Assembly (NCBI GenBank): GCA_963755515.1
Contig: CAVWKA010000002.1
Span: forward strand, 10,765-74,764
Reading direction: 5' to 3'
Length of the DNA: 64,000 nt
Origin: an uncultured Verrucomicrobiae bacterium
GTDB taxonomy: Bacteria > Verrucomicrobiota > Verrucomicrobiia > Limisphaerales > UBA11358
Shown: one piece after another, positions 1 to 64,000 of the stretch
Numbering within the stretch: position 1 is the first letter of the stretch
Layout: every line of letters starts with the position of its first letter
The notes under the pieces: generated by a model
What the model was told of the DNA's origin: nothing
Seen by the model: only the letters and a program-made list of their open reading frames with translations
Database searches by the model: none
Program-made: the position numbers and the translations under genes

Positions 1-2
1 TC

Positions 3-149
3 GCGTTCAACCCTCGATACCTCATAGATGCGCTGGCTGCCTTGGGCGAGGACGAAGTGTTTTTTGAATTGATTGACGAATTAAGCCCCGGTGTTTTAAA
101 AATCAACGGGCCATTTCTGTACGTGGTGATGCCAATGAGATTGAGCTAG
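3..149 (+). CDS. dnaN: DNA polymerase III beta subunit (sliding clamp), C-terminal end only; 5' part lies outside the window
   Basis: Frame-3 translation AFNPRYLIDALAALGEDEVFFELIDELSPGVLKINGPFLYVVMPMRLS-stop. FNxxYLxDxL and the terminal YVVMPMRL match the conserved DnaN C-terminus. It is absent from the ORF track because it has no start codon in the window. Confidence 0.8.
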   Translation, partial: AFNPRYLIDALAALGEDEVFFELIDELSPGVLKINGPFLYVVMPMRLS

Positions 150-155
150 GCGGAC

Positions 156-518
156 ATGAATTCAACGATGGCTTCACGCATCGCGGCCGCCGTGGGCTTT
201 CTCGCGGTGGGCGTGGGGGCGTTTGGGGCGCATGACTTGAAAGGGGTTCTCTCACAAAATGGCACAACAGGCATCTGGCAAACGGCGGTATTCTATCATT
301 TCATCCACGCGGTCTTGCTGTTTGTTCTGGCGGAGCGGACCCCTTTTCCCGCGGTCGCCTGGTGGAGTTTTCTCATCGGCATTTTTGTTTTTTCCGGCTC
401 TCTTTATTTGCTGGCGGCCACAAATGTTCTTTGGATCGGCGCAGTGACGCCGCTCGGCGGACTAAGCTTTCTCTTCGGCTGGGGATCGTTGGTTTTCGCG
501 CCCGGGCAGCGAAAATGA
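156..518 (+). CDS. DUF423 (YgdD/TMEM256-like) small inner-membrane protein
   Basis: 120-aa ORF with four hydrophobic helices. GAFGAHDLKG ... FYHFIHAVLL ... GGLSFLFGW pattern is typical of DUF423. Confidence 0.8.
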   Translation: MNSTMASRIAAAVGFLAVGVGAFGAHDLKGVLSQNGTTGIWQTAVFYHFIHAVLLFVLAERTPFPAVAWWSFLIGIFVFSGSLYLLAATNVLWIGAVTPLGGLSFLFGWGSLVFAPGQRK

Positions 519-577
519 ATCAACAACGCGCTTGACCAGTGGCGGTTCCGGTGTGAGATTTCGACCGAAAGGAGATT

Positions 578-1306
578 ATGAAAAAATATACAATGGTTTC
601 AGTTTTCTGTATGGGAATCTCGGCCGCGCAAGCGCAGAATTCACCCCCACTCTATTCACCGCCGCCATATCAACAACCGCAGTATTACTATTATCCCCAA
701 CCCGACCAGGGGCTTTATCTGCGCGCGGGAGTCGGTCCTTCCTTTTATCAGGACGGCAAACTCACCGAGTTCGGTGGAGGTCCGTATGGCCAGGGCCCCA
801 ACGCCCCTGTCAAATACGAGACTGGCGCGGCGGCCAACGTCGCCGTAGGTTGGGCATTCAACCGATTTGTTTCCGCGGATTTCGAAACGGGCTTTCAAGG
901 CACCCGGATTGATTATGTGCCGGGATATTTCCAGTATAATCATTCGGACGTGTACGATATTCCGTTTCTCGCAAACGCCATATTGTCCTTTCCCATCCCA
1001 CACACGATCGTGACACCTTATATCGGAGCGGGAGTGGGTGGAGCGAACACTTATTTTGACGCGCGCGGATTCGGCGACAGTTCCCAGACGGTCTATCGAA
1101 CGGAAAACGATGTGGAATGGGCCTGGCAAGCCATGGCCGGATTGCGGTTTCGGCTGGCGCCGAACGTTTCTTTGGGCCTGGGCTACCGATATTTTACAAC
1201 CGCCGACACGACCTACGGCTACCCACCCAGCCCGAATTTCAACGTGGGTTTCGACGGCGTCCGCACGCACTCCGTCCTGTTCACCTTTGATTGGAAATTC
1301 TGGTGA
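578..1306 (+). CDS. outer-membrane beta-barrel protein (OmpA-like/OmpW-type barrel)
   Basis: Signal peptide MKKYTMVSVFCMGISAAQA. Gly/Tyr-rich alternating beta-strand segments and a C-terminal aromatic end (FTFDWKFW), as in small OM barrels. Confidence 0.7.
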   Translation: MKKYTMVSVFCMGISAAQAQNSPPLYSPPPYQQPQYYYYPQPDQGLYLRAGVGPSFYQDGKLTEFGGGPYGQGPNAPVKYETGAAANVAVGWAFNRFVSADFETGFQGTRIDYVPGYFQYNHSDVYDIPFLANAILSFPIPHTIVTPYIGAGVGGANTYFDARGFGDSSQTVYRTENDVEWAWQAMAGLRFRLAPNVSLGLGYRYFTTADTTYGYPPSPNFNVGFDGVRTHSVLFTFDWKFW

Positions 1307-1445
1307 GAGAGTTTTCCAAGGAAAGCCGGCTCCGGCTATTCCTCGAATTCAGATAAAGTACCGCATAGCGGACTGCCACGAGATTCCAGGGCAGGCGGAC
1401 GATTTGTTGTTTTACGCCAGAAAAATTTCGATTAATGCTAATGGC

Positions 1446-1997
1446 GTGAATCGTTCTGCTTTGAGCGCACAGAAAAAAATCGCCCGCGCACGAGGGTTGT
1501 GTGACAAAGGCTCCTGGAAGGAAGCGCTGATGTTTGCGCAGGGCTGGAGCGCGGAGGAGCCGTCGGCGGCGAAAGCGCTGTTTTTTCAAGGGGTCGCTCT
1601 GGCGGCGATGGGACGATTTGTCGAAGCCGAAACGAGCTATCGGCAGGCGCTGAAGCTGGACGAGAATGATTTCAAAGCATGGAATAATTTGGCCGGAGTG
1701 TTGTTTGATTCACTAAACAAGCCGATGGACGGGATGCGCTGCATGGAGCGGGCCTTGAAACTGGAGCCGCGCAACAAATTAGGCTGGTCGAACATGGCCG
1801 GCATGGTCGGGCAGATGGGACGACATGAGAAAGCGCTGGAATTCGCCGGCCGCGCTCTCGCCCTGGATCCCCAATTTGTCGAGGCGCTGTTGCACAAGGC
1901 TGCGGCGGCCAAAGCGCTGGGCAGAGTGGAAATCGTCCAGGAAGTTTCGCTCACGCTGTCTTCCATTGAGGCAGACAAGTTTAAGCGAGGGGGGTAA
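1446..1997 (+). CDS. TPR-repeat protein (start uncertain)
   Basis: 34-residue TPR periodicity (AKALFFQGVALAAMGRFVEAETSYRQALKLDENDFKAWNNLAGVL, ALEFAGRALALDPQFVEALLHKA). The track ORF starts at 1038 but overlaps the barrel gene out of frame. In-frame candidate starts after 1306 are TTG 1404, GTG 1446 and ATG 1530. Confidence 0.6.
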   Translation: MNRSALSAQKKIARARGLCDKGSWKEALMFAQGWSAEEPSAAKALFFQGVALAAMGRFVEAETSYRQALKLDENDFKAWNNLAGVLFDSLNKPMDGMRCMERALKLEPRNKLGWSNMAGMVGQMGRHEKALEFAGRALALDPQFVEALLHKAAAAKALGRVEIVQEVSLTLSSIEADKFKRGG

Positions 1998-2203
1998 CCG
2001 CGCGGCAAGGCAAGTCAATTCGCGATGACGGATTAGCCTGCCAGCCATCCTAACGCGAGGGTAGTCGCGCTGAGGCCGGCCAAGACGCCGAAGCAAACGG
2101 ACCAGCCACCTCGCAACCAGAACCACGCCGTCAAAGCCGAGCCGACCCACTACCCCAATCGCGAGTTGCTTGTTTTCGCAATAATTTCAGCTAAAATAAC
2201 CGG

Positions 2204-3310
2204 GTGATTTACGACGCGTCATTGGACGAGCTGTTGCAAAGGGTGTGGGAAGGCAAGCGAATTTTCCAAGCCGATGCGCTCCGGCTTTACCATTTGCCGT
2301 TGGAGGAATTGGGCGCATTGGCCGATCGCCGCCGCCAATTGGCCAAGGCCGACGATTTCAGCGGCCGCGGCAATGAAATCGTCTCCTACATCATTGATCG
2401 CAATGTCAATTACACCAACGTCTGCAATGTCTATTGCAAGTTCTGCGCCTTTTACCGCGTGGAAAAGGACGACGACGCCTACGTCATTTCCCTCGACGAA
2501 ATGGACCGGAAAATCGAGGAGACCATCGCGCTTGGCGGCACGCAAATTCTCATGCAGGGCGGGCACCATCCCAAGCTGACCAAGCAGTGGTATCTGGATT
2601 TGCTTTCACACATCAAAAACAAGTTTCCTGGTTTCAACATCCACGGGTTCAGCCCCAGCGAATTCATCCATTTTCGCGAGGTTTTTAACGAGCCGTTGGA
2701 AAAAATCATCGGTGATTTCAGGGCGGCGGGGCTTGGCTCAATCCCCGGCGGCGGCGGTGAGATTCTGGTGGACCGTGTTCGCCAACGGATTTCACCGCTC
2801 AAGGCGATGAGCGACGATTGGCTGGAAGTTATGGACGTGGCGCATCGGATGGGTTTGTATTCGAGCGCGACGATGATGTTCGGCCACGTGGAGACGATTG
2901 AAGACCGCATTGAGCATCTGGAGCGGTTGCGGGCGCAGCAGGAAAAATCGCTTGGCTACGGCAACGGCCATTTCACCGCGTTCATCTGCTGGACGTTTCA
3001 GGCTGAGCATACCAAATTGAAAGCTCCAACGGTGGGCGCGCATGAATATTTGCGCACCCAGGCGCTGGGCCGGATTTATCTGGACAACTTCACGAACGTG
3101 CAAAGCTCCTGGGTCACCCAGGGCCTCGAAATCGGCCAGGTGGCTCTCAAATTCGGCGCGAACGATTTGGGCAGCATTATGATTGAAGAAAATGTCGTGT
3201 CCCAGGCCGGCACGACGTTTCGCATGACGGTGGACGACATGAAGCGGCTCATTTCGGAATTGGGTTATGAACCGCGCCAGCGCAATAACTGGTACCAGTT
3301 GGTGAATTAA
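2204..3310 (+). CDS. mqnC: futalosine-pathway radical SAM enzyme, most like cyclic dehypoxanthine-futalosine synthase (MqnC); MqnE not excluded
   Basis: 368 aa, GTG start. NYTNVCNVYCKFCAFYR (CxxxCxxC), SIPGGGGEILVDRVR, ATMMFGHVET, FICWTFQ, SSWVTQG and FGANDLGSIMIEENVV fit my recollection of MqnC rather than MqnE. Confidence 0.8.
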   Translation: MIYDASLDELLQRVWEGKRIFQADALRLYHLPLEELGALADRRRQLAKADDFSGRGNEIVSYIIDRNVNYTNVCNVYCKFCAFYRVEKDDDAYVISLDEMDRKIEETIALGGTQILMQGGHHPKLTKQWYLDLLSHIKNKFPGFNIHGFSPSEFIHFREVFNEPLEKIIGDFRAAGLGSIPGGGGEILVDRVRQRISPLKAMSDDWLEVMDVAHRMGLYSSATMMFGHVETIEDRIEHLERLRAQQEKSLGYGNGHFTAFICWTFQAEHTKLKAPTVGAHEYLRTQALGRIYLDNFTNVQSSWVTQGLEIGQVALKFGANDLGSIMIEENVVSQAGTTFRMTVDDMKRLISELGYEPRQRNNWYQLVN

Positions 3311-3347
3311 GCTTGTCCTGAAATTTTTTAGGCGCGACAATCGCATC

Positions 3348-4434
3348 ATGGCAATACCGTCACCATCGCGAGTCATTCGCGACCCGAAAACGCGCTTTAA
3401 CTGGCGCGTGAGCGGCGTTGTCCGCCGGCTGATGTCGCGCTGGCTTGAGTGGCGCGCAAAGCTCACTGGGCGCAAGTACTATTGCCACGCGCTCGCCGGC
3501 GAGTCGGACTACAACATAGCGGTCAATTCCGACCTGACCGTTTCGTGCAACTGCCAGGATTACGATGGCAGCGGGCACATCGGCGATTTGCGGAAAAACT
3601 CCTTCGAGGAAATTTTCTTCGGGCCGGTGGCGCAAAAATTCCGGGATAATTTGGCGAAGGGGAAGATGCCCATTTCCACCTGCGCGCGCTGCGGCGATTT
3701 GCGCCGGCTCGAAACGCGGCGAACGGCCGCCCAAGGCGCGGCTGCCCTATCGAGGAATGCTTTTGGAAAACACCGTGGTTTGCAACGTGGACTGCATCGG
3801 TTGCGCGCGCGAGGGGGCGGCGAATGTGCGGACCAAAAAAACGATGCCGCTTGCGGAATTAAGCCAGATGGCCGACCTTGCGGCGCGGTTGGGAATGGAG
3901 CGGATATTTTATTTGAACCTCGGCGAGCCGTTCCTGTCACCGACGATTTGTCAGGAACTGCCGTTGTTGCGCAAAAAAAATCCGAAGGCTTATATCCGGA
4001 TTTCGACAAACGGCGTCTTGCTGAACACCGACGCCAAGCGCGAGGCGGCGCTGAATTTGAGCGACATTCAATTTTCGATTCACGGCATCAACGAGGAAAT
4101 GAGCGCAAAATACATGATGCGGGGAAATTTTGACAAGGCGTTCGAGGCGATGAAACAGATGGTTGCCTACCGCGACGCGCGTCAATTGAAGATGCCGATT
4201 TTGGAATGGAAATACCTGCTCTTCAACTGGAATGACCATCCCAAAACCATCGCCCGAGCCATGGAAATGGCCAAAGAGATTGGCGTGGACATCATTTCAT
4301 TCTGGCCCACTGGAAACCCGTTTTACGGAATTTCATGGCGCTATCGGCTCGGCAGGTTCAACCATATCGGACGCGAAAGCTGGAAGGGGCGCGAAGTAAT
4401 TTTGCGTCCTGAGAATGCCGCCGCCGCCCGATGA
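3348..4434 (+). pseudogene. radical SAM enzyme apparently split by one frameshift (Cys-rich N-terminal domain in frame 3, AdoMet-radical core in frame 1)
   Basis: ORF 3348..4133 reads VSCNCQDYDGSGHIGDLRKNSFEEIFFGPVAQKFRDNLAKGKMPISTCARCGDL (SPASM/twitch-like Cys cluster) and then degenerates. ORF 3565..4434 looks protein-like only from about 3715: PPKARLPYRGMLLENTVVCNVDCIGCA (CxxxCxxC), LNLGEPFL, ISTNG. The frame swap lies near 3705-3730. Alternative reading: the core starts independently at ATG 3757. Confidence 0.6.
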
Positions 4435-6404
4435 AAAGCGTTTTGCAGAGATGGGGATTGCCCTTTCTGACACTCTTCACCTTTTTCTTCCTGCTGGGCA
4501 GCCGTGCGCTCAATGAGCCGGACGAGGGCCGCTACGCTGAAATCGCGCGCGAAATGATTCAAACCGGCAACTGGCTGGTTCCGCATTTGTGGTATTTGCC
4601 GCATCTGGACAAGCCGCCGATGACTTATTGGCTGGTCGCGGCTTCCATGGACCTTTTCGGGCGTAATGAATGGGCGGTGCGCCTGCCGCTGGCGCTGGCC
4701 GGCATCAGCGGAGTCTGGGCGGCGTTTCTGCTTGGGAATTCAATGGGCGGGCGGCGTATTGGGACTTGGAGCGCTTTGATTTTGCAAAGTTCGCTCCTCT
4801 ATATCGTCATGGCCCGAATGCTAACGACGGACATCTTTCTCACGCAATTTATCGCCTGGGCCATTTACTTTTTCTGGCGGAGTTGGTTGGCGTTGAAAAG
4901 CCCGGAAAGCGCCGGCCGGGAATTCTGGCCATGGCATTTGGGAGGATGGGTGGCTGTCGCTCTGGCATTTCTTGTGAAAGGGCCAATTGCCCTGGCGATT
5001 CCCATGGCTGCTTTTGCGGTATTGATGATTGTTCGGTGGAGCGGAATTCAACGAAGGAAACTCTTAATTGCCGGATTGCTCGGCGGCATTGCGCTGTTTT
5101 TTATACTGGCGGCGCCGTGGTTTCTGGAAGTTTTTCGGCGCGAGCCTGGTTCGGCGCATTACATGATTTTCGGGCAGGCAGCGGGACATTTTTTGGGAAC
5201 AACGATTAAAAACCGGACAGGCAGTCCGTTTTATTTCTTCGGGATTCTTGCGGTCGGTCTTTTGCCCTGGACAATTTTGCTGGGATGGCTTTGGCGACGC
5301 TCGGAAAGCGCCCGGGATGAACGGCTTTTGCTGAACACCTGGGCCATTTTCACGTTCGTGCTGTTTTCGTGTTCCCATGCGAAATTGCCCGCATACATCC
5401 TGCCTATTTTTCCCGCGTTGGCGGTCTTGATCGCGTTGAAATTTTTCGGCGGCGAAAGCGCGAAAGAGCCCACGCCCAAAATTTCATGGCAGATTTGCGC
5501 GGCGAGCGCATTGCTGCTGCCGGCCGTTTTTCCGGTGCTGCTAAAAATCGCATTCAAGGACGCTTTGCCCGATTGGTTGATCTGGCAAACACCGGTGTGC
5601 GCGGGAGTTATCGTGATCATCTTCTTCCGGGCGCGGAAATGGGAAATGGAAACCGCGGCAGCGGCCACCGTCGGCTTGTCACTATTGGGATTTTTTATTG
5701 TGGTCGCGGAAATTCCGCCGTTTCAAAACACATTGCGGGCCAATCAAACGCTAAGACCGCTTGGCGAGGAACTGGCGAAAGATGTTCAGCCGGAGGATGC
5801 CCTTGTTTGTTGGGGAAAATTTCCCGAAGGCTTGCCGTTTTATTCCGGCGGCGCGATCTCGGCGACACACCGTCCCTATCTCGGCGATATGGATTTGACG
5901 CAGATGCCGTTTGATTTTCCAGGCAATCGCGAACACCTGGGCGATTTGCTTTTGCCGGATGAACAGGCGCTGGCGCAATTGCTGCATAGCGGGAAAACAG
6001 TTTGGGTCGTCGGTTTCGGCAATACGATTGAAAATTTTGAGAAAGGCCAAAGCGCAACGCCACTGCATTTGGTTTCGCGCGTCGGGCAATGGGAATTGTT
6101 TGTGAACCGCTGGGGCCGGGGGAGCATTTCAAATTTTGGCGCAGTGAATTTGAAAAGTGGAAAACAAGCTGAAATAGCTGAAATGCAGGGTATTTATTCT
6201 GTTAAGCTACTTTGCATGTGGCACTTACGAAGTTCTCATATGTTAAGATGCTCTTCCTGTGGCACTTATGCAGTTTTCGCGTGGTGGGATACCCTGCCTA
6301 TGGCACTTACGCAGTTTTCGCTCAGCCTAACTAAAACCCAAAATCTCCCGCTGCCGAACGGCTACAGTTTTTCTTCAAACGCTCCAAAGACACGGTGTCA
6401 ATGA
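4431..6404 (+). CDS. ArnT/PMT-type (GT39/GT83-like) membrane glycosyltransferase
   Basis: 657 aa with at least 10 hydrophobic helices. N-terminal LNEPDEGRYAEIAREMIQTGNWLVPHLWYLPHLDKPPMTYW is the hallmark first loop of ArnT-like enzymes. ATGA overlap with the upstream radical SAM ORF. The last approximately 90 codons run through intergenic-type repeats, with no stop before 6404. Confidence 0.85.
   Translation: MKSVLQRWGLPFLTLFTFFFLLGSRALNEPDEGRYAEIAREMIQTGNWLVPHLWYLPHLDKPPMTYWLVAASMDLFGRNEWAVRLPLALAGISGVWAAFLLGNSMGGRRIGTWSALILQSSLLYIVMARMLTTDIFLTQFIAWAIYFFWRSWLALKSPESAGREFWPWHLGGWVAVALAFLVKGPIALAIPMAAFAVLMIVRWSGIQRRKLLIAGLLGGIALFFILAAPWFLEVFRREPGSAHYMIFGQAAGHFLGTTIKNRTGSPFYFFGILAVGLLPWTILLGWLWRRSESARDERLLLNTWAIFTFVLFSCSHAKLPAYILPIFPALAVLIALKFFGGESAKEPTPKISWQICAASALLLPAVFPVLLKIAFKDALPDWLIWQTPVCAGVIVIIFFRARKWEMETAAAATVGLSLLGFFIVVAEIPPFQNTLRANQTLRPLGEELAKDVQPEDALVCWGKFPEGLPFYSGGAISATHRPYLGDMDLTQMPFDFPGNREHLGDLLLPDEQALAQLLHSGKTVWVVGFGNTIENFEKGQSATPLHLVSRVGQWELFVNRWGRGSISNFGAVNLKSGKQAEIAEMQGIYSVKLLCMWHLRSSHMLRCSSCGTYAVFAWWDTLPMALTQFSLSLTKTQNLPLPNGYSFSSNAPKTRCQ
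6219..6319 (+). repeat. three copies of a 19-nt motif TGGCACTTAYGMAGTTYTC at an exact 41-bp period (iteron-like)
   Basis: Copies at 6219-6237, 6260-6278 and 6301-6319. The 22-nt segments between copies are unrelated to each other. Confidence 0.8.
6317..6382 (+). repeat. dispersed approximately 65-bp element, copy 1 (short hairpin + T-tract, terminator-like)
   Basis: TTCGCTCAGCC..AAAACCCAAAATCTCCCGCTGCCGAACGGCTACAGTTTTTCTTCAAACGC. The stem is CTGCCG/CGGC(TA)CAG followed by TTTTTCTT. Related copies lie at 32388-32453, 49946-49983 and (partial) 13781-13800, all in the same orientation. Confidence 0.6.
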
Positions 6405-6487
6405 GATGCAAACGGCTTTACAATTTTTTTACAAATCTTTTACAGACCCTTGACAACCGGCTTGCGTTTCCGCGGCAAAGTGATTCC

Positions 6488-7834
6488 ATGAAAAAAATAT
6501 TTGCAGGATTCGTCCTGGCTTCGGGAATGGCCGGGTTGCTACTAGCAAGACACGCCTTGGCTTCGTCGAGTGAAAACGAAGGAGGCCATTACATCGTTCA
6601 CGAATGGGGCACGTTCACGGACGTGCAGGGCGGAGACGGCCAGTTGCTTTCATGGCGGCCATTGCAAACGTCGGAATTGCCCGGTTTTGTCCGCAATTGG
6701 CAAAATCCGGGGATGAACCGGAGATTTGCCGGATTTTTTGCCGGCGGCGAACCGTTTCGGGGCAAACGCAGCATGGTCACCTGGCAACGCCTGGAAACGC
6801 CGGTGATGTATTTTTACTCGGCTGAACGCATGAGCGTGAACGTAGGGGTGGATTTCCCCGGAGGAGTGATCACGGAATGGTATCCGCAAGCGACACAAAT
6901 CGGGCCGTCCGTTCCGCTGGACAGCGACGCGCCAGGCGCCGCCACAGTCCGGGCAAGCCGCGCGGTTTGGACTGATCTGCTGCTTTTGCCCGAGTCAAAG
7001 GGAAACGGGCGGTTGCAAAATCTTTTGCCGCCAGACCAGCCGGGCGCGCATTATTTCGCCGCGCGGAAGACCGGCGCGGACACGGTGCGTATGGAACTTG
7101 GGGACGGGACAAAGGAGGCGGACAATTACGAAAAATTTATTTTTTATCGCGGCGCCGGGAGTTTCAGAACGCCATTGCGCGTAAGCGTCAACGGGCAAAA
7201 TGAAATCGTCGTGGAAGACACCGGCTCGCAGGCATTGTCACATTTGTTTCTTCTGGCCATAAAGGACGGCCGCGGCGGTTTTGAAGAAATCGAGCATCTT
7301 CAGCCTGGGGAGAGCAAAACATTTCCGGCCATCGAATTACAAAATTGCGGAGCGAGTTGGTTTTATTCGATTGCCGACGGACAGGCGAAACTCGGAACGG
7401 CCGTCCGCGCGGCGCTGACAAGCGAGGGTTTGTTCGAGGACGAGGCGGCGGCGATGGTCAACACCTGGAAGGACTCGTGGTTTGCGGAAGACGGCGTGCG
7501 CGTATTTTATCTATTACCGCGGGCTTGGACGGATAAGACGCTGCCCCTGACGCTCAATCCCAAACCTGAAAGGGTTGTACGCGTCATGGTTGGACGCGCG
7601 GAGGTGATCATGCCGGAGACCGCGAAGGAATTGGCGGCGGTTCTGGCGAAGGCGGAAGCGGGTGACCAGGCGGCGCGGGAGCAAGGAATTGACGATTTGC
7701 AAAAGTTAAATCGGTTCGCGGAACCCGCGTTGCAATTGGCAGACCGGGGTGAAAAATCGCAGGACAGGATAAACTTCGGCTATCAGCTTTTGTCCGAAAT
7801 CGCTCAACGGCAATCCAAGGGCGCGGGCAATTGA
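6488..7834 (+). CDS. secreted hypothetical protein
   Basis: The in-frame ATG at 6488 gives signal peptide MKKIFAGFVLASGMAGLLLARHALA. The 448-aa product has no motif I recognise. The track ORF start at 6395 lies inside the upstream repeat element. Confidence 0.65.
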   Translation: MKKIFAGFVLASGMAGLLLARHALASSSENEGGHYIVHEWGTFTDVQGGDGQLLSWRPLQTSELPGFVRNWQNPGMNRRFAGFFAGGEPFRGKRSMVTWQRLETPVMYFYSAERMSVNVGVDFPGGVITEWYPQATQIGPSVPLDSDAPGAATVRASRAVWTDLLLLPESKGNGRLQNLLPPDQPGAHYFAARKTGADTVRMELGDGTKEADNYEKFIFYRGAGSFRTPLRVSVNGQNEIVVEDTGSQALSHLFLLAIKDGRGGFEEIEHLQPGESKTFPAIELQNCGASWFYSIADGQAKLGTAVRAALTSEGLFEDEAAAMVNTWKDSWFAEDGVRVFYLLPRAWTDKTLPLTLNPKPERVVRVMVGRAEVIMPETAKELAAVLAKAEAGDQAAREQGIDDLQKLNRFAEPALQLADRGEKSQDRINFGYQLLSEIAQRQSKGAGN

Positions 7835-7990
7835 AAAGTGAGCAATTCAGTCAAAATCGGAGTTATTCCGAGCGCGAAGCGCGCAAAATCGAAGGGGGAA
7901 GAAATCGAATCCGGGCCAGGATGGCGAGGGGGGCGGGCTGATTGAGCTTGGATATGAGGGCGGGCGTGGGATATTTTCGGACACACACAA

Positions 7991-9838
7991 ATGAAAAAGG
8001 TCGCGCTGGTGTTTGTGCTCGCGGTCACACTGCCGAGCCTGGTGCTCGCGTGGCTGGCCATGCGCTCGCTGCGTGACGAGCAGTTCCTGCTCGAACGCCA
8101 GCAATCGCTTTCGGACCAGCGCATCACCGAGACGCTCGCGCAAAATATCTCGGCGTATCTGGCGCAACAGGAGCAGGAATTCAGCGCGCAGGTGGAAAAT
8201 TATGTTGGCGGCCAAAATCCGGTCGAAGTCGCGCCGCAATTCGATCAACAAATCCGCCGGCGCTGGCCGCTGGCGGAAGTTGGTTTCTGCGTCACGTTGT
8301 CCGGCAACATCACGTGTCCGTCACCGTCCGCCGGGATGGCGGCGCGACAATTTCTTGCCGACAACGCGGACTTTCTCGGAAATCGCAAAGCCGCCGAAGT
8401 GTATCTCAACGACAAGGGAGGCAATGGAATAGTGAACGGACTTTCGAAAGCGCCGGCGTTTCAAACGGCATTCCCGCTCGGAAGCACGGCGGACGGAGCG
8501 CCGGCGCAAAAATTATCGAAGGTCATTCGGGCAGACGCTGAATTCGCCCAACTCATCGGCGGGGAAAAGGACGGGATGTTCGCGCGGTATCTGGAAAACA
8601 AACTACAGTTAATGTTCTGGCACCGGTTGGACAGCGAACCGGACCTGGTTTTTGGCGCGCAACTGAATTTGAGCCGTCTGGTGGGCAATTTGGGAAATCT
8701 GGTCAAGGCGGATTCGGGGATGAAGAACGGGATTTGCGTCGCGCTGCTTGATGACACTGGGAAACCCACGGCTGTTTCGAGCGCGAGCCCTTCGGGGAAT
8801 TGGAAGCACCCGTTTGTGGCGACGGAAATCGGGGAGGCGCTGCCGCACTGGGAAGTTGCGGCGTATCTGGTTGATCCCGCCGCGCTGACACGCGCCGCAT
8901 GCATTGCCAATATTGCCTTCGGGTTGCTCATCGTCGCGCTGGTGCTGGCGATCATCTCCGGGGGTTGGCTGATCGTGAAAGGTCTGAACGCTGAAGTTCT
9001 TCTGGCGCGACAGAAAGCCGATTTTGTGAGCAACGTCTCGCACGAACTCAAGACGCCGTTGACTTCAATCCGGATGTTTTCCGAAATGCTGGCCGAAGAG
9101 CGCGTCAGCGACCCGGCCCGGCAGCGCACCTACCTGAACATTATCGCCACAGAAGCCGGCCGACTGACGCGGCTCATCAACGACGTCCTTGATTTTTCGC
9201 GCCTAGAGCACGGCGAAAAGAAGTACGACTTTCAGCCGTGCGATTTGAGGGAAATCGTCCGGGCGACGGCGGAAACGTTTCGGCCGCATCTGGAATCGAA
9301 CGGATTCAAGTTTGATTGCGAATTGCCGGACGGGAAGATTCCCATACGCGGCGATGCGGACGCGCTGTCGCAAATCGTGGTGAATCTGTTATCCAATGCG
9401 GAAAAATATTCCAACGGCCAGAAGGACATAGCCTTGCGGCTGGCGGAACAACGGCTACCACAGCCGCGCGCCGAAGTGAGGGTTCTGGACCGGGGCTCCG
9501 GCGTGCCGGCGGGCAGCGAGGAAAAGATATTCGAGAAATTTTACCGCGCGCACGATTCCTTGAGCAGCGGCGTTCAGGGTTCGGGACTGGGATTGACAAT
9601 CGCCCGCCAAATAGCGCGCGCTCACGGGGGCGACATTGTTTACGAACCGCGCGACGGCGGCGGCAGTTGTTTCATTTTGCGATTGCCCCTCGGCGCGGTT
9701 TTTTCCGGATCGGATGAGGGGAGAACCGCAAAATCCGCCCCGAAGGCAAATTTTCACAAGTCATGGCATGATCACAATAGCAACCTTAGGCGGCGCGGGC
9801 CGCGTAACGTGGACCCCGGGGTTGAAGGCAAATTGTGA
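7991..9838 (+). CDS. sensor histidine kinase (two TM segments, HisKA + HATPase_c)
   Basis: H-box FVSNVSHELKTPLTSI; N box LLSNAEKYS; G boxes DRGSGVP and GSGLGLTIARQIARAHGG. TM helices at the N-terminus and at IAFGLLIVALVLAIISGGWLIV. Confidence 0.9.
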   Translation: MKKVALVFVLAVTLPSLVLAWLAMRSLRDEQFLLERQQSLSDQRITETLAQNISAYLAQQEQEFSAQVENYVGGQNPVEVAPQFDQQIRRRWPLAEVGFCVTLSGNITCPSPSAGMAARQFLADNADFLGNRKAAEVYLNDKGGNGIVNGLSKAPAFQTAFPLGSTADGAPAQKLSKVIRADAEFAQLIGGEKDGMFARYLENKLQLMFWHRLDSEPDLVFGAQLNLSRLVGNLGNLVKADSGMKNGICVALLDDTGKPTAVSSASPSGNWKHPFVATEIGEALPHWEVAAYLVDPAALTRAACIANIAFGLLIVALVLAIISGGWLIVKGLNAEVLLARQKADFVSNVSHELKTPLTSIRMFSEMLAEERVSDPARQRTYLNIIATEAGRLTRLINDVLDFSRLEHGEKKYDFQPCDLREIVRATAETFRPHLESNGFKFDCELPDGKIPIRGDADALSQIVVNLLSNAEKYSNGQKDIALRLAEQRLPQPRAEVRVLDRGSGVPAGSEEKIFEKFYRAHDSLSSGVQGSGLGLTIARQIARAHGGDIVYEPRDGGGSCFILRLPLGAVFSGSDEGRTAKSAPKANFHKSWHDHNSNLRRRGPRNVDPGVEGKL

Positions 9839-9847
9839 ATTAACCCA

Positions 9848-10045
9848 CGTCGTCGCCTACGATTAAGCTGTCATCCTTTCAGGCGGCCGGGGCCGCATGA
9901 ACGTGGAACTCCAAACGGGGGGTTGGTTGGAAGGGGACAAAGTTTGGTGAAAATTAGAGACTCCTTACGTCGTATCCAACGAATAAGCTGTCATCCTTTC
10001 AGGCGGCCGGGGCCGCGTGAACGCGGGACTCCAAACGGGGGGTTT
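9848..10045 (+). repeat. two tandem REP-like units (approximately 78 bp each, 119-bp period) between the kinase and regulator genes
   Basis: 9848-9925 and 9967-10045 share ACGTCGT..ACGA.TAAGCTGTCATCCTTTCAGGCGGCCGGGGCCGC.TGAACG.GG.ACTCCAAACGGGGGGTT, with hairpins GCGGCC/GGCCGC and CCGCG-TGAA-CGCGG. A third copy plus the linker GGGGACAAAGTTTGGTGAAAATTAGAGACTCCTTACGTCGT recurs at 26844-26938. Confidence 0.85.
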
Positions 10046-10083
10046 AAGGGGCGGGCGAGGAAGGGCGGGCGAGGGGACGACTT

Positions 10084-10776
10084 ATGAAAGCGAAAATTCT
10101 TATCGTTGAAGATGACGCGCATATTTTGGCGGGTCTTGAGGAAGTATTGAAGAGCGACGGCTTCGAGGCGGTGTCCTGCAACCGGGGCGACCTGGCGCTG
10201 GAAGCCGCCGCGAAACACAAGCCCGCGCTGGTGTTGCTGGACGTGATGCTGCCCGGGGCCAGCGGCTACGATATTTGCAAACAACTGCGCGCAAAAAAGT
10301 TTACCGCGCCGATTCTGATGCTTACCGCCAAGGGACAGGAAATTGACAAAGTGGCGGGACTGGACCTCGGCGCGGACGATTATGTAACCAAGCCATTCGG
10401 CGTCCGCGAATTGCTCGCGCGCATTCACGCGCTGCTGCGGCGGGGGAATCCAGGGGGCGGCAAAGTGGATTCGGACAAGGCCTTCAAAATCGGGGAGGCG
10501 GCAATTGACCCGAAGACATTTCAGTTAAAGCGAGGGAAAACGATCGAAGAACTCACGGCGAGGGAAGTGAAGCTGCTTCAGATGTTTCATGTTCACGCGG
10601 GCGAGGTCTTGTCGCGAGACAAATTGCTGAACGAAGTCTGGGGTTACAATTATTACGGCACGACGCGAACGCTCGATCAGGCGATCGTGCAGCTCCGCAG
10701 GAAACTGGGCGACCACGGCGGGGAACCGAAATTGCTGTTAACCGTTCACAGCGTCGGCTACAAACTGGCGGGTTAA
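10084..10776 (+). CDS. OmpR/PhoB-family response regulator
   Basis: REC domain (ILIVEDD, LLDVMLPG, TAKG, DDYVTKPF) plus a winged helix (LTAREVKLLQMF, RTLDQAIVQLRRKL). Confidence 0.95.
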   Translation: MKAKILIVEDDAHILAGLEEVLKSDGFEAVSCNRGDLALEAAAKHKPALVLLDVMLPGASGYDICKQLRAKKFTAPILMLTAKGQEIDKVAGLDLGADDYVTKPFGVRELLARIHALLRRGNPGGGKVDSDKAFKIGEAAIDPKTFQLKRGKTIEELTAREVKLLQMFHVHAGEVLSRDKLLNEVWGYNYYGTTRTLDQAIVQLRRKLGDHGGEPKLLLTVHSVGYKLAG

Positions 10777-10894
10777 CCTGCTCTTTACGAACTTCATGAC
10801 GCGCGAATTTTGGGAGCCGATTCCACAAGTCCCAAGAAAACGTCCAAGAACTGCTTTTATCAACCGGTTATTTCTGGTAGAATTTGGCAACACA

Positions 10895-11620
10895 ATGGCA
10901 GGCGCAACCGAAGAAAAACGCGAGGTCACACTGCCGAAAGGCGTCAGTTTGCGACGCCTTGGCGAGGTGTTGCTGGACGCGTGGCTGGCCGATCCACGCC
11001 GATGGATGAACGCGGCGCCGGAATTGCGCGACAGCGCGGTGACGGGGCCGGCCGTGCCCGTGCCGCGGGACGCCATGGATTTGTTCCGCCTGCTCGCCGA
11101 ACGACAGGTTGACTATTTGCTTGTCGGCGGCCTGGCAATGCTCACCCATGTCAAAGGCCGAAATACCCGCGCCGTGGATTTGCTCATGTCCGCGGCCGCG
11201 CTCGATAGAATTCCCGAAATCGTTTTGGAAGACAAAAGCGAATTTTTAGCGCGCGGAAAATTCAAGAGTGTTCTGGTGGACGTGCTGCTGACGCGCAATC
11301 CATTGTTCAAAACGGTCACGGAAAAATTTTCCACAACGCATCCATTTGCGGAGTTGCAAATCCCGGCGGTGACGGTGGAAGGCATGATTGTGTTGAAACT
11401 GTATGCGATGCCGTCGCTGTTTCGTCAATTTGACATGGATCGCGCGGCTGTTTATGAGAATGATATCACCCTGCTGATGGCGCGGCATTCCCCGGCCATT
11501 GAACCGCTCCTCGCGCTGGCGACGAAGGACATGGAGCCGGGCGACCAGATGGAGTTGCAAAGAATCACCGCCGAATGCCGTGAGAGAGCCAGATTACTGC
11601 GACAGCGCGCGGGCCAATAA
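10895..11620 (+). CDS. hypothetical protein, possibly nucleotidyltransferase-fold
   Basis: VDYLLVGGLAMLTHVKGRNTRAVDLL and a following helical region loosely resemble MNT/AbiEii-type nucleotidyltransferase folds. Start chosen at in-frame ATG 10895; the track ORF begins at 10796. Confidence 0.45.
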   Translation: MAGATEEKREVTLPKGVSLRRLGEVLLDAWLADPRRWMNAAPELRDSAVTGPAVPVPRDAMDLFRLLAERQVDYLLVGGLAMLTHVKGRNTRAVDLLMSAAALDRIPEIVLEDKSEFLARGKFKSVLVDVLLTRNPLFKTVTEKFSTTHPFAELQIPAVTVEGMIVLKLYAMPSLFRQFDMDRAAVYENDITLLMARHSPAIEPLLALATKDMEPGDQMELQRITAECRERARLLRQRAGQ

Positions 11621-12352
11621 ATGCCAGACACCCCGGAAATAAGCTTCGTGATTCCTTGCTACAACGAGGAAGGCAACTTGCGCGAGCTTGTAAAAGCGAT
11701 TCGCACCGCGGTGGAACCGCTGAAACTATCCTACGAAATCATCATTACTGATGATTGCAGCCAGGACCGGTCGTGGGAAGTTCTGAAGGAACTTGCGGCG
11801 GAGGACCCGCGCATTCGGGCGTTACGGTTCGAGTACAATTGCGGCGAAAGCGCGGCGCAATGGGCGGGGATGAAAATATCCCGCGGACGGACCATCGTGA
11901 CGCTTGACGCGGATTTGCAGAACGATCCGAAGGACCTGCCCAATCTGCTCGAGGGGCTGAAACGATACGATTGCGTCTGCGGCACGCGAGTAGAATCGCG
12001 GAAGCGGGGGGACAACTTTGTGCGGGTGGCATCGTCGCGGATAGCGAATTGGGTCCGCAACAAGCTGTCCGGCGAAAACATCAGTGACGCGGGCTGCTGT
12101 TACCGGGCCTTCAAGCGGGAGTGCATCGGGGATTTGAAATTTTTCAAGGGAATGCACCGATTCATGCCGACGCTGTTCAAGATGGAGGGTTTCACGGTGA
12201 CGGAGGTGCCGGTGACGACGAATCCGCGATTCGCGGGCAAGAGCAATTACGGGGTGTGGAACCGGTTATTCGCGTCATTTTACGATTTGCTGGCCGTGCG
12301 CTGGATGAAGAAGCGGATGATCCAGTATAAGGTGGCGGAGAAGATCAATTGA
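11621..12352 (+). CDS. GT2 polyprenyl-phosphate glycosyltransferase (ArnC/DPM1/GtrB-like)
   Basis: ISFVIPCYNEEGNL, ITDDCSQD and TLDADLQNDP (DxD), with a C-terminal membrane-associated segment. Confidence 0.9.
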   Translation: MPDTPEISFVIPCYNEEGNLRELVKAIRTAVEPLKLSYEIIITDDCSQDRSWEVLKELAAEDPRIRALRFEYNCGESAAQWAGMKISRGRTIVTLDADLQNDPKDLPNLLEGLKRYDCVCGTRVESRKRGDNFVRVASSRIANWVRNKLSGENISDAGCCYRAFKRECIGDLKFFKGMHRFMPTLFKMEGFTVTEVPVTTNPRFAGKSNYGVWNRLFASFYDLLAVRWMKKRMIQYKVAEKIN

Positions 12353-12373
12353 ACGGTAGAACCTGCCGTCGCC

Positions 12374-12715
12374 ATGCAGCGATTCCTGATCAAATGTATC
12401 AATTGCGGCTGGTTGATTATCATCGTCATCGGGATTCCGGCGGTGACGCGGGCGCGGCTTGGTCACCTGCAAATCACATCGGCGCCGAAGCTGCAACTGC
12501 TGTTGTTCTGGGGTCTGGCGCTGGGGCTGGCGGGAAACATTTTCGCGGCGGCATTTTTAATCAAAGGCCGGAAAGAGCGAATGCTTTGCTGGGAATGGGC
12601 GGGGGTGTTCGGCGCGTTGTTGTTTGCTTATGCCGCGTTTGTCCTGGGTTATTTCAATTTCAATTGGCTGAGGAATTTTTTGCTGTGGCTGCAAGGGGGA
12701 ATGACTAAGGAATGA
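12374..12715 (+). CDS. small hypothetical membrane protein (about 3 TM)
   Basis: 113 aa with three hydrophobic helices, located directly after the GT2 gene. No recognisable family. Confidence 0.5.
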   Translation: MQRFLIKCINCGWLIIIVIGIPAVTRARLGHLQITSAPKLQLLLFWGLALGLAGNIFAAAFLIKGRKERMLCWEWAGVFGALLFAYAAFVLGYFNFNWLRNFLLWLQGGMTKE

Positions 12716-12718
12716 CCG

Positions 12719-12814
12719 AATGAGGATTGAGGATTGAGGATTGAGGATTGAAGAATGAGGAATGAAGAATGAGGAATGAGGAGAAGGAAACGACGAAGAC
12801 GGGGATTTAACTGC
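12719..12814 (+). repeat. heptamer microsatellite (TGAGGAT/TGAGGAA)n plus conserved 35-bp flank, copy 1
   Basis: TGAGGATTGAGGATTGAGGATTGAGGATTGAAGAATGAGGAATGAAGAATGAGGAATGAGGAGAAGGAAACGACGAAGACGGGGATTTAACTGC. The same composite element lies at 31383-31474. Confidence 0.9.
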
Positions 12815-12970
12815 GAATGGACCGGTCTTCGCTCAGATGCTACGACCCGGCACGCGCGAATGGACCGGCCTTCGCTCAGAGCTAGGGCCGGGCACGCGCG
12901 AATTTGACACGGGCAAGGGCGGGGACAGACACGGATTTTTAACCGCAGAGAAGACAAGGAACGCAACGAC

Positions 12971-13325
12971 GGAAAGCGGAAACTGACACGGAATTTAACC
13001 GCGGATAACGCAGATGGGCGCAGATGACGGAGGCAGTGGGAGAGCCGCAAAAATGCGCAAAAGGCGCAAAACAAAATTTTAACCGCGGAGAACGCAAGGA
13101 ACGCAGAGACGCAACACAAAAAAACATTTTAACCACGGATGGCACGGATGGACGCGGATAAATTTTACAGAAGGAACCGAAGGGAATGAAGACGGGATTT
13201 AACCGCAAAGAGCGCAAAGAGCACAAAGATGGAAAGCGGAAACTGACACGGAATTTAACCGCGGATAGCGCAGATGGGCGCAGATGACGGAGGCAGTGGG
13301 AGAGCCGCAAAAATGCACAAAACGC
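12971..13325 (+). repeat. two approximately 95-bp direct repeats 260 bp apart, within a field of TTTAACCGCGGA-type low-complexity repeats
   Basis: 12971-13065 and 13231-13325: GGAAAGCGGAAACTGACACGGAATTTAACCGCGGATA(A/G)CGCAGATGGGCGCAGATGACGGAGGCAGTGGGAGAGCCGCAAAAATGC. Confidence 0.85.
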
Positions 13326-13477
13326 GCAAAGGGAAAGCGGGGACCGAGACGATTTTGAACAGAGGGATGAGTGAACCAGAGAATGAGGGAAAGGTCATGT
13401 TGCCCAGGAACGCGATTATTGAATGCCGAATGCGGAATGTCCGCCAATATGACAATATCATTAACTGACCCCTCATT

Positions 13478-13789
13478 CGCGCAATCTGGTGAGGCAACGA
13501 TTACGAGCATTCTGGTTTACTTTCATGCGTGCCCCCTCACCTCGATCCTCTCCCCCGAGGGGGAGAGGAAGTTTGGATGGACGCGCAATCTGGTGAGGCA
13601 ACGACTATGAACATTCTGGGTTATTTCCGTGCGTGCCCCCTCACCTCAATCCTCTCCCCCGAGGGGGAGAGGAAGTTTGGACGGACGCGCAATCCGGGGA
13701 GGCAACGACACTGAACATTCTGGTGTTCTTCCGTGCGCGCCCCCTCACCTCAATCCTCTCCCCCGAGGGGGAGAGGAAGTCTGAACGGC
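13478..13789 (+). repeat. 3 x 104-bp tandem repeat, each unit carrying a perfect 10-bp-stem hairpin
   Basis: Units start at 13478, 13582 and 13686 (CGCGCAATC...). Each contains CCTCTCCCCC-GA-GGGGGAGAGG (for example 13547-13568). Confidence 0.9.
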
Positions 13790-13920
13790 TACAGTTTTTC
13801 TGGAATGGCCATGGAATGGCTGCCGTCTTCCCGATCCGGCACGCAGCCGTGTTCCTGCAACTGGCCGAGCAAGGCCCTTTCCGATGATGGAAGCAAAATG
13901 GTTAGATCACCGGTCTGAAC

Positions 13921-15078
13921 TCATTTGGAATGCCACCAGTTGCGGATGTCATCGGCGGCTTGATGGGCGAAACCGGGAAAACGCTGGATGGCATCGCGGA
14001 TTTCGGGGAAGAAATGGGCGCCGAGCCATAGCAGCGCCAAAACCACCAAGAGCCAGACGACCGCATCCGCGAGAAACACGAGGGACCAGGTCCATTTCTG
14101 CTCGCGCAGACTCCAATAGCACATTTGGCGCGCCGCTTTCAACGGCATGGCGAGAATGCCATAGGCAATCATCAGGAGCAAGGCAGCGACCCAAACGGGC
14201 ACATTGAGCGGCAAGGAAATTCCCAGGACGGCTCCGGTGGCCAACAGGGAAATGATGGCGCAGATCCATCCGACGGTCAGAAGGCCTTGCAGCAATGAGA
14301 GCACTGGCAGGGTATAGGCCATGCCGGGATGAGCGGCAGCGTGGGCGGTCCAATAGCTGTGCCAGTTGTAACGCCACTGGTCGGCATGCGCCCGCATCTG
14401 ACGCTTGAACCGGCGTTTCCAGGCACGACTTCCCAGGCGGCCAGGGAAGTTTTTCATCGCCTCATAATAGCCTTCCCGCGCGCGATGGATGAATTCCTGG
14501 GCGGTGGACGGATTGCCGGAGGCGGCGGCTTTTTCCTCTGGCGACCGCGCCTCGGGTATCACAATGGCCATGATGATATAAACGAGCAGGCCGGTGCCCC
14601 AGAATATGGTCATCAGGACAAAGGCGAGACGCACGAAGGCGGGGTCAATACCGATATACGCGGCGACGCCATTGCAAACGCCGGCGATCATGGCGCCGTC
14701 ATGAATGCGATAGAGGCGCCGTGGCGGGGCGCCGGCACCGGGGGATTGATTTTCGCCCGGCGGATTCTGGCCGCCGGCCTTGTTGGATGCGCCTGAAGCG
14801 CCCGCGCCCGCAGTCTCACCCGGCCCGGTCTCGATAGGCCCCATTTCGGCCAGGACGGAGGCGACCTCTTTTTCGGACACGACATTTTTGTGGCTGGCGA
14901 GGAGGGCGCGGAATTTTTCGCCGATGGCGCTTTCGATATCGGAGAGGATTTCGTCGCGGTCGGGATTGCTGTGCAAACGGGCGGTGGCGGTATCGAGATA
15001 CGCGCGCAAGGCGTCGTAGCCGTTTTCTTCGAGCTGATAGGCGATGCCGCCGAGGTTGATGGTGATGACTTTGTTCAT
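13921..15078 (-). CDS. PspC-domain membrane protein
   Basis: Start trimmed to ATG at 15078 (MNKVITINL...), 15 nt downstream of the padR stop. PspC core RLYRIHDGAMIAGVCNGVAAYIGIDPAFVRLAFVLMTIFWGTGLLVYIIMAIVIP, followed by further TM helices. Confidence 0.85.
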   Translation of the reverse strand: MNKVITINLGGIAYQLEENGYDALRAYLDTATARLHSNPDRDEILSDIESAIGEKFRALLASHKNVVSEKEVASVLAEMGPIETGPGETAGAGASGASNKAGGQNPPGENQSPGAGAPPRRLYRIHDGAMIAGVCNGVAAYIGIDPAFVRLAFVLMTIFWGTGLLVYIIMAIVIPEARSPEEKAAASGNPSTAQEFIHRAREGYYEAMKNFPGRLGSRAWKRRFKRQMRAHADQWRYNWHSYWTAHAAAHPGMAYTLPVLSLLQGLLTVGWICAIISLLATGAVLGISLPLNVPVWVAALLLMIAYGILAMPLKAARQMCYWSLREQKWTWSLVFLADAVVWLLVVLALLWLGAHFFPEIRDAIQRFPGFAHQAADDIRNWWHSK

Positions 15079-15092
15079 GGTTGGTTTCCTTT

Positions 15093-15419
15093 CTATTTTT
15101 GGCCTAATTTTTTCACTGTTCCGTTGATTTGCGTCCAATAATCGAGGGTTTCGCGCAATTGTTGGCGGCCTTTGGCGGTGAGCATGTAATATTTGCGGGG
15201 GGGGCCGGCATCGGATTCCTTCCATTCGTAATCGAGGAGGCCTTCGCGGCGCAATTTGCTGAGCAAGGGATAGAGGGTGCCTTCCTGGGTGGCGAACTCG
15301 GTGGCGCTCAACTGTTTCAAAATATCGGCGACATAGACTTTTTCGGCGGCAATGATCTGGAGGACGAGGAACTCGAGGAGTCCCTTGCGGATGGCGGAAA
15401 ATTTTTCGTTGACGTTCAT
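15093..15419 (-). CDS. PadR-family transcriptional regulator
   Basis: 108 aa. LEFLVLQIIAAEKVYVADILKQL...GTLYPLLSKLRREGLLDYEWKESDAGPPRKYYMLTAKG is the PadR winged-helix signature. Confidence 0.9.
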   Translation of the reverse strand: MNVNEKFSAIRKGLLEFLVLQIIAAEKVYVADILKQLSATEFATQEGTLYPLLSKLRREGLLDYEWKESDAGPPRKYYMLTAKGRQQLRETLDYWTQINGTVKKLGQK

Positions 15420-15428
15420 TGCCGGTAC

Positions 15429-15460
15429 GGTAGCAAGCTACCTTATTGAATAAAGGTAGC
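15429..15460. promoter_or_regulatory. candidate PadR operator: three GGTAGC/GCTACC half-sites forming two overlapping palindromes
   Basis: GGTAGC-AA-GCTACC-TTATTGAATAAA-GGTAGC lies 10-40 nt upstream of the padR start codon. The first pair is a perfect palindrome; the second (GCTACCTTATT/AATAAAGGTAGC) is off by one T. Confidence 0.5.
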
Positions 15461-15507
15461 TGGTAAGGGGATGGGCGTCAAGCGGAAAAGATGGAAATTT
15501 CGGAGGA

Positions 15508-15603
15508 CCGCGGAGCGCCTGCGAATGGGGGCCTCCGGCTGCGTGAACCCCCTGCTGCACCGCCGGCGAGAAGGAAAAAATATGCAAATAATGACCGTTT
15601 ACG
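15508..15603 (+). repeat. left copy of an approximately 100-bp imperfect direct repeat bracketing the R-M cassette
   Basis: CCGCGGAGCGCCTGCGAATGGGGGCCTCCGGCTGCGTGAACCCCCTGCTGCACCGCCGGCG...AATATGCAAATA..CCGTTTAC aligns at roughly 80% with 18202-18308. Confidence 0.75.
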
Positions 15604-15738
15604 TTTTAACTCGCTGCTGTGGCTTTCCGAAAAAAATGCCTGGATTCAGCAATCCGGCAAACTGGCTTGCCCCAAAAGGTGTGGCAAATCGAATTCCAAT
15701 CCTTGCCAACGTTCTGCCTAGGTGTTAAGGTCGCACTC

Positions 15739-17115
15739 ATGTCGGCGCCCCCCGTATCGAAATCTCCAGAGACCAAGGAAGACGACGGCGCTTTGTTGCG
15801 TTTGCGGGAGGACTACACGCAGGCCGTGCTCGACATGTTCAATACGAACGCCGGGGCAAGCGAGCTTCGTCCGCAAATTGAAGTTGTCGGCCACACTTCC
15901 AATTTTCTCGACAACATGCGGTTGCCTGTCCACCGATGGTTCCGCTATAGTGCTGGTTTTTCCGCCGAATGGGTGAAATGGCTTCTTGCCGAAAGAAGCG
16001 GGGGCGAATTGCGAGTCTTCGATCCATTTGTAGGTTCAGGCACGACTTGTTTGGCGTGCGATGAAATGGCGATTCCATCCTATGGATTGGAAGCGCATCC
16101 GTTTGTGCATCGCGTCGCCCGCGCCAAATTAAGTTACGCTGCCGACCCGGAGCGGTTTTTGGCCAAGGCGGAGAATGCATTCTGCTTCGCCAGAAAAGCA
16201 CGCGGCGCGAATGGCTACCCGGAACTTATCCACAAATGTTTCTCAGCCGAAACACTCGACTCTCTCGACCGATTTCGCCGGGCGGTGGAGGCGGAACAAG
16301 ACGGCACACGCGAGGCGGAATTACTATGGATGGCACTTGTATCATCATTGCGAGTTGTATCCAAAGCAGGCACCGCGCCGTGGCAATATGTATTACCTGG
16401 CCGGCGCAAGACCACACCACCGGCACCGGAAATTGCCTTACGCCGGGCGGTTCAGATGATCGCCATTGACATCCGCTTTCTGGCCCGACGCGCCAAGCCT
16501 TTGGCAAAACTCCGGGTGGATGACGCCCGCCAATGCGCGACCGTTCCGAATGGTTGGGCCACACTTGTTATCACCTCGCCGCCCTACGCGAATAATTACG
16601 ATTACGCGGATGCCACGCGACTGGAGATGACGTTTTTGGGCGAGATTCGCGGCTGGGGCGACCTTCAGGAAAAGGTTAGGCAACACCTGGTCCGCGCTTG
16701 TTCTCAGCATGTCCCGCCCAACGCGGTAAATCTCGACGCGATTTTGGACTCGCCGGAACTGGCTCCAATTCGTGACGAAATTGCGCCGGTTTGCCGTGAG
16801 CTTTCATCCGTGCGATTGGAACGTGGTGGGAAAAAGACTTACAACAACATGATCGCCTGCTACTTCCTCGACATGGCAAAAGTGTGGCTGGCGCTCCGCC
16901 GCGTGTGCGCGTCGCCGTCCGAGGCATGTTTTGTCATCGGTGATTCCGCACCCTATGGAATCTATGTGCCGGTCATCGAGTGGTTTGGCAAACTCGCGAA
17001 AGCGGCCGGTTTTGATTCCTGGACATTTGAAAAACTTCGCGACCGGAACATCAAATGGAAAAACCGCAAACATCGTGTGCCGCTTTGCGAAGGACATCTC
17101 TGGGTTCGCGGATAA
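15739..17115 (+). CDS. DNA amino-methyltransferase (N4-cytosine or N6-adenine), type II R-M
   Basis: Start trimmed to ATG 15739. AdoMet motif DPFVGSGTT, then catalytic SPPY (TLVITSPPYANNYDY) downstream, which is alpha-type motif order. Confidence 0.85.
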   Translation: MSAPPVSKSPETKEDDGALLRLREDYTQAVLDMFNTNAGASELRPQIEVVGHTSNFLDNMRLPVHRWFRYSAGFSAEWVKWLLAERSGGELRVFDPFVGSGTTCLACDEMAIPSYGLEAHPFVHRVARAKLSYAADPERFLAKAENAFCFARKARGANGYPELIHKCFSAETLDSLDRFRRAVEAEQDGTREAELLWMALVSSLRVVSKAGTAPWQYVLPGRRKTTPPAPEIALRRAVQMIAIDIRFLARRAKPLAKLRVDDARQCATVPNGWATLVITSPPYANNYDYADATRLEMTFLGEIRGWGDLQEKVRQHLVRACSQHVPPNAVNLDAILDSPELAPIRDEIAPVCRELSSVRLERGGKKTYNNMIACYFLDMAKVWLALRRVCASPSEACFVIGDSAPYGIYVPVIEWFGKLAKAAGFDSWTFEKLRDRNIKWKNRKHRVPLCEGHLWVRG

Positions 17116-17125
17116 TCTGAAGATT

Positions 17126-18013
17126 ATGGCGGAATCACTTGCTCATCGCTGGGGACAAATCATTGGAGACGTTTTTGAGATGTTTGTTCGCAACATTCTT
17201 ACGGACGTGGCGAAACAGCATGACCTCTACCTCGACTTCAAGCGCCCTCGCAAAGCCAGAGGCAGCCAAGGCAAGCTGACCTGGCAGGATGGCTACGGAA
17301 ACAAACATGATCTCGACTACGTTCTGGAGCGAGGTGGCGACGAAGAGAGGTTGGGTGTGCCCGCGGCGTTCATTGAGTCAGCATGGCGACGATACACCAA
17401 ACATTCGAAGAACAAGGTGCAAGAAATTGAAGCCGCTGTTATGCCAGTGGCACTGACATTTTCGAGGCATCAGCCGTTCCTTGGAGCAGTGCTGGCCGGC
17501 GAATTCACCAAGAATGCCCTCCAGCAACTGGAATCAAAAGGCTTTGCCGTTCTGCATGTATCCTACGAATCCATTCTAACGGCATTCAATCAACTTGGCA
17601 TTGATGCTTCGTCTGAGGATGGCGTAGGCGGCACGACCGAAGAACAATTCCACAACAAAATAGCAAAATGGCAATCACTTCCCCAGCCGCAGTCAACCAA
17701 CCGGCTCCTGGCCAAACTGCGCACTCTTCATGAACAGGAAATTCTCGATTTCAAGCAGTGCCTGGAAGCTGCCATCATGAGGCGAGTGAGTTCCGTCCGG
17801 CTGACTGTGTTACGTGGTCATTCGGTCGAATGTTCCGACATCGAAAGCGCCATTATCTATCTGGTTGAAGAAGAAAAATCCTACCGCATGCGGGAGGACG
17901 GTGAGCAGCGTGAAAGTTTTGAAATTCAAGTCCGATTCAATACGGGGGCGAAGATTGAGGCTACGTTCCCCAAACGCGCGGAATCAATTGCCTTTCTGCG
18001 CAGCTTCACATGA
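17126..18013 (+). CDS. putative type II restriction endonuclease (cognate of the adjacent methyltransferase)
   Basis: 295-aa ORF 10 nt after the MTase stop, with visibly lower GC than its neighbours. Possible PD-(D/E)xK elements (HDLDYVLER, FIESAWRRYTKHSKNK). The assignment rests mainly on context. Confidence 0.55.
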   Translation: MAESLAHRWGQIIGDVFEMFVRNILTDVAKQHDLYLDFKRPRKARGSQGKLTWQDGYGNKHDLDYVLERGGDEERLGVPAAFIESAWRRYTKHSKNKVQEIEAAVMPVALTFSRHQPFLGAVLAGEFTKNALQQLESKGFAVLHVSYESILTAFNQLGIDASSEDGVGGTTEEQFHNKIAKWQSLPQPQSTNRLLAKLRTLHEQEILDFKQCLEAAIMRRVSSVRLTVLRGHSVECSDIESAIIYLVEEEKSYRMREDGEQRESFEIQVRFNTGAKIEATFPKRAESIAFLRSFT

Positions 18014-18201
18014 AAACATTTTGCTCAGGCTCCGTCGTTTCCTTTTTTGGCACTCCTGCCCTCTACGGAATCGAAATTGCGAAAGGACAAGTCTAAATAT
18101 GGCCGAAAATAAACCACCTGAATTCAGTAAGAAAACGTTGTGGACATTGTGGCAATGAATCGCACGGTTGCGGGCGGAGAGGACGGTGACTATCAAGTGG
18201 A

Positions 18202-18308
18202 TCGCCGAGCGCCTGCAAATGGGGACGTCCGGCTGCGTCAACGACCTGCTGAACGTCGGCGGCAAGGTGAAAGGGAATTAATATACAAATCTCAAGAATC
18301 CGTTTATG
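18202..18308 (+). repeat. right copy of the direct repeat bracketing the R-M cassette
   Basis: TCGCCGAGCGCCTGCAAATGGGGACGTCCGGCTGCGTCAACGACCTGCTGAACGTCGGCGGC...AATATACAAATC..CCGTTTAT. In one frame it reads LRAERTVTIKWIAERLQMGTSGCVNDLLNVGGKVKGN-stop, like the tail of a decayed gene. Confidence 0.75.
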
Positions 18309-18351
18309 GCTTTGGTTTTGTGTTGTACTTGGCGGATTGAAGAGACGAATA

Positions 18352-18400
18352 GGACGGAAAGGACGGATGGGACGGATGGGACGGATGGGACGACGAGGAC
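18352..18400 (+). repeat. 9-bp tandem repeat (GGACGGATG)n
   Basis: GGACGGAAAGGACGGATGGGACGGATGGGACGGATGGGACGACGAGGACGG. Same family as CACGGATGGCACGGATGGACGCGGAT at about 13135-13160. Confidence 0.8.
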
Positions 18401-18517
18401 GGAATGACAAGAAACGAGGGGACTGGGACAGCACCCGCACATGCTTGTTGCCGTGGGGATCAATGCCGCCCAGGCCGAAATTAACATGGCGACAATTGAG
18501 AAATCCGGGAATACTTT

Positions 18518-19903
18518 GTGGAATATATGTCCAAAACGTCGCGACGAGAATTTCTCGCCGGAGTCGCTTTGCTTGGCGCTTCATCACTTCTTCCTGGAAG
18601 CGCCGACGCGGCTCCGACGCCAGCCGGTCAGCCGGTCTCAGATTCCTCATGGTCCGCAGGCGACCGTCAAGAGGCAAGCGACCGGCTTCTTAATTACTTT
18701 GGCAGGACTGCGCCGCGGCTATTGCGGCCCGCCGAAGGCATCCTCTGGCATCCGAGCATTGCGTGCAGCCTTCCGGGCAAGGCCTATTCCACCAGCCTTT
18801 GGGACTGGGACACTTACTGGACGACGCGCGGCCTCTTCCGTTTTGCGAAAATTACAAATGATTCCGCGTTTCGGAAGAAAGTGGCTGAGCATGGCATCGG
18901 CAGTTTCATGAATTTCTTCGATCATCAATCGGACGAAGGCCGCATCGCCATCATGCTCGATGTGAATAATGCAGATCCGTTGGGATGCCTGAAGAAGGAG
19001 CGACCCAAATCACAAAACCAGGCGAAGCCAGTTTTCGGGCAGCTCGCCCTTTTGATCAGTGATGAAGTTGGCTCCGTGGACTGGCTGGCGCCGCACTTCG
19101 ACAAACTTCTGCAATTCCATGCGTCGTGGGTTTCCGGCAATCAGAGTCCGATTGGCCTTCTGGTGTGGGGAAACGACGTCGCCATCGGAAACGACAACGA
19201 TCCGACCACGTATGGACGGCCATTTTTTTCGTCCGCGAATCTGCTGTTGAATTGCCTTTTCCAAGAGGATTTGAAAGCGGCGATGGAGCTGGCCCGCCGG
19301 CTCAATCGTCCTGATGACGAGCAGCGCCTCAGCGTCCAGGCCACGACGCTTGGTGAGGAGATTCAGAAATATTGCTGGGATCCGCGCGATCAATTTTATT
19401 ATACGGTTGATGTGCAATGCGTTGACCGACGAAGGGAGCTAATTCCCAATGTGAAGCCGGGCATGGCGATGTCCTGGCATTGTTTGCCCCTACGCATCCA
19501 AACCTTCACTGGTTTTCTGCCGCTCTGGTGCGGTCTGGCTGAGCGTGCCCAGGCGAACCTGCTTGTGCAGACGAATTACCTTGGGGACGATCGCTTTTGC
19601 GGGAACTGGGGGGTTCGATCGCTTTCGTCAAAGGAAACCATGTATTGCATGGATTTCAGTTCAAATCCGAGTAATTGGCTGGGTCCTGTTTGGATCATCG
19701 TGAATTATTTTGTTTGGAAGGGGCTTAACGATTACGGGTTTCATGACGAGGCGGTGAAGCTGGCAGACAAGACGCTACGACTGCTGTCTGCGGATCTTGC
19801 GACGAATGGCTCGTTGAACGAATATTACGATCCGGACACGGGAAAGGCGCTGAGCCACAAAGGTTTTATGGATTGGAACCTACTTGTACTGGAAATGGCG
19901 TAA
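18518..19903 (+). CDS. TAT-secreted (alpha/alpha)6-barrel glycoside hydrolase, GH63/GH37-like (trehalase / mannosylglycerate-hydrolase type)
   Basis: Twin-arginine signal SRREFLAGVALLGASSLLPGSADA. WDWDTYW, GNWGVRSLS, NWLGPVWIIVNYFVWKGLNDYG, LNEYYDPDTGKAL and GFMDWNLLV match this fold family. Confidence 0.7.
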   Translation: MEYMSKTSRREFLAGVALLGASSLLPGSADAAPTPAGQPVSDSSWSAGDRQEASDRLLNYFGRTAPRLLRPAEGILWHPSIACSLPGKAYSTSLWDWDTYWTTRGLFRFAKITNDSAFRKKVAEHGIGSFMNFFDHQSDEGRIAIMLDVNNADPLGCLKKERPKSQNQAKPVFGQLALLISDEVGSVDWLAPHFDKLLQFHASWVSGNQSPIGLLVWGNDVAIGNDNDPTTYGRPFFSSANLLLNCLFQEDLKAAMELARRLNRPDDEQRLSVQATTLGEEIQKYCWDPRDQFYYTVDVQCVDRRRELIPNVKPGMAMSWHCLPLRIQTFTGFLPLWCGLAERAQANLLVQTNYLGDDRFCGNWGVRSLSSKETMYCMDFSSNPSNWLGPVWIIVNYFVWKGLNDYGFHDEAVKLADKTLRLLSADLATNGSLNEYYDPDTGKALSHKGFMDWNLLVLEMA

Positions 19904-19918
19904 GCAGGTTTGTAGCCT

Positions 19919-22675
19919 TTGGAAATGAAGCACGGATTAATTTTGATGTTGAGCACAGTCTTTCTGGGAGTGTCCGTGACAGCCATGACCGTTGGAAATC
20001 TTAAGTGCGAATATTGCAGCGACCCGATGGGTGTTGACGCGCCACAGCCGCGATTGGGCTGGGTATTGGAATCGGCCCAACGGGGCAACTTTCAAGCGGC
20101 GTATCAGATACTCGCAGCATCGAGCAAAAGCGAATTGAAAGAGAACCAGGGCGATTTGTGGGACAGCGGCAAGGTGGATTCGGACGAAACGATCCAAATT
20201 TTCTATGCGGGCATTCCGCTGAAATCTTCACAGCAGATTTTCTGGAAGGCGCGTGTCTGGGATGCGGATGGAAAAGTTTCCGACTGGAGCAAGGCCGGGA
20301 CGTGGACGATGGGAATTTTAAATGCGGAAGATTGGCACGCGCAGTGGATTGGCGCGGTGAACACCAATATGCCTTCGCTATTGCTGCGCCACGAATTTGT
20401 CGTCAAGCGAGGATTAAAACGGGCGGTGATTGACATATGTGGTCTTGGGCAATACGACCTGACGCTCAACGGAAAACCGGCGGACGATGATTTTCTTTCG
20501 CCTGGGTGGACGAAATATAACAAGACCTGTCTTTACGACACGCTCGACGTTACGAGATTGCTGCGGGCGGGCAAAAATGCCATTGGCATCGAACTTGGCA
20601 ACGGAATGTATAATATACTGGAGACGCGGTATCTGCGGGCCGGCTTGCGTCTTTATTCATTTGGCCCGCAGAAGGCCATTGCGCAAATCCGGCTCGAGTA
20701 TGCGGACGGTTCGGTTGAGACCGTGGTGACAGATCAAAGCTGGCGGCTTTCGCGCGGCCCGGTTACCACCTGTTCGATTTATTGCGGTGACAACTATGAC
20801 GCACGGCTGGAACAAAAAGGTTGGGACGAGGCCGGTTTTGACGATTCAGCGTGGGCGCCGGCCCAAATCGTCAACGGTCCAGGGGGCGACTTGCGCGGGC
20901 TTTCCTGCGCGGCGCCGCCGGTCCATTTTTTTGAAATTCACAAGCCAATTTCCTCACGCGCCCTCGGAAAGGGAGAGGTTGTCTTTGACCTCAGGCAGAA
21001 CGCCGCGCACGTCCCGAAAATATCCGTCACCGGTCCGGCGGGCAGTCGCGTGCGCATTATACCGTCCGAACTCATCGGCGCCAACGGGTTGGCGGACCAA
21101 CGTTCGATGGGGATACGGCGCGGAAACGCCATCTGGTGCGATTACACGAAGGCGACCGACGGCGTGGAGACATGGTCGCCAAAATTCTTCTACGTAGGCT
21201 GCCGTTATTTTGAAGTGAAATCGTTTCCGGCAAAGGGCGGGACCACATTGCCCGCCGTGAAATCCATCGAAGGCATCGTGGTTCAATCTTCATCCCAACC
21301 GGTTGGCGAATTTGAATGTTCCAACACGTTGTTCAATCGAATCCGCGACCTTGTTCGATGGGCGCAGCGCAACAACATGATGAGCATCATGACCGATTGT
21401 TCGACGCGAGAGAAACGGGGCTGGCTGGAGCAGGACCATTTGAACGGGCCGGCGCTGCGTTACGAATTCGACCTTGCGCAATTGTTCACCAAGACGCTGA
21501 ACGACATGGCGGATTCGCAGTTGACGAACGGCCTGGTGCCGACGACCGCGCCGGAGTACACGATTTTGCTCGACAGCAACACGCCGCCAGGCCGGCGGAA
21601 CAATTTTGGCGATTCACCCGAATGGAGCAGCGCCATGATTCTCGTGCCGTGGCAGCAATATGAATTCGACGGCGACCTGAACCTGTTCCGCATCCATTAT
21701 GACGCGATGAGCCACTATCTGGCCTACCTGGGGAGCCGGGCGACGAATTACATCGTCAATTACGGACTGGGCGACTGGTATGACCTTGGCCCAAAACATC
21801 CGGGCATAGCGCAGCTCACGCCGATTGCGCTGACCGCGACGGCATTTTATTACCGGGACGCTGAAATCATGTCACGCGCCGCGGCGCTGCTTGGCAAAGC
21901 GGAGGACGCGAGACAATTTTCCGATCTGGCGGGAAAAATCCGCGCCGCGTTCAACGAAAGATATTACGCCGCGACGAATCATTTTTATGCGACCGATTCA
22001 CAGACGGCCAATTCGATTCCGCTGGTGATGGGCATTTGCGAGCCGAGCCATCGAGGCGCGGTTCTCGACGCAATAGTTGCCGACATTGGCAAACGCGGCG
22101 ACTCGTTCACGGCGGGGGACGTGGGGTATCGGTATTTGCTGCGGGCGCTGGCCGAAGGGGGGCGCAACGACGTGATTTTTGAGATGAATAATCGGTTGGA
22201 CAAGCCGGGTTACGGTCTGCAATTGAAAAGAGGGGCGACGAGCCTGACCGAAGCATGGGATGCCGGGCGTGATTCGTCACAGGATCATTTCATGCTCGGC
22301 CAGATTCAGGAATGGTTTTACCATGACCTGGCGGGCATCCAGGACGCGCCGGGCAGCCCGGGTTTCAAACAAATTGTGATCGCGCCGCAGCCATGCGGGA
22401 ATGTAAAATGGGTCAAGGCCAGCTATGATTCTGCGCGGGGAGAGATTGAAAGTGACTGGAAGCAAAATGGAGGAAGGTTCAGGTTGCGGGCAACAATTCC
22501 GCCGAACACAACGGCAACATTTTTAATTCCGGCACGCGATGCGAATGAGGTTTTGGAAAGCGGCGGACCGGCCGCGAAGTCCCCGGGCGCGCATTTTCTG
22601 GGGATGGAAGACGGCAGGGCAGTTTTTCAGACGGGGTCCGGAAGATACAATTTTGAAAGCAAATTGATGAGGTAA
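19919..22675 (+). CDS. alpha-L-rhamnosidase (GH78)
   Basis: 918 aa with signal peptide. N-terminal LKCEYCSDPMGVDAPQPRLGWVLES...AAYQILAASS...GDLWDSGKVDSDETIQIFYAGIPLKSSQQIFWKARVWDADGKVSDWS is the classic GH78 N-domain. The catalytic-domain pattern REKRGWLEQD is also present. Confidence 0.9.
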   Translation: MEMKHGLILMLSTVFLGVSVTAMTVGNLKCEYCSDPMGVDAPQPRLGWVLESAQRGNFQAAYQILAASSKSELKENQGDLWDSGKVDSDETIQIFYAGIPLKSSQQIFWKARVWDADGKVSDWSKAGTWTMGILNAEDWHAQWIGAVNTNMPSLLLRHEFVVKRGLKRAVIDICGLGQYDLTLNGKPADDDFLSPGWTKYNKTCLYDTLDVTRLLRAGKNAIGIELGNGMYNILETRYLRAGLRLYSFGPQKAIAQIRLEYADGSVETVVTDQSWRLSRGPVTTCSIYCGDNYDARLEQKGWDEAGFDDSAWAPAQIVNGPGGDLRGLSCAAPPVHFFEIHKPISSRALGKGEVVFDLRQNAAHVPKISVTGPAGSRVRIIPSELIGANGLADQRSMGIRRGNAIWCDYTKATDGVETWSPKFFYVGCRYFEVKSFPAKGGTTLPAVKSIEGIVVQSSSQPVGEFECSNTLFNRIRDLVRWAQRNNMMSIMTDCSTREKRGWLEQDHLNGPALRYEFDLAQLFTKTLNDMADSQLTNGLVPTTAPEYTILLDSNTPPGRRNNFGDSPEWSSAMILVPWQQYEFDGDLNLFRIHYDAMSHYLAYLGSRATNYIVNYGLGDWYDLGPKHPGIAQLTPIALTATAFYYRDAEIMSRAAALLGKAEDARQFSDLAGKIRAAFNERYYAATNHFYATDSQTANSIPLVMGICEPSHRGAVLDAIVADIGKRGDSFTAGDVGYRYLLRALAEGGRNDVIFEMNNRLDKPGYGLQLKRGATSLTEAWDAGRDSSQDHFMLGQIQEWFYHDLAGIQDAPGSPGFKQIVIAPQPCGNVKWVKASYDSARGEIESDWKQNGGRFRLRATIPPNTTATFLIPARDANEVLESGGPAAKSPGAHFLGMEDGRAVFQTGSGRYNFESKLMR

Positions 22676-22944
22676 GAAGAGGCCGCATAAAGTAAAATCG
22701 CCATAATAAAGCCGGTTAACGGCACGAATGCAAAGTTCCCTACCCGCCCGTCTTAATGGCGGCGGCGGCGGGCGTTTCTCCGAGGAGGTTAATGCGCCTA
22801 TTTTTTTGGAGTTTTAGCTCGACAGACTTTTTGATTTGGATGATAAGATTATGCCCAATAAGGTCTGGCTTTTCTTCCCGGAATCCACGGGTGCTACGGG
22901 CGGAAGCGTCAATCTGCTGAATCCAAAACTGACAGGAGAAACGT

Positions 22945-25323
22945 ATGAAAAATCGCGGTGCAACTGTATTTACGGCGCTGGCTTTGCTGGCGCTCTTAAC
23001 CATAAACTTTCAACCCTCAACCGCCTTCGCCCAGAACACGGTAGTCACCTATCAGGGCCGGGTGACGGACAATGGGACGAATTTTAGCGGCGCTGGACTG
23101 TTCCAATTCGCGCTGGTGACCAGCACGAACAACGACAGCCAGGCGACCGCCGCCGCCAGCCCTCCCAGCGGCGGCTACGTGACGGTCATCAACGTGATTT
23201 CCGGGGGTGCTGGATATACCAATACGCCTGCGGTAACCATCAGCGGCGGGGGCGCCAGTACGAACGCGACGGCGACGGCGACGGTGAGCGGCGGGGCGGT
23301 GACGGGCATCACGGTCACCGATCCTGGTTTCGGCTACACCAGCACGCCGACAGTGGTGATTGCGCCGCCTCCGCCGGACATTACCTACACGACGTATTGG
23401 AGCAATGACGGCACGGGCGTGAATGGGAGCGAACCCTCCGCAGCGGTGGGCGTGGGCGTGAGCAACGGGCTGTTCACCGTGGGATTGGGCGACACGACGC
23501 TGGCGAACATGACGGGGCTTCCCGCGGGGCTGTTCACGCAGCCGGGGCTACAACTGCAAATCTGGTTTAATGACGGCGTGAATGGTTTTGCGTTGCTCAA
23601 TCCGTTGCAGGACCTCACGGCGACGCCTTACACGGCTTTTGCCAACAGTGCCAGTAATTTGCTGGGAGTGTTACCGGCAGGCCAGTTAAACGGCACGGTG
23701 CCATTGTCGCAATTGCCGGCGGCAGTGGTGACGAACGATGAAACGTCCGTGACGCTGGACAATCTCACTCTCAACGGCGTAATTACGGCAAATGACGGCA
23801 TCAGTATCATCAGCGGCAGTCTAAATCTGCCTAATCCGGTCACGGTTAATTCCGGCTTTGGCAGCCTTTTTTATTCCGGCAGCGCGAATGGCAATTTTTT
23901 TGCCGGCCTCTTTGCCGGCAATCCGGCCAACGACAACGGCGGCGACAACGCGGCCTTTGGCGCTAATGCGCTTGCATCCAATACGACCGGCTCCGATAAC
24001 GCGGCCAGCGGCTTTGACGCGCTTTACTTCAATACGGGAGGCGATGCGAACACGGCGGATGGATGGAAAGCGCTTTATGCCAACACGAGCGGGGGTCTTA
24101 ACACGGCCAACGGCTCTCAGGCGCTTTTTTCCAATACGAACGGAAGCGGCAACACCGCCTCCGGATTTGATGCGCTTTACGCCAACACGAGCGGCGAAAA
24201 CAACACGGCAGATGGCGGTCAAGCGCTTTACGGTAACACGAGCGGGGGTCGTAACACGGCCAACGGCTTTCAGGCGCTTTTCTCCAATACGAACGGCACC
24301 GGCAACACGGCCTCCGGATTTGATGCGCTTTACGCCAACACGGGCGGCGAAAACAACACTGCGGATGGCTGTCAAGCGCTTAACGGTAACACGAGCGGGG
24401 GTCTTAACACGGCGAACGGCTTCCAGGCGCTTTTCTCCAATACGAACGGCACCGGCAACACGGCCTCCGGATTTGATGCGCTTTTCGCCAACACGAGCGG
24501 CGAAAACAACACTGCGGATGGCGGTCAAGCGCTTAACGGCAACACGAGCGGGGGTTTTAACACGGCGAACGGCTTCCAGGCGCTTTTCGCCAATACGAGC
24601 GGCGGTCTGAACACCGCCAACGGCTTCCAAGCGCTTGACGCAAACACAGGCGGCAGCCAAAACGTCGCAATAGGCAATGATGCGCTCACCAACAACACTT
24701 TGGGCAGCGGCAACATCGGTATTGGATTTCAGGCCGGGGAAGCTAATCCCAACGACGCCAATGACAACATTGACATCGGCAGTCCAGGCGGGACTTTTGA
24801 CGGCACAATTATCTCTCCCGGCGGCGTCGTCCGCATCGGAAGCGGCCAAAGTGCCACTTATCTGGCAGGGAATGTCTATGGCGAGAGTTTCAATCAAAGC
24901 AGTGACCGGAACGCCAAGGAAAATTTTGCCGGCATCAATCCGCAAACGGTGCTGGCCAAAGTGGCGGAAATGCCCATCACCGAATGGAATTACAAGATTG
25001 ATAGAAATGTCGAACACATCGGCCCGATGGCGCAGGATTTTCACGCGGCGTTCGGGTTGAACGGAGGCGATGACAAACATATTTCCACGGTGGATGAAGG
25101 CGGCGTGGCGCTGGCGGCGATACAGGGGCTTAATGAAAAGGTGGAAGTCAGAAGTCAGAAGTCAGAAGTCAGAATCCAGAATCTGGAAGTGGAGAACGCG
25201 AAACTCCAGGCGGAGGTTTCCGATTTGCGGTCGCAGCTTGGCGGGCTGCGAGAGGCCGTGGCCCGGCTCACGGACCCATCCGCCAGTCCGGTTGCCCTGA
25301 ATACGCGACAGGAGGACAAATGA
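22945..25323 (+). CDS. secreted fibre protein ('tail fibre domain' type) with C-terminal peptidase-S74 intramolecular chaperone domain, paralogue 1
   Basis: Signal peptide; [16 protein letters not shown]...FQFALVTS head; two GGxGYTxxPxVTISGGG pseudo-repeats; about 15 copies of a 17-aa repeat NTAxGxxALxxNTxGxx. The C-terminus SSDRNAKENF..ITEWNYK..HIGPMAQDFHAAFGL..STVDEGGVALAAIQGL is the endosialidase-chaperone signature, followed by a coiled coil. RBS AGGAGA lies 6 nt upstream. Confidence 0.85.
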   Translation: MKNRGATVFTALALLALLTINFQPSTAFAQNTVVTYQGRVTDNGTNFSGAGLFQFALVTSTNNDSQATAAASPPSGGYVTVINVISGGAGYTNTPAVTISGGGASTNATATATVSGGAVTGITVTDPGFGYTSTPTVVIAPPPPDITYTTYWSNDGTGVNGSEPSAAVGVGVSNGLFTVGLGDTTLANMTGLPAGLFTQPGLQLQIWFNDGVNGFALLNPLQDLTATPYTAFANSASNLLGVLPAGQLNGTVPLSQLPAAVVTNDETSVTLDNLTLNGVITANDGISIISGSLNLPNPVTVNSGFGSLFYSGSANGNFFAGLFAGNPANDNGGDNAAFGANALASNTTGSDNAASGFDALYFNTGGDANTADGWKALYANTSGGLNTANGSQALFSNTNGSGNTASGFDALYANTSGENNTADGGQALYGNTSGGRNTANGFQALFSNTNGTGNTASGFDALYANTGGENNTADGCQALNGNTSGGLNTANGFQALFSNTNGTGNTASGFDALFANTSGENNTADGGQALNGNTSGGFNTANGFQALFANTSGGLNTANGFQALDANTGGSQNVAIGNDALTNNTLGSGNIGIGFQAGEANPNDANDNIDIGSPGGTFDGTIISPGGVVRIGSGQSATYLAGNVYGESFNQSSDRNAKENFAGINPQTVLAKVAEMPITEWNYKIDRNVEHIGPMAQDFHAAFGLNGGDDKHISTVDEGGVALAAIQGLNEKVEVRSQKSEVRIQNLEVENAKLQAEVSDLRSQLGGLREAVARLTDPSASPVALNTRQEDK
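24151..24609 (+). repeat. 3 x 153-bp near-identical tandem super-repeat (each 3 x 51 bp) inside fibre gene 1
   Basis: Units start at 24151, 24304 and 24457 (AACAC(C/G)GCCTCCGGATTTGATGCGCTTT...). They encode NTASGFDALYANTSGENNTADGGQAL.GNTSGG.NTANGFQALFSNTNGTG. Confidence 0.85.
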
Positions 25324-25414
25324 AAACAGGAGGTAGCGTGACCGGGTAGCGACACGGACGCACCGGAAGATTGGATGGGGGGCGCTTGATTTGGGAACGC
25401 GAGTTTGCGCGGAT

Positions 25415-26113
25415 TCATGATTCGCCGCCGAAGCGCGGGCCGATTTGCATTTTTCCGACGACGACCGCGCCGTCTTCCACCATCAGATGCCGGGCATCCA
25501 CGTCGCCGAACAACCGGGCGGTGGACTTGAGGACGACCAAGTCCCGGGCGCGGAGATTGGCGGCAAGTTCCCCGGCGATTTCGGCCGACTGGACCTTGAG
25601 CGGGGCCGTCCAGCGAAAATGATTCTCCGACGGAATGATCAGATGGGAGGCAGTCAGGCTGCCTTTGATGTCGGCGGTCGAGTAAATGGTCAAGGAGCGT
25701 TCGACGGCGAGCTTGCCGTGGAATTTTCCCCGGATGACGGCGTCGCCGACGATGGTATCGGTATTAAAGACGCAGCCTTTGGGTTCGATGACAAAGACGC
25801 CCTTGGTCTTGAAATTTTTGGCAATGGCGGTGGTGATGCGATAATCGTGCAGGTCCACGTAGCGGCCGCATTGTTTGCACATGGTGGACTCGGCGCTGGC
25901 CGGCGCGTCGAGTTCCGCGCCGCACTCGAAGCAGGCAACCCGCCTGTGTTTCGGCGTCCGCTTGGGCGCAGTTGGCGGCGGATTGAGAACGTCCTGGACG
26001 CGGAGATGCTGCCCGCATTTTTTGCAGATGGTGGAGTAGGCCGAGCGCGGCTCCATTTGTTGGTGGCCGCAATGCGGACAGGCCACCATGACCTTGTCCT
26101 GTTTCTCCGGCAT
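25415..26113 (-). CDS. bactofilin-domain protein with two N-terminal zinc ribbons
   Basis: CPHCGHQQ..17..CKKCGQ and CFECGAEL..15..CKQCGR, then a bactofilin-type beta-helix with repeated (I/V)xGxhxG motifs (VGDAVIRGKFHGKLAVERSLTIYSTADIKGSLTASHLIIPS... ARLFGDVDARHLMVEDGAVVVGKM). Confidence 0.8.
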   Translation of the reverse strand: MPEKQDKVMVACPHCGHQQMEPRSAYSTICKKCGQHLRVQDVLNPPPTAPKRTPKHRRVACFECGAELDAPASAESTMCKQCGRYVDLHDYRITTAIAKNFKTKGVFVIEPKGCVFNTDTIVGDAVIRGKFHGKLAVERSLTIYSTADIKGSLTASHLIIPSENHFRWTAPLKVQSAEIAGELAANLRARDLVVLKSTARLFGDVDARHLMVEDGAVVVGKMQIGPRFGGES

Positions 26114-26143
26114 TCAATGTCTTTCGGCCCGCCGCGGCACGAT

Positions 26144-26560
26144 TCAACGTCCGGCCCTGCCCGATTCCGGAGATTTTGGGTTATCCGGCGGACGGACCAC
26201 GGGCGGCGTGGGTTGGACCTTGTTCGGATTGACTTCGGTTTTCCCGACAAAGGTGACGCCCTCTTCGACGACCAGTTTGGGGGCGCGGATGTCGCCAAAC
26301 AATTCGGCCTTGGACTTGATCTCAATTTTTTCCCTGGCATTGATGTTGCCGTTGACCTTGCCGCGGACGACGACCGACTGGGCGGCGATGTTGCCGTTGA
26401 TGACGGCGCTGTCACCGAGGGTCAAACTGCCGTCGGTTTGGATTTCGCCGTCGAGTTTGCCATCAAAGGTGAGTTCGCCGGAGAACTTGAGGTTGCCTTT
26501 GACTTCGACGTCGGAGTTCAACGCGTTTTTGGAGGCGCCTGGTGTGTTCGTCGTGTCCAT
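26144..26560 (-). CDS. bactofilin (polymer-forming cytoskeletal protein)
   Basis: Start trimmed to ATG 26560 (RBS AAGGAGAAAAG upstream). 138 aa: VEVKGNLKFSGELTFDGKLDGEIQTDGSLTLGDSAVINGNIAAQSVVVRGKVNGNINAREKIEIKSKAELFGDIRAPKLVVEEGVTFVGK, with a Pro-rich tail. Confidence 0.85.
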   Translation of the reverse strand: MDTTNTPGASKNALNSDVEVKGNLKFSGELTFDGKLDGEIQTDGSLTLGDSAVINGNIAAQSVVVRGKVNGNINAREKIEIKSKAELFGDIRAPKLVVEEGVTFVGKTEVNPNKVQPTPPVVRPPDNPKSPESGRAGR

Positions 26561-26843
26561 CTTTTCTCCTTTTTTGTAATACTTAATGCAGGAGGAGAGA
26601 GGTGTCAAAAGTTTATTTTGCGGGCGGGGAAAAAGGGGGAAGCGTTTACGCGAATTGGCGCGAAGGGACACGAATGGAAAGGGGAAAGGCACATTCTCAC
26701 GCAACGGTCGCAGCCGCCGTCGCCCAGGCTCCCGTCTCCGCCAAGGCTACGCCGGGCAGGATGGCGGGCCAAGAAGGCCGCAAAGAAATGCAGATGAACG
26801 CAGATGAAAAAAGCTGAAAGCTGACCAGTCTTAGCCGCGCTTC

Positions 26844-26938
26844 GGGGACAAAGTTTGGTGAAAATTAGAGACTCCTTACGTCGTCTCCTACGATTAAGGA
26901 GGCCCGGACCGCGTGAACGCGGAACTACAAACGGGGGG
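26844..26938 (+). repeat. third copy of the REP-like unit seen between the kinase and regulator genes
   Basis: GGGGACAAAGTTTGGTGAAAATTAGAGACTCCTTACGTCGTCTCCTACGATTAAGGAGGCCCGGACCGCGTGAACGCGGAACTACAAACGGGGGGG. Compare 9933-10045. Confidence 0.85.
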
Positions 26939-27188
26939 GCGTTTTCGACGCGGCCAAGTGACAAAGTTGGCACAAGGACTTGAGAACAAGGGCGGCGTAG
27001 CGTCGAGCTCCGCGGCTGAGGGTGCGCGGGATTTTCCTGTCCCGCCTTCCAAAAACCGGCGACTGGCCGCCGTCGCGCCGAAGCGGCGCTTTGGCGCGCC
27101 GCGGAAGAGTCGCCGGAACCCGCCGGCTGGAAAGCCCGCGCCAGGTCTTTGTCACTGGCCCCGCCCAAGGGTTTTAGTCCGTATTATA

Positions 27189-27217
27189 TTGACAAGAAGC
27201 TGAGCTTTTTATATACT
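27189..27217 (+). promoter_or_regulatory. near-consensus sigma-70 type promoter upstream of fibre gene 2
   Basis: TTGACA (27189-27194), a 17-nt spacer, then TATACT (27212-27217), 88 nt upstream of ATG 27305. Confidence 0.55.
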
Positions 27218-27304
27218 GCCGCCGCTTCGGAAGGGCTGTTGGCGTGTCTTTGCGCCCTTTCCGAACGCACATCAAGGAACAACAAAGAGCAGAAAGGTTA
27301 AGTT

Positions 27305-29975
27305 ATGAAATCGCTGTCGCGTCGTATTGTATGCAGTGCGCTGGCCTGGCTGGCGCTTTTGACCCTCAACCTTCAACTCACGATTGCCCATGCGCAGGGG
27401 ACGGTGTTCACGTACCAGGGACGGGTGACGGACAATGGCACGAACTTTAACGGCACGGGGCAGTTCCAGTTTGCGCTGGTGACCAGCACGAACGGCCAGA
27501 CGGCGACGGCCACAGCGAACATGGGCGGGGTTTCGCCGACTAAATTCGTCAGCAGTTGCAGTATTGTCAATGGCGGGAGCGGTTACACGACGGCGCCGGC
27601 AGTGAGTTTTTCCGGCGGTGGCGGCACGGGCGCGACGGCCACGGCGAATCTCACCGGGGGCGTTGTCACGAGTATCACCATTGACACGCCTGGTTCAAGC
27701 TACAGCAGCGCGCCGGCGGTGACGATTGCGCCGCCGCCGCCGGTTTACACGACGTTTTGGAGCAACGACGGCACGAGCGTGGCCGGGAGCGAGCCATCGG
27801 CGGCCGTGGGGGTGGGGGTGAGCGGCGGCCTCTTCACCGTGGGATTGGGCGACACGACGCTGCCGGGCATGTCATCTCCGCTTCCGGCCTCCCTGTTCGC
27901 CTCGCAATCGGATCCTGGAGCTGATGATGTGGTTCAACGACGGCGTGAATGGTTTTGCGTTGCTCAATCCGTTGCAGGACCTCACGGCGACGCCTTACAC
28001 GGCTTTTGCCAACAGTGCCAGTAATTTGCTGGGAGTGTTACCGGCAGGCCAGTTAAACGGCACGGTGCCATTGTCGCAATTGCCGGCGGCAGTGGTGACG
28101 AACGATGAAACGTCCGTGACGCTGGACAATCTCACTCTCAACGGCGTAATTACGGCAAATGACGGCATCAGTATCATCAGCGGCAGTCTAAATCTGCCTA
28201 ATCCGGTCACGGTTAATTCCGGCTTTGGCAGCCTTTTTTATTCCGGCAGCGCGAATGGCAATTTTTTTGCCGGCCTCTTTGCCGGCAATCCGGCCAACGA
28301 CAACGGCGGCGACAACGCGGCCTTTGGTGCTAATGCGCTTGCATCCAATACGACCGGCTACCAAAATACGGCCAATGGCTTTGGCGCGCTTTACTTCCAC
28401 ACGGACGGCTACCAAAACGCGGCCAATGGCTATAAGGCGCTTTTTTTCAACACCAGCGGTCTCCAAAACACGGCCAATGGAGCGTTTGCGCTTTTTTCCA
28501 ACACCAACGGTTACGGAAACACGGCCGATGGCTATCAATCGCTTTATGACAACACGAGCGGCAACTTAAACACAGCCGTCGGCGCTTATGCGCTTGAAAA
28601 CAATACAACCGGCGGCGGAAACACGGCCAATGGCGAGGGTGCGCTTTTTTCAAACACCAACGGCTACGACAACACGGCCAATGGCTTCGATGCACTTGCA
28701 GACAACACGAGTGGCCACGAAAACACAGCCAATGGCGTTTATGCACTAGCAGACAACACAAGCGGCTACCAAAATACGGCCAATGGCTTTGGCGCGCTTT
28801 ACTTCAACACGGACGGCTACCAAAACGCGGCCAATGGCTATAAGGCGCTTTTTTACAACACCAGCGGTCTCCAAAACACGGCCAATGGAGCGTTTGCGCT
28901 CATTGACAACACGAGCGGCTTCCAAAACACGGCCAACGGCGAGAATGCGCTTTTTTCCAACACCAACGGTTACGGAAACACGGCCGATGGCGTTGCCGCG
29001 CTTTACGGCAACACGAGTGGCGAAAATAACACGGCCGATGGCGTTGCCGCGCTTTACGGCAACACGAGTGGCGACGGAAACACGGCCAATGGCGAGAATG
29101 CGCTTTACTCCAACACGAGCGGCAACTACAACACCGCGGTCGGCTTTGGGGCGTTAGAGGATCTTGGCTTCGGCGCCGCCGGCGGCAACAATAACATTGC
29201 GGTGGGCTTCGTTGCCGGCGGCGCGTTCACAGGGAATGAAAGCTCCAACATTGACATTGGCAATGTTGGAATCGCCGGCGAAAGCGGCGTCATCCGCATC
29301 GGCACCGAAGGGATTCAGAACTCCACTTTCCTGGTCGGCAAGGTGGGCATCAACGAAGCCAGTCCGTCAGGCGCGTTGCACATCACGGGTCCCACCAATG
29401 CGCCGCCGACCGGCGTGGGCAGCGGTGACAACGGGCTGGTGCTAGGCACGACCGGCACGACGGGCTACAAATGGATTCAGAGTTACGGCGGACCGCTGGT
29501 GTTGAACGGCCCCGGCAACGATGTCGGCATCGGCAACGAATCCCCCGTCTATCCGCTGGAGATGGGCAGCGGGGCCTATTGCAGCGCCGCAGGCGTTTGG
29601 ACGAGTGTTTCCGACCGCAATGCCAAGGAAAATTTTAGGGCCATCCAACCCGCCGAAGTGTTGGCCAAAGTCGCCGCGCTCCCGATTACGCAATGGCAAT
29701 ACAAAGCAGAGCCGACGGGAACCGAACACATCGGCCCCATGGCGCAGGATTTTCACGCGGCGTTTGGCTTGAACGGCGCGGATGACAAACACATTTCCAC
29801 GGTGGATGAAGGGGGCGTGGCGCTGGCGGCGATACAGGGGTTGAACCAGAAAGTGGAGGAGCAATTGAAAGAAAAGGACGCCGAGATTGCGGATTTGAAA
29901 CAGGAAAACGATTCGCTGGCCGAACGCCTGAACGAACTGGAACAAACGGTTAAAAAACTCGCGGAAGGAAATTAA
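27305..29975 (+). pseudogene. fibre protein with peptidase-S74 chaperone domain, paralogue 2, interrupted by a +1 frameshift near 27905-27925
   Basis: ORF 27305..28024 carries the signal peptide and head ([17 protein letters not shown]..). ORF 27924..29975 carries the body ([20 protein letters not shown].., about 16 x 17-aa repeats) and the S74 end (VSDRNAKENF..ITQWQYK..HIGPMAQDFHAAFGL..). Comparison with paralogue 1 (..LFTQPGLQLQIWFNDG..) places the frame break between LFASQS and [11 protein letters not shown]. Confidence 0.75.
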
Positions 29976-30581
29976 GAAGGGCGGGGGCGTCCGGGGGGGG
30001 CTGCCGCGTTTTCAAAAGGCACAACTCACGGCTCTTGCAGCGAAAAAAACCTTCTTAAGAATGAGCGATTTTGAGTTATTTTAATGCAAAGGATTTATTC
30101 AAAAAAGGTCAGAAGAAGTCTCACCAGATGATGTGAGCCGGTTCTCTTGAAAAAACTACGCGTATTTCGAAGGTGGCGAAATTTACGGGCGCCTTCCCCA
30201 AAGCGGTGTGGCGCTTCGCTTCCCCCCGCACTCCATGACGGCAAGCGAGTTCGTGGGCCTGTCCGCAGTTCGTTTATCAATAAAAACTGAGGCCGAAGAG
30301 GAGATGCGCGCTTCCGCCTACGCCAAGAGGCTACGGCGGACAGGTCGCCTCCGCTGCGCTTCCGTCTTCGTTGCACTCCGACGCGACGCGACGGCGCCGG
30401 CAGGTTGCAAATGCGGTTGTCGTTGGAGGCTCGGAGACCCAGGGCGGCGCTCGCAGACTCGCTTGACCTGGGCTACTATCGGTCACCCCTTCGGGGTATT
30501 ATTCTGCGGCTGCGCCGGAGGTTATTTGCAGTCAAAGCGAACCAAGAGGAAAATGACGCCGCTACAGTTTTTTTAGACGCG

Positions 30582-31304
30582 CTATTGGTCGCGGGTAATT
30601 GCGCGCATTTCGGTTTCGAAATCGCGCCTTAAAGATTCGCGATGGAGAGGGGAACTTTCGCGCGGCACATGCATCATCCTGCCGACGACGATTTCGCAGC
30701 GTGAAAATGGGAGGGGAATTTGAAAGCGGTCCCAGCTTTTCAACTGGATTTTCGGGCCCAAATGACAGGAGACGGGGACGACGGGCAATCCGGTAACCTG
30801 GGCGAGGGCCAAGACGCCCTCCTGGACGACATAAGAAGGTCCTTTCGGGCCGTCGGGGGTTATCGCGAGGTCAAAGCCGTGTTCAGCCATCGTGACCAGT
30901 TCAAGCAAAGCCTGGGGTCCGCGCCGGCTGGTGGAGCCGCGGACGGATCGCACGCCGAAGCGTCCGAGGATGGCGGAGAGGAAGGCGCCGTCCCGGCTGG
31001 CGCTGACGAGACCGGCGAGTCCCTCGGCCCGGTAATGGCGGCGTCTGAGGATGGAATGGAGTTTCATGGAGAGGGCCAGGCGATTGTGCCAGGTGCAATA
31101 GATGACCTGGCGGATGTCCTGGCGTGTCATAAATCCGTGGGGATCGTTGACACGGCAGCGGATGGTGGTGGATACGGCATGGACAACGGCCCAGATGGCG
31201 CTGGCGCCGAGGGATTGATGCCATTGAGGGCAGTGCGGCACAACGCGCCCGCTCTTCCTGGCGGATCGTATGCCGGTGCGAAGGGAATTTTGGAACTCGG
31301 TCAC
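30582..31304 (-). CDS. lysophospholipid acyltransferase family protein (DUF374 type)
   Basis: IYCTWHNRL...LVSASRDGAFLSAILGRFGVRSVRGSTSRRGPQALLEL...DLAITPDGPKGPSYVVQEGVLALAQVTGLPVVPV is the DUF374/LPLAT pattern. Confidence 0.8.
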   Translation of the reverse strand: MTEFQNSLRTGIRSARKSGRVVPHCPQWHQSLGASAIWAVVHAVSTTIRCRVNDPHGFMTRQDIRQVIYCTWHNRLALSMKLHSILRRRHYRAEGLAGLVSASRDGAFLSAILGRFGVRSVRGSTSRRGPQALLELVTMAEHGFDLAITPDGPKGPSYVVQEGVLALAQVTGLPVVPVSCHLGPKIQLKSWDRFQIPLPFSRCEIVVGRMMHVPRESSPLHRESLRRDFETEMRAITRDQ

Positions 31305-31382
31305 TCCGATTATCTATTTACGGTGAGAATGCCCGCTGGAATGGGGAATGCAAAGGGAATTGTTGGAAAAAATGCCGGCAGA

Positions 31383-31474
31383 ATGAGGATTGAGGATTGA
31401 GGATTGAGGATTGAGGATTGAGGATTGAGGATTGAGGATTGAGGAAGGAAACGACGAAGGCGGGATTTAACCGC
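31383..31474 (+). repeat. heptamer microsatellite (TGAGGAT)9 plus conserved flank, copy 2
   Basis: ATGAGGATTGAGGATT...(9 units)...GAGGAAGGAAACGACGAAGGCGGGATTTAACCGC, located 80-170 nt upstream of the minus-strand DUF374 gene start. Confidence 0.9.
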
Positions 31475-32387
31475 AAAGGGCCCAGCCGCCGTCGCCCAGG
31501 CTATGGCGTGCCAAGAAGAACACAAAGACGGAAGGCGGAAACCGACGCGGAATTTTTACCGCAGATACCGCCGATGGACGCTGATAACTTGCGCCGGTTG
31601 GGATGAGGTTGGCGGCGGCATCCAGCAATTCCGATTCGATTGATGCCCAGCGGACGTCACGGACGGTGGACTGGCATCCGCGAAGAACAGTGATTCGGTG
31701 GTCACGAGCATTCGTTTGACGCCCTTGGGCAACGATTGAAAATCCGGGTACTCTGTCACAATTGATTTCATATTCTCTCCCGACTCTGCATTGGACGCAG
31801 CCTCTCGAATGAACGATTCATTAAAATGGTAAAAATTAAAAACGCTACGAGCACGGCGCCGGTTCGAACGTGGCGACGGATTCATCGCGAATCTGTCTGG
31901 AATGAAATTGGCAACGGCAGGCCGCTGACAGCGCCTGACAAAACAGCATATGTTGTGTTTCGACCGAGTGCAGTTCAAACGGCTGGCTGGCTTTCGCCCA
32001 ATTCCAACAATCGGTCTGCCAGCCCTGTGTCCGTGTCGTCGTTGAATTCATGTAACGCATAGAAAAAGCCTCTCTCCCCCCCAACGCTGTTTGAAGTTGC
32101 CTGTCGTGAGCTTTTGATCTCAACTCACCCCCGTGCGTTCAAAACGGACTGTAAAAATTTTTGTCGCAAATCATTTTACGACCGCGTAGAAATTGGAAAT
32201 AGGTTTGAACTTTCAGGGTTAGATCGAACGAAAAAATGACAAGCGAACCAGAGAGCAATTTCAAAGGAATCAGCAATTTGAGCATTTTCAGAAAAGCTGT
32301 CGCCATTCGGTTGGGGAAAAGGAGCAGCGGATCTTTTGGGTTCTGGCTTCGTTTTCGCTCAGTCACAGGCCGCTGCGGGCATGCTCC

Positions 32388-32453
32388 TTCGCTCAGCCTC
32401 GCCAAAACCCAAAATCTCTCGCTGCCGAACGGCTACAATTTTTCTTCAAATGC
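32388..32453 (+). repeat. dispersed approximately 65-bp element, copy 2
   Basis: TTCGCTCAGCCTCGCCAAAACCCAAAATCTCTCGCTGCCGAACGGCTACAATTTTTCTTCAAATGC. Its last bases supply the ATG (32450) of the next ORF. Confidence 0.6.
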
Positions 32454-32911
32454 TCTATTCCCCTGAAGAAGTGAAACAGTTTCGGGAGATTTTCGCGGCG
32501 GAACTGAAACAATATCGGGCGTCTGATCGGCGATATGCCAATCCGATTCTGGTTGTTATCCTGGCGGGCTTCGCGGCGGTTGTTTGCGCCTTTGTGCTTT
32601 CGCAACATCCCATTAAATGGCTGCTTGGCGCCGGGATTTTTCTGATCGCCGCCGGCCTTGTTTCAATTGCGATGGCGATGTCGGTAATTCAAAAGAAGCT
32701 GATTTGTCCCGCCTGCCAGAATATGTTTCTGGATGAAATCGGAGAATGCTGCCCCGAATGCGGATCGGCATCGCTTGACCCCCCAGGCTCGGTTCTTGGC
32801 GGGCGGCGTTGTCGCGCTTGCGGGAAGAATTTATTGAGCGGCAAGAATCGCAATTTCAGATATAGGGCTTGCACTCATTGCGGGGTGTTACTTGACGAAA
32901 AGGGTTTGTGA
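32450..32911 (+). CDS. hypothetical membrane protein with C-terminal zinc ribbons
   Basis: 153 aa from ATG 32450. Two TM helices (ILVVILAGFAAVVCAFVL, LLGAGIFLIAAGLVSIAMAM), then CPACQ..CCPECG and CRACG..CTHCG. Confidence 0.5.
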   Translation: MLYSPEEVKQFREIFAAELKQYRASDRRYANPILVVILAGFAAVVCAFVLSQHPIKWLLGAGIFLIAAGLVSIAMAMSVIQKKLICPACQNMFLDEIGECCPECGSASLDPPGSVLGGRRCRACGKNLLSGKNRNFRYRACTHCGVLLDEKGL

Positions 32912-32928
32912 GAATTGATCAATCTGGC

Positions 32929-33027
32929 GCGGCTGATGAAAAGAAAAAATGGCTGAATTTTGATTTGCCGATTTCGCCGGGCATCCTCGCGGCGAGCGAA
33001 CAAACTGAGGAAGCCCAGTTGGAAAAT
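32929..33027 (+). other. approximately 100-bp fragment homologous to an internal part of comM/yifB (50283-50380)
   Basis: About 82% nucleotide identity by hand alignment, with no indels and the same frame: ADEKKKWLNFDLPISPGILAASEQTEEAQLEN versus ComM ADEKKEGPNFDLPIALGILAASDQIVTDQLEN. It is embedded in track ORF 32908..33297, whose coding status is doubtful. Confidence 0.6.
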
Positions 33028-33297
33028 CCACCAACCAGGCCAGATTCTTCGCCCGCTTTCCGGGTAGATTTCAATTCACCGCGACCGGCTTTCACTGGAG
33101 CCAATTTGAATGGAACCGTGTTCATTCAAGGAGCCTTTTGCCATGTGATTCAGGGCGACAAATATCCAACCGGTTGGATTGCCGAGGAAGACGGCAACGC
33201 TGCCTGGAAACGCTGCGTAGCAGAGGCAGGGTCAAAATGCGCCGCCGGAGCTGCTTTGGAAGAATTTTCAAAGGATTTGCTGCCGCCGTTGGTCTGA

Positions 33298-33855
33298 TTG
33301 GATAAAATCTCGAGCATGGCCCCGGCGGATGATTTTGACTGTATTCAGAACAGCCTTGTCGGCGATTCCGAGGCCTTTGCCACACTGGTTCGAAAAAATC
33401 AAAAAATGGTGTTTGCTGTTGCATTTCGCATGACGGGTTCCGTTGCCGATGCGGAGGATCTGACGCAGGAAACATTTCTGCGCGCGTACCAGCACTTGGA
33501 TGGGTTTCGCGCTCAATCAAAGTTTTCCACGTGGCTATGTCAAATCGCGGTGAACCTGGGGCTTAATTGGCGCGCCCGGGAAAGTCGGCGTGGCGATGTT
33601 CACATCAAATGGGCCGAGGATTTGGATTTGGCAGGAAGGCCTGGCAACTTTCCGGATGAACTTTCGCAGCGCGTTCAAGAGGCCCTGAACAGGCTTCCGG
33701 CGAAGCAACGTGCCGCCATTGTCCTGACGGTTTATGAAAATCAGAACCACGCGGAAGCGGCCAAAGTTTTGAATTGCAGTGAAGCCACGGTTTCCTGGCG
33801 TGTTTTTGCCGCGCGGCGGAAATTGAAACGCCTGTTGAAAGGAATGGCTATATGA
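33298..33855 (+). CDS. ECF (sigma-24 type) RNA polymerase sigma factor
   Basis: Region 2 (DAEDLTQETFLRAYQHLDGFRAQSKFSTWLCQIAVN) and region 4 (LPAKQRAAIVLTVYENQNHAEAAKVLNCSEATVSWRVFAARRKLKRLL). TTG start at 33298; the alternative ATG at 33316 is plausible. Confidence 0.9.
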   Translation: MDKISSMAPADDFDCIQNSLVGDSEAFATLVRKNQKMVFAVAFRMTGSVADAEDLTQETFLRAYQHLDGFRAQSKFSTWLCQIAVNLGLNWRARESRRGDVHIKWAEDLDLAGRPGNFPDELSQRVQEALNRLPAKQRAAIVLTVYENQNHAEAAKVLNCSEATVSWRVFAARRKLKRLLKGMAI

Positions 33856-34454
33856 ACAATTCCGACCTTGATTCCCTTTTGAGAAAGGCTCGCATTCCGG
33901 AGCCGTCGGATGAATTTTCAGCCGGATTGCCGCAACAAATGGCGCGGCAGATGAATCGTTCGCGAATGCAAGCCGCCCGGCCGCCACGAATCTGGTTGCG
34001 GCGGCTTGCTTGGGGCTTTGCAACGATCGTTTGCGTTCTCATGGCTTTTGCCGTCGGCCTTCGGCGTGGACAAACGGGAAAGGATGCAATCTCCACCAAT
34101 GACATCCTGGCAAATGTGAAATTTGTCCAGGAAACGCTGGCAACCTTTCCCGGCCAGGTCCGGGCCATTGTCGAAGATCAGCGGGGACTGAATGTGATAT
34201 TGTCCGACACCAATGATGTTCCTTCGTCCGCGCCACTTTACGTGAGGGTTTTTAACGGCAAAGAATGGGCCGCGGTGGTGACCTTCAGCGGCCAGGAAAT
34301 CCGGATTGCCGGCCAAAAGATGACCGTGCTTTCAGACGCGCATGGCGGGATCATACTTATTGGAAATGATTTTGCATGGTCAAGCCGCGGACCGGCGATG
34401 GAAAACGATGATCTCAAAATCAGCGCAAAAGACCTTGGCCTGGGCGCCCTCTAA
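33852..34454 (+). CDS. putative single-pass anti-sigma factor
   Basis: ATGA overlap with the sigma gene. Short cytoplasmic N-terminus, one TM (LAWGFATIVCVLMAFAVGL) and an extracytoplasmic domain of about 120 aa. Assigned by position and architecture only. Confidence 0.55.
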   Translation: MNNSDLDSLLRKARIPEPSDEFSAGLPQQMARQMNRSRMQAARPPRIWLRRLAWGFATIVCVLMAFAVGLRRGQTGKDAISTNDILANVKFVQETLATFPGQVRAIVEDQRGLNVILSDTNDVPSSAPLYVRVFNGKEWAAVVTFSGQEIRIAGQKMTVLSDAHGGIILIGNDFAWSSRGPAMENDDLKISAKDLGLGAL

Positions 34455-34455
34455 C

Positions 34456-37400
34456 ATGAAGCGCCTCATTTTAATCACGGCCCTTTTTTTTCCGGCGTTG
34501 CGGGCGCCGGCCCAAAACAACGAAGTGCCCCGGTTGGCGCTGATCGCGGAATCGCCGGAGGCGTCCGCGGCCGTTGATATTCTCACGGCGCAACTTTCAT
34601 CGAATGACAAGGTCCGTTTGCTGGAACGCGATGAGATTGAGAAGGTGTATCAAGAGCAGGGCCTGTCGGCGGGCAATCGGGACGACTTGAAACTGGGCCG
34701 GTTGCTCGGCGCGGACGGGTTATTGTTGCTCGATGTAAAGATCATCGAGTCCAGTTCTCCGTTTGGACCCAGACCGGTGGAAACAAATCTGACCGCACGG
34801 CTGATCGCGGTGAAACCCGGGGTCATTTTGGATGACGAAAAGTTCCCGGTCGGCGATTTGGCGGGGTGGTCCCCGGGATATGCGACTCATTTGGATTCAT
34901 TCCTGCCAAAACTGGGCGTGGCAGCGGGGAACGCGATTCCCATTGCGGTGGTGAACCTGCGCTCGTCCGTTCAATCCGCCGACGAAGCGGAAACCGAAAG
35001 GGAACTAAAGGCATTGACGATTCAAAGGCTGAGCCGGGAACAGCAATTATTTGTACTGGAGCGGGAGCGGATGCAATTATTGGAGCGGGAAAAGGGATTA
35101 AATTCAGACGAATCGGCGTTTTGGGACGGCAGCTACCTCCTGGAGGGGACCGTGGACCAAAATGGTTATTCCGCGAGCACCATCACCATTGATGCCCGGT
35201 TGACGCCGCCGAAAGGCGGCGCGCCATTGTTGTTCGAAGTGCGCGGAGCGCGCACCAATCTGGTTGAGGTGATCAATCAATTGGCCGACAAGGTCGTCGC
35301 ACTTCTGAATGTGAAATCCGCCGCGCCGGAATGGAATGCCGCGGATGAGGCGTCGAAGTTTTTTGACGAGGCCAAATGGGCACTGCGGTGGAAATCATAT
35401 TCGGAAGCAGAGGCAGCGGCGGATTCGGCGTGGGCCTTGGGGAAGAGAGACATGGAATGCGCGCGAATACGGATAATGATCCGCCTCGAGGAGTTGCCTG
35501 AGGTTGTTCCGCCTGGCGATACAATTGGTTCATACTATGTAAGTATCAACGACCCGCCCAATGAGACGGATTGCGACACGGCGATTTCCGCCCTGGAAAG
35601 CTATTATGAATTTAGCCGGACCTCGGCAGAAGGCGTGCCCAAGATGTCTTTTCACGGCCCGGATTACGTTTTTCGCCAGCCGGATTGGTATCTTCTCGGC
35701 GTGGGTACGCTCGTGGCGGCTTCTGAAGTATTGCAGCATTATTATTTTAATCCGCGATCACGACCAGCCGTTGCCGAGAAATTGGCCAATTTGCGCGCCT
35801 TGACGCGTTCAGTTGCCGGATTGATTTCAGAATCACCGTCCGTGCATGACAGTTATTTCGTCGGGAATCGCACCATCGCGCCAGACCGATTATTGCAAAC
35901 TTTTTCACCGAGGTGGGTGTATGGTTTTTGGCAATTAGCTTATCCCAAGCTGGTCCCCAGTTTTTTTGAGTGTGCGGTCGAATGGGGTCCTTTCTGGCAG
36001 GAACGGCCGGAAGATGATCTCGAAGTTTACCGCGAATTGATGGCAAGTCCGCTGTTTTTTTGTCTCCACGATAACTTTTGGTCCAGAAACCAATACTGTC
36101 CGTGGCTCGTTGCCTGGAATGAGGAGGATCAAAAGCGCATTCCGGTGGTTTGGAGCGGCTTTATCAATGACATGAACGCATCCACGAATTACTTTTGGCG
36201 GTTCGAAGCAAAAGCTCTGGCTTGTGCCGAAGCTCGCGGCAAAGCCTGGGCGGGGGAAAGGCCTGCTTTTGCCGGCCTACCCCAATTTACTCCATCCGGG
36301 ATCTCTCCGGCGGGCGCTCAACTTGCCGATGCTGACGAAGGCTGGAAGGCAAGCCGCGAAGCGTTGCTTGATTTTATTTCGACAAATTATGATTCAATTG
36401 TGGACGATAACGGCAATCTTCCGCGGAATGATTGGAATATGGATTTTCTGCTCGGAGGGAAATCCGAATATGCTTCCAGATTTGCGGCAATCCAACAAAA
36501 CTTTCTCAACCAGCATGCCGACCGGGTGAAAGAAATCGAAAATCGGGAGGAGATTGAAGAACAAGAGGAATATCTGGCGCGTTTTACGCCGTACGACTGG
36601 AACACCTTTAACAAGGTCTTTTCATCACACGATTACACCAAGGAGCAGGCGGCCGAATTGGAGCCGCTGATTGCAGCCTATAAATCCAACCTCCTTGCCA
36701 GAGCCACCACCGAGAACGAAAAATTCACGGCAGGAAACAATGCGAAGTGGATGGATTTTTATTTGGGAAGCTCGATCCGCGAGGCCCTGAATCCACCGGC
36801 ACACCCGATGCCGTCGCCAACATTCTCGCCGGCGAAAATCACCGCTCCAACTTTGGGGAGGCCAATACGGCCGGTTGCTTCCGCCGTCCCCAATGGGATG
36901 ATTGTTTCAAAGTCGCCGCCGGAAATTCCGACGAACATCGTGACCGTAACGAAATTTCTGCCAATTCCATACAATCAGTTAAGCAACAACGGCAAGGGCA
37001 TACAGATCTTCGCGGAACGTTGGAGCGAAGGAAAACTTTTGGCCGGCCTGGAATACCATCAATACCGCAGTGGCTTTGACATGAATCGAAATTGGACGAC
37101 CGCCAATATAACGCTGTCCGCCATCGCAATTTTGAATCCAACCAATCAAAGTTGGGATTTTATCGGATGTCCCGAGTCACCCGGGGCCGACATGGGATTA
37201 CGAGTGCTGGAAAACGACACTGAGCGATTGATACTGTTTCGAGGCAATTTATATTCATGCCTGGACGGACCTCTTCAGGAATTCGACTTTCGGACGCAAA
37301 GTTGGCGCATGCTGGAAGCTCCCGGAGCCGACAAGTCGTTTTTATTCGCGTTAAACGATCATTTGTATGCCGCCAATGACAACGCAATTTTCGAGATCGC

Positions 37401-38262
37401 CGATAGCGGGAACACGCGCATCATGGCCAGCACGCGCCGCCGCCCGGCAATCACAACACTCGATTCGTTGGACAACTTCCGTGCCGTGCAAATGTTTGCC
37501 GGTCCCGATCAATCCGTTTGCGCGAGCATCGGGCAAAAAATTTATCGTTGGGATGGAGACGATTGGCGCGAAATTTTAACCGCAAACGCCTCCGAGCCGC
37601 CGGACATTTTTGATGAAGCGGTCGTTTTTCGCGACCTTCCTTCGTTCAATTCGGACGAGCCGGAACGATTATGGATTTGGACCAAAAGCGATGCTCCACC
37701 TGAACTGGCTCTGGCGGGCAAATCAAGACCCCATCCAAACATCATCAACCCGTATTGGCAGCCACCGGATCATCAGAACTTGCGCCCACTCTGGAAATCA
37801 CCGGATGAGGATTTTTTGGCCGTTTCTCCCGCCGCATTTTATCAGACCAATCTTTATTTCTTCATTAATCACGCCGACATCAGGAATGTCAACGGGGAGC
37901 GGATGGTCATGGAAAAAGACGGTTATCACACCCAATTGATTTGTTTAAGCCCTGATTTCAACGAGCCAATCGTAATTCCGTTGAGATTTGATGCAAGCCA
38001 GGGCCAGGCACCATCAAACCTGTCGGGGGAGCCGGCCACACCGTGGCTGGCGAAGGATAGGATGTTCCTTGATACGACGGCGTATTTTTCCGACGGCCAG
38101 TTATTTTTCAGCCAACGAAGTATTGCCGGAGTCTGGTCAATTCCCATTTCAGAACTTCAATCGGCTATTGCGGCCCGGAAGCAAGTTCAGCCCGGTCAAG
38201 TGGTTCGGGCGAGAGCGGCAGCAGAATCGAATGATGAAACGGCCGCCCAAGACCACCAATGA
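34456..38262 (+). CDS. large secreted hypothetical protein (1268 aa) with N-terminal CsgG/LpoB-like domain
   Basis: Start trimmed to ATG 34456 (signal peptide MKRLILITALFFPALRAPAQ). PRLALIAE..AAVDILTAQLSSNDKVRLLERDEIEKVYQEQGLS resembles the N-domain of the CsgG-like lipoprotein at 39157. Kelch/beta-propeller-like segments occur near aa 900-1000. The rest is unassigned. Confidence 0.75.
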   Translation: MKRLILITALFFPALRAPAQNNEVPRLALIAESPEASAAVDILTAQLSSNDKVRLLERDEIEKVYQEQGLSAGNRDDLKLGRLLGADGLLLLDVKIIESSSPFGPRPVETNLTARLIAVKPGVILDDEKFPVGDLAGWSPGYATHLDSFLPKLGVAAGNAIPIAVVNLRSSVQSADEAETERELKALTIQRLSREQQLFVLERERMQLLEREKGLNSDESAFWDGSYLLEGTVDQNGYSASTITIDARLTPPKGGAPLLFEVRGARTNLVEVINQLADKVVALLNVKSAAPEWNAADEASKFFDEAKWALRWKSYSEAEAAADSAWALGKRDMECARIRIMIRLEELPEVVPPGDTIGSYYVSINDPPNETDCDTAISALESYYEFSRTSAEGVPKMSFHGPDYVFRQPDWYLLGVGTLVAASEVLQHYYFNPRSRPAVAEKLANLRALTRSVAGLISESPSVHDSYFVGNRTIAPDRLLQTFSPRWVYGFWQLAYPKLVPSFFECAVEWGPFWQERPEDDLEVYRELMASPLFFCLHDNFWSRNQYCPWLVAWNEEDQKRIPVVWSGFINDMNASTNYFWRFEAKALACAEARGKAWAGERPAFAGLPQFTPSGISPAGAQLADADEGWKASREALLDFISTNYDSIVDDNGNLPRNDWNMDFLLGGKSEYASRFAAIQQNFLNQHADRVKEIENREEIEEQEEYLARFTPYDWNTFNKVFSSHDYTKEQAAELEPLIAAYKSNLLARATTENEKFTAGNNAKWMDFYLGSSIREALNPPAHPMPSPTFSPAKITAPTLGRPIRPVASAVPNGMIVSKSPPEIPTNIVTVTKFLPIPYNQLSNNGKGIQIFAERWSEGKLLAGLEYHQYRSGFDMNRNWTTANITLSAIAILNPTNQSWDFIGCPESPGADMGLRVLENDTERLILFRGNLYSCLDGPLQEFDFRTQSWRMLEAPGADKSFLFALNDHLYAANDNAIFEIADSGNTRIMASTRRRPAITTLDSLDNFRAVQMFAGPDQSVCASIGQKIYRWDGDDWREILTANASEPPDIFDEAVVFRDLPSFNSDEPERLWIWTKSDAPPELALAGKSRPHPNIINPYWQPPDHQNLRPLWKSPDEDFLAVSPAAFYQTNLYFFINHADIRNVNGERMVMEKDGYHTQLICLSPDFNEPIVIPLRFDASQGQAPSNLSGEPATPWLAKDRMFLDTTAYFSDGQLFFSQRSIAGVWSIPISELQSAIAARKQVQPGQVVRARAAAESNDETAAQDHQ

Positions 38263-38309
38263 AGATATTCGTCAAAGAATTCAGGCGGCCAAATTGTCTG
38301 ATATATCGA

Positions 38310-39152
38310 ATGAAACGGCTTGTCAGCCTATGCCTCTTATTACTGGCCGGGCATCTGGACGGCGCAGTCGGAAGCACAACTCCAACTGGCCGTTTCCGGC
38401 GAACCGCAGGTGATTTTCCCCGGCAAATCGCGGATCATCTCCGTGGCTTTCAGTAATCCAGCGCAAAGCGATTTTGCCGGTGAAATCCGTGCGCGGGTTT
38501 ATCAAGCGTCGTCGGCGACCACATTCCTTTTCTCCGATGCGCCCTGGAAAAACGTTGCCGTGCCGGCGGAGAAACCGTTCTGGAAACCGCTGCTTTGGAT
38601 TTTCCACGGGTGAACGCGAAAACCAGATTTCTGGTTCAATGGCTGGAAGATACCAACCTCATAATCGGCACGACATCGGTACTGGTTTATCCAACCAATC
38701 TATTTCAAATGCTGCCGTCGCTCCGCCAAAATGATTTTGGGGTCCTGGATCCCGACGCCCGGCTCAAGCCGCTGTTGAAAGCAGCAGAGATTCCGTTCGT
38801 GGATCTCGGCGAGATGGCGTTGACAAATTTTTCGGGCAAATTGGCGATTATCGGTCCATTCGATTCCAAAGACCGGGAGCCGGATGGAATCGCGAATCGA
38901 ATATCGGCCATTGCCAAAGATGACGTGGCGGTGGTATGGATTCAGCCGCCGCAAGATGAAAACGACAAACTTCAACCTTCCTTCTATTCCGTATGGAAAG
39001 GCCGTGCCCCCGTTGTTGTGGCACAGGCGAAACTGGTCTCGGATTTGGCTGAAAACCCGCAATCACAACTCAACCTGATTTGTCTCTGCCAAGAGGCATT
39101 AAATCCCCAACCGGCGCTTTTGCCCGGCTCGGAACCGCAACCGTGGAATTGA
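38310..39152 (+). pseudogene. secreted hypothetical protein read in three segments (frame 3, then frame 1, then frame 3)
   Basis: Signal peptide MKRLVSLCLLLLAGHLDGA is in frame 3 from ATG 38310. The protein-like middle part AQSEAQLQLAVSGEPQVIFPGKSRIISVAFSNP...NVAVPA is in frame 1. The continuation GETVLETAALDFPRVNAKTRFLVQWLED... returns to frame 3 and runs to stop 39152. Frame 3 has a stop at 38454. Confidence 0.5.
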
Positions 39153-39156
39153 AATT

Positions 39157-40089
39157 ATGAAAACATACTTAAAACTTGGTTTGCTGATCGCGCTCACCGT
39201 GTGCGCTTCGAAGACCTTCGCCGACAACAACCCGGTTCTCACGGTCGCCGTCTTCGATTTCAGTTCCAGCGACGAATCCGTGCGCGACCTGGGACCAAAA
39301 GTCGCCACACTTGTTAACGCCAATCTTTCCGCCGATCCGAATATTATCACGGTGGAAAGGGCGGACCTCGGGAAGGTCCTCGGTGAACAAGAACTGGGGT
39401 TGTCGGGGACCGTTTCACCCGATACGGCCGCGAAGGTGGGACAGTTGACGGGGGCCAAGGTCCTCGTTACCGGACGGGTGTTCGAGGCAGACAACCAGCT
39501 TTTTATCGTCGCCAAAGTGATTGGCACGGAAACCAGCCGAGTGTATGGCGAATTGGTATCCGGTCCGACGGAAGGTTCGCTGGGTGATTTATCGGCCAAA
39601 CTGGCGCAGAAAGTTGCCGCGGACGTGGAACAGAAAGGCGAGACGTTGGTCGCCAAAGTAAAGACGCACGACGATTATGTGGCGGAGATCAAGAAGCAAC
39701 TGGGCGATAAGAAACTGCCCGTAGTTTCCGTGAAGATTTCCGAACAGCATTTTGGCCAATATATCTTTGACCCCGCGGCACAAACCGAGATCTTGCTGCT
39801 CTTGCGACAAAGCGGCTTCGAGGTAGTGGATGAGCTTTCCACGAACCGGCCGGACATTTCGATCACCGGCGAAGCCGTGAGCGAATTCGGCATGCAAAAG
39901 GGGAATCTTAAAAGTTGCCGGGCGCGGATTGAAGTCACTGCTCACGACGTTGCCAGCGGCAAAGTCCTAGCCGTTGACCGGCAAACCGGCGTTGCGGTGG
40001 ATTTGGCGGAGCATATCGCGGCAAAGACCGCCTTGCAAAATGTCGCGGACGAATTGTCCGTGCGACTGCTCCCCGAACTGGCGCAATGA
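39157..40089 (+). CDS. CsgG-like periplasmic/OM lipoprotein
   Basis: Lipoprotein-type signal (LLIALTVCAS). VLTVAVFDFSSSDESVRDLGPKVATLVNANLSADPNIITVERADLGKVLGEQELGLSG..AKVGQLTGAKVLVTGRV matches the CsgG/FlgO/LpoB-type domain pattern. Confidence 0.7.
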   Translation: MKTYLKLGLLIALTVCASKTFADNNPVLTVAVFDFSSSDESVRDLGPKVATLVNANLSADPNIITVERADLGKVLGEQELGLSGTVSPDTAAKVGQLTGAKVLVTGRVFEADNQLFIVAKVIGTETSRVYGELVSGPTEGSLGDLSAKLAQKVAADVEQKGETLVAKVKTHDDYVAEIKKQLGDKKLPVVSVKISEQHFGQYIFDPAAQTEILLLLRQSGFEVVDELSTNRPDISITGEAVSEFGMQKGNLKSCRARIEVTAHDVASGKVLAVDRQTGVAVDLAEHIAAKTALQNVADELSVRLLPELAQ

Positions 40090-40163
40090 AAATTTTCATG
40101 CGGGCATAGTGACATGCGGCAGCTTGACGATGCAGGGAATCGGATTGTTGTGGGCCGGAGTGG

Positions 40164-40745
40164 TTGCGTTATAGTGTGGCCGTGAGCGATATCACCGTGG
40201 TTCTTGAGCGGGCGGAGAAGGGGGACCCAAAGGCCGCCGGCGAATTGTTGCCGCTGGTTTACGATGAGCTGCGCCGGTTGGCCGCACATCGGCTGGCCGG
40301 GGAACCGAACCAGCACACCTTGCAGCCGACGGCGCTGGTCCACGAAGCCTGGCTCAAGATTTCCAACGACGAGAAACGCAATTGGAATGGGCGGCAACAT
40401 TTCTTTGCCGCCGCGGCCGAGTCAATGCGCCACATTCTGGTGGACCGCGCGCGGCGCCGGCTGGCGGCGAAACGGGGCGCCGGCGAAACGCCGCTCGATG
40501 CGGATGATTTCGACCTTCCCGCGCCCGCGCCGGACGATCAGTTGCTGATGGTGAACGACGCGGTGGAGAAATTCGGCGCCGTGGACGCGCGCAAGGCCGA
40601 ACTGGTCAAGCTGCGTTACTTCGTGGGCATGTCGTTTGAAGAAGTGGCCGAAGCGTTGGGCATTGCGGTGCCGACTGCGAAACAGTGGTGGGCCTATGCG
40701 CGGGCGTGGCTGCGGGTGGAGATGGGCGGGCGAATCGAAACGTAG
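40164..40745 (+). CDS. ECF sigma factor of the kinase-associated type (ECF43-like, Sigma70_ECF family)
   Basis: ITVVLERAEKGDPKAAGELLPLVYDELRRLAAHRLAGEPNQHTLQPTALVHEAWLKI and the C-terminal KAELVKLRYFVGMSFEEVAEALGIAVPTAKQWWAYARAWL are characteristic. The start may be GTG 40182 rather than TTG 40164. Confidence 0.85.
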   Translation: MRYSVAVSDITVVLERAEKGDPKAAGELLPLVYDELRRLAAHRLAGEPNQHTLQPTALVHEAWLKISNDEKRNWNGRQHFFAAAAESMRHILVDRARRRLAAKRGAGETPLDADDFDLPAPAPDDQLLMVNDAVEKFGAVDARKAELVKLRYFVGMSFEEVAEALGIAVPTAKQWWAYARAWLRVEMGGRIET

Positions 40746-40896
40746 CGGCGGGCCTCCGGGCCTGCCGTAGAGGGCGGCATCCTGCCGCCTGGAAAAACCG
40801 TCCACATTTCGTGAGTGACCCTATTTTGAATGGCTTTCCCGACAACCACGTTTTTTCCGCCGGGCTGGAAGCCCCGGCTCCACGTCAGCCAAGATG

Positions 40897-41177
40897 GCTA
40901 ACAGCCGGTTAAAAAACCATAGACACCGCCGCTGAGAGGATTTTTGGTTTTGAGCGCGGAGCGACGAAGGAGGCTAGCCGTAGCGCTCTGTGACCGAGGA
41001 GCGACCAAGCGCAAAACCAAAAAGGCCTCAGCCCGAAGGGATTCATCGAAAACCGGGCGGCGACTTCGTTGCTCCCCAGTCGAAGATCCACAAGGGATAT
41101 TCTCCTTCGTCGCGCCTCATCGGCGCCCGGTTTTGGATGAAACGGCGGTATCCATAGTTTTTTAACGGGCTGCTAAC
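40897..41177. mobile_element. MITE-like 281-bp element with approximately 35-bp terminal inverted repeats and nested internal hairpins
   Basis: Left end GCTAACAGCCGGTTAAAAAACCATAGACACCGCCG versus right end CGGCGGTATCCATAGTTTTTTAACGGGCTGCTAAC (29/35 complementary). Internal pairs: TTTTTGGTTTTGAGCGC/GCGCAAAACCAAAAA, TCATCGAAAACCGGGCG/CGCCCGGTTTTGGATGA and GGAGCGACGAAGGAG/CTCCTTCGTCGCGCC. No coding capacity. Confidence 0.5.
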
Positions 41178-41211
41178 GCGACATCATCGGGCGGCGTGAG
41201 TTGTGGCCGGG

Positions 41212-41430
41212 CTACGCCTGTTTTCCTTTCGGCACGTGCGTATCCCAGGTGCGTCCCGATTCCGGCTGGACCTGGGTGAAGCCCATGCCGGGCGGCGGAT
41301 TGGGAATTCGGATGAGATGCTGGCAGGCCGGGCATTGAATCTGCCGCCCGCCGAACCGGGCTTCGCACTGCAACGGCTGGTCGCAGTGCGGACAATAAAA
41401 CTTGAATTCAGTTGTGTTCATACGATTCAT
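41212..41430 (-). CDS. small zinc-ribbon protein
   Basis: About 72 aa from ATG 41430 (alternative 41421): FYCPHCDQPLQCEARFGGRQIQCPACQHLIRIP, a CxxC..CxxC ribbon with a Pro-rich tail. Confidence 0.55.
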   Translation of the reverse strand: MNRMNTTEFKFYCPHCDQPLQCEARFGGRQIQCPACQHLIRIPNPPPGMGFTQVQPESGRTWDTHVPKGKQA

Positions 41431-41523
41431 CAGATTCCATACTCTCAAGCGTAATCCGGGGGCAAAAGGGATGTCGAATTTTTTCAGATACTTTTTGCCG
41501 GCCAATTGCGCTTAATCATTTGG

Positions 41524-43722
41524 ATGAATGAAGGGGACCACAACGTGAAGCCAGACAACCAACGCGAGGCGGCGCTCTTTCAGGCCGCTGCCCAACTCAC
41601 GGGTTCCGCCCGCGGGGCGTTTCTGGACAGCGCCTGTCGCGACGACGCGGCCCTGCGTCAGCGGCTGGAAGCCCTGCTGGGCGCGCATGAGCAAGCTGGG
41701 GGTGTCCTGGCCGAGCCTGCGCCCGCGGCCAAGGGGACGATGAAAGTTGAGTTGGCGGTTGTTCCAGACGAATCCATCGGTCAGAAGATCGGGCGCTACA
41801 AAGTCCTTCAGAAAATCGGGGAGGGCGGTTGCGGGGCGGTCTATATGGCGGAGCAACAGGAGCCGGTGCGCCGCCGCGTGGCGCTTAAAGTGATCAAGCT
41901 GGGCATGGACACGAAGGCGGTGATCGCCCGATTCGAGGCGGAGCGGCAGGCATTGGCATTGATGGACCATCCGAACATTGCGAAGGTGCTCGATGCCGGC
42001 TCGACCGAGAGCGGTCGGCCATTTTTCGTGATGGAACTGGTGCGCGGGATCAAGCTCACCGAGTATTGCGATCAGAACCAACTGGATACGCGCACGCGCC
42101 TGGAATTGTTCATCCAGATTTGCCAGGCCATTCAGCACGCGCACCAGAAAGGCATCATCCATCGGGACATCAAGCCGTCGAACATTCTGGTGACGATGCA
42201 CGACGGGGTGGCGGTGCCCAAGGTGATTGATTTTGGGATAGCCAAGGCGACGACGGATCAACGGCTGACAGACAAGACGCTGTTCACGGCCTATGAACAG
42301 TTCATCGGCACACCGGCATACATGAGTCCGGAGCAGGCGGAGATGAGCGGGCTGGACGTGGACACGCGCAGCGACATCTACAGCCTGGGCGTGCTGCTTT
42401 ACGAGTTGCTGACGGGGAAGACGCCATTCGATCCGAAAGAACTGATGGAGTCCGGACTGGATGCAATGCGAAAGACGATTCGGGAGAAGGACCCAGTTCG
42501 GCCCAGCACCAAGCTGGCGACATTAGAGGGCGAGGAACGCACGACCACGGCGAAGCGCCGTTCGGTGGAGATCTCAAAACTTGCGAAGTTGTTGTCGGGG
42601 GATTTGGACTGGATTGTAATGAAATGTCTGGAGAAGGACCGGACGCGGCGTTACGACACGGCCAACGGGTTGGCCGCCGACCTCAGGCGGCATCTCAACA
42701 ACGAGCCGGTGGTTGCGTGCCCGCCGAGCGCCGCCTACAAGTTTCGAAAAGCCCTTCGGCGGAACAAGCTCGTGTTTACCGCGGCGGCGGCGGTGACGGC
42801 GGCGCTGGTGTTGGGGATCATTGCCAGCACCTGGCAGTCGGCGCGGGCAATTCACGCCAAACGGGAGGCTGAAGCCGCGGAAGCACAAGCCATTCAGGCG
42901 CAAGCCAACGAAACCAAACAGCGGCTGCTCGCTGAGCAGGAAGCCGCGCAGGCCGAACAGGCCAAAGAAATTGCCGACCATGAATCCATTGCCGCGCGGC
43001 GGACGGCGGGCGAGTCCGATGCCCGTTACCTGCTCCAGCAACGGCTTCTTCCCGCGGCGCTCGCCAAAGCGACTGAAGCATACAAACTCGGAGGCGAATG
43101 GGAGGATGGCCTGCTCATTGACGATATTGCCCGTGCCGCCCGCCAAACCTGGGTGCTGGCCGCCCGCGTGCCGTTGAGCGAACCGGCAAAGATGGCTTGC
43201 GTGGCTCGGATCAACGAGGAGGAGTGCGTGGTTTTGTGCGGAGCCGGCGGCCTTCGCGTCGTGGACGCCCGGAATGGCGCCACTCTTGGCGCGGCACCTT
43301 TTGCGGGACAAGTCCAGTATTTGTTTCCGGGTTCAAGTTCCAATTCCGTGGTTGCCGTTTCTGATTCCTCGGTTTCGGTTCTTTCTTTGCCGTCGCTCGC
43401 GGTTACAGCAACAAAGTCGGTCCCAAGTTCGATCAGCTTTGCGACGGCCACAGGCAACAGCCTCTTGCTGTTGCTCAACAGCCACGAGGTATGCCTTTAT
43501 GATCTTTCCAGCCTGTCGAATGTCGCTTCCTTCAACTGGGACCAGAATCCGGGCACGAAAGGATTTCAACTGCCGCGTCACGGCTGCGTTTCCCCCGACG
43601 GCAAACTCGTGCTGCTTCATGGCGGGAGCTGGGTGAATCCGGTGATTTTCTGGGACCGGCGAAGCGACCCGGCGAGCCTTCACGGTACTGAAGATACACC
43701 TGCAGGAGTTTCAATTTATTGA
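41524..43722 (+). CDS. Ser/Thr protein kinase, membrane-anchored, paralogue 1 (N-terminal domain + kinase + TM + coiled coil + start of beta-propeller); reading frame breaks near 43650-43700
   Basis: [37 protein letters not shown] and [34 protein letters not shown]. Start taken at ATG 41524; the track ORF begins at TTG 41506. Confidence 0.85.
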   Translation: MNEGDHNVKPDNQREAALFQAAAQLTGSARGAFLDSACRDDAALRQRLEALLGAHEQAGGVLAEPAPAAKGTMKVELAVVPDESIGQKIGRYKVLQKIGEGGCGAVYMAEQQEPVRRRVALKVIKLGMDTKAVIARFEAERQALALMDHPNIAKVLDAGSTESGRPFFVMELVRGIKLTEYCDQNQLDTRTRLELFIQICQAIQHAHQKGIIHRDIKPSNILVTMHDGVAVPKVIDFGIAKATTDQRLTDKTLFTAYEQFIGTPAYMSPEQAEMSGLDVDTRSDIYSLGVLLYELLTGKTPFDPKELMESGLDAMRKTIREKDPVRPSTKLATLEGEERTTTAKRRSVEISKLAKLLSGDLDWIVMKCLEKDRTRRYDTANGLAADLRRHLNNEPVVACPPSAAYKFRKALRRNKLVFTAAAAVTAALVLGIIASTWQSARAIHAKREAEAAEAQAIQAQANETKQRLLAEQEAAQAEQAKEIADHESIAARRTAGESDARYLLQQRLLPAALAKATEAYKLGGEWEDGLLIDDIARAARQTWVLAARVPLSEPAKMACVARINEEECVVLCGAGGLRVVDARNGATLGAAPFAGQVQYLFPGSSSNSVVAVSDSSVSVLSLPSLAVTATKSVPSSISFATATGNSLLLLLNSHEVCLYDLSSLSNVASFNWDQNPGTKGFQLPRHGCVSPDGKLVLLHGGSWVNPVIFWDRRSDPASLHGTEDTPAGVSIY

Positions 43723-45540
43723 CACCGATCATTTTGCCACCTGGGAATTGGTCGGCGGAGGAGAGACGGGAATGCCCGACAAGGTTAATATTTACGATGC
43801 CACAGCACGCTCCGGTCGTGGCCAGCTCGCAATCGGTTCCCAATGATGACATCAAGGGACACATCGGGTTTCAAGTCTGGAGTTCCAAGGATTGGCACTA
43901 TGACACAGATTTTCCCATCGTCGGGTGCATTGGGCCGTCCGGCCTGGGATCTTAAAGGCGTGGATATCACCGGGGAACAAGGCGGGAGATTTCACCTCAG
44001 TGATCGGTATGCGAATTTGTTGCCGACGGAAGCAAATATCCCGGCATTTCTTGCCGCGCGACATGGACAACGGCGTGCTGGCACTTCAATCCCCCAGCGA
44101 TCTTTTGATTTTCCAGTTAAGTTGGCGTTATTGGGATGGCTTCATCCGGGATTATTGCGCCACGGCGTGCTCCAACGGCTTGGTGTACGTTGACATTCAT
44201 TTGCATCCGAGCGCCACGCCTGGTGTTCCTTCCCTTCAATCCCCGCGAAAAGCGCGGCGCGTTTCAGCCTGCAATGGCCGGCCGACAGCAAATGGATGCC
44301 CTGGGCCATCGCCGCCACGCCGGACGCTTCCACTGTGGCCATCATCGCGGTCAGGAGACTGATTCCGGCGATACGATCAATGCGCGCTACGGTCGTGTCC
44401 GCGCTTTGATTTACCATCCCGGCGGTCTGGCGGACGCGCCTGCGGCGTGGCCTATCCGGAACGCTTTTCAGGTGGATGAGCCAGCCTTTAACGGTTTTAC
44501 ACCGCGTTTTCTGGTCATGGACCCGACGCCCAGCGCTTTGCTATATTGGGATTCCACGACCACCGTGACCCGCTATGATACCCGCTGATGGCAGGCCGCT
44601 TGGCTCACTTGAATTGGGCCTGGTCAGCGCGCATTCGCGTGATGGCCGCCGCGTCGGCACAGTTTCTCCGGCGGGCAGGATTCGTGTCTATGACGTCTCG
44701 ACCGGCGACACGATTCTTGACCAGCAGGGCAAACCGGCTTCCGGACTGTGCTTGTCCCCGGACGGCTCGCGCCTGGTGGCGTCCCAAGATGGCAGGATTA
44801 ACATTTACGACGAATCGTCGGGCCAGGTGCTCTCTTCGCTTTCTTCCCCTTTGGTGCCTTTGGCTTACCCGTCTCAGGGAAACCGCTTCCTTGCCTTTCA
44901 GCCCGATGAAACCGGTGATCGGAGGCTCCGTCGTTTTGGCGGATACGGCGAGATGCGCAGCGTCGCCGCCGTCCTCAACCGCGCGGGCACCAGTTTTACG
45001 CCGGCATTCTTCAGCGATTCCGGCGATCAAATTGCCGTCGTTGGCGACCGCTGGACGCCCAAGATCATCCGTTCTCTCCGCCCGGATGAACTCCCGGCGG
45101 TGCTGAATACCGGCCTTCCCGAAACCACTGAGATCCCGGCCCTTGAGCCTGCCAACATCGTCACCACCGCTCCCGCCGCGCCGCTCCTGAATCCATAGAT
45201 GTGCTGGGCGCGGACAACATTTCGGCGCTGCAATCGCACCTCGGCGACCTGGTGGCCGTTCAAGGGCGGGTCCGAAATTGTCAAGCTGGTCAAGCCGGAT
45301 CGCCGCAAACATTTACTTTGAGGGCGCGCGGGACCCCAACAGTCCAAGTGTGGGTGCCGTGGGGCCCATTTCCGAAATTCGAAGCGATCTTCGGCAGAGA
45401 CCTCGATGCCGCGCTGGATGGCCGCACCATAAGGGCGACCGGACGTCTTTCCGTTTACCAGGGGGAGCATCGAGGTGACGCTTGACGACCCGGCGAAATT
45501 TGTGATTGTCTCTCCGAGCGGCCAGTCCAATTAACTTCGC
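43646..45540 (+). pseudogene. frameshift-fragmented continuation of kinase 1 (beta-propeller/WD-like repeats), plus a fragmented approximately 110-aa C-terminal module
   Basis: Protein-like stretches alternate between frames: FTVLKIHLQEFQFIDTDHFATWELVGGGETGMPDKVNIYDATARSG (frame 2 from about 43680), ORFs 43843.., 43925.., 44136.., and 44575..45198 (RIRVYDVSTGDTILD..SPDGSRLVASQDGRINIYDESSGQV). The stretch 45201-45540 is readable only by switching frames (GDLVAVQGRVRN / HLYFEGARDPNSP / VWVPWGPFPKFEAIFGRDLDAALDGRTIRATGRLSVYQG / IEVTLDDPAKFVIVS). Confidence 0.5.
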
Positions 45541-45549
45541 CAAGAGACC

Positions 45550-48500
45550 ATGAATCAGAACCGTGAAGAGCTTTTATTTGGCCTGGCACTGACAAAATCT
45601 GCCAGCCAGCGGCTTGAGTTTCTCGACCGCGAATGCGGCGAAGACAGGGCGTTGCGCACCCGCCTCGAAGCCCTGCTCGCGGCGCATGAGCAAACCGAAG
45701 GCGTGCTGGCCGAACCCGCGCCGGCGGCCAAGGCGACGATGAAGATCGAATTTGCCGATGTTCCCGACGAAGCCGTCGGCCAGAAGATCGGGCGTTACAA
45801 GATGCTGGAGAAAATCGGCGAAGGCGGCTGCGGCGTGGTCTATGTGGCCGAGCAGACGGAGCCGGTCCGCCGCCGCGTGGCGCTCAAGGTCATCAAGCTG
45901 GGCATGGACACCAAGCAGGTCGTCGCCCGGTTCGAGGCCGAGCGGCAGGCGCTGGCGATGATGGACCATCCCAACATCGCCAAGGTGCTCGATGCCGGCG
46001 CGACGGAAACGGGCCGGCCTTACTTCGTCATGGAACTGGTGCGCGGCATCCGCATCACCGATTACTGCGACCAGAACAATCTGTCCACCAGGGAACGGCT
46101 GGATCTGTTCATCCAGGTCTGCCAGGCCATCCAGCACGCGCACCAGAAGGGCATCATCCACCGCGACATCAAGCCGTCGAACATCCTGGTGACGCTGCAC
46201 GACGGCGTGCCGGTGCCCAAGGTGATTGATTTCGGCATCGCCAAGGCGACCGCAGGCGCGGCTGACCGACAAGACGGTTTACACGCAGTTGCAGCAGTTC
46301 ATCGGCACGCCGGCCTACATGAGTCCGGAACAGGCGGAGATGAGCGGGCTGGACATTGATACGCGCAGCGACATTTACAGCCTGGGCGTGCTGCTTTACG
46401 AATTGCTGACGGGCAGCACGCCGTTCGATGCGCAAGGAACTGATGTCGCAGGGCATTGACGCGATGCGGCAAGACCATCCGGGAGAAGGAGCCGGTGCGG
46501 CCCAGCACGCAAGCTGGCGACGCTCAAGGGCGAGGAGCTGACGACCACGGCCAAGCGCCGTTCGGTCGGACACGTCGAAGCTGATGCACGCAGCTCAAGG
46601 GCGACCTGGACTGGATCGTGATGAAGTGCCTGGAGAAGGACCGCACGCGGCGTTACGAGACGGCCAACGGTCTGGCGGCGGACATCAAGCGGCATCTGAA
46701 CAACGAGCCGGTGGTCGCCCGTCCGCCGAGCACAGCTTATCGGTTTCAGAAAACCGTTTCGCCGGAACAAAGTTGGGCTTCGCCGCACGGCGGCCGTCAT
46801 TGTCGTCGCCTTGCTGCTCGGCATCATTGTCAGCACCTGGCAGGCGGTGCGCGCCACGCATCGCCAAGCGGGAAGCCGTGGCGGCGCAAGCGCGGCGAAG
46901 CAGTGCAACGACAAACAGGCTGACGCCAATGCAAAAGGAAGCTGACGCCGGCCAGACAAGGCCGAAGGCCAGCGCAGGAACTCGCCGCCCGCCAGCGCGC
47001 CTACGCCTCGGACATGAACGTCGCCATGCAGGCGCTGGCCGGAAGCAATCTCGGCCGCGCGCTGGATTTGCTGAACCGCCAGCGGCCCCAGCCGGGCCAG
47101 AAAGATTTGCGCGGCTGGGAATGGCGTTATCTCTGGCAGCAAACCCGCAGCGACGCCTTGTTCACCCTTTGCCAGGAATCCAGCGAAATCGAATCGCTGG
47201 CGGCTTCAGCCGATGGCCACTGGCTGGCGATCGGCGTGGACCACAATGGCGGGTGTTTGTGTGGGACCTGCGGACCCGGCAGGAGGTTGGCCCACCTCGC
47301 ACCGGACGAAGATGAGGTGCGCGCCGCCTTCTCACCGGCTGAATCCTCTGCTGGCCTTCACCAGCGTCAGCGTTCCGGCTTCGGGCAAGGAGCAAAACAC
47401 TTTGCGGCTCTGGAATGCCGCCACGCGACAGATGGTTGGCGAATTCCCACTGGATCGCGAGTGCGCGGGGCTGGCGTTCGCCAAGGATGGGCGGACGCTG
47501 GTGACTTCCACCGGCCGGAGGACGGCATCACTCTCTGGGCGCATGCCCGAAGGAACCAAGCTGGCCAGTTATCCATGCGACGATGAATTAGATGTTGATC
47601 CCGGGAACCGGTTTTGCCGCGACGCCGGACTTGAGTCTGGCGGCGTATATTACGGGCTGACAACGTCGCAGCAGGTTCGCGTCATGGATCTGCACGACGG
47701 CAAGGAACTTTGGAACGCGGCTGGCAGCCAAGGAATTTATCACCGCCCTGGCGTTTTCGCCGGATGGAAAAACGCTGGCGTCCGCCGCCGGATTCGGCGA
47801 GTCGGACATCCGCTTGTGGGACGTGGCCACCGGCAAGGAAATCGGGCGGCTGGAAGGCCACAAATCCTGGGTCGGCTCTTTGGTGTTCTGGCCGGATGGC
47901 AAAAAACTGGCCTCCAGCCAGCGCCGACCAGACGATTCGCATTTGGGATGTGGCCAGTCGCAAGTGCCTGGACGTGCTGCGCGGTCATCGTCAGGAGGTG
48001 TGGCGGCTGGCGTTGCTGCCGGATGACAAAACGCTGGTCAGCGGCGGCAAGGACGGCACGGTTTGCTTTTGGGACACGTCCGTCACGCATCCGCATCAGT
48101 CTCGCATCACCATGCCGGAGAAAGTGGTTGACTGGTGCTTCCCGCCGGAGAACCAATCAGTTCTCACCCTGGACCTGCAGGGCCAAGTGGCGCGAAGGTC
48201 TGGACCTGCCTTTCGACAGCAGGAACCGCTGCTGGACGTCGGCACCAATTTCATTTCCGATTCTTGGAACAATGTCTTCTCGCAGCGACGGACGCTTCCT
48301 GGCGTTCGGCTCGACCAACGGCGTCATCCAGGTTTGGGACGTATCCCGCCAGGTTCTGTGGCGTCAGTGGACGAATACAACGGGTGCTCGTAGCGCCCCT
48401 CGCATTTCTCGCAAACGGAAACAAGCTGGCAGTCTGGTCCAGGGCCGGCAATGTCGAATCACGAATGGGATCTTATAACCGGGCGGGAATTGCAATCGTG

Positions 48501-49039
48501 GCAGGCCGTTTCGGAAAGTTATCAAGAACAGATTCCATCGATCGTGACTTTCCCAGACGAAGAGCATTACGTGGCATTCGGGTTTAATGGCGCGGTCCAA
48601 TTCAAGGATGCGGCCAACGATGAGGTAATGGAAACCAACCTGGATTATCTGGAAGGCATTGCCGCGGCGGTTTCTCCCGATGGCAAACTCTTCGCCGTAG
48701 CCAGTTATTTGGGTTATGCGCGAGTGTGGGACACCGCGACCTGGCACGAGGGAGAGACGCTGCGCGGCTTTCTCAACGGCGTTAACTCGGTGGTTTTTTC
48801 ACCGGACAGCCAACGACTCGCCATCGGCGGCAGCAATCCCGACGATGCGGTGAAACTCTGGGACGTGAACAGTTGGCAGGACGTATTCACCCTGGAAGGC
48901 GCAGGCTCTCTTTTTGTGGATCTCCGCTTTTTCACCCGACGGCAACGTCATCGGCGCCCTGAGCAGTGACGGCATCTTGAACCTCTGGCGCGCGCCGTCC
49001 TGGGCGGAGATCCACGCGGCGGAGGCGCAACGACCATGA
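45550..49039 (+). pseudogene. Ser/Thr protein kinase with WD40 repeats, paralogue 2, broken by at least a dozen frameshifts
   Basis: The kinase domain is intact to about 46255 ([30 protein letters not shown]). Then [23 protein letters not shown] is in another frame, and [11 protein letters not shown] / KTIREKEPVRPST / KLATLKGEELTTTAKRRS / [21 protein letters not shown] each need a frame switch. WD40 units ([71 protein letters not shown]) are scattered over ORFs 47014.., 47213.., 47710.. and 48451... The last readable stretch SPDGNVIGALSSDGILNLWRAPSWAEIHAAEAQRP ends at stop 49037-49039. Confidence 0.8.
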
Positions 49040-49227
49040 ACCCAAATCGCGAAACTTTCCGGACCGGGAATGTGGCGACGACGCGGCCCTGTGCCAGCGG
49101 CCCGCAGCCTGCGCCGCCTCGATTTACCTCGTGACTACCATGAAAACCAAATTGCAGAACTTGACGCACACAACTGCCAATAAAGCTCTCAGCCCTTACC
49201 CTGAATCCCACCCGATGAACTCAGGGA

Positions 49228-49800
49228 ACCCACACCTCACCCTGACCGCATGAATCAGTTTTCTCCCCACAACCCTCACCCGGTCCCGCGGCGGGACCAC
49301 CCTCTCCCGCTCCCTCCTTCGCCAGAAGCGCTACGGAGGGCAGGCACGCGGGCGAGGGACAATCTCCCGTCCCATCGGATGGGAGGGGAGAGGGAATCCG
49401 TCTTCGGCGCGCTACGACGGGACGGGCAGCAGGCGGATGCTGGTTTCGCTTTCGAAGGGTCGGCGATTTCCGAGAGTCAGGTGGCTGGGCAAACGGATGT
49501 GCCGTGCCAAAGCGGCGTCGCGCTTCGCTTGCCGCCGCACTCCAAGACGCTGGCGCGCGGTTCGAATGGTCCCGGTAAAGACGGCGGACCCACACCTCAC
49601 CCTGACCGCATGAATCAGTTTTCTCCCCACAACCCTCACCCGGTCCCGCGGCGGGACCACCCTCTCCCGCTCCCTCCTTCGCCAGAAGCGCTACGGAGGG
49701 CAGGCACGCGGGCGAGGGACAATCTCCCCTCCCATCGGATGGGAGCGGAGAGGGAATCCGTCTTCGGCGCGCTACGACGGGACAGGCAGCAAGCGGACGC
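49228..49800 (+). repeat. two approximately 213-bp direct repeats (about 97% identical) separated by a 147-bp spacer
   Basis: 49228-49440 and 49588-49800 (ACCCACACCTCACCCTGACCGCATGAATCAGTTTTCTCCCCACAACCCTCACCCGGTCCCGCGGCGGGACC...), with an exact 360-bp offset. Track ORFs here are translations of the repeat. Confidence 0.9.
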
Positions 49801-49945
49801 CCATCGTTTTTCGGAAAACAATGGAGCCAACGACAGGTTCGGGGGGTCAAAGCGCGAATGTTTTCAGGGAAATCTCTCCGCGTTGAGGGGAGAGGGAAGC
49901 CGATATAGGGCGCATCGGCAATTCAAGTCTGAATTCAGTTCCGGT

Positions 49946-49983
49946 CTCACGCTGCCGCACGGCTACAGTTTTTCTTCAAACGC
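49946..49983 (+). repeat. dispersed element, copy 3 (3' half only)
   Basis: CTCACGCTGCCGCACGGCTACAGTTTTTCTTCAAACGC. Confidence 0.6.
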
Positions 49984-50074
49984 GCTCTGGTCTCCATGAC
50001 CGCTGCCAAGGCGACGATGATGATCAAGCAAAATAAACATTGCTGTTGCGACTGATCTCGGCGATAAGATTTCA

Positions 50075-51601
50075 ATGCTCGCGAAGGTTTCCTCGGCCGC
50101 GCTCAACGGTATCGAGGCTTTTCCGGTCGAAGTCGAAGTCAATGTCGCCTACGGCGACACTTTCATTGCCCTGGTTGGCCTGCCTGATGCCGCAGTCAAG
50201 GAATCGAAGGACCGGGTTTCGACGGCGCTGGGCAATTCCGGCTACAAATTTCCGATGGGACGCACCACCATCAACTTGGCGCCGGCTGATGAAAAGAAGG
50301 AAGGGCCGAATTTTGATTTGCCGATTGCGCTGGGGATATTGGCGGCGAGCGACCAAATTGTGACGGACCAGTTGGAGAATTTTGTGGCAGTGGGCGAACT
50401 GGCGCTGACCGGGGCGGTGCGGCCCAGCAAAGGGATGCTCCCGATGGCGCTGCGGGCGAAAGCGGATGGGAGGACAGGAATCCTTGTTCCGGCGGAAAAC
50501 GCGGCGGAAGCGGCAGTGGTTGCTGGATTGCAGGTGATCCCGGTGCAAAACCTGCGGGAAGCGGCGCAATTTCTCGAGGGAGAGATCAAGATTGCGCCCA
50601 CGCGGGTGGACATTGCGAAAATTTTTGAGCACGGCCACGAGGACGAACTGGATTTTTCCGAGGTCAAAGGACAGGAGAACGTGAAGCGCGCCCTGGAGAT
50701 TGCGGCGGCGGGCGGGCATAACATATTGCTCATCGGGCCGCCGGGGACTGGGAAGTCCATGCTGGCGAAGCGGCTGGCGACAATATTGCCGCCGCTGACG
50801 CTGGATGAAGCGCTGGAAACGACCAAAATCCACAGCATCGTGGGGCTGCTGGCGCCGGGGCAGGCGCTGGTGACGCAGCGTCCTTTTCGCGCGCCGCATC
50901 ACACGGCGAGCGACGCCGGACTGCTCGGCGGCAACATCAACCCGACGCCGGGGGAGATTTCACTGGCTCATCACGGAGTTTTATTTTTGGACGAGCTGCC
51001 GGAGTTCAAGCGCAGCGTCCTGGAAACCATGCGCCAGCCGCTCGAAGAGGGGCGGGTAACGATATCGCGCGCCGCCGGGACGATGACATTTCCTTCGCAA
51101 TTCATGCTGGTGGCGGCGATGAATCCGACGCCGGACGGCAAGATGCCGGGGGAGAGCCGGTCGTCGCCGCGGGAGATTCAGAATTATCTGGGGCGGATCT
51201 CCGGGCCATTGCTGGACCGGATTGATTTGCACGTGGAAGTGCCGCAGGTGAAGTTTCAGGAGATTTCGAGCGACCGAATGGGCGAGACCTCGGAGCAAAT
51301 CCGGGAGCGGGTGGTTGCGGCGCGGGGGATCCAGCAGAAGCGCTTTGCGCACAAGCCGAAAATCACGTGCAATGCGCTACTGGGGCCGAAGGAACTGAAG
51401 GAGTATTGCCGGCTGGACGAGGGGACGATGGAGTTGCTGAAGAGTGCGATGTCTGACTTGAATTTCAGCGCGCGGGCGTATGACCGGATATTAAAGGTGG
51501 CGCGGACGATCGCGGATTTGGCTGGCGCAGAAAATATTTTGAGCGAGCATATATCGGAAGCGATCCAGTACCGCACGCTGGACCGGCAATTGTGGACATA
51601 A
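50075..51601 (+). CDS. comM: YifB/ComM-family Mg-chelatase-like AAA+ ATPase
   Basis: 508 aa. N-terminal Lon-like domain (FDLPIALGILAAS), Walker A LLIGPPGTGKSMLA, GVLFLDELPEF, and the C-terminal SARAYDRILKVARTIADLAG motif. Confidence 0.95.
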   Translation: MLAKVSSAALNGIEAFPVEVEVNVAYGDTFIALVGLPDAAVKESKDRVSTALGNSGYKFPMGRTTINLAPADEKKEGPNFDLPIALGILAASDQIVTDQLENFVAVGELALTGAVRPSKGMLPMALRAKADGRTGILVPAENAAEAAVVAGLQVIPVQNLREAAQFLEGEIKIAPTRVDIAKIFEHGHEDELDFSEVKGQENVKRALEIAAAGGHNILLIGPPGTGKSMLAKRLATILPPLTLDEALETTKIHSIVGLLAPGQALVTQRPFRAPHHTASDAGLLGGNINPTPGEISLAHHGVLFLDELPEFKRSVLETMRQPLEEGRVTISRAAGTMTFPSQFMLVAAMNPTPDGKMPGESRSSPREIQNYLGRISGPLLDRIDLHVEVPQVKFQEISSDRMGETSEQIRERVVAARGIQQKRFAHKPKITCNALLGPKELKEYCRLDEGTMELLKSAMSDLNFSARAYDRILKVARTIADLAGAENILSEHISEAIQYRTLDRQLWT

Positions 51602-51605
51602 AAAT

Positions 51606-53462
51606 ATGAATTATCGAGTGCGCCGCCGTGGCGAGGAGTTGGGAACTTTTTCCCCGGACGATTTGCGCCGTCGGCGCGAGGCGGGAGAATTTTCCGGTGA
51701 CGAATACGTTCAGGCGGAAGGCATGAACGACTGGCAGCCGTTGGATTTGGTTTTGCGACAAGGTTATGTCAGGCCGCCGCCATTGCCGGGAGGCGTTGCC
51801 AACCGCAGCGCCGGCCCAAATCCGGTTTTGGTTTGGACGTTGATTGTTTTCGGCGCGGTTGTTTTTGTGGTGATCATTGCGGCATTTGTGCGCGGGATTC
51901 AACGCGCTGTCACCGTTGCGCAGGAAACGCAAACGCGTTATTTGAATATGGCGCGGCCGGACGCATTAGCCGCGGCGACGAAACCGGTTGTTTGGACGAC
52001 AAACACGTTGACGGAAGCGGACGCACAGAAACGCGCGCGCGAATTCAGAATAAGGCAATGGGTTGACGGTTACCAAAAGCGCGGCGAACGCAATCCGGAA
52101 TGCGACGCGGAAATCGTGACATTTCTCCAAACGTGGATCGCGCGCAATTACGGGGGCGCGGCGGCAACCAATACCCTGGTGCTATCGGCGGAAGCCGACA
52201 AGCTGGCAAGAGACACAAATTGCACGGACCCGCTGGCGCTGACGGCCATCGCGGGTGAAACGCAGAACCGCGCCGAAGCCATCCGCTGTTTGCAAAGGGC
52301 GCTGGACGCCTTTCCAAAATCAAAGCACGAAGCGTATCCGAAATTTTACGCGGACGTCATCTCCGCGCTGGATTCGTCGGCGCTTCGGCAATTCGCCGCA
52401 TGTTTTTCCGACGGCAGCTTCGCCCCGGTTGATCAACAGGAAATTGGGGAAATTTTTGTCAACGGCTGGGGTGATCGTTTTTTTGAACGCAACGGTGACG
52501 CGGTTTGCAAAATTGCGAATGAAGCCGGCACCAATTTCCAATGGCTCGCCCTCACGCTCGAAGGCGAAAATGAAATCAACCTGGCATGGGCCGCGCGCGG
52601 CAGGGGTGGCGCTGACGCGGTGACTTCAAGCGGCTGGAAAGGATTCCGCGACCATTTGGCCGCGGCACGGAGCGATTTGACCGAGGCATGGAATTTGCGG
52701 AGGAATTATCCGCTGGCGCCGAGATTGATGATAACCGTCGCGCTCGGCGATTCGGGGATCACGGAAATGCGCCAATGGTTTGACCGGACAACGATCGCGC
52801 AAATTGATTATCCCGGCGCATGGGCGGAAATGCGTTGGGGATTGCGCCCGCGTTGGTATGGCAATTTGGACGCGATGCTCGCCTTCGGGCGGACCGCCGT
52901 CGCCACGCGGCGGTTTGACACCGACGTGCCGCGGAAATTCATTGACAGCGTTTATGACGTGGAAGCGGAGATGAATCTGCCGCGCGGCCATTACCTTTTT
53001 GGCCGGGCCGACATTTGGCCGCAATTGCAAATCATTTATTCCGGCTATCTCAACGAACCTTCGCAAGCGCCCTATCGAAATGGCTGGCTCACGTCGTATG
53101 CCATCATTGCTTGTTACGCCGGGAAATACGATGTGTCACGAGCGCAGTTGGAAGCGCTCAACTGGAAACCGCAGCGAAGCATTCTGGCGGAATGGAATTT
53201 GGACGCGACGCTTTGGCCTTTGGAAGTGGCAGCCCTTAGCGGGCCGCTCGGCGGTAAAGTTTCCGCCGCTGAAACGTTTTTCCAAAATGGAGATACCGCC
53301 GCCGCGTTAAAGAGATACAAGGAATTAAATTCAAACCCTGATGCCGACGGGCGGACGAAGGAATTTATTCGGCGGCGGCTGGCATTGTTGAATGCAGAGC
53401 AGGGGATGCTTCCGCAGCAAGATCGAACAATGGCCATTCCGATGCCGTCGGTCACCAATTAA
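51606..53462 (+). CDS. GYF_2 (DUF4339) domain membrane protein, otherwise uncharacterised
   Basis: N-terminus YRVRRRGEELGTFSPDDLRRRREAGEFSGDEYVQAEGMNDWQPLDLVL is GYF-like. One TM (VLVWTLIVFGAVVFVVIIAAFV), followed by a helical domain of about 500 aa. Confidence 0.7.
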   Translation: MNYRVRRRGEELGTFSPDDLRRRREAGEFSGDEYVQAEGMNDWQPLDLVLRQGYVRPPPLPGGVANRSAGPNPVLVWTLIVFGAVVFVVIIAAFVRGIQRAVTVAQETQTRYLNMARPDALAAATKPVVWTTNTLTEADAQKRAREFRIRQWVDGYQKRGERNPECDAEIVTFLQTWIARNYGGAAATNTLVLSAEADKLARDTNCTDPLALTAIAGETQNRAEAIRCLQRALDAFPKSKHEAYPKFYADVISALDSSALRQFAACFSDGSFAPVDQQEIGEIFVNGWGDRFFERNGDAVCKIANEAGTNFQWLALTLEGENEINLAWAARGRGGADAVTSSGWKGFRDHLAAARSDLTEAWNLRRNYPLAPRLMITVALGDSGITEMRQWFDRTTIAQIDYPGAWAEMRWGLRPRWYGNLDAMLAFGRTAVATRRFDTDVPRKFIDSVYDVEAEMNLPRGHYLFGRADIWPQLQIIYSGYLNEPSQAPYRNGWLTSYAIIACYAGKYDVSRAQLEALNWKPQRSILAEWNLDATLWPLEVAALSGPLGGKVSAAETFFQNGDTAAALKRYKELNSNPDADGRTKEFIRRRLALLNAEQGMLPQQDRTMAIPMPSVTN

Positions 53463-54249
53463 GCGGGGACCGTCTTTTTGAGCGCACTTTCCACGGCGGT
53501 GCGGTAAATAACGTCCACGACGTTCCGAAGATATTGTTCGTCGGCGACGCCGTCGGTGGCTTCCGGCGGGAAATCCACTTTGGCGCGGAAATGCCGGCCA
53601 GGTCACCGAACAATTCCACGCGCGCCACCGGGTCAAATTCTCGCGTCGCAACAGCGCCTGCAAAGCGATGTCCGCTTCCGCCGGTGAAACATTCTGCCGC
53701 AGGCGCGCGACGAGGTGCGGAAATTGCCGGAGCGAATTGTATTTGCCGGCGAGCAATTGGTCCAGATCCGGCTCGGAGATCTGCGGGGTGCGGATGACAA
53801 CGGTGTTGGCGGCGATGTCGCCCAGGCGCTGGCATTTTGAGTTGAGCCAGCAGGTCAGGCCGCCGACAAAATAAAACAGCCGGCAATGCATCCACGAACC
53901 GCAGCAGGTTGCGCACGACGATTTGGTTGAATTGCAGCCGCATTCCTTCCGCGTCCACCACGCGCAGGCGGAACAGCCTCTTGCCGATGGTCTGGCCGCG
54001 CCAGCTCCATTCAAAAAAAATCCCGTAGCCGATGCCGACGACAAACCAGCCGATGACCAAAAAGCGCAGGGCAAATTCAAAGCTGAGCACTTCGAGCAGA
54101 CTGCATGAGCGATTCCCAGAACCATCAGGCAAGACCAGGATGCAAAGCTGGTCAATGAACCACGCGAAAAACCGGGTCACCGGCCCGGCCAGCAATTGCG
54201 AAAACACGATGCCTTCCGGCGTACGGATGAACAGGGTGCTGGTTTTCAT
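53459..54249 (-). pseudogene. RDD-family membrane protein, frameshifted at least 3 times
   Basis: FIRTPEGIVFSQLLAGPVTRFFAWFIDQ...WRGQTIGKRLFRLRVVDAEGMRLQFNQIVVRNLLRFVDALP in one frame; GGLTCWLNSKCQRLGDIAANTVVIRTPQISEPDLDQLLAGKYNSLRQFPHLVARLRQNVSPAEADIALQALLRRE in a second; HFRAKVDFPPEATDGVADEQYLRNVVDVIYRTAVESALKKTVPA in a third. Confidence 0.6.
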
Positions 54250-55297
54250 TTACAGGCCGGTGCGGACCGGTTTTGGTTTTCAAAGGCGCGCGGCTTTGTG
54301 CCCGCCGCCTTTGATTTTCCCGATTTTGACAGAAACAGAGACAGCAGAATCAGTTCAACGGCGCCAAAGGCGATTTTGGCCTCGTAGGGAATGACCGGTT
54401 CGTGATATTGCGAGAGAAATGCTTCGATAAATCCCGCCCAGACCAGCAGCACGCCGACGCCAAAAATCAGCGTGACGACGTCGCCCGAAATTTCGCGCAA
54501 CCGCGCTTCGCAGCGGGGCGCGGCTGCCCCGGCCGATCAGCGCCAGCGCCAGCATCAAGCCGGCCTGGCCGGCGATGAGAATGGCCGGGATTTCGATCAC
54601 GCCGTGCGGCATCAGCCAGCCGAGCAGAAATTTTGTTTGCCCGGCGCGGATGTAATCCACCGCCACCGCGCCGAGAATCACGCCGTTGTAAAACAGCATG
54701 AGGATCGTGCCGAAGCCCCACGTCATTCCGAGCGCCAGGGTGAAGATGGAAACCTTGGTGTTATGCGTCATCAATTCCGCCGAGAAAGTGGTTTTGTACC
54801 CTGCCAGCCGGTCATTCGTGGCTTTTTCCTCCTCGGCCACGCGTTTGGCCGGGTCTTGCAGCAAATGGGAGAACGGCATCAGCACCGGCTTTGGCGTCCG
54901 GGTCAAAGGCAATGGCCAGCCCGCCGAAGGCGCAGCCCGCCAGGGTGATGGCCAGCGAAAAATAAAAGGCCCGGACATGCCGGCGAAACGTTTGCGGCAG
55001 CGTCTGGAAAAACCATTGCAGCGGGAAAAAACGTCGCTGTTTTTCGCGCGTCTCGTGAATTTCGCCATAGGCGCGGGCGACCAGATTTTCCAGATAGCGC
55101 CGCGTTTCCGGTTCGGAGGAAAGGTCGTGATTTTTGCCAGGTCGGCGGCGGTGCGCTCGTAAAGATGATGGAACAGCTGCAATTGCGGCAGTGTCATCCG
55201 CCAGTCCGGCTCGCGCTTCCATCCGGTCGAGCAATTTCTCCAGCTCGGTCCAGAACGGCCGCTCGCCGGCGATGAAACGTTGCAGATCAACAATCAC
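54246..55297 (-). pseudogene. SpoIIM-like (DUF95) membrane protein, frameshifted at least 4 times
   Basis: MIVDLQRFIAGERPFWTELEKLLDRME / MTLPQLQLFHHLYERTAADLAKITTF / SSEPETRRYLENLVARAYGEIH...AFDPDAK / PVLMPFSHLLQD...MTHNTKVSIFTLALGMTWGFGTILMLFYNGVILGAVAVDY...LMPHGVIEIPAILIAGQAG / REISGDVVTLIFGVGVLLVWAGFIEAF alternate between two frames. Confidence 0.6.
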
Positions 55298-56637
55298 AAC
55301 AATTGCCTTTGTTTCACGTTCAGGTATTGCGAGACCAGTTCGGCGCTCAAACGTTCGTTGCCGAGCAGCGAAAATTGCACGCCGCGCCGCTGCAAGATCT
55401 TTTGCAACTCGCGCAATTTCTGCCAGCGCAAATGGCCGCCGAGTCGCCGATACAAATCATCCATGCCCGCCACGTCCGGATCTGGCAAAGAGCGGCTTCA
55501 CGCCCGGCGGTTGCATCATGTTACCAGACCAAATGCTGGCGGCGGATCAATTCCATATTGCGGACGAAATTTTCCGCCATGGCCGGGATCGTCCAGCGCC
55601 GTCAGAAAAACCAGCAGCGCGCGGCGGCGCAGCCGCAGCCGGATGAAGGCGCACAGTTCGTCAAAATCCGGCGTGACGATTTTCGGCTCGAGCGTGTAAA
55701 GCGCGTCGCGGCAGGCGTTGTAATGCGCCTTGCCGTTTTTTGCGCGCACGAATTTTTCCACTTTGTCGGTGAATGTCAGCAGTCCGAACAAGTCCCCCTG
55801 CCGTTCCGCCGCCAGCCCCAGCACCAGCGCGGCGGTGACGAAACGTTCCAGCGTGGAATTCGCTTTCGCATATTTTCATTTGATTGTGCGCGCGCTCAAG
55901 CGCGACGCATCCACGATCACGTAAACCTCCTGGGTTTTTTCGATTTGAAAGACTTTCGTGATGGGTTTGCCGCGCCGCGCGGTGGCTTTCCAATGGATTT
56001 CGTCATAGCCGTCGCCGGGAACGTATTCGCGCAGTTTTTCAAAATCGCGGCCCTTGCCGACCTGCCGTTGCGCGTGCAAGCCAAAAGCGCCGCGATTCAG
56101 AAACAGCGCCGCAAGATTTTTTCGTTCGTTGAGCAAGTTGGGATAAACGCGGATTTCCGATTGCGCCGGAAAGGTTTTGCGCGCCGCCCAAAATCCGAGC
56201 GGCGAACGGCTTTCAATATAGGCCGAATCGAGTTTGTAATTGCCGCGTTTGAGCGGCGTGCACGGCCAGGCCAGCCGCGACCATTCGCTGTGCGCGGGCA
56301 GCAGCGCGTCCAATTCTTCGGTTTCGGTCATGATTTCGCGCGGCCAGGCCAGCGCCACGCGCAGATTTTTTTTGCATGCTGGCGTTCGGTTGCGGATGCG
56401 CAATTCCAATTTTGCCTCGCGGTCTTTCGACATGCGGGCGACCGGCGGAAGTTCGAGGCCGATGCCCGCCAGACTTTTTCGGGCGCCGATGGCATCGGCC
56501 ATCGCCACCAACAACAGTCCGCCAATGAAGCAACAGCGATACACCGATGGCAGTTGGCGCGACCGCGCCATGAGCAATGCGAACGGCAGAACGATCGCCG
56601 CCACCCAAAACAACAATCTGTAGCGCGGAACAATCAT
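55294..56637 (-). pseudogene. DUF58 protein (MoxR partner), frameshifted at least 3 times
   Basis: ORF 55876..56637 carries GRDFEKLREYVPGDGYDEIHWKATARRGKPITKVFQIEKTQEVYVIVDASR (DUF58 core). The continuation lies in ORF 55516..55824 (MLGLAAERQGDLFGLLTFTDKV) and ORF 55294..55488 (..DDLYRRLGGHLRWQKLRELQKIL..). Confidence 0.7.
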
Positions 56638-57595
56638 CGCGGCACGGCGATTTGCTGGAGAATTTGCTGGATGACTTCGGCCACGGTCAGTCCTTCGATT
56701 TCAAATTCCGGCCGCAGAATCAAACGATGTTCCAGCACCGGCGGCGCCATCATTCTTGATGTCGTCCGGCGTGACGAAATCGCGGCCGGAAATCGCGGCA
56801 TAGGCGCGCGCCGCCATGATCAGCGATTGCGTGGCGCGCGGGCCGGCGCCGACCAGGATGCTTTCGTGCTGGCGCGTGGCGCGGACGATGTCCACGAGAT
56901 AGGCGATCAGTTCATCGCGCATGACGATGGCCGCCAGCTCTTCACGCAGCGACGACCAAATCTTCCGGCTTGATGACCGGCTGCACGGCACCCTGGCGAG
57001 CAGTGTTTCCGGCGCGTCCTTGGTCATCGTGCGCTGCGCGAGCGACAAGTTCCTCGGCGCGGTCGGGCGCGGCCATGGTGATTTTGAGCATGAACCGGTC
57101 TTTCTGCGCTTCGGGCAGCGGATAGGTGCCTTCGTATTCAATCGGATTTTGCGTGGCGAACACGGTGAAATTCGGCGGCAGCGGATGGGTGTCGCGGTCA
57201 ATCGTCACCACGCGTTCCTGCATCGCCTGCAGCAGCGCCGACTGGGTCTTGGCCGGCGCGCGGTTGATTTCGTCGGCCAGCAGGAACGAGGTGAAGACCG
57301 GGCCTTTGATGAGCGAGAATTCGTTGCGCTGCAGGTTGAAAACATTCGTGCCGGTGATGTCGGCGGGCATGAGGTCGGGCGTGAACTGGATGCGGGCGAA
57401 ATCGGCGCCGAGCACGCGGGCGAGCGTGCGCACGAGCAGGGTTTTGGCGACGCCGGGCACGCCTTCGATGAGCGCGTGGTTGCCGGTGAAAATGGCGATG
57501 AGCGCCTTTTCGATGACGTCGTGCTGGCCGATGATGACTTTGCCGGTTTCGTGCCGCGCCTGCGCGAGGACTTCCTTGAGTCTTTCAGTGTTCAT
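56634..57595 (-). pseudogene. MoxR-family AAA+ ATPase, C-terminal third frameshifted at least 3 times
   Basis: Intact N-terminal two thirds ([15 protein letters not shown] Walker [50 protein letters not shown]). Then [19 protein letters not shown] / [13 protein letters not shown] / EELAAIVMRDELIAYLVDIVRATRQH...FVTPDDIK / MMAPPVLEHRLILRPEFEIEGLTVAEVIQQILQQIAVPR lie in different frames. ATGA overlap with the DUF58 start. Confidence 0.8.
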
Positions 57596-57607
57596 AATTT
57601 TTGTGAT

Positions 57608-58853
57608 TCATGGGGTTCCCAATGCATCGGCAGATTTTTTTATAAGTTGCGATGGGATTGCGGTCCTTGGGCGGCAGGGAATTTTCCGCTGAGAAACGGC
57701 CTCGGCCTGCTGCAGCCTGCGTCGAGGAGCTATTTCCGCCTGCGCCGACCGTTTTTTTCCATTCGGCAAAACAGGCTGCGCAGCAAGTCGCGCGGCGCGA
57801 TGCTGCGGCGGAGCAGATTGACAAAGCCAGCGGCGGAATCTTTGCCGGCCACAAAATCCTGCCGTTTTTTCATCGGCGCGCGGCGGCACGAGGCTGGTGG
57901 CATTTTTCCAGATGAACAAGTCCGGCCAGCAAGCAGCAATCCGGCGGCCAGCCCGTGCAACCGATATTTGCGCATCAACGTCGCGACGCCGGCTTGTTTC
58001 GACGATGCCAAAATGCGCCTCGTCAAAAACCACGTTTTTGTTCGAGCCCGACGAGCCACGCCAGCAAATCCGCATGGCGGTCCCTGGCCATGGCTTCATT
58101 GCTGACGAAATAAGAATCAGTGGCCAAGACGACCGAGCCATTGCCAAATTGTCGTTCGATGACGACGGCGTTGGTGCCGCGCGCATAAATCGCGCGCCAG
58201 GCGCTGTCGCAATTGGTGAAAACAATGCCGCTGTGCCAATCCAGGGTTTTCGGCAGGGTCAAATCGGTTTTGTTGACGACATTGACCGGCGCGTAGGTGT
58301 CGCCGTTTTGCTCCAGCTTTTCGAAGCCGGGATGAAACCCCCATTCGTCTTCCAGCGAGACCCAATCTTCCTCGTCGTCAGAAATTCCGCTTTTTTTCAA
58401 TGGCTTTGGCGGTGTCATTTTTTCATTTTTCGATCTGGCAGACGCCACATCATTGGTGTCGCCTTCATCGCTGTAATCAAAATCGTATCCCTCGGTTTGG
58501 GGAAAGAAAGTAATGACGAGCCGGTTGCCACGGGCGAGGAAATTTTGGATTTCCTTAAATGAATCCGGGGAGAGCCAGTCGAATTCATACGGCGAACCGG
58601 CCAGATGCAAATAAACCGTTTGCGCCTCTTCGGGCAAACGGTTGTCGGCGCTAAAATCGCGGGACGCCGAAACGCCGGGAATTTTTTCAAGGCTCTCATA
58701 AAGCGCCATGGTGCCGAGCGGATCGGCCCGAAGCGAAGAATAGGGCGGGTAAACGTCGCCATGCTCGAAGCGCAATTCAAAAAGCTCGGTGATGCCGAGC
58801 CCAAAAACGGCCGCGCAGCCGAGCAAGATGAAAATGGGAAGATAGTTTTTCAT
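57608..58853 (-). pseudogene. DUF4350-like protein; N-terminal approximately 270 aa intact, C-terminal part frameshifted (from about 58050 downward)
   Basis: Start at ATG 58853 (MKNYLPIFILLGCAAVFG), with an ATGA overlap with the upstream gene. ..ADLLAWLVG is followed in another frame by NKNVVFDEAHFGIVETS, then GVATLMRKYRLHGLAAGLLLAG in a third. The exact 3' end is uncertain. Confidence 0.6.
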
Positions 58854-60502
58854 CCGCCGGCCTTGATTCTTTCGACGTTCGCGGAAAATTGGTTCACCAA
58901 ATCTCGATTCACCTCGTGCATGCCATACCAAATGCGCTCCAAGATGGAAATGTTGTCGCCGAAAATTGAAAGCAGATTTGGAAAGGCGTGCGCGCGCCGG
59001 CGCAGCTCGCGCTCGTAATCACGATTCGATTTAAAACGGGCAATGCGGATGAGATTCCTTGCCGCCAGATGGGACAAGCTGGCGAGATAAAAGGCGCGCA
59101 TCGCCAGGCGAAATTCGCCGCGATCGAGAAGCTCGCGCGCCAGTTGGGTCCAGCCGTCCTCCGGCATTTGGTCGGCGCCGACATTTTCATCCAAAATATC
59201 CGGCGTGGAAAAGATGGCTTGGGCCGGGACGGCGGCCGGGGATTTTCCACGGTTGCGCCAGACGCGAAAAAGAAAAGCGGCCAGGGCGGCGACCACGACG
59301 GCCAACAACCCGTAAAGCAAAATTTCCACGGACTCAATCCATCCGTAGCCGGAGGAATCGGCGGAAGTCGAAATCACCGGTTGCCTGGGGAAAAGTTTGC
59401 GAAGCAATTCATCAAGCCAATGCGACACATCGCGCGCCCATTGGCGAAGCGTTTGACCAATCGCGTCGAAGAATTCCCCGAAAATGCCCTCCTGCGAATC
59501 CGGCCCGACAATTTTTTCGCGCGGCATCCGCCAAACGTATTTTCGCTCGTGGATGGTTTGGTTGATCGCCTTGTCCAAATCGGCGGGCGAAATTTTTTGG
59601 CCGGCCGGCGTCGTCGCGGTTGATTTTGGGCTGTCCCCCCTCGCCGGCGACGCCAGGAAAAGGGCGAGGGAAATTAAAATAGCGGCGGCAATTTTTTGCG
59701 AAATGGCGAATGGTTTCAGTTCCGCTTTCAAATCTTCGCCGGATTGCAACGATTCACCGTAAAAGCAGCGCAGGACGAAAATGGTTTTCAAAATCGGGTC
59801 CACGCACAGATAGGTCAGACCCAGCATGGCGGCGAAAAAGGTGGAATTGAGAAGCGCCGACGGGCTTTTGCTGAAAGCCGATTCAATGCCAAAAAGCATT
59901 TTGAACAGATCGGGCAGGACCAGACAAACGGTTGTCCAGTTCAAGAAAACGTAAAAGCCAAAGCCGAGCATGATGGCGAGAGTGACATTATTTTGTGTCG
60001 GCCAGAGCGCCGCCTGCCTCCAGGATTTATTGAGAAATTTTGAAAGACCCCCACCGTCGCCGGCGCCCAGCGCGGTCGCATTTTGAAAAAACGCGTAAAC
60101 CCAGGCAAAAGGCAGCAGCGGAAGAAGTGACAGCGGAATTAAAAACAGGCCGAGCGGCTGTAAAATGGATTGGGTAAAGCAAATTTTCGCGGCGTCGCGA
60201 AAATTCATCGGCGGAATATTTTCCGCGGCGATTTGCGCGCGGAGACGCCGGGCAAAGAGGGTCTGGCAGAATTTCATCCAGAAAAATAAAACGGCGATGC
60301 CGAAGCTGGCATTGGACAGATGCAGGCAGGCAAACGGGCTGCGGCTCATCCCGGCCCAGAAAAACAGCAAACCGAGAACGAATGGAACGGCACCGAGATA
60401 ATAAGCAGCCAGCGCGGCGGGTGGCGCGGTGCGGAGCAAATGCACGGCCTCCTCGATGAGGTCGAAGGCCGGCTTGCCTAGCTGACGGCGCGCGCGTTTC
60501 AT
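58850..60502 (-). CDS. polytopic membrane protein with C-terminal DUF4129-like domain
   Basis: 550 aa with multiple TM helices. C-terminus LARELLDRGEFRLAMRAFYLASLSHLAARNLIRIARFKSNRDYERELRRR fits the DUF4129 pattern. Confidence 0.7.
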   Translation of the reverse strand: MKRARRQLGKPAFDLIEEAVHLLRTAPPAALAAYYLGAVPFVLGLLFFWAGMSRSPFACLHLSNASFGIAVLFFWMKFCQTLFARRLRAQIAAENIPPMNFRDAAKICFTQSILQPLGLFLIPLSLLPLLPFAWVYAFFQNATALGAGDGGGLSKFLNKSWRQAALWPTQNNVTLAIMLGFGFYVFLNWTTVCLVLPDLFKMLFGIESAFSKSPSALLNSTFFAAMLGLTYLCVDPILKTIFVLRCFYGESLQSGEDLKAELKPFAISQKIAAAILISLALFLASPARGDSPKSTATTPAGQKISPADLDKAINQTIHERKYVWRMPREKIVGPDSQEGIFGEFFDAIGQTLRQWARDVSHWLDELLRKLFPRQPVISTSADSSGYGWIESVEILLYGLLAVVVAALAAFLFRVWRNRGKSPAAVPAQAIFSTPDILDENVGADQMPEDGWTQLARELLDRGEFRLAMRAFYLASLSHLAARNLIRIARFKSNRDYERELRRRAHAFPNLLSIFGDNISILERIWYGMHEVNRDLVNQFSANVERIKAGG

Positions 60503-60825
60503 TGCTGGTCAATCCAATGAACCTGCCAAAGGGCGCCTTCATGAAACGAATCCGGCAATTTCAGCAAGCCTTGGCCGATGAGAAAGAAGAAAAACCAGGC
60601 GACGAAGATCCCGAAAACCAGTTGCGCCAGCCGGAAAAGCCACGCCAGAGAAAGCCGCGGCGACAACGGCTGGCGGGCCAATTTTTTGAGACAAGCGGAA
60701 CAGACGACGCGGTCGTCGTGTTCGGTGACGCATTCGCGGCAAAAGAACTGTTTGCATACCGGGCAGCGCGCCACGGCTTCGCGACCGGCGTGGTTAAAAC
60801 AACGTTGTTGGGAGAGAGTTTGCAT
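60499..60825 (-). CDS. B-box-like zinc-finger membrane protein
   Basis: 108 aa from ATG 60825: CFNHAGREAVARCPVCKQFFCRECVTEHDDRVVCSACL, then one TM (LAQLVFGIFVAWFFFFLIG). Its stop overlaps the next start (ATGA). Confidence 0.6.
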   Translation of the reverse strand: MQTLSQQRCFNHAGREAVARCPVCKQFFCRECVTEHDDRVVCSACLKKLARQPLSPRLSLAWLFRLAQLVFGIFVAWFFFFLIGQGLLKLPDSFHEGALWQVHWIDQQ

Positions 60826-60826
60826 T

Positions 60827-61444
60827 TCAGGAAACCAGGCGGGGCGGGACGTTTGGTTTATCGGCGGCAGTATTTTGCGCCGGGGCGCCAGCCGAAGCCG
60901 CCAGGTTCTGCATCCAGGCCGACGCCACGTCCGGTGACAATTGGCCGCCTTGCGCGGCGGCGATGAGCGGGCGGATATTCTGCAAGACCTTGCGTGCGCG
61001 GCGGACGCGGCAAAGCGACGGCAACTCTTCGGTTTGAACGGCGGTGCGGACACCGGTTTTGCAGGTGGCCCCGCAGAACAGATTGGCCAACAGCAGAAGC
61101 ACGCAAAGGCCGAGGACGACCGCCAGAACAATTCCACCGGCGATTTCACCGCTGCTCCAAAGGGATGGCGAAGTTTTCGGCAGGGTTGCCAAAGAGAGAG
61201 CGAAAAAGGAGAGAAAAATGAAAGCGGCAATTCCGTTCAACCATTGATACCGCATCGTTTGCTGGATCGTCACGGCCTGGATGTCACGGAAATAAAATCG
61301 TTTGTAAGTTTCGCTGTAACCGGCGGACTCGACGCAGAGCAAATGGTCATCACCGAGCCAGAGGCTGGAACGCGACATGAAGGCGATGGCGAACAGGCTC
61401 CGCGCGCGCGCGCGGGTCAACCGTTTATATTTTATTTCAGCCAT
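60827..61444 (-). CDS. hypothetical membrane protein
   Basis: 205 aa with two TM helices (IAAFIFLSFFALSLATL, GGIVLAVVLGLCVLLLLANLF). Its stop lies 1 nt before the next start. No recognisable family. Confidence 0.55.
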   Translation of the reverse strand: MAEIKYKRLTRARARSLFAIAFMSRSSLWLGDDHLLCVESAGYSETYKRFYFRDIQAVTIQQTMRYQWLNGIAAFIFLSFFALSLATLPKTSPSLWSSGEIAGGIVLAVVLGLCVLLLLANLFCGATCKTGVRTAVQTEELPSLCRVRRARKVLQNIRPLIAAAQGGQLSPDVASAWMQNLAASAGAPAQNTAADKPNVPPRLVS

Positions 61445-61445
61445 A

Positions 61446-62018
61446 TCATCGTCGGGCGATGGTCACAAAAAGAATTGTCCAGCCGGCGATTTGCAGCGTC
61501 GCCAGAATCATCGCGACGACGAATCGGGTTTTTGTCCGGCGCAAAATGCCTTGCGGTGCCTTCCAATAACGGATGGCGACGAACAGCGACATCGGCGCCG
61601 TGACCAGCGTAAAATAAAAAATCAGCAGCGGATAAATCGCCAGAGCCAGCGCGATGTCGTCGTAGAGCGTGCGCTCATTATCCAGCGTTTTGATTTTGCC
61701 TTTGGCTTTGCCGATTTCGAGACAGGCCGGACAGAGGTGCTGGCCGCGCAAATCGCAATCGCAAAGCGCGCAGAGAAATCGCCCGCAGGCTTCGCAAGGC
61801 ACGACGGCTTTTTTTTTCGGATGATAAAAGCAGCTGGATTCACCTTCAATCATGACGGCTTCCGCATTTTGTCCGGCGCCGATTTTGCGGAACAAGGCGG
61901 GAAAAACTTCGACTTGGAGCGGGAGGCCGCAGGCCGGGCACGGCCTTAATTCGGGCTGATTGAAAATTTCGCCCAGCAGCCATGCGCGGCACGTCGGACA
62001 TTGAAGCGGCAAATTCAT
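61446..62018 (-). CDS. zinc-ribbon/B-box membrane protein
   Basis: 190 aa: CPTCRAW..CPACG, CFYHPKKKAVVPCEACGRFLCALCDCDLRGQHLCPACL, then two TM helices. Confidence 0.6.
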   Translation of the reverse strand: MNLPLQCPTCRAWLLGEIFNQPELRPCPACGLPLQVEVFPALFRKIGAGQNAEAVMIEGESSCFYHPKKKAVVPCEACGRFLCALCDCDLRGQHLCPACLEIGKAKGKIKTLDNERTLYDDIALALAIYPLLIFYFTLVTAPMSLFVAIRYWKAPQGILRRTKTRFVVAMILATLQIAGWTILFVTIARR

Positions 62019-62758
62019 CTATAAACGACACGAGTGTTGCAAATACGGTCGTGCAAGGCGCGTTTTTCCGGATTGTCGAAGCAGGCCATGATATAACCGA
62101 TCATGCATGTCAACGAACTCAATATCTTCGAAAAATATCTTGCGAAAGCGCGTCCGTAGGACACGCGGGCGCCGTCAGCGGTGACGACTTTTATATTGCA
62201 GGCCATTTTCCCGAGCGTTGCGCCGTATTTGCCGACCATAAGGCCTTCGTAAGAGAGAGCGATGGCCATTTCGAAAGTGAAGACCACCAATTGCAGTGAG
62301 ATCAATGCCGCCGGCGCCACGTGTGAACGAGCACTTCCCGCAATGATCAATCCGAAAATCATTCCGATGCCCATGTTGGTGGCGCCCAAAATCAAACCAT
62401 CCAAAAGAACCGCGGCGAACCGGGTCAAAATACGGGCGTATCGCAATTCCCCGGGGTTAATTTGCGCGCCCTCGGCAAGTTTTTGCATGAAAACCGGTTT
62501 GCAGCCGGCGCAGACGCGCGCATTGCCGTAGCGGATAGTTTCATCAATTGGAAAAATTTTTCCGCACTCGATGCAAACGGCTTCGGGGGCCGCTTCCCCC
62601 GGCGACGCGGCGACTTCGCGATACGGCTGCCAGTGGGTCATGCCTTCGCGCCAGACCAAAGTGTCCGGTTGAATTTTTCCGGCGCGAACCAGCTCTGCGA
62701 GTTGTTCGTCGGTCACCGGGCCGGTTTCCTTCCCTTGGTCAGCGTAATGCCAGTTCAT
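62015..62758 (-). CDS. GYF_2 + zinc-ribbon + RDD-domain membrane protein
   Basis: Start trimmed to ATG 62758: MNWHYADQGKETGPVTDEQLAELVRAGKIQPDTLVWREGMTHWQPYREV (GYF_2), CIECG..CAGCK, and an RDD domain (RFAAVLLDGLILG ... GATLGKMACNIKVVTADGARVSYGRAFARYF ... ALHDRICNTRVV). Confidence 0.8.
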   Translation of the reverse strand: MNWHYADQGKETGPVTDEQLAELVRAGKIQPDTLVWREGMTHWQPYREVAASPGEAAPEAVCIECGKIFPIDETIRYGNARVCAGCKPVFMQKLAEGAQINPGELRYARILTRFAAVLLDGLILGATNMGIGMIFGLIIAGSARSHVAPAALISLQLVVFTFEMAIALSYEGLMVGKYGATLGKMACNIKVVTADGARVSYGRAFARYFSKILSSLTCMIGYIMACFDNPEKRALHDRICNTRVVYR

Positions 62759-63053
62759 ATTTAGATCGAAATTTCCGCCGAATTTTACCTGCAAAATGCC
62801 ACAACCCGGACAGTGATGGCAAAATTATTTTTGGGATTCATAGCGCGGCCACTCACCGTTTTTCGGGATTTTCAATTGTTTTTCGGGGTGCCAAGGGCAT
62901 GGGCAACGAAGCGCCGCGCCCGTGCCAGGGAAAACTGGGGGCGTACTGAAAGAAGCACACTGGAAAAAAGACTTGCAAACTTGTGGAGCAGGAAGAAAAT
63001 CACGAAAAGGCCCCACGCGGGTCGTGGGCAGGAAACCAAATGGGAAATATCAG

Positions 63054-63242
63054 GTGAAAAGGAAACTATTATTGGCGGGGTTGATGTTTTTTTTAGTCGC
63101 CGGTTTAAAGGCCCAATCTACCTGGGGGAGTCCATTCGACGCCGACGGAAATGACCGAGTGTCATTGGACACCTATTTCGCCGCAGTCTGGAACGTGAAT
63201 GGCACGCCGATAGACTTGCTGGCGGTGGGAACCGGAAGTTAA
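63054..63242 (+). CDS. possible small secreted protein
   Basis: A GTG start would give VKRKLLLAGLMFFLVAGLKAQS (signal-like) plus about 40 aa. Support is weak. Confidence 0.3.
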   Translation: MKRKLLLAGLMFFLVAGLKAQSTWGSPFDADGNDRVSLDTYFAAVWNVNGTPIDLLAVGTGS

Positions 63243-63823
63243 TGCCACTCAAACAGGAGGCCCCGTGGCCGGCCCACTGGCGATATATTCAGTGAGCGAA
63301 TTCGCTCGCGGATTAATTCTGGATTGGAAAGGCTTAGGTGGAATCTCGCTTTTCGCGGGTACTGTTAAAGGCCAATTTCTTCTGGACCCGCATCATGCCC
63401 CGATGCAGAGCTTTGGCCACATCCAACGAATCAATTTTTCCGACGGAACGCCGCCGCCGAACCTGGAAAAATCCCTCTGGCAAAAAGGTTGTCTGAGCCG
63501 CCTCGAATTGCAATCCCCGTTACACAATTTTTAAGGCCATATTGAGGTTAGGCCGGCAGGTATAATTATGAAGCGGGTTCAAAAGCAAGACCCAACGGGA
63601 AACTTGCGTATTTCGAGTGTTTTCAAGGGTTGATTCTGGACTTGGATTCCAAATTCGATCAAGGCTTTAAATCGCAAAAGGGCAACGCCTGAGCAAAAAA
63701 GACCTGCATCGGAATCCCCATGCCAACGGCACGATGATTGCCGTTGACGCCTTGTTCGCGAAATATATTCTGAGGTCGAAATAAATGCCCAAAGCCACTG
63801 ATCAACGGAGGGAGGCAACCATT

Positions 63824-64000
63824 ATGGACGATCTGCCGTTCAGCCTCGTGCGGGCGGCCATCGGGTTTCACCGGCTGAATGAATGCGTCCTGCGGCAGAT
63901 GGGTTTGAGGGCACAACCGCTCGGGCCGGCACGGTGCTGCACGCGTTGTTTGAGCAGAACGATTGCACGGTGAAAGACCTGGCCAATCGGACGCAAATCC
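63824..64000 (+). CDS. MarR-family regulator, N-terminal part (runs off the window); probable frame change near 63925-63935
   Basis: MDDLPFSLVRAAIGFHRLNECVLRQMGL is in one frame and GTVLHALFEQNDCTVKDLANRTQI (MarR wing/helix region) is in the next. Confidence 0.45.

Follow-up and report, generated by a model that had tools for sequence, protein, structure and literature searches.

Within the 64,000-nt window, the whole stretch of DNA analysed here, an intact DUF4129-like gene on the minus strand is followed downstream, in the same operon, by five genes that are split into many short ORFs in differing frames (Table 1). The gene order, DUF4129-DUF4350-MoxR-DUF58-SpoIIM-RDD, is syntenic in the Verrucomicrobiota MAGs L002, L003 and L027. 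The N-terminal fragment of the MoxR protein matches the AAA_3 domain (PF07726; E = 5e-63, Pfam), and the AAA_lid_2 domain (PF17863) is found by Pfam in two frames, which cover model residues 1-43 and 44-74, respectively. After correction of the frames, the protein is 93-94% identical to its counterparts in L002 and L027. The DUF58 gene lies directly downstream of MoxR and likewise yields Pfam matches in two pieces; further fragments are assigned by Pfam to DUF4350, SpoIIM and RDD. MoxR ATPases are typically partnered with VWA-domain proteins (PMC13036017). The combination of AAA_3 and AAA_lid_2 with an adjoining DUF58 gene is shared with MoxR AAA+ operons that have a DUF58/VWA-type partner, the only difference being the broken state of the genes here. 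The module itself is an ordinary MoxR operon, and only its state in the present contig is unusual. Look-up of the frameshifted product, the exact 217-aa MoxR fragment, returned no record anywhere, and neither Rfam nor a tRNA scan gave a match anywhere in the window.

Table 1. Genes of the MoxR operon, its flanks and the divergent patch (positions in the window).
Feature	Coordinates	Strand	Remarks
Divergent patch (haplotype B)	53528..58227		Delimited by the outermost excess differences from conspecific contigs
Convergent gene, 618 aa, weak GYF_2 match (flank)	51606..53462	+	Intact; protein identical to that of Logan contig L032
RDD-family gene	53459..54249	-	5 switches: 54135/54132, 54110, 53883/53880, 53642, 53598/53595; final 67 nt ahead of the stop native again; conspecific copies intact, 262 aa
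SpoIIM-like membrane protein gene	54246..55297	-	4 switches: 55216, 55119, 54901/54889, 54510/54507 (L027 guide; 5 with L002); conspecific copies intact, 351 aa
DUF58 gene	55297..56637	-	7-9 switches: 56571, 56530, [56391, 56378], 55890, 55874/55865, 55590, 55523, 55486; conspecific copies intact, 444 aa
MoxR-type AAA+ ATPase gene (AAA_3 + AAA_lid_2)	56637..57595	-	Wholly in patch; 4 switches at ~57052, 56994, 56956, 56757
DUF4350 gene	57597..58853	-	7-8 switches between 58052 and 57697; 58853 to ~58228 native and clean, remainder in patch; conspecific copies intact, 416 aa
DUF4129-like gene, upstream, same operon (flank)	58850..60502	-	Intact, 0 switches; DNA 99.7-99.9% identical to conspecific contigs

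Frame switches were counted by protein-to-DNA alignment permitting frameshifts, with either the intact L002 orthologues or the L027 conspecific proteins as guides. Such a dedicated alignment was needed because tblastn alone understates the damage: single HSPs cross the DUF4350 and DUF58 genes, since paired shifts restore the frame. Between positions 53595 and 58052, the five genes contain 28-30 switches, namely, 30 with the L002 guide (DUF4350, 7; MoxR, 4; DUF58, 9; SpoIIM, 5; RDD, 5) and 28 with the L027 guide (8, 4, 7, 4 and 5 in the same order). Followed in the direction of the minus-strand operon, the first switch lies at ~58043-58052 and the last at ~53595-53598. The protein stays readable across each switch and continues seamlessly in the new frame, none of the 1543 corrected codons is a stop, and the start and stop positions of the corrected genes are all syntenic. 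Applied as a control to the DUF4129 gene next to the block, the same procedure gave 0 switches, and in the genes of L027 and L003, both relatives, it gave 0-2 each. All switches fall within 53528-58227 and none in the 10.9 kb of referenced flanks; under random placement over the 15.6 kb for which conspecific references are available, confinement of 28 switches to 4.7 kb by chance has P ~3e-15. The original prediction of a dense-frameshift block that starts mid-gene and extends over five operon genes is borne out, its coordinates being right within ~100 nt, and the neighbouring genes on both sides are intact, as had been stated. The accompanying count of at least 15 switches is an undercount.

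The window was compared with seven conspecific contigs (L024, L027, L028, L029, L032, L033 and L034) from five other samples or assemblies, L024 and L032 being contigs of Logan, a public sequencing-run assembly. Their identity to the window is 99.6-99.9% to either side of the block and 88-92% within 53528-58227, and one or both borders of the patch are covered by five of them (L024, L027, L032, L033 and L034). The patch sequence is absent from all seven contigs. Block genes that are fully contained in the conspecific contigs (DUF4350, DUF58, SpoIIM and RDD) are all intact, the exception being MoxR in L027; within the block, L027, L028 and L029 are mutually 100% identical. Compared with L027, the patch shows 36 inserted nt, 17 deleted nt and 441 substitutions in 4.7 kb (9.4%), whereas the flanks differ from conspecific contigs by only 0.1-0.4%, which contradicts the earlier claim of little substitution alongside many indels; compared with L033, substitutions reach 11.5%. 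The frameshifts are concentrated within sharp limits, at the place where the ancestry of the sequence changes. The sharp block boundaries perceived originally are borne out.

Judged by their distribution over codons, the substitutions in the patch represent natural, selected divergence, neither errors nor decay. Third positions account for 306 of the 535 codon-aligned differences (57%; P ~1e-29 versus one third). In 270 codons the difference is purely synonymous, and 165 amino acids differ. GC3 in the patch is 0.741, compared to 0.652 in haplotype A, the population's own, and 0.642 in the genes that flank the patch in the window. The outgroup state, that of L002 and L003, is found in the window at 229 nt and 69 aa sites versus 146 nt and 47 aa sites in haplotype A, and the block is closer to L002 and L003 than haplotype A is. 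Because the window thus shares outgroup states that were lost in haplotype A, the block is of other ancestry, beyond mere poor polishing. The sequence comparison therefore points to a segment whose ancestry differs from that of its flanks and which derives from a GC-richer relative at ~88% identity. Third-position divergence is even along the patch, with no stronger clumping than natural pairs of orthologues show, so that a single continuous donor lineage suffices; a mosaic of haplotypes A and B within the patch was rejected (dispersion ratio of 1.8 versus 1.75-1.91 in natural pairs), and the longest stretch of identity, at 33 codons, is no longer than expected. A protein search for the donor lineage B with the corrected DUF58 returned nothing above 87% identity, the best match being the conspecific A copy and the next ones reaching 83-85%. 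Haplotype B is therefore only a putative population of its own in the source sample. Substitutions alone would not tell the patch apart from a genuine recombinant strain with haplotype B. With 146 sites against 229 for haplotype A, the branch specific to the window is significantly the shorter of the two, contrary to a simple sister-lineage model; convergence of GC3 with L003 may be responsible, or a consensus drawn from multiple relatives.

The indels comprise 22 insertion and 6 deletion events, all of 1-2 nt and none larger, and their spacing is Poisson-like (mean of 154 nt, CV of 0.97). Bacterial pseudogenes are deletion-biased (PMC6054270, PMC2817411), with an insertion:deletion ratio of 0.76-0.94 and a mean deletion size well above 2 nt (PMC6054270); relative to the published ratio, the excess of insertions in the block has P = 1.4e-4. 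Among the inserted bases, 25 of 36 are unlike both neighbours and only 1 lies in a run of at least 3. The homopolymer context to which the original prediction had drawn attention shows no enrichment over random insertion, and classical homopolymer-length error is ruled out by the inserted bases being mostly singletons. The insertion-biased, non-homopolymer spectrum differs from the residual error classically seen in polished Nanopore assemblies. At 16 of 19 sites of +1 shift, the 4-mer consists of the haplotype A codon plus a synonymous third base, which is no more than expected by chance; a model in which both alleles were kept in the consensus was rejected, given that random insertions passed through the same aligner produce the pattern 79% of the time (P = 0.41). 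As the window-specific branch is shorter than that of A, it leaves no room for the at least 150 neutral substitutions that should accompany 28 real indels. Overall, the indels do not look biological in kind.

The same window contains another block with the same signature, in a kinase-WD40 gene at ~45.5-48.5 kb, where frame switches are also dominated by +1 shifts and GC3 is raised, as in the MoxR block. This block was characterized with distant guides only, the contigs L030 and L031 ending at 40.4 kb, and a search for a conspecific reference with the ORF at 47213-48478 returned only distant WD40 matches.

The explanation that we favour, with a probability of roughly 0.75, is that the MoxR block is a chimeric or alternative-haplotype patch with a low-quality consensus in a long-read metagenome contig, that is, an artefact of assembly and consensus calling. 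Positions 53528-58227 of the window would carry haplotype B, from a GC-richer related population, in place of the contig's own haplotype A. Haplotype B would have entered either as a minor alternative path or by a chimeric join through the MoxR operon, which is conserved and syntenic. The B stretch would be supported by few reads, or would be left unmapped by the polishing reads, so that its consensus would retain ~28 random indels of 1-2 nt, roughly one per 150-170 nt, which break five otherwise well-conserved genes. We infer that low coverage or failed polishing is behind the indels and that the join was produced by the assembler, not by the cell. The size of the source contig (346,085 bp; NCBI/ENA) and the few 1-nt deletions outside the block relative to Logan contig L024, several of them in short homopolymers, are consistent with a long-read assembly. 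The artefact favoured here agrees with the original reading of a consensus-quality problem as opposed to old pseudogenes, but the premise of that reading, that the organism's own sequence had been damaged, fails on the foreign ancestry of the patch.

Parts of this explanation have precedents. Long-read errors fragment genes (PMC12007338, PMC8812927), and the usual residual ones are homopolymer-length errors (PMC8812927). The block is similar to the long-read indel errors addressed by Kastor (PMC12007338) and Polypolish (PMC8812927) in that the indels are of 1-2 nt and leave the protein readable across frames, and in that such errors persist where polishing fails to reach and are gone in independent, more accurate assemblies. 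By contrast, the indels in the block avoid homopolymers, are insertion-biased and are confined to a stretch of foreign ancestry. Merging of divergent alleles also yields spurious indels and frameshifts, some of the frameshifts being put down to neighbouring allelic variants that led to misaligned reads and INDEL errors (PMC8445201). In the collapsed Trypanosoma brucei Lister 427 assembly (PMC8445201), as would hold for the block, apparent frameshifts arise when divergent alleles are treated as one locus, and they disappear after haplotype separation; however, the block comes from a prokaryotic metagenome, has ~12% divergence and shows no A/B mosaic.

An alternative is that the patch is real and the indels are not. 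Under this scenario, ~4.7 kb would have been gained from a GC-richer congener by homeologous recombination, and the frameshifts would be consensus errors that survived because polishing reads, or the reads of the majority haplotype A, failed to map onto the 12%-divergent tract. In favour of such an event are a tract on the kilobase scale with sharp bounds, flanks 99.7-99.9% identical to those of conspecifics, uniform and natural-looking synonymous divergence inside, foreign codon usage as seen in GC3, and a second GC3-rich patch 5 kb away that was possibly co-transferred. Unlike homeologous recombination tracts, however, the block contains ~28 frameshifts, none of the five samples, with their 7 conspecific contigs, shows the tract, and no donor emerged from the DUF58 protein search. 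Recombination across ~12% divergence is rare, and the poor consensus would need a cause of its own; a chimeric path of low coverage, by contrast, accounts for both features. We therefore regard a genuine recombinant tract as unlikely, although it deserves more consideration than the possibilities discussed below.

It is very unlikely that both the patch and its indels are real, with an imported or native divergent copy of the operon freshly inactivated by ~28 small indels and the MoxR module reduced to new pseudogenes; this is, in essence, the very recent inactivation of the whole module that was raised originally as an alternative, and both the indel spectrum and the selection pattern speak against it. 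The frames are broken in all five genes and, as in pseudogenes formed by neutral decay in bacteria, consecutive genes carry several frameshifts each. The corrected genes, by contrast, are free of nonsense codons and retain the codon-position pattern of purifying selection. The window branch, shorter than that of A, admits a few dozen neutral substitutions at most, which puts the indel:substitution ratio near 1, compared to roughly 1:10 in bacterial mutation spectra from mutation-accumulation work. The excess of insertions, the lack of any event above 2 nt, the position of the indels outside homopolymers and the recurrence of the same signature in a second, unrelated gene nearby are equally at odds with decay. 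Still more improbable is a contig that is correct throughout, in which 53.5-58.2 kb and ~45.5-48.5 kb would have been replaced, in a single transfer of several fragments, by DNA of one and the same GC-richer congener, with error-prone, insertion-prone copying or repair leaving approximately one small indel per 150 nt and silencing the MoxR module. A block of the organism's own sequence that had suffered nothing but errors of sequencing or consensus calling, or that had undergone local hypermutation in situ, could account for dense indels in proteins that are still recognizable, but the probability of this is close to nil. The 9-12% substitutions relative to conspecifics are mostly third-position and synonymous, the outgroup state could not have been restored at 229 nt and 69 aa sites from an A-type template, and random damage should have moved the block away from L002 and L003, to which it is nearer than A; these observations already refute errors in the organism's own sequence as the sole cause. 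There is scarcely any more chance that the switches are decoded, the proteins being restored by programmed ribosomal frameshifting, transcript editing or another form of recoding. Although the seamless continuation of the protein after each switch is what recoding would require, the reading frame runs on without a break at all 28 sites in conspecifics as well as in relatives further removed, the sequence contexts are heterogeneous and non-repetitive, with no common motif, homopolymer or slippery context, and the switches occur in both directions, by 1 or 2 nt. We know of no system that decodes ~28 such sites in five genes.

When set against the population's short-read contigs, the block revealed both problems, the foreign ancestry and the poor consensus, without recourse to the reads. 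The lesson is that dense frameshifts in part of a long-read MAG can be the sign of a stretch from another population, beyond merely unpolished sequence. The value of the finding is methodological; the block holds no new biology. Taken at face value, five genes belonging to a conserved MoxR module would be annotated as pseudogenes, and that conclusion would be wrong; it would be equally wrong to read the 4.7-kb tract as evidence of recent horizontal exchange or accelerated evolution in this Verrucomicrobiota MAG.

On the minus strand between 53.4 and 58.9 kb, the window contains numerous short overlapping ORFs in differing frames, flanked on both sides by long intact genes. Pfam searches with the ORF pieces matched DUF4350, AAA_3 and AAA_lid_2 (MoxR), DUF58, SpoIIM and RDD, with AAA_lid_2 of MoxR divided between two frames and DUF58 matched as two pieces; the match of the intact upstream gene to DUF4129 was weak and sub-threshold. 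Using the DUF4129 protein as a query, we located Verrucomicrobiota MAGs with a syntenic operon, in which the gene order DUF4129-DUF4350-MoxR-DUF58-SpoIIM-RDD-convergent gene is unbroken. In one of these, L002, the products from DUF4129 to RDD comprise 547, 416, 319, 444, 350 and 267 aa. The genes beneath the block are an ordinary MoxR-DUF58 module. Upstream of DUF4129 lie small operon genes encoding a 108-aa product, two proteins of 205 and 190 aa that contain Cys-rich motifs, and a GYF_2 + RDD protein, in an order conserved in L002, in L003 (a second distant MAG contig) and in the conspecific contigs L024 and L034; the module is thus bracketed on its other side by a second RDD-family gene.

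Because paired shifts restore the frame, single tblastn HSPs cover some of the broken genes; for the count, we built an aligner that matches protein to DNA and tolerates frameshifts. When the L002 orthologues served as the guide, it required 30 frame switches from 58052 to 53595 (DUF4350, 7; MoxR, 4; DUF58, 9; SpoIIM, 5; RDD, 5), with no stop codons in the corrected frames of the five genes and corrected identities to L002 of 70%, 94%, 81%, 86% and 76%, respectively. With proteins of the conspecific contig L027 as the guide, 28 switches were found (+1, 19; +2, 3; −1, 5; −2, 1). The same aligner found none in the flanking DUF4129 gene and 0–2 in each control gene of L027 and L003. The dense frameshifting described in the original prediction is therefore confirmed, although its count of at least 15 was too low.

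A search with the DUF4129 protein recovered a near-identical protein, and exact look-ups then yielded contigs from other samples that belong to the same population (see the table), including Logan assemblies of public sequencing runs. Beyond block 2, the window is 99.6–99.9% identical to these contigs; L033 and L034, for example, show 3 and 5 differences over 2300 and 4776 nt, respectively. Within the block, identity drops sharply to 88–92%: relative to L027, the window has 441 substitutions, 36 additional nt and 17 missing nt, and the comparison with L033 gives 415 differences over 3606 nt. Both borders are crossed by contigs that have the conspecific version, hereafter haplotype A, on either side; its sequence is identical in L027, L028 and L029, and DUF4350 (416 aa), DUF58 (444), SpoIIM (351) and RDD (262) are unbroken in the conspecific contigs. 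The abrupt drop and the border-spanning contigs indicate that the block is also a tract of different sequence, an ancestry that could not be seen from the window alone. L027 has defects of its own: its MoxR gene carries one frameshift, at residue ~38, and an excess of 34 nt divides a 618-aa gene into 377 and 258 aa; the extra nt are absent from the Logan contigs L032 and L033 and from the window, so that L027, too, must count as error-prone and of long-read style.

To compare the tract with haplotype A, we used 1543 codons anchored on the L002 proteins. The 535 nucleotide differences fall on codon positions 1, 2 and 3 in the ratio 142/87/306, a third-position excess with P ~1e-29 against equal shares, and comprise 270 codons with synonymous-only and 165 with amino acid differences. 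Polarised against the outgroups L002 and L003, the differences show the outgroup state in the window at 229 nucleotide and 69 amino acid sites, and in haplotype A at 146 and 47, respectively; the block is also nearer to both outgroups than A is. These shared states and this proximity refute error or hypermutation of a native A-type template, and they place the origin of the tract in a lineage, B, that had separated from A before the changes specific to A arose. The tract is richer in GC at third positions (GC3 0.741) than either haplotype A (0.652) or the genes that flank it in the window (0.642), and AT>GC substitutions outnumber GC>AT (249 versus 73). Third-position divergence is ~0.15–0.27 in each gene, with no more clustering than natural pairs of orthologues show, so that a single continuous donor lineage of ~88% identity suffices; this test gave no sign of an A/B mosaic inside the tract. 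The shorter branch of the window (146 sites, versus 229 for A) might be due to convergence in GC3 with L003 or to several relatives having contributed to the consensus.

All indels in block 2 are of 1–2 nt, with Poisson-like spacing (mean 154 nt, CV 0.97), and the switches are confined to the foreign tract (P ~3e-15). In bacterial mutation, about 10 substitutions occur for each indel; given that the window-specific branch is shorter than that of A, no more than a few dozen substitutions free of selection can have arisen alongside the 28 indels, and the 1543 corrected codons include no nonsense codon. Insertions outnumber deletions 22:6 in the L027-guided alignment, compared to ratios of 0.76–0.94, with deletions much longer on average, in curated bacterial pseudogenes (PMC6054270; P = 1.4e-4). 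Thus, block 2 does not behave as a neutrally decaying pseudogene in the respects tested, and the view that everything is real and the genes are freshly inactivated is highly improbable. Nor does it show the tested features of programmed frameshifting, and restoration of the proteins by recoding is not credible. The tract does have the shape of a recombination tract, but a real recombinant with erroneous indels appears unlikely, as the search returned no donor (the closest match to the corrected DUF58 was the A copy at 87%, followed by 83–85%, with nothing closer in the database) and none of the conspecific contigs is a second carrier.

The simplest account, to which we assign a probability of about three in four, is an assembly or consensus artefact, that is, foreign or minor-path sequence with a poor consensus. 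The size of the source contig (346,085 bp; NCBI, ENA) and the few single-base deletions relative to L024 outside the block, several in short homopolymers, both suggest a metagenome assembled from long reads. The assembler would have switched, at the MoxR operon with its conserved synteny, to reads from a rarer related population of higher GC content or, alternatively, retained a minor alternative path, and the consensus of the patch would have been built on too few or unpolishable reads. Fragmentation of genes by long-read errors is documented (PMC12007338, PMC8812927), as are spurious indels where divergent alleles are treated as one locus (PMC8445201). Block 2 showed the tested hallmarks of such an artefact except for an association with homopolymers: only 1 of the 36 inserted bases lies in a run of at least 3, and 25 differ from both neighbours. 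The error spectrum is not of the classical homopolymer type. A mixed A/B pile-up was considered because 16 of the 19 +1 sites read as an A codon plus a synonymous third base; random insertions under the same aligner give 79%, and the pattern is hence not evidence.

Coordinates and sources of the features discussed
Feature	Window position (strand)	Source or observation
Contigs L024, L033		Logan, SRR30413545
Contig L027 (11 kb)		ENA ERZ25039501
Contig L028		ERR12035941
Contigs L029, L032		ERR11593882
Contig L034		ERR11523672
Possible sigma-factor-like ORF (read from translation), then intact 732-aa Ser/Thr kinase	40128–43722 (plus)	Kinase is a paralogue (61% identical) of the broken block 1 kinase
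Block 1, kinase-WD40 gene	~45.5–49.1 kb, possibly from ~43.8 kb (plus)	~25 frame switches, mainly +1
Same Ser/Thr kinase-WD40 gene (block 1), limits in nt	45550–49066	
Switch relative to WD40 homologues P0243, P0244	48913–48919	L027 may share it; its bases differ at 48915, 48917, 48919
ORF stop	48969	Same in L027
Intact convergent gene	51606–53462 (plus)	
34 extra nt in L027	~52362	L027 6990–7023
Block 2	53528–58227	
MoxR frameshift in L027	~57480	L027 1764–2724
Intact DUF4129 gene	58850–60502 (minus)	
Small operon genes	60499–62794 (minus)	
GYF/RDD gene	62015–62794	Versus L024: 15 nt missing, in frame, GC-rich (62599); one A of AAAA missing near start (62772)
Region without long ORF	62800–64000	Indels versus L024: 63923, 63486, 63391, 63387, 63379, 63234

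Elsewhere in the window, the gaps in the GYF/RDD gene represent either strain variation or consensus error. The terminal region, ~1.1 kb without a long ORF, Rfam family or tRNA, is 99% conserved in L024 apart from six indels of one base each, several of which lie in short homopolymers. In block 1, the second stretch of dense frameshifts, GC3 is 0.73–0.86 through 48459 and 0.655 across 48460–49066, where the window is near-identical to L027; contig and protein searches yielded no conspecific reference for 40.4–48.4 kb. The switch near its end could reflect a true divergence of the C-terminus or, alternatively, a mistake shared by the two long-read contigs. The resemblance of block 1 to block 2 in signature argues for a property of the assembly rather than of one operon.

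Block 2 is most probably an artefact. The original preference for a consensus problem over old pseudogenes stands, to which the analysis adds that the tract is of foreign ancestry: the MoxR block is probably chimeric, besides being error-ridden.

Follow-up and report, generated by a model that had tools for sequence, protein, structure and literature searches.

Sequence comparisons point to a conserved operon that joins a zinc-finger/GYF membrane-protein module to the MoxR-DUF58 core cluster

Results

Ten closely spaced genes, numbered g1 to g10 in transcription order, lie on the minus strand of the window (the whole stretch of DNA analysed, 64,000 nucleotides). Four of their junctions are ATGA overlaps, at 62015-62018 (g1/g2), 60499-60502 (g4/g5), 58850-58853 (g5/g6) and 56634-56637 (g7/g8), all at positions where an earlier note on this DNA had claimed overlaps. 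The g2/g3 and g3/g4 gaps are 1 nt each, the g6/g7 gap is 12 nt, g8 and g9 share a GTGA overlap, and the ATG of g10 directly follows the TAA of g9. Since the median gap lies between -4 and +8 nt at every junction across ~60-80 related loci, the tight spacing is not due to chance. By the measure of gene order and spacing, the comparisons show a true, tightly packed operon that is kept as a unit in many bacteria. The order and domain content given in the earlier note agree with the Pfam assignments and the Cys/His patterns. Of the ten genes that it counted, g1-g5 are intact in the window, but it overlooked that g6-g10 are broken open reading frames, each consisting of 3-5 frame segments with in-frame stops. 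Transmembrane (TM) segments are predicted in nine of the ten products, the exception being the MoxR ATPase. A crude hydropathy scan combined with K/R counts, on which the topology is based, places the zinc fingers, the GYF domain and the termini of g3 on the predicted cytoplasmic side.

The first gene, g1 (62015..62758; 247 aa, intact), encodes a GYF_2 domain (68.7 bits in Pfam), a CxxC...CxxC zinc ribbon and an RDD membrane domain (96.9 bits), and its start (MNWHY) agrees with those of relatives. Conservation among 86 homologues covers the cysteines of the ribbon and the motif CKP.F.QK..EG. The CxxC...CxxC pattern of g1 is invariant across homologues, and so is the arrangement of Cys and His residues in g2 and g4. 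The g2 protein (61446..62018; 190 aa, intact), for which Pfam and NCBIfam searches returned no match, combines a zinc ribbon, a B-box-like binuclear zinc finger and two predicted TM segments; its invariant residues are C7, C10, C27, C30, C63, H66, C75, C78, C83, C86, C96 and C99. The g4 protein (60499..60825; 108 aa, intact) has a B-box-like zinc finger with a weak zf-B_box match (19 bits against a cut-off of 24.1), one TM segment and a short conserved tail, P.sFHEGTLW, on the predicted outer side. Here the invariant residues are C9, H12, C21, C24, C29, C32, H36, C42, C45 and H95. Judged by profile alignment, the g2 and g4 fingers are homologous (hhalign probability 97.6%, E 4e-12), a detail that is new.

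The g3 protein (60827..61444; 205 aa, intact) belongs to no Pfam family according to a Pfam search. Its AlphaFold2 model (mean pLDDT 83.2) consists of four strands, two TM helices, two further strands and a C-terminal helix, and the best Foldseek matches are PH domains, all of them non-significant (E>=0.2). The predicted fold of g3, a PH-like beta-sandwich interrupted by a TM hairpin, is based on these non-significant matches and is a second new detail. Beyond the helix, a linker of low complexity leads to a conserved PPx[LIV]xS tail, which is found in 48 of 52 homologues, with P200 invariant. This PPxΦxS tail could be a ligand of the GYF domain, and as such is also a new detail. Other lineages have a longer form of g3 with a hydrophobic C-terminal extension and apparently extra TM segments. 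These long-form proteins have no clear equivalent of the PP tail, yet g1 retains its GYF domain, so that a pairing of GYF domain and tail cannot be universal.

In g5 (58850..60502; 550 aa, intact), a polytopic N-terminal domain is followed by a TM segment and a DUF4129-like helical C-terminal domain. The Pfam match to DUF4129 is sub-threshold (23.1 bits; cut-off 24.8), and many close homologues bear a precomputed PF13559 match. The AlphaFold2 model is all-helical (pLDDT 67), and comparison of the fold with the PDB gave no significant match.

The remaining genes encode recognizable families in spite of the broken frames. The DUF4350 protein g6 (57608..58853; 416 aa in the near-identical contigs and intact in L004 and L086) scores 55.6 bits in Pfam; the window copy consists of four frame segments and is broken from about 58,050, with its 3' third frameshifted. 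The MoxR-type AAA+ ATPase g7 (56634..57595; 319 aa in relatives) matches AAA_3 (211 bits) and AAA_lid_2 (52 bits) on different frame pieces. It is 86% identical to the MoxR protein of the relative L001 over residues 1-213, then continues in two more frames, and its translation shows the motifs GVPGVAKT and LLADEINR. DUF58, the vWA-like MoxR partner, is encoded by g8 (55294..56637; 444 aa in L001). Pfam matches to it fall on two pieces, and tblastn against L001 gives 70% identity, interrupted by in-frame stops and by two stretches that are out of frame. The SpoIIM-family membrane protein g9 (54250..55297; 334 aa in L001; SpoIIM 100 bits) has an N-terminal DUF8413 region and is in four frame pieces, while intact orthologues match PF28475 and PF01944. 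Finally, g10 (53459..54249; 262 aa in L085 and L001) encodes a second RDD protein (59.5 bits) with a conserved C-terminal domain, in three frame pieces. Its end overlaps by 4 nt the 3' end of g11 (51606..53462, plus strand; 618 aa), a convergent neighbour with a GYF_2 domain (30.1 bits), one predicted TM segment (residues ~74-92) and a 526-aa C-terminal region in which TPR matches are sub-threshold only. The g11 product of L085 is identical to that of the window, and g11 lies convergent after g10 in ~20 related loci.

Among the genome loci that extend >=9 kb downstream of g2, the order g1 to g10 is found on one strand in 55 of 59. Metagenome loci obtained with a g2 relative as query (just 38% identity to the g2 of the window) gave a similar picture, with 9 of the 10 of sufficient length carrying the same order. 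The earlier note had linked the upstream four genes to the MoxR cluster, and had named non-linkage in related genomes as what would refute it; the genes are linked. Its description of g1-g4 as lineage-specific fails. Homologues of g2 occur in at least 586 species genomes, the family comprises 1,256 clusters at 50% identity (E<=1e-3), and the labels of the carriers of the ten genes include Verrucomicrobiota, Desulfobacterota and Acidobacteriota. With the same gene order in hundreds of species and several phyla, the four zinc-finger/GYF genes make up a fixed, portable module and not a local add-on.

The distribution shows that the operon joins two modules, each of which is also found on its own: module A (g1-g4) and module B, the known core of a DUF4129-like protein, DUF4350, the MoxR AAA+ ATPase, DUF58 (vWA-like), a SpoIIM-like protein and RDD. 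The core clusters of mycobacteria (Rv3689-Rv3695) and of Rhizobium and Paracoccus plasmids share the families, order and tight junctions of g5-g10 and are without g1-g4; in the alphaproteobacterial clusters the first gene encodes a DUF805 protein. The earlier note's view of the last six genes as a known, functionally unexplained core that g1-g4 extend is borne out. Conversely, Desulfonema magnum and a Desulfobacterales MAG (L054, L084) carry g1-g4 without MoxR genes, so that the module can work without an adjoining MoxR cluster; by this evidence, g1-g4 are an autonomous module. The note's division into four and six genes is too simple, because in Moduliflexus-like genomes (L058, L083) g1-g3, a membrane peptidase with an HEFGH (HExxH) motif, g4 and g5 occur together. 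Thus g5 remains with module A where the other genes of module B are missing. In the Rhizobium and Paracoccus plasmid cores the DUF4129-like protein is ~250 aa long, compared with 550 aa for g5, which carries the DUF4129-like C-terminus behind an additional polytopic N-terminal domain of ~300 aa. The sub-threshold DUF4129 matches suggest that this C-terminus is equivalent to the ~250-aa core protein; a direct profile comparison of the two gave no match.

Discussion

Pairs of an AAA+ MoxR ATPase and a vWA-like adaptor, such as those of the Bat aerotolerance operon, RavA-ViaA, NorQ-NorD and CbbQ-CbbO, generally help a client complex to assemble or mature. The operon shares with them a MoxR gene beside a vWA-like adaptor gene. 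It has neither BatA/BatB-type VWA membrane proteins nor TPR Bat proteins, and its surroundings encode no identified enzyme client. An archaeal set of arCOG01314 (DUF4350), MoxR and vWA genes has been predicted to form a secretion or membrane-remodelling complex, in which DUF4350 is GldG-like, and bacterial SpoIIM homologues adjoin genes for vWA proteins and COG0714 ATPases (Makarova, Galperin and Koonin, 2015; PMC5898192). The archaeal system and the operon have in common the triad of DUF4350, COG0714 ATPase and vWA-like protein, and mostly membrane or extracytoplasmic partners. In place of the archaeal Ig-like and S-layer components, which are missing, the operon encodes SpoIIM, two RDD proteins and zinc-finger, GYF and PH-like membrane proteins.

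A precedent for g1 is GltJ, part of the Agl-Glt gliding machinery of Myxococcus. Its GYF domain has a proline-rich sequence of AglZ as ligand, and MglB is recruited by the zinc ribbon (Attia et al., 2024; PMC11135422). GltJ and g1 are both membrane proteins whose cytoplasmic part has a bacterial GYF domain beside a zinc ribbon, and NCBIfam aligns the GYF domain of the L001 g1 protein to residues 150-197 of GltJ. However, the match is confined to the GYF region (22 bits against a cut-off of 450 bits). In g1 the GYF domain precedes the ribbon, the reverse of the GltJ order, and an RDD domain forms the membrane part; Glt and Agl genes are absent from the neighbourhood. The topology and the GltJ precedent make a cytoplasmic adaptor role of g1-g4 plausible. 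The input or adaptor function proposed in the earlier note may be retained in this form, for genes that are not lineage-specific and also occur autonomously.

We favour, as moderately probable, a conserved two-module operon whose products would form a single inner-membrane complex remodelled by MoxR, the frameshifts in the window being an artefact. On the cytoplasmic side, module A would contribute a set of small domains that bind peptides (three zinc fingers, a GYF and a PH-like domain) and would use them to sense or recruit a client or partner. The PPxΦxS tail of g3 may be bound by the GYF domain of g1, perhaps also by that of g11, which would hold the sub-complex together, and g5 may bridge the two modules. 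MoxR, acting through DUF58, could use ATP to assemble or remodel either the complex or a membrane or envelope client. The likeliest task of the complex would be to process or remodel membrane or envelope proteins, as opposed to transporting a small molecule. Telling against this reading, the analysis revealed no enzyme or effector.

Among the other readings, we regard as possible but unlikely that g2 and g4 capture the cytoplasmic tails of membrane proteins and hand them to a membrane-embedded peptidase, with MoxR/DUF58 unfolding or extracting the client, in regulated intramembrane proteolysis or membrane-protein quality control. In 2011, Burroughs, Iyer and Aravind reportedly described how B-box/AN1/LIM domains of prokaryotes partner with peptidases associated with the membrane. 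The likeness lies in the binuclear Cys/His fingers with TM segments and in the protein of 406-415 aa encoded between g3 and g4 in L058 and L083, which has a zinc ribbon, HEFGH and a weak Peptidase_M50B match. That match is sub-threshold (22.8-25 bits against a Pfam cut-off of 26), the peptidase is present in only 2 of ~90 informative loci, and the ten proteins of the window, like most loci, show no peptidase motif; the peptidase would have to be encoded elsewhere, or be an unrecognised component, in those lineages. Quite unlikely, in our estimate, is a machine that exports or assembles envelope proteins, with g1-g4 as a cytoplasmic substrate-docking platform. The same idea was put forward for the archaeal operons (Makarova et al., 2015), and nearly every product is a membrane protein in the hydropathy scan, but no conserved secretin, pore-forming component or obvious cargo gene adjoins the cluster, and the archaeal Ig-like and S-layer parts are absent.

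That the modules are two independent, merely adjacent systems, with g1-g4 functionally unrelated to the MoxR cluster, would fit their separate occurrence in L054 and L084 and in Alphaproteobacteria and mycobacteria. We consider it very unlikely, given that order, strand and 4-nt overlaps, including those at g4/g5 and g5/g6, are constant in the 55 genome and 9 metagenome loci, which carry the labels of several phyla and range to as low as ~40% identity. A MoxR-vWA system for anti-phage defence or conflict seems extremely improbable: g7 has a weak bpMoxR match in Pfam (42.6 bits), but its AAA_3 score is much higher, beta-propeller and effector domains are absent, PADLOC gave no match save a marginal one (E 5e-4), and the neighbours in close relatives are g11 and ordinary chromosomal genes. 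As unlikely as the separate-systems reading is true pseudogenisation of the 3' half of the operon in the source organism, which would fit the fact that the reading frame changes at least 15 times in g6-g10 and that several stops lie in frame.

Against such decay stands the nature of the affected, low-quality block of 4.7 kb (53528..58227), which reads as a diverged natural allele (~10%) with many 1-nt indels. Its boundaries, set from alignments to three independent short-read contigs (L085, L004 and L086), are sharp, and the flanks are >99.8% identical to these contigs. The window differs from the near-identical contigs at 5 positions in 58,228-63,003 and 3 in 51,216-53,527, against 170 (including 26 gap positions) in 53,528-55,016 and 62 in 57,519-58,227, of which 55 lie at or below 58,100 and 15 are single-base indels. 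Substitutions at codon positions 3, 1 and 2 number 105, 40 and 25, with 106 synonymous and 64 non-synonymous; this wobble and synonymous bias is the same as that of functional orthologues, with a position-3 share of 62% in the block and 61% between L001 and L085. All 14 isolated single-base insertions adjoin a wobble position and yield pairs of synonymous codons. This pattern of wobble and synonymous substitutions, with insertions that pair synonymous alleles, points to an assembly artefact, in which two co-existing strains were collapsed into one consensus, as the source of the g6-g10 frameshifts. All ten genes are intact in the relatives L001 and L003, and in the three near-identical contigs the genes are intact as far as these contigs reach, with g1-g6 whole in L004 and L086 and g10 in L085.

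A conserved, predicted ten-gene operon

The ten genes, designated g1 to g10 in order of transcription, succeed one another as gene-sized units on the minus strand of the window between positions 53,459 and 62,758. All four start/stop overlaps described in the earlier note are present at the stated positions, each as ATGA (62015-62018, 60499-60502, 58850-58853 and 56634-56637). An ATGA overlap joins g7 to g8, which places the DUF58 gene directly 3' of the MoxR gene. Gaps of 1 nt separate g2 from g3 and g3 from g4, a gap of 12 nt lies between g6 and g7, g8 and g9 share a GTGA overlap, and the TAA stop codon of g9 abuts the ATG of g10. The overlapping or abutting stop and start codons and the confinement to one strand are both kept in relatives, with median gaps of -4 to +8 nt at all nine junctions of related loci. 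By these sequence criteria the ten genes would constitute one translationally coupled operon. A consensus scan of the operon for promoters and terminators gave counts no higher than in shuffled sequence, and an Rfam scan of the whole 64-kb window returned no family. The claimed order and overlaps of the ten genes are borne out, but only g1-g5 are open reading frames in the window; internal stops interrupt g6 (from ~58,050) and g7-g10, and each of these genes is scattered over three to five frame segments.

Homologues of g2, which combines a zinc ribbon with a B-box-like finger, number more than 2,000 (90% clustering) and are named mostly as Verrucomicrobiota; grouped at 50% identity, the family forms 1,256 clusters, of which 331 reach E<=1e-30. 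In a scan limited to one genome per species, at least 586 species proved to have a homologue. The loci examined for synteny were searched first by phmmer and afterwards by HMMs made from its matches. Labels of the best 80 of the at least 586 loci are mostly Verrucomicrobiota, the others being Desulfobacterota (including the isolate Desulfonema magnum), Acidobacteriota, Moduliflexus/UASB14, Nitrospirae and more. Some of the MAG names, Bifidobacteriaceae and Klebsiella among them, plainly cannot be trusted. Five loci deposited under names such as 'Bifidobacteriaceae' and 'Klebsiella sp.' (L007, L012, L033, L049 and L082) encode a g2 that is 52-72% identical to that of the window, as in Verrucomicrobiota-labelled loci; they look like mislabelled co-assembly MAGs, and phylum counts from record titles therefore need care.

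Among these best 80, the order and strand of g1 to g10 are kept in 55 of the 59 loci with enough DNA. In metagenome data, a scan that was confirmed against a relative of g2 (38% identity to the g2 of the window) recovered the ten-gene order in nine loci of sufficient length, and one further locus lacks g9 and g10. The linkage of g1-g4 to the MoxR cluster, on which the earlier note had staked its proposal, is therefore clearly present in related genomes. A 346-kb contig carries a g3 identical to the window's; the window's g2 protein has no entry in the contig index.

Origin of the frameshifts

The broken frames fall in a block at 53,528-58,227. Outside it, the window is >99.8% identical to three near-identical short-read contigs from three different samples (L004, L085 and L086); inside it, the divergence from them is about 10-11%, with many 1-nt indels. 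The genes are intact wherever these contigs overlap the block. In a separate codon-aware three-way alignment of g9 and g10 with L085 and L001, a relative with all ten genes intact, 105 of 170 substitutions are at codon position 3 and 106 are synonymous, proportions equal to those between the functional orthologues of L001 and L085. Where the sequences differ, the window agrees with L001 more often than L085 does. This wobble and synonymous bias, as in functional orthologues, marks the block as an allele that diverged naturally while under purifying selection.

Random sequencing noise and pseudogene decay of g6-g10 were both rejected as the cause of the block, since the substitutions are wobble-biased and often match L001; homopolymer-type long-read errors were rejected because the insertions lie outside homopolymers. 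All 14 isolated single-base insertions adjoin a wobble position, which 11 of the 14 immediately precede, and the inserted base and its neighbour give synonymous codon pairs (for example GTC/GTG, CTG/CTC, GCA/GCG, ACG/ACC, ATC/ATT). Such duplicated wobble alleles look like a two-strain consensus in which both alleles were kept. As indels of ~1.7% without a relaxed codon-position pattern do not fit evolutionary decay, the frameshifts in g6-g10 are very probably an assembly artefact of strain collapse, and the operon should be regarded as biologically intact. The practical lesson is that a strain-collapse artefact can mimic gene decay, and that it is recognisable by adjacent synonymous wobble alleles.

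The contigs L004, L086 and L085 end at window positions 57519, 57353 and 55016, all within g7-g9, consistent with strain heterogeneity breaking assemblies in the block that is garbled in the window. In three MAG or metagenome loci (L024, L079 and L140; the first two from an MFD-labelled MAG series) g5-g8 are split into ORF pieces, as are most genes of L079, which suggests that a consensus problem of this kind is common for this operon.

Proteins of the core, g5-g10

Pfam matches confirm most of the domains claimed earlier, namely GYF_2 with RDD, DUF4350, MoxR, DUF58, SpoIIM and the second RDD, whereas zf-B_box in g4 and DUF4129 in g5 stay below threshold. The product of g7 is a MoxR AAA+ protein by its domain order, AAA_3 (211.2 bits) followed by AAA_lid_2 (52.3 bits), and its Walker A (GVPGVAKT) and Walker B (LLADEINR) motifs are readable in the translation of the frameshifted window copy; the L001 orthologue is intact, with 319 aa. 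DUF58 (PF01882) matches g8 on two separate pieces (33.6 and 29.6 bits, cut-off 23.4) and also matches the intact orthologues in relatives. The g6 product matches DUF4350 (PF14258; 55.6 bits, cut-off 30.4), and RDD (PF06271) matches both g1 (96.9 bits) and g10 (59.5 bits). The g9 product matches SpoIIM (PF01944; 100.1 bits) and has several predicted TM segments. The labelled groups of the carriers (Verrucomicrobiota and others) are not known spore-formers, so that the SpoIIM match implies no link with sporulation. By a crude hydropathy scan, every product but MoxR has predicted TM segments, and the zinc fingers, the GYF domain and the two ends of g3 are predicted to face the cytoplasm.

The assignment of g5 is less firm. 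DUF4129 (PF13559) scores 23.1 bits against a gathering cut-off of 24.8, and a precomputed PF13559 match is found on about half of the close homologues of g5, among the matches listed. An hhalign comparison of the g5 profile with a DUF4129-like protein of Rhizobium gave no signal. Ahead of its DUF4129-like part g5 has an extra polytopic N-terminal domain of ~300 aa. The AlphaFold2 model is all-helical, and a Foldseek search with it returned no significant match, the best being CysZ and HEPN-like helical bundles (E>0.1). On weak Pfam hits only, the C-terminus of g5 may be equivalent to the short DUF4129-like protein of other cores.

Proteins of the upstream module, g1-g4

The GYF_2 domain (PF14237) is matched at 68.7 bits in g1. 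Alignments of 33-86 homologues show no variation in the zinc ribbon of g1 or in the Cys/His ligands of g2 and g4. The zf-B_box family (PF00643) scores 19 bits on g4 (cut-off 24.1) and does not match g2; hhalign identifies the fingers of these two proteins as homologues of each other (97.6%, E 4e-12). In addition to this shared finger, g2 has an N-terminal ribbon with four invariant cysteines, so that the expected number of zinc sites is three for g2 and two for g4. Past its TM helix, g4 ends in a short conserved tail, P.sFHEGTLW, in which the His is invariant. No family was found for g2 or g3 in Pfam or NCBIfam, and the NCBIfam search of the cluster proteins gave no informative names. Against PDB sequences, the g2 profile found weak generic zinc-ribbon matches only (LysW, Rpo12, E about 0.01) and the g3 profile had no matches.

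In the confident AlphaFold2 model of g3 (pLDDT 83), four beta-strands lead into a TM hairpin, after which come two further strands and a C-terminal helix. PH domains top its Foldseek matches; since none is significant, the reading of g3 as a PH-like domain with a TM hairpin set into it is no more than a lead. In the short form of g3, a low-complexity linker is followed by a conserved PPx[LIV]xS tail (48 of 52 homologues) in which P200 is invariant; other lineages have instead a hydrophobic C-terminal extension that resembles extra TM segments. This proline tail is a candidate ligand of the GYF domain. In g1, a Pro/Ala-rich linker connects the GYF domain to the zinc ribbon; its length differs by 15 nt, in frame (window ~62598), the protein having 247 aa in the window and L004, and 252 aa in L086.

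Two modules that also occur apart

The last six genes had been described as a widespread, functionally unexplained cluster, and they do represent a known but uncharacterised cluster type. The order DUF4129-DUF4350-MoxR-DUF58-SpoIIM-RDD on one strand is common to the window and its relatives, and the same family order recurs on Rhizobium and Paracoccus plasmids, where DUF805, a DUF4129-like protein (~250 aa), a DUF4350-like protein, MoxR, DUF58, SpoIIM and RDD occur without g1-g4. Mycobacterial Rv3689-Rv3695 comprise the same families, in the same order as read from locus numbering, and are co-regulated in M. chelonae. Conversely, in two of the four genome loci that depart from the ten-gene order, those of Desulfonema magnum and a Desulfobacterales MAG (L054 and L084), g1-g4 are followed by unrelated genes, with no MoxR core. 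Since g1-g4 occur without the core and the core without g1-g4, the operon can be read from these gene orders as a fusion of two modules that also exist apart.

A third arrangement is found in the other two of these four loci, both of Moduliflexus type (L058 and L083), in which g1-g2-g3 are followed by an inserted membrane protein of 406-415 aa, by g4-g5 and then by unrelated genes, with no g6-g10 nearby. In the inserted protein (L058 8205-9425; L083 11244-12491), a zinc ribbon is accompanied by an HEFGH motif and by a weak match to Peptidase_M50B. Because g5 bears the extra N-terminal domain and travels with g1-g4 in Moduliflexus, it is the obvious candidate for the physical link between the modules. 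In a distant locus (L087; ENA ERZ23498699), g1-g2-g3 are followed by two ORFs with best HMM matches to g2 and g3, the first of which, a second B-box-bearing ORF, matches zf-B_box at 26.5 bits, an order suggesting that genes of the module were duplicated in tandem.

In a literature search we found no description of the ten-gene arrangement, the g2 and g3 families or a stand-alone g1-g4 module; the six-gene core type was already known.

Possible function

In general, MoxR ATPases act together with vWA-like partners in the assembly or remodelling of client complexes. To our knowledge, GltJ is the only studied bacterial protein in which a zinc ribbon and a GYF domain are attached to a membrane anchor. 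In GltJ, the GYF domain binds a proline-rich sequence and the ribbon serves to recruit a regulator (PMC11135422); among the cluster proteins, the NCBIfam match to GltJ is limited to the GYF region and lies far below the cut-off. For the DUF4350-MoxR-vWA set a role in secretion or membrane remodelling has been proposed, and bacterial SpoIIM homologues were noted beside such MoxR-vWA pairs (Makarova et al., 2015; PMC5898192). On the basis of the MoxR-vWA family precedent, this proposal and GltJ, our preferred model is that the products of g1-g10 would form one inner-membrane complex. In this complex g1-g4 would serve as a cytoplasmic peptide-binding platform in which the GYF domain of g1 clamps the proline tail of g3, g5 would bridge the platform to the core, and MoxR with DUF58 would drive the ATP-dependent remodelling of a membrane or envelope client.

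The main rival is a peptidase-partner system that processes membrane proteins. It is favoured by the HEFGH peptidase-like protein inserted in both Moduliflexus-type loci, and prokaryotic B-box domains are reportedly associated with membrane peptidases. A defence function is unlikely: the bpMoxR profile scores 42.6 bits on g7, far below AAA_3 (211 bits), PADLOC yielded only a marginal match (E 5e-4), and the cluster has neither a beta-propeller partner nor an effector domain, so that the cluster falls outside the MoxR-vWA-beta-propeller conflict systems. It also differs from the Bat (Bacteroides aerotolerance) operon, which combines MoxR-DUF58 with the VWA proteins BatA/BatB and the TPR proteins BatC-E; the ten products include no VWA, BatA-type matches or TPR proteins.

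Returning to the platform of the preferred model, we speculate, as a tentative and rather doubtful extension, that g1-g4 and the N-terminal domain of g5 may form a widespread unrecognised 'receptor platform'. Its parts would be the paralogous B-box-like fingers, a zinc-ribbon/GYF-RDD protein and a TM-split PH-like protein, joined through contact of the GYF domain with the proline tail, and it would plug into either the MoxR/DUF58/SpoIIM/RDD core or an intramembrane HExxH peptidase. If true, this would amount to a new class of trans-membrane systems, modular in build and serving processing or signalling, and the orphan MoxR core would gain a first identifiable input. The MoxR-DUF58-DUF4350-SpoIIM-RDD core is widespread: mycobacteria and rhizobia have it, and archaea have a related set. 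In hundreds of species it appears firmly tied to a module of four genes for small, putatively peptide-binding cytoplasmic domains, a module that alternatively pairs with a putative membrane peptidase. The arrangement alone does not reveal the function, and what the cluster offers is testable handles on an orphan MoxR system: the candidate interaction of GYF with the PPxΦxS tail, the unannotated g2 and g3 families, which deserve models, and g5 as candidate bridge.

Neighbouring genes

A further gene, g11 (51606-53462, plus strand), converges on g10 with a 4-nt 3' overlap and holds the same position in about 20 related Verrucomicrobiota loci. Its 618-aa product has an N-terminal GYF_2 domain (30.1 bits), one predicted TM segment and a 526-aa C-terminal region with sub-threshold TPR matches only. 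Given its recurrence beside g10, g11 is perhaps an eleventh partner that supplies a second GYF reader. In the window, a gene for a ComM/YifB-type Mg-chelatase-family AAA+ protein (50075-51601, plus strand; ChlI, Mg_chelatase and Mg_chelatase_C) stops 4 nt ahead of the g11 start; this pairing is not seen in L001, where the nearest called gene past g11 encodes an esterase family protein.

The stretch of roughly 1 kb upstream of g1 (62771-63922) shows sporadic single-base indels relative to L086. Locus L170 has a 174-aa ORF between a MarR gene and g1, whose window counterpart is split into ORFs at 62922-63242 and 63265-63534. Overlapping same-strand ORF pairs at 15619-18013 and 3348-4434 (both plus strand) may reflect additional frameshift errors; the DNA-methylase match in one pair spans only the last 35 profile positions, and in the other a SPASM match lies in one frame and a radical-SAM match in the overlapping frame. 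Elsewhere on the plus strand, 22945-25323 and 27924-29975 encode proteins of 792 and 683 aa with a C-terminal Peptidase_S74 'chaperone of endosialidase' domain, surrounded by ordinary chromosomal genes (rhamnosidase, GH63-like).
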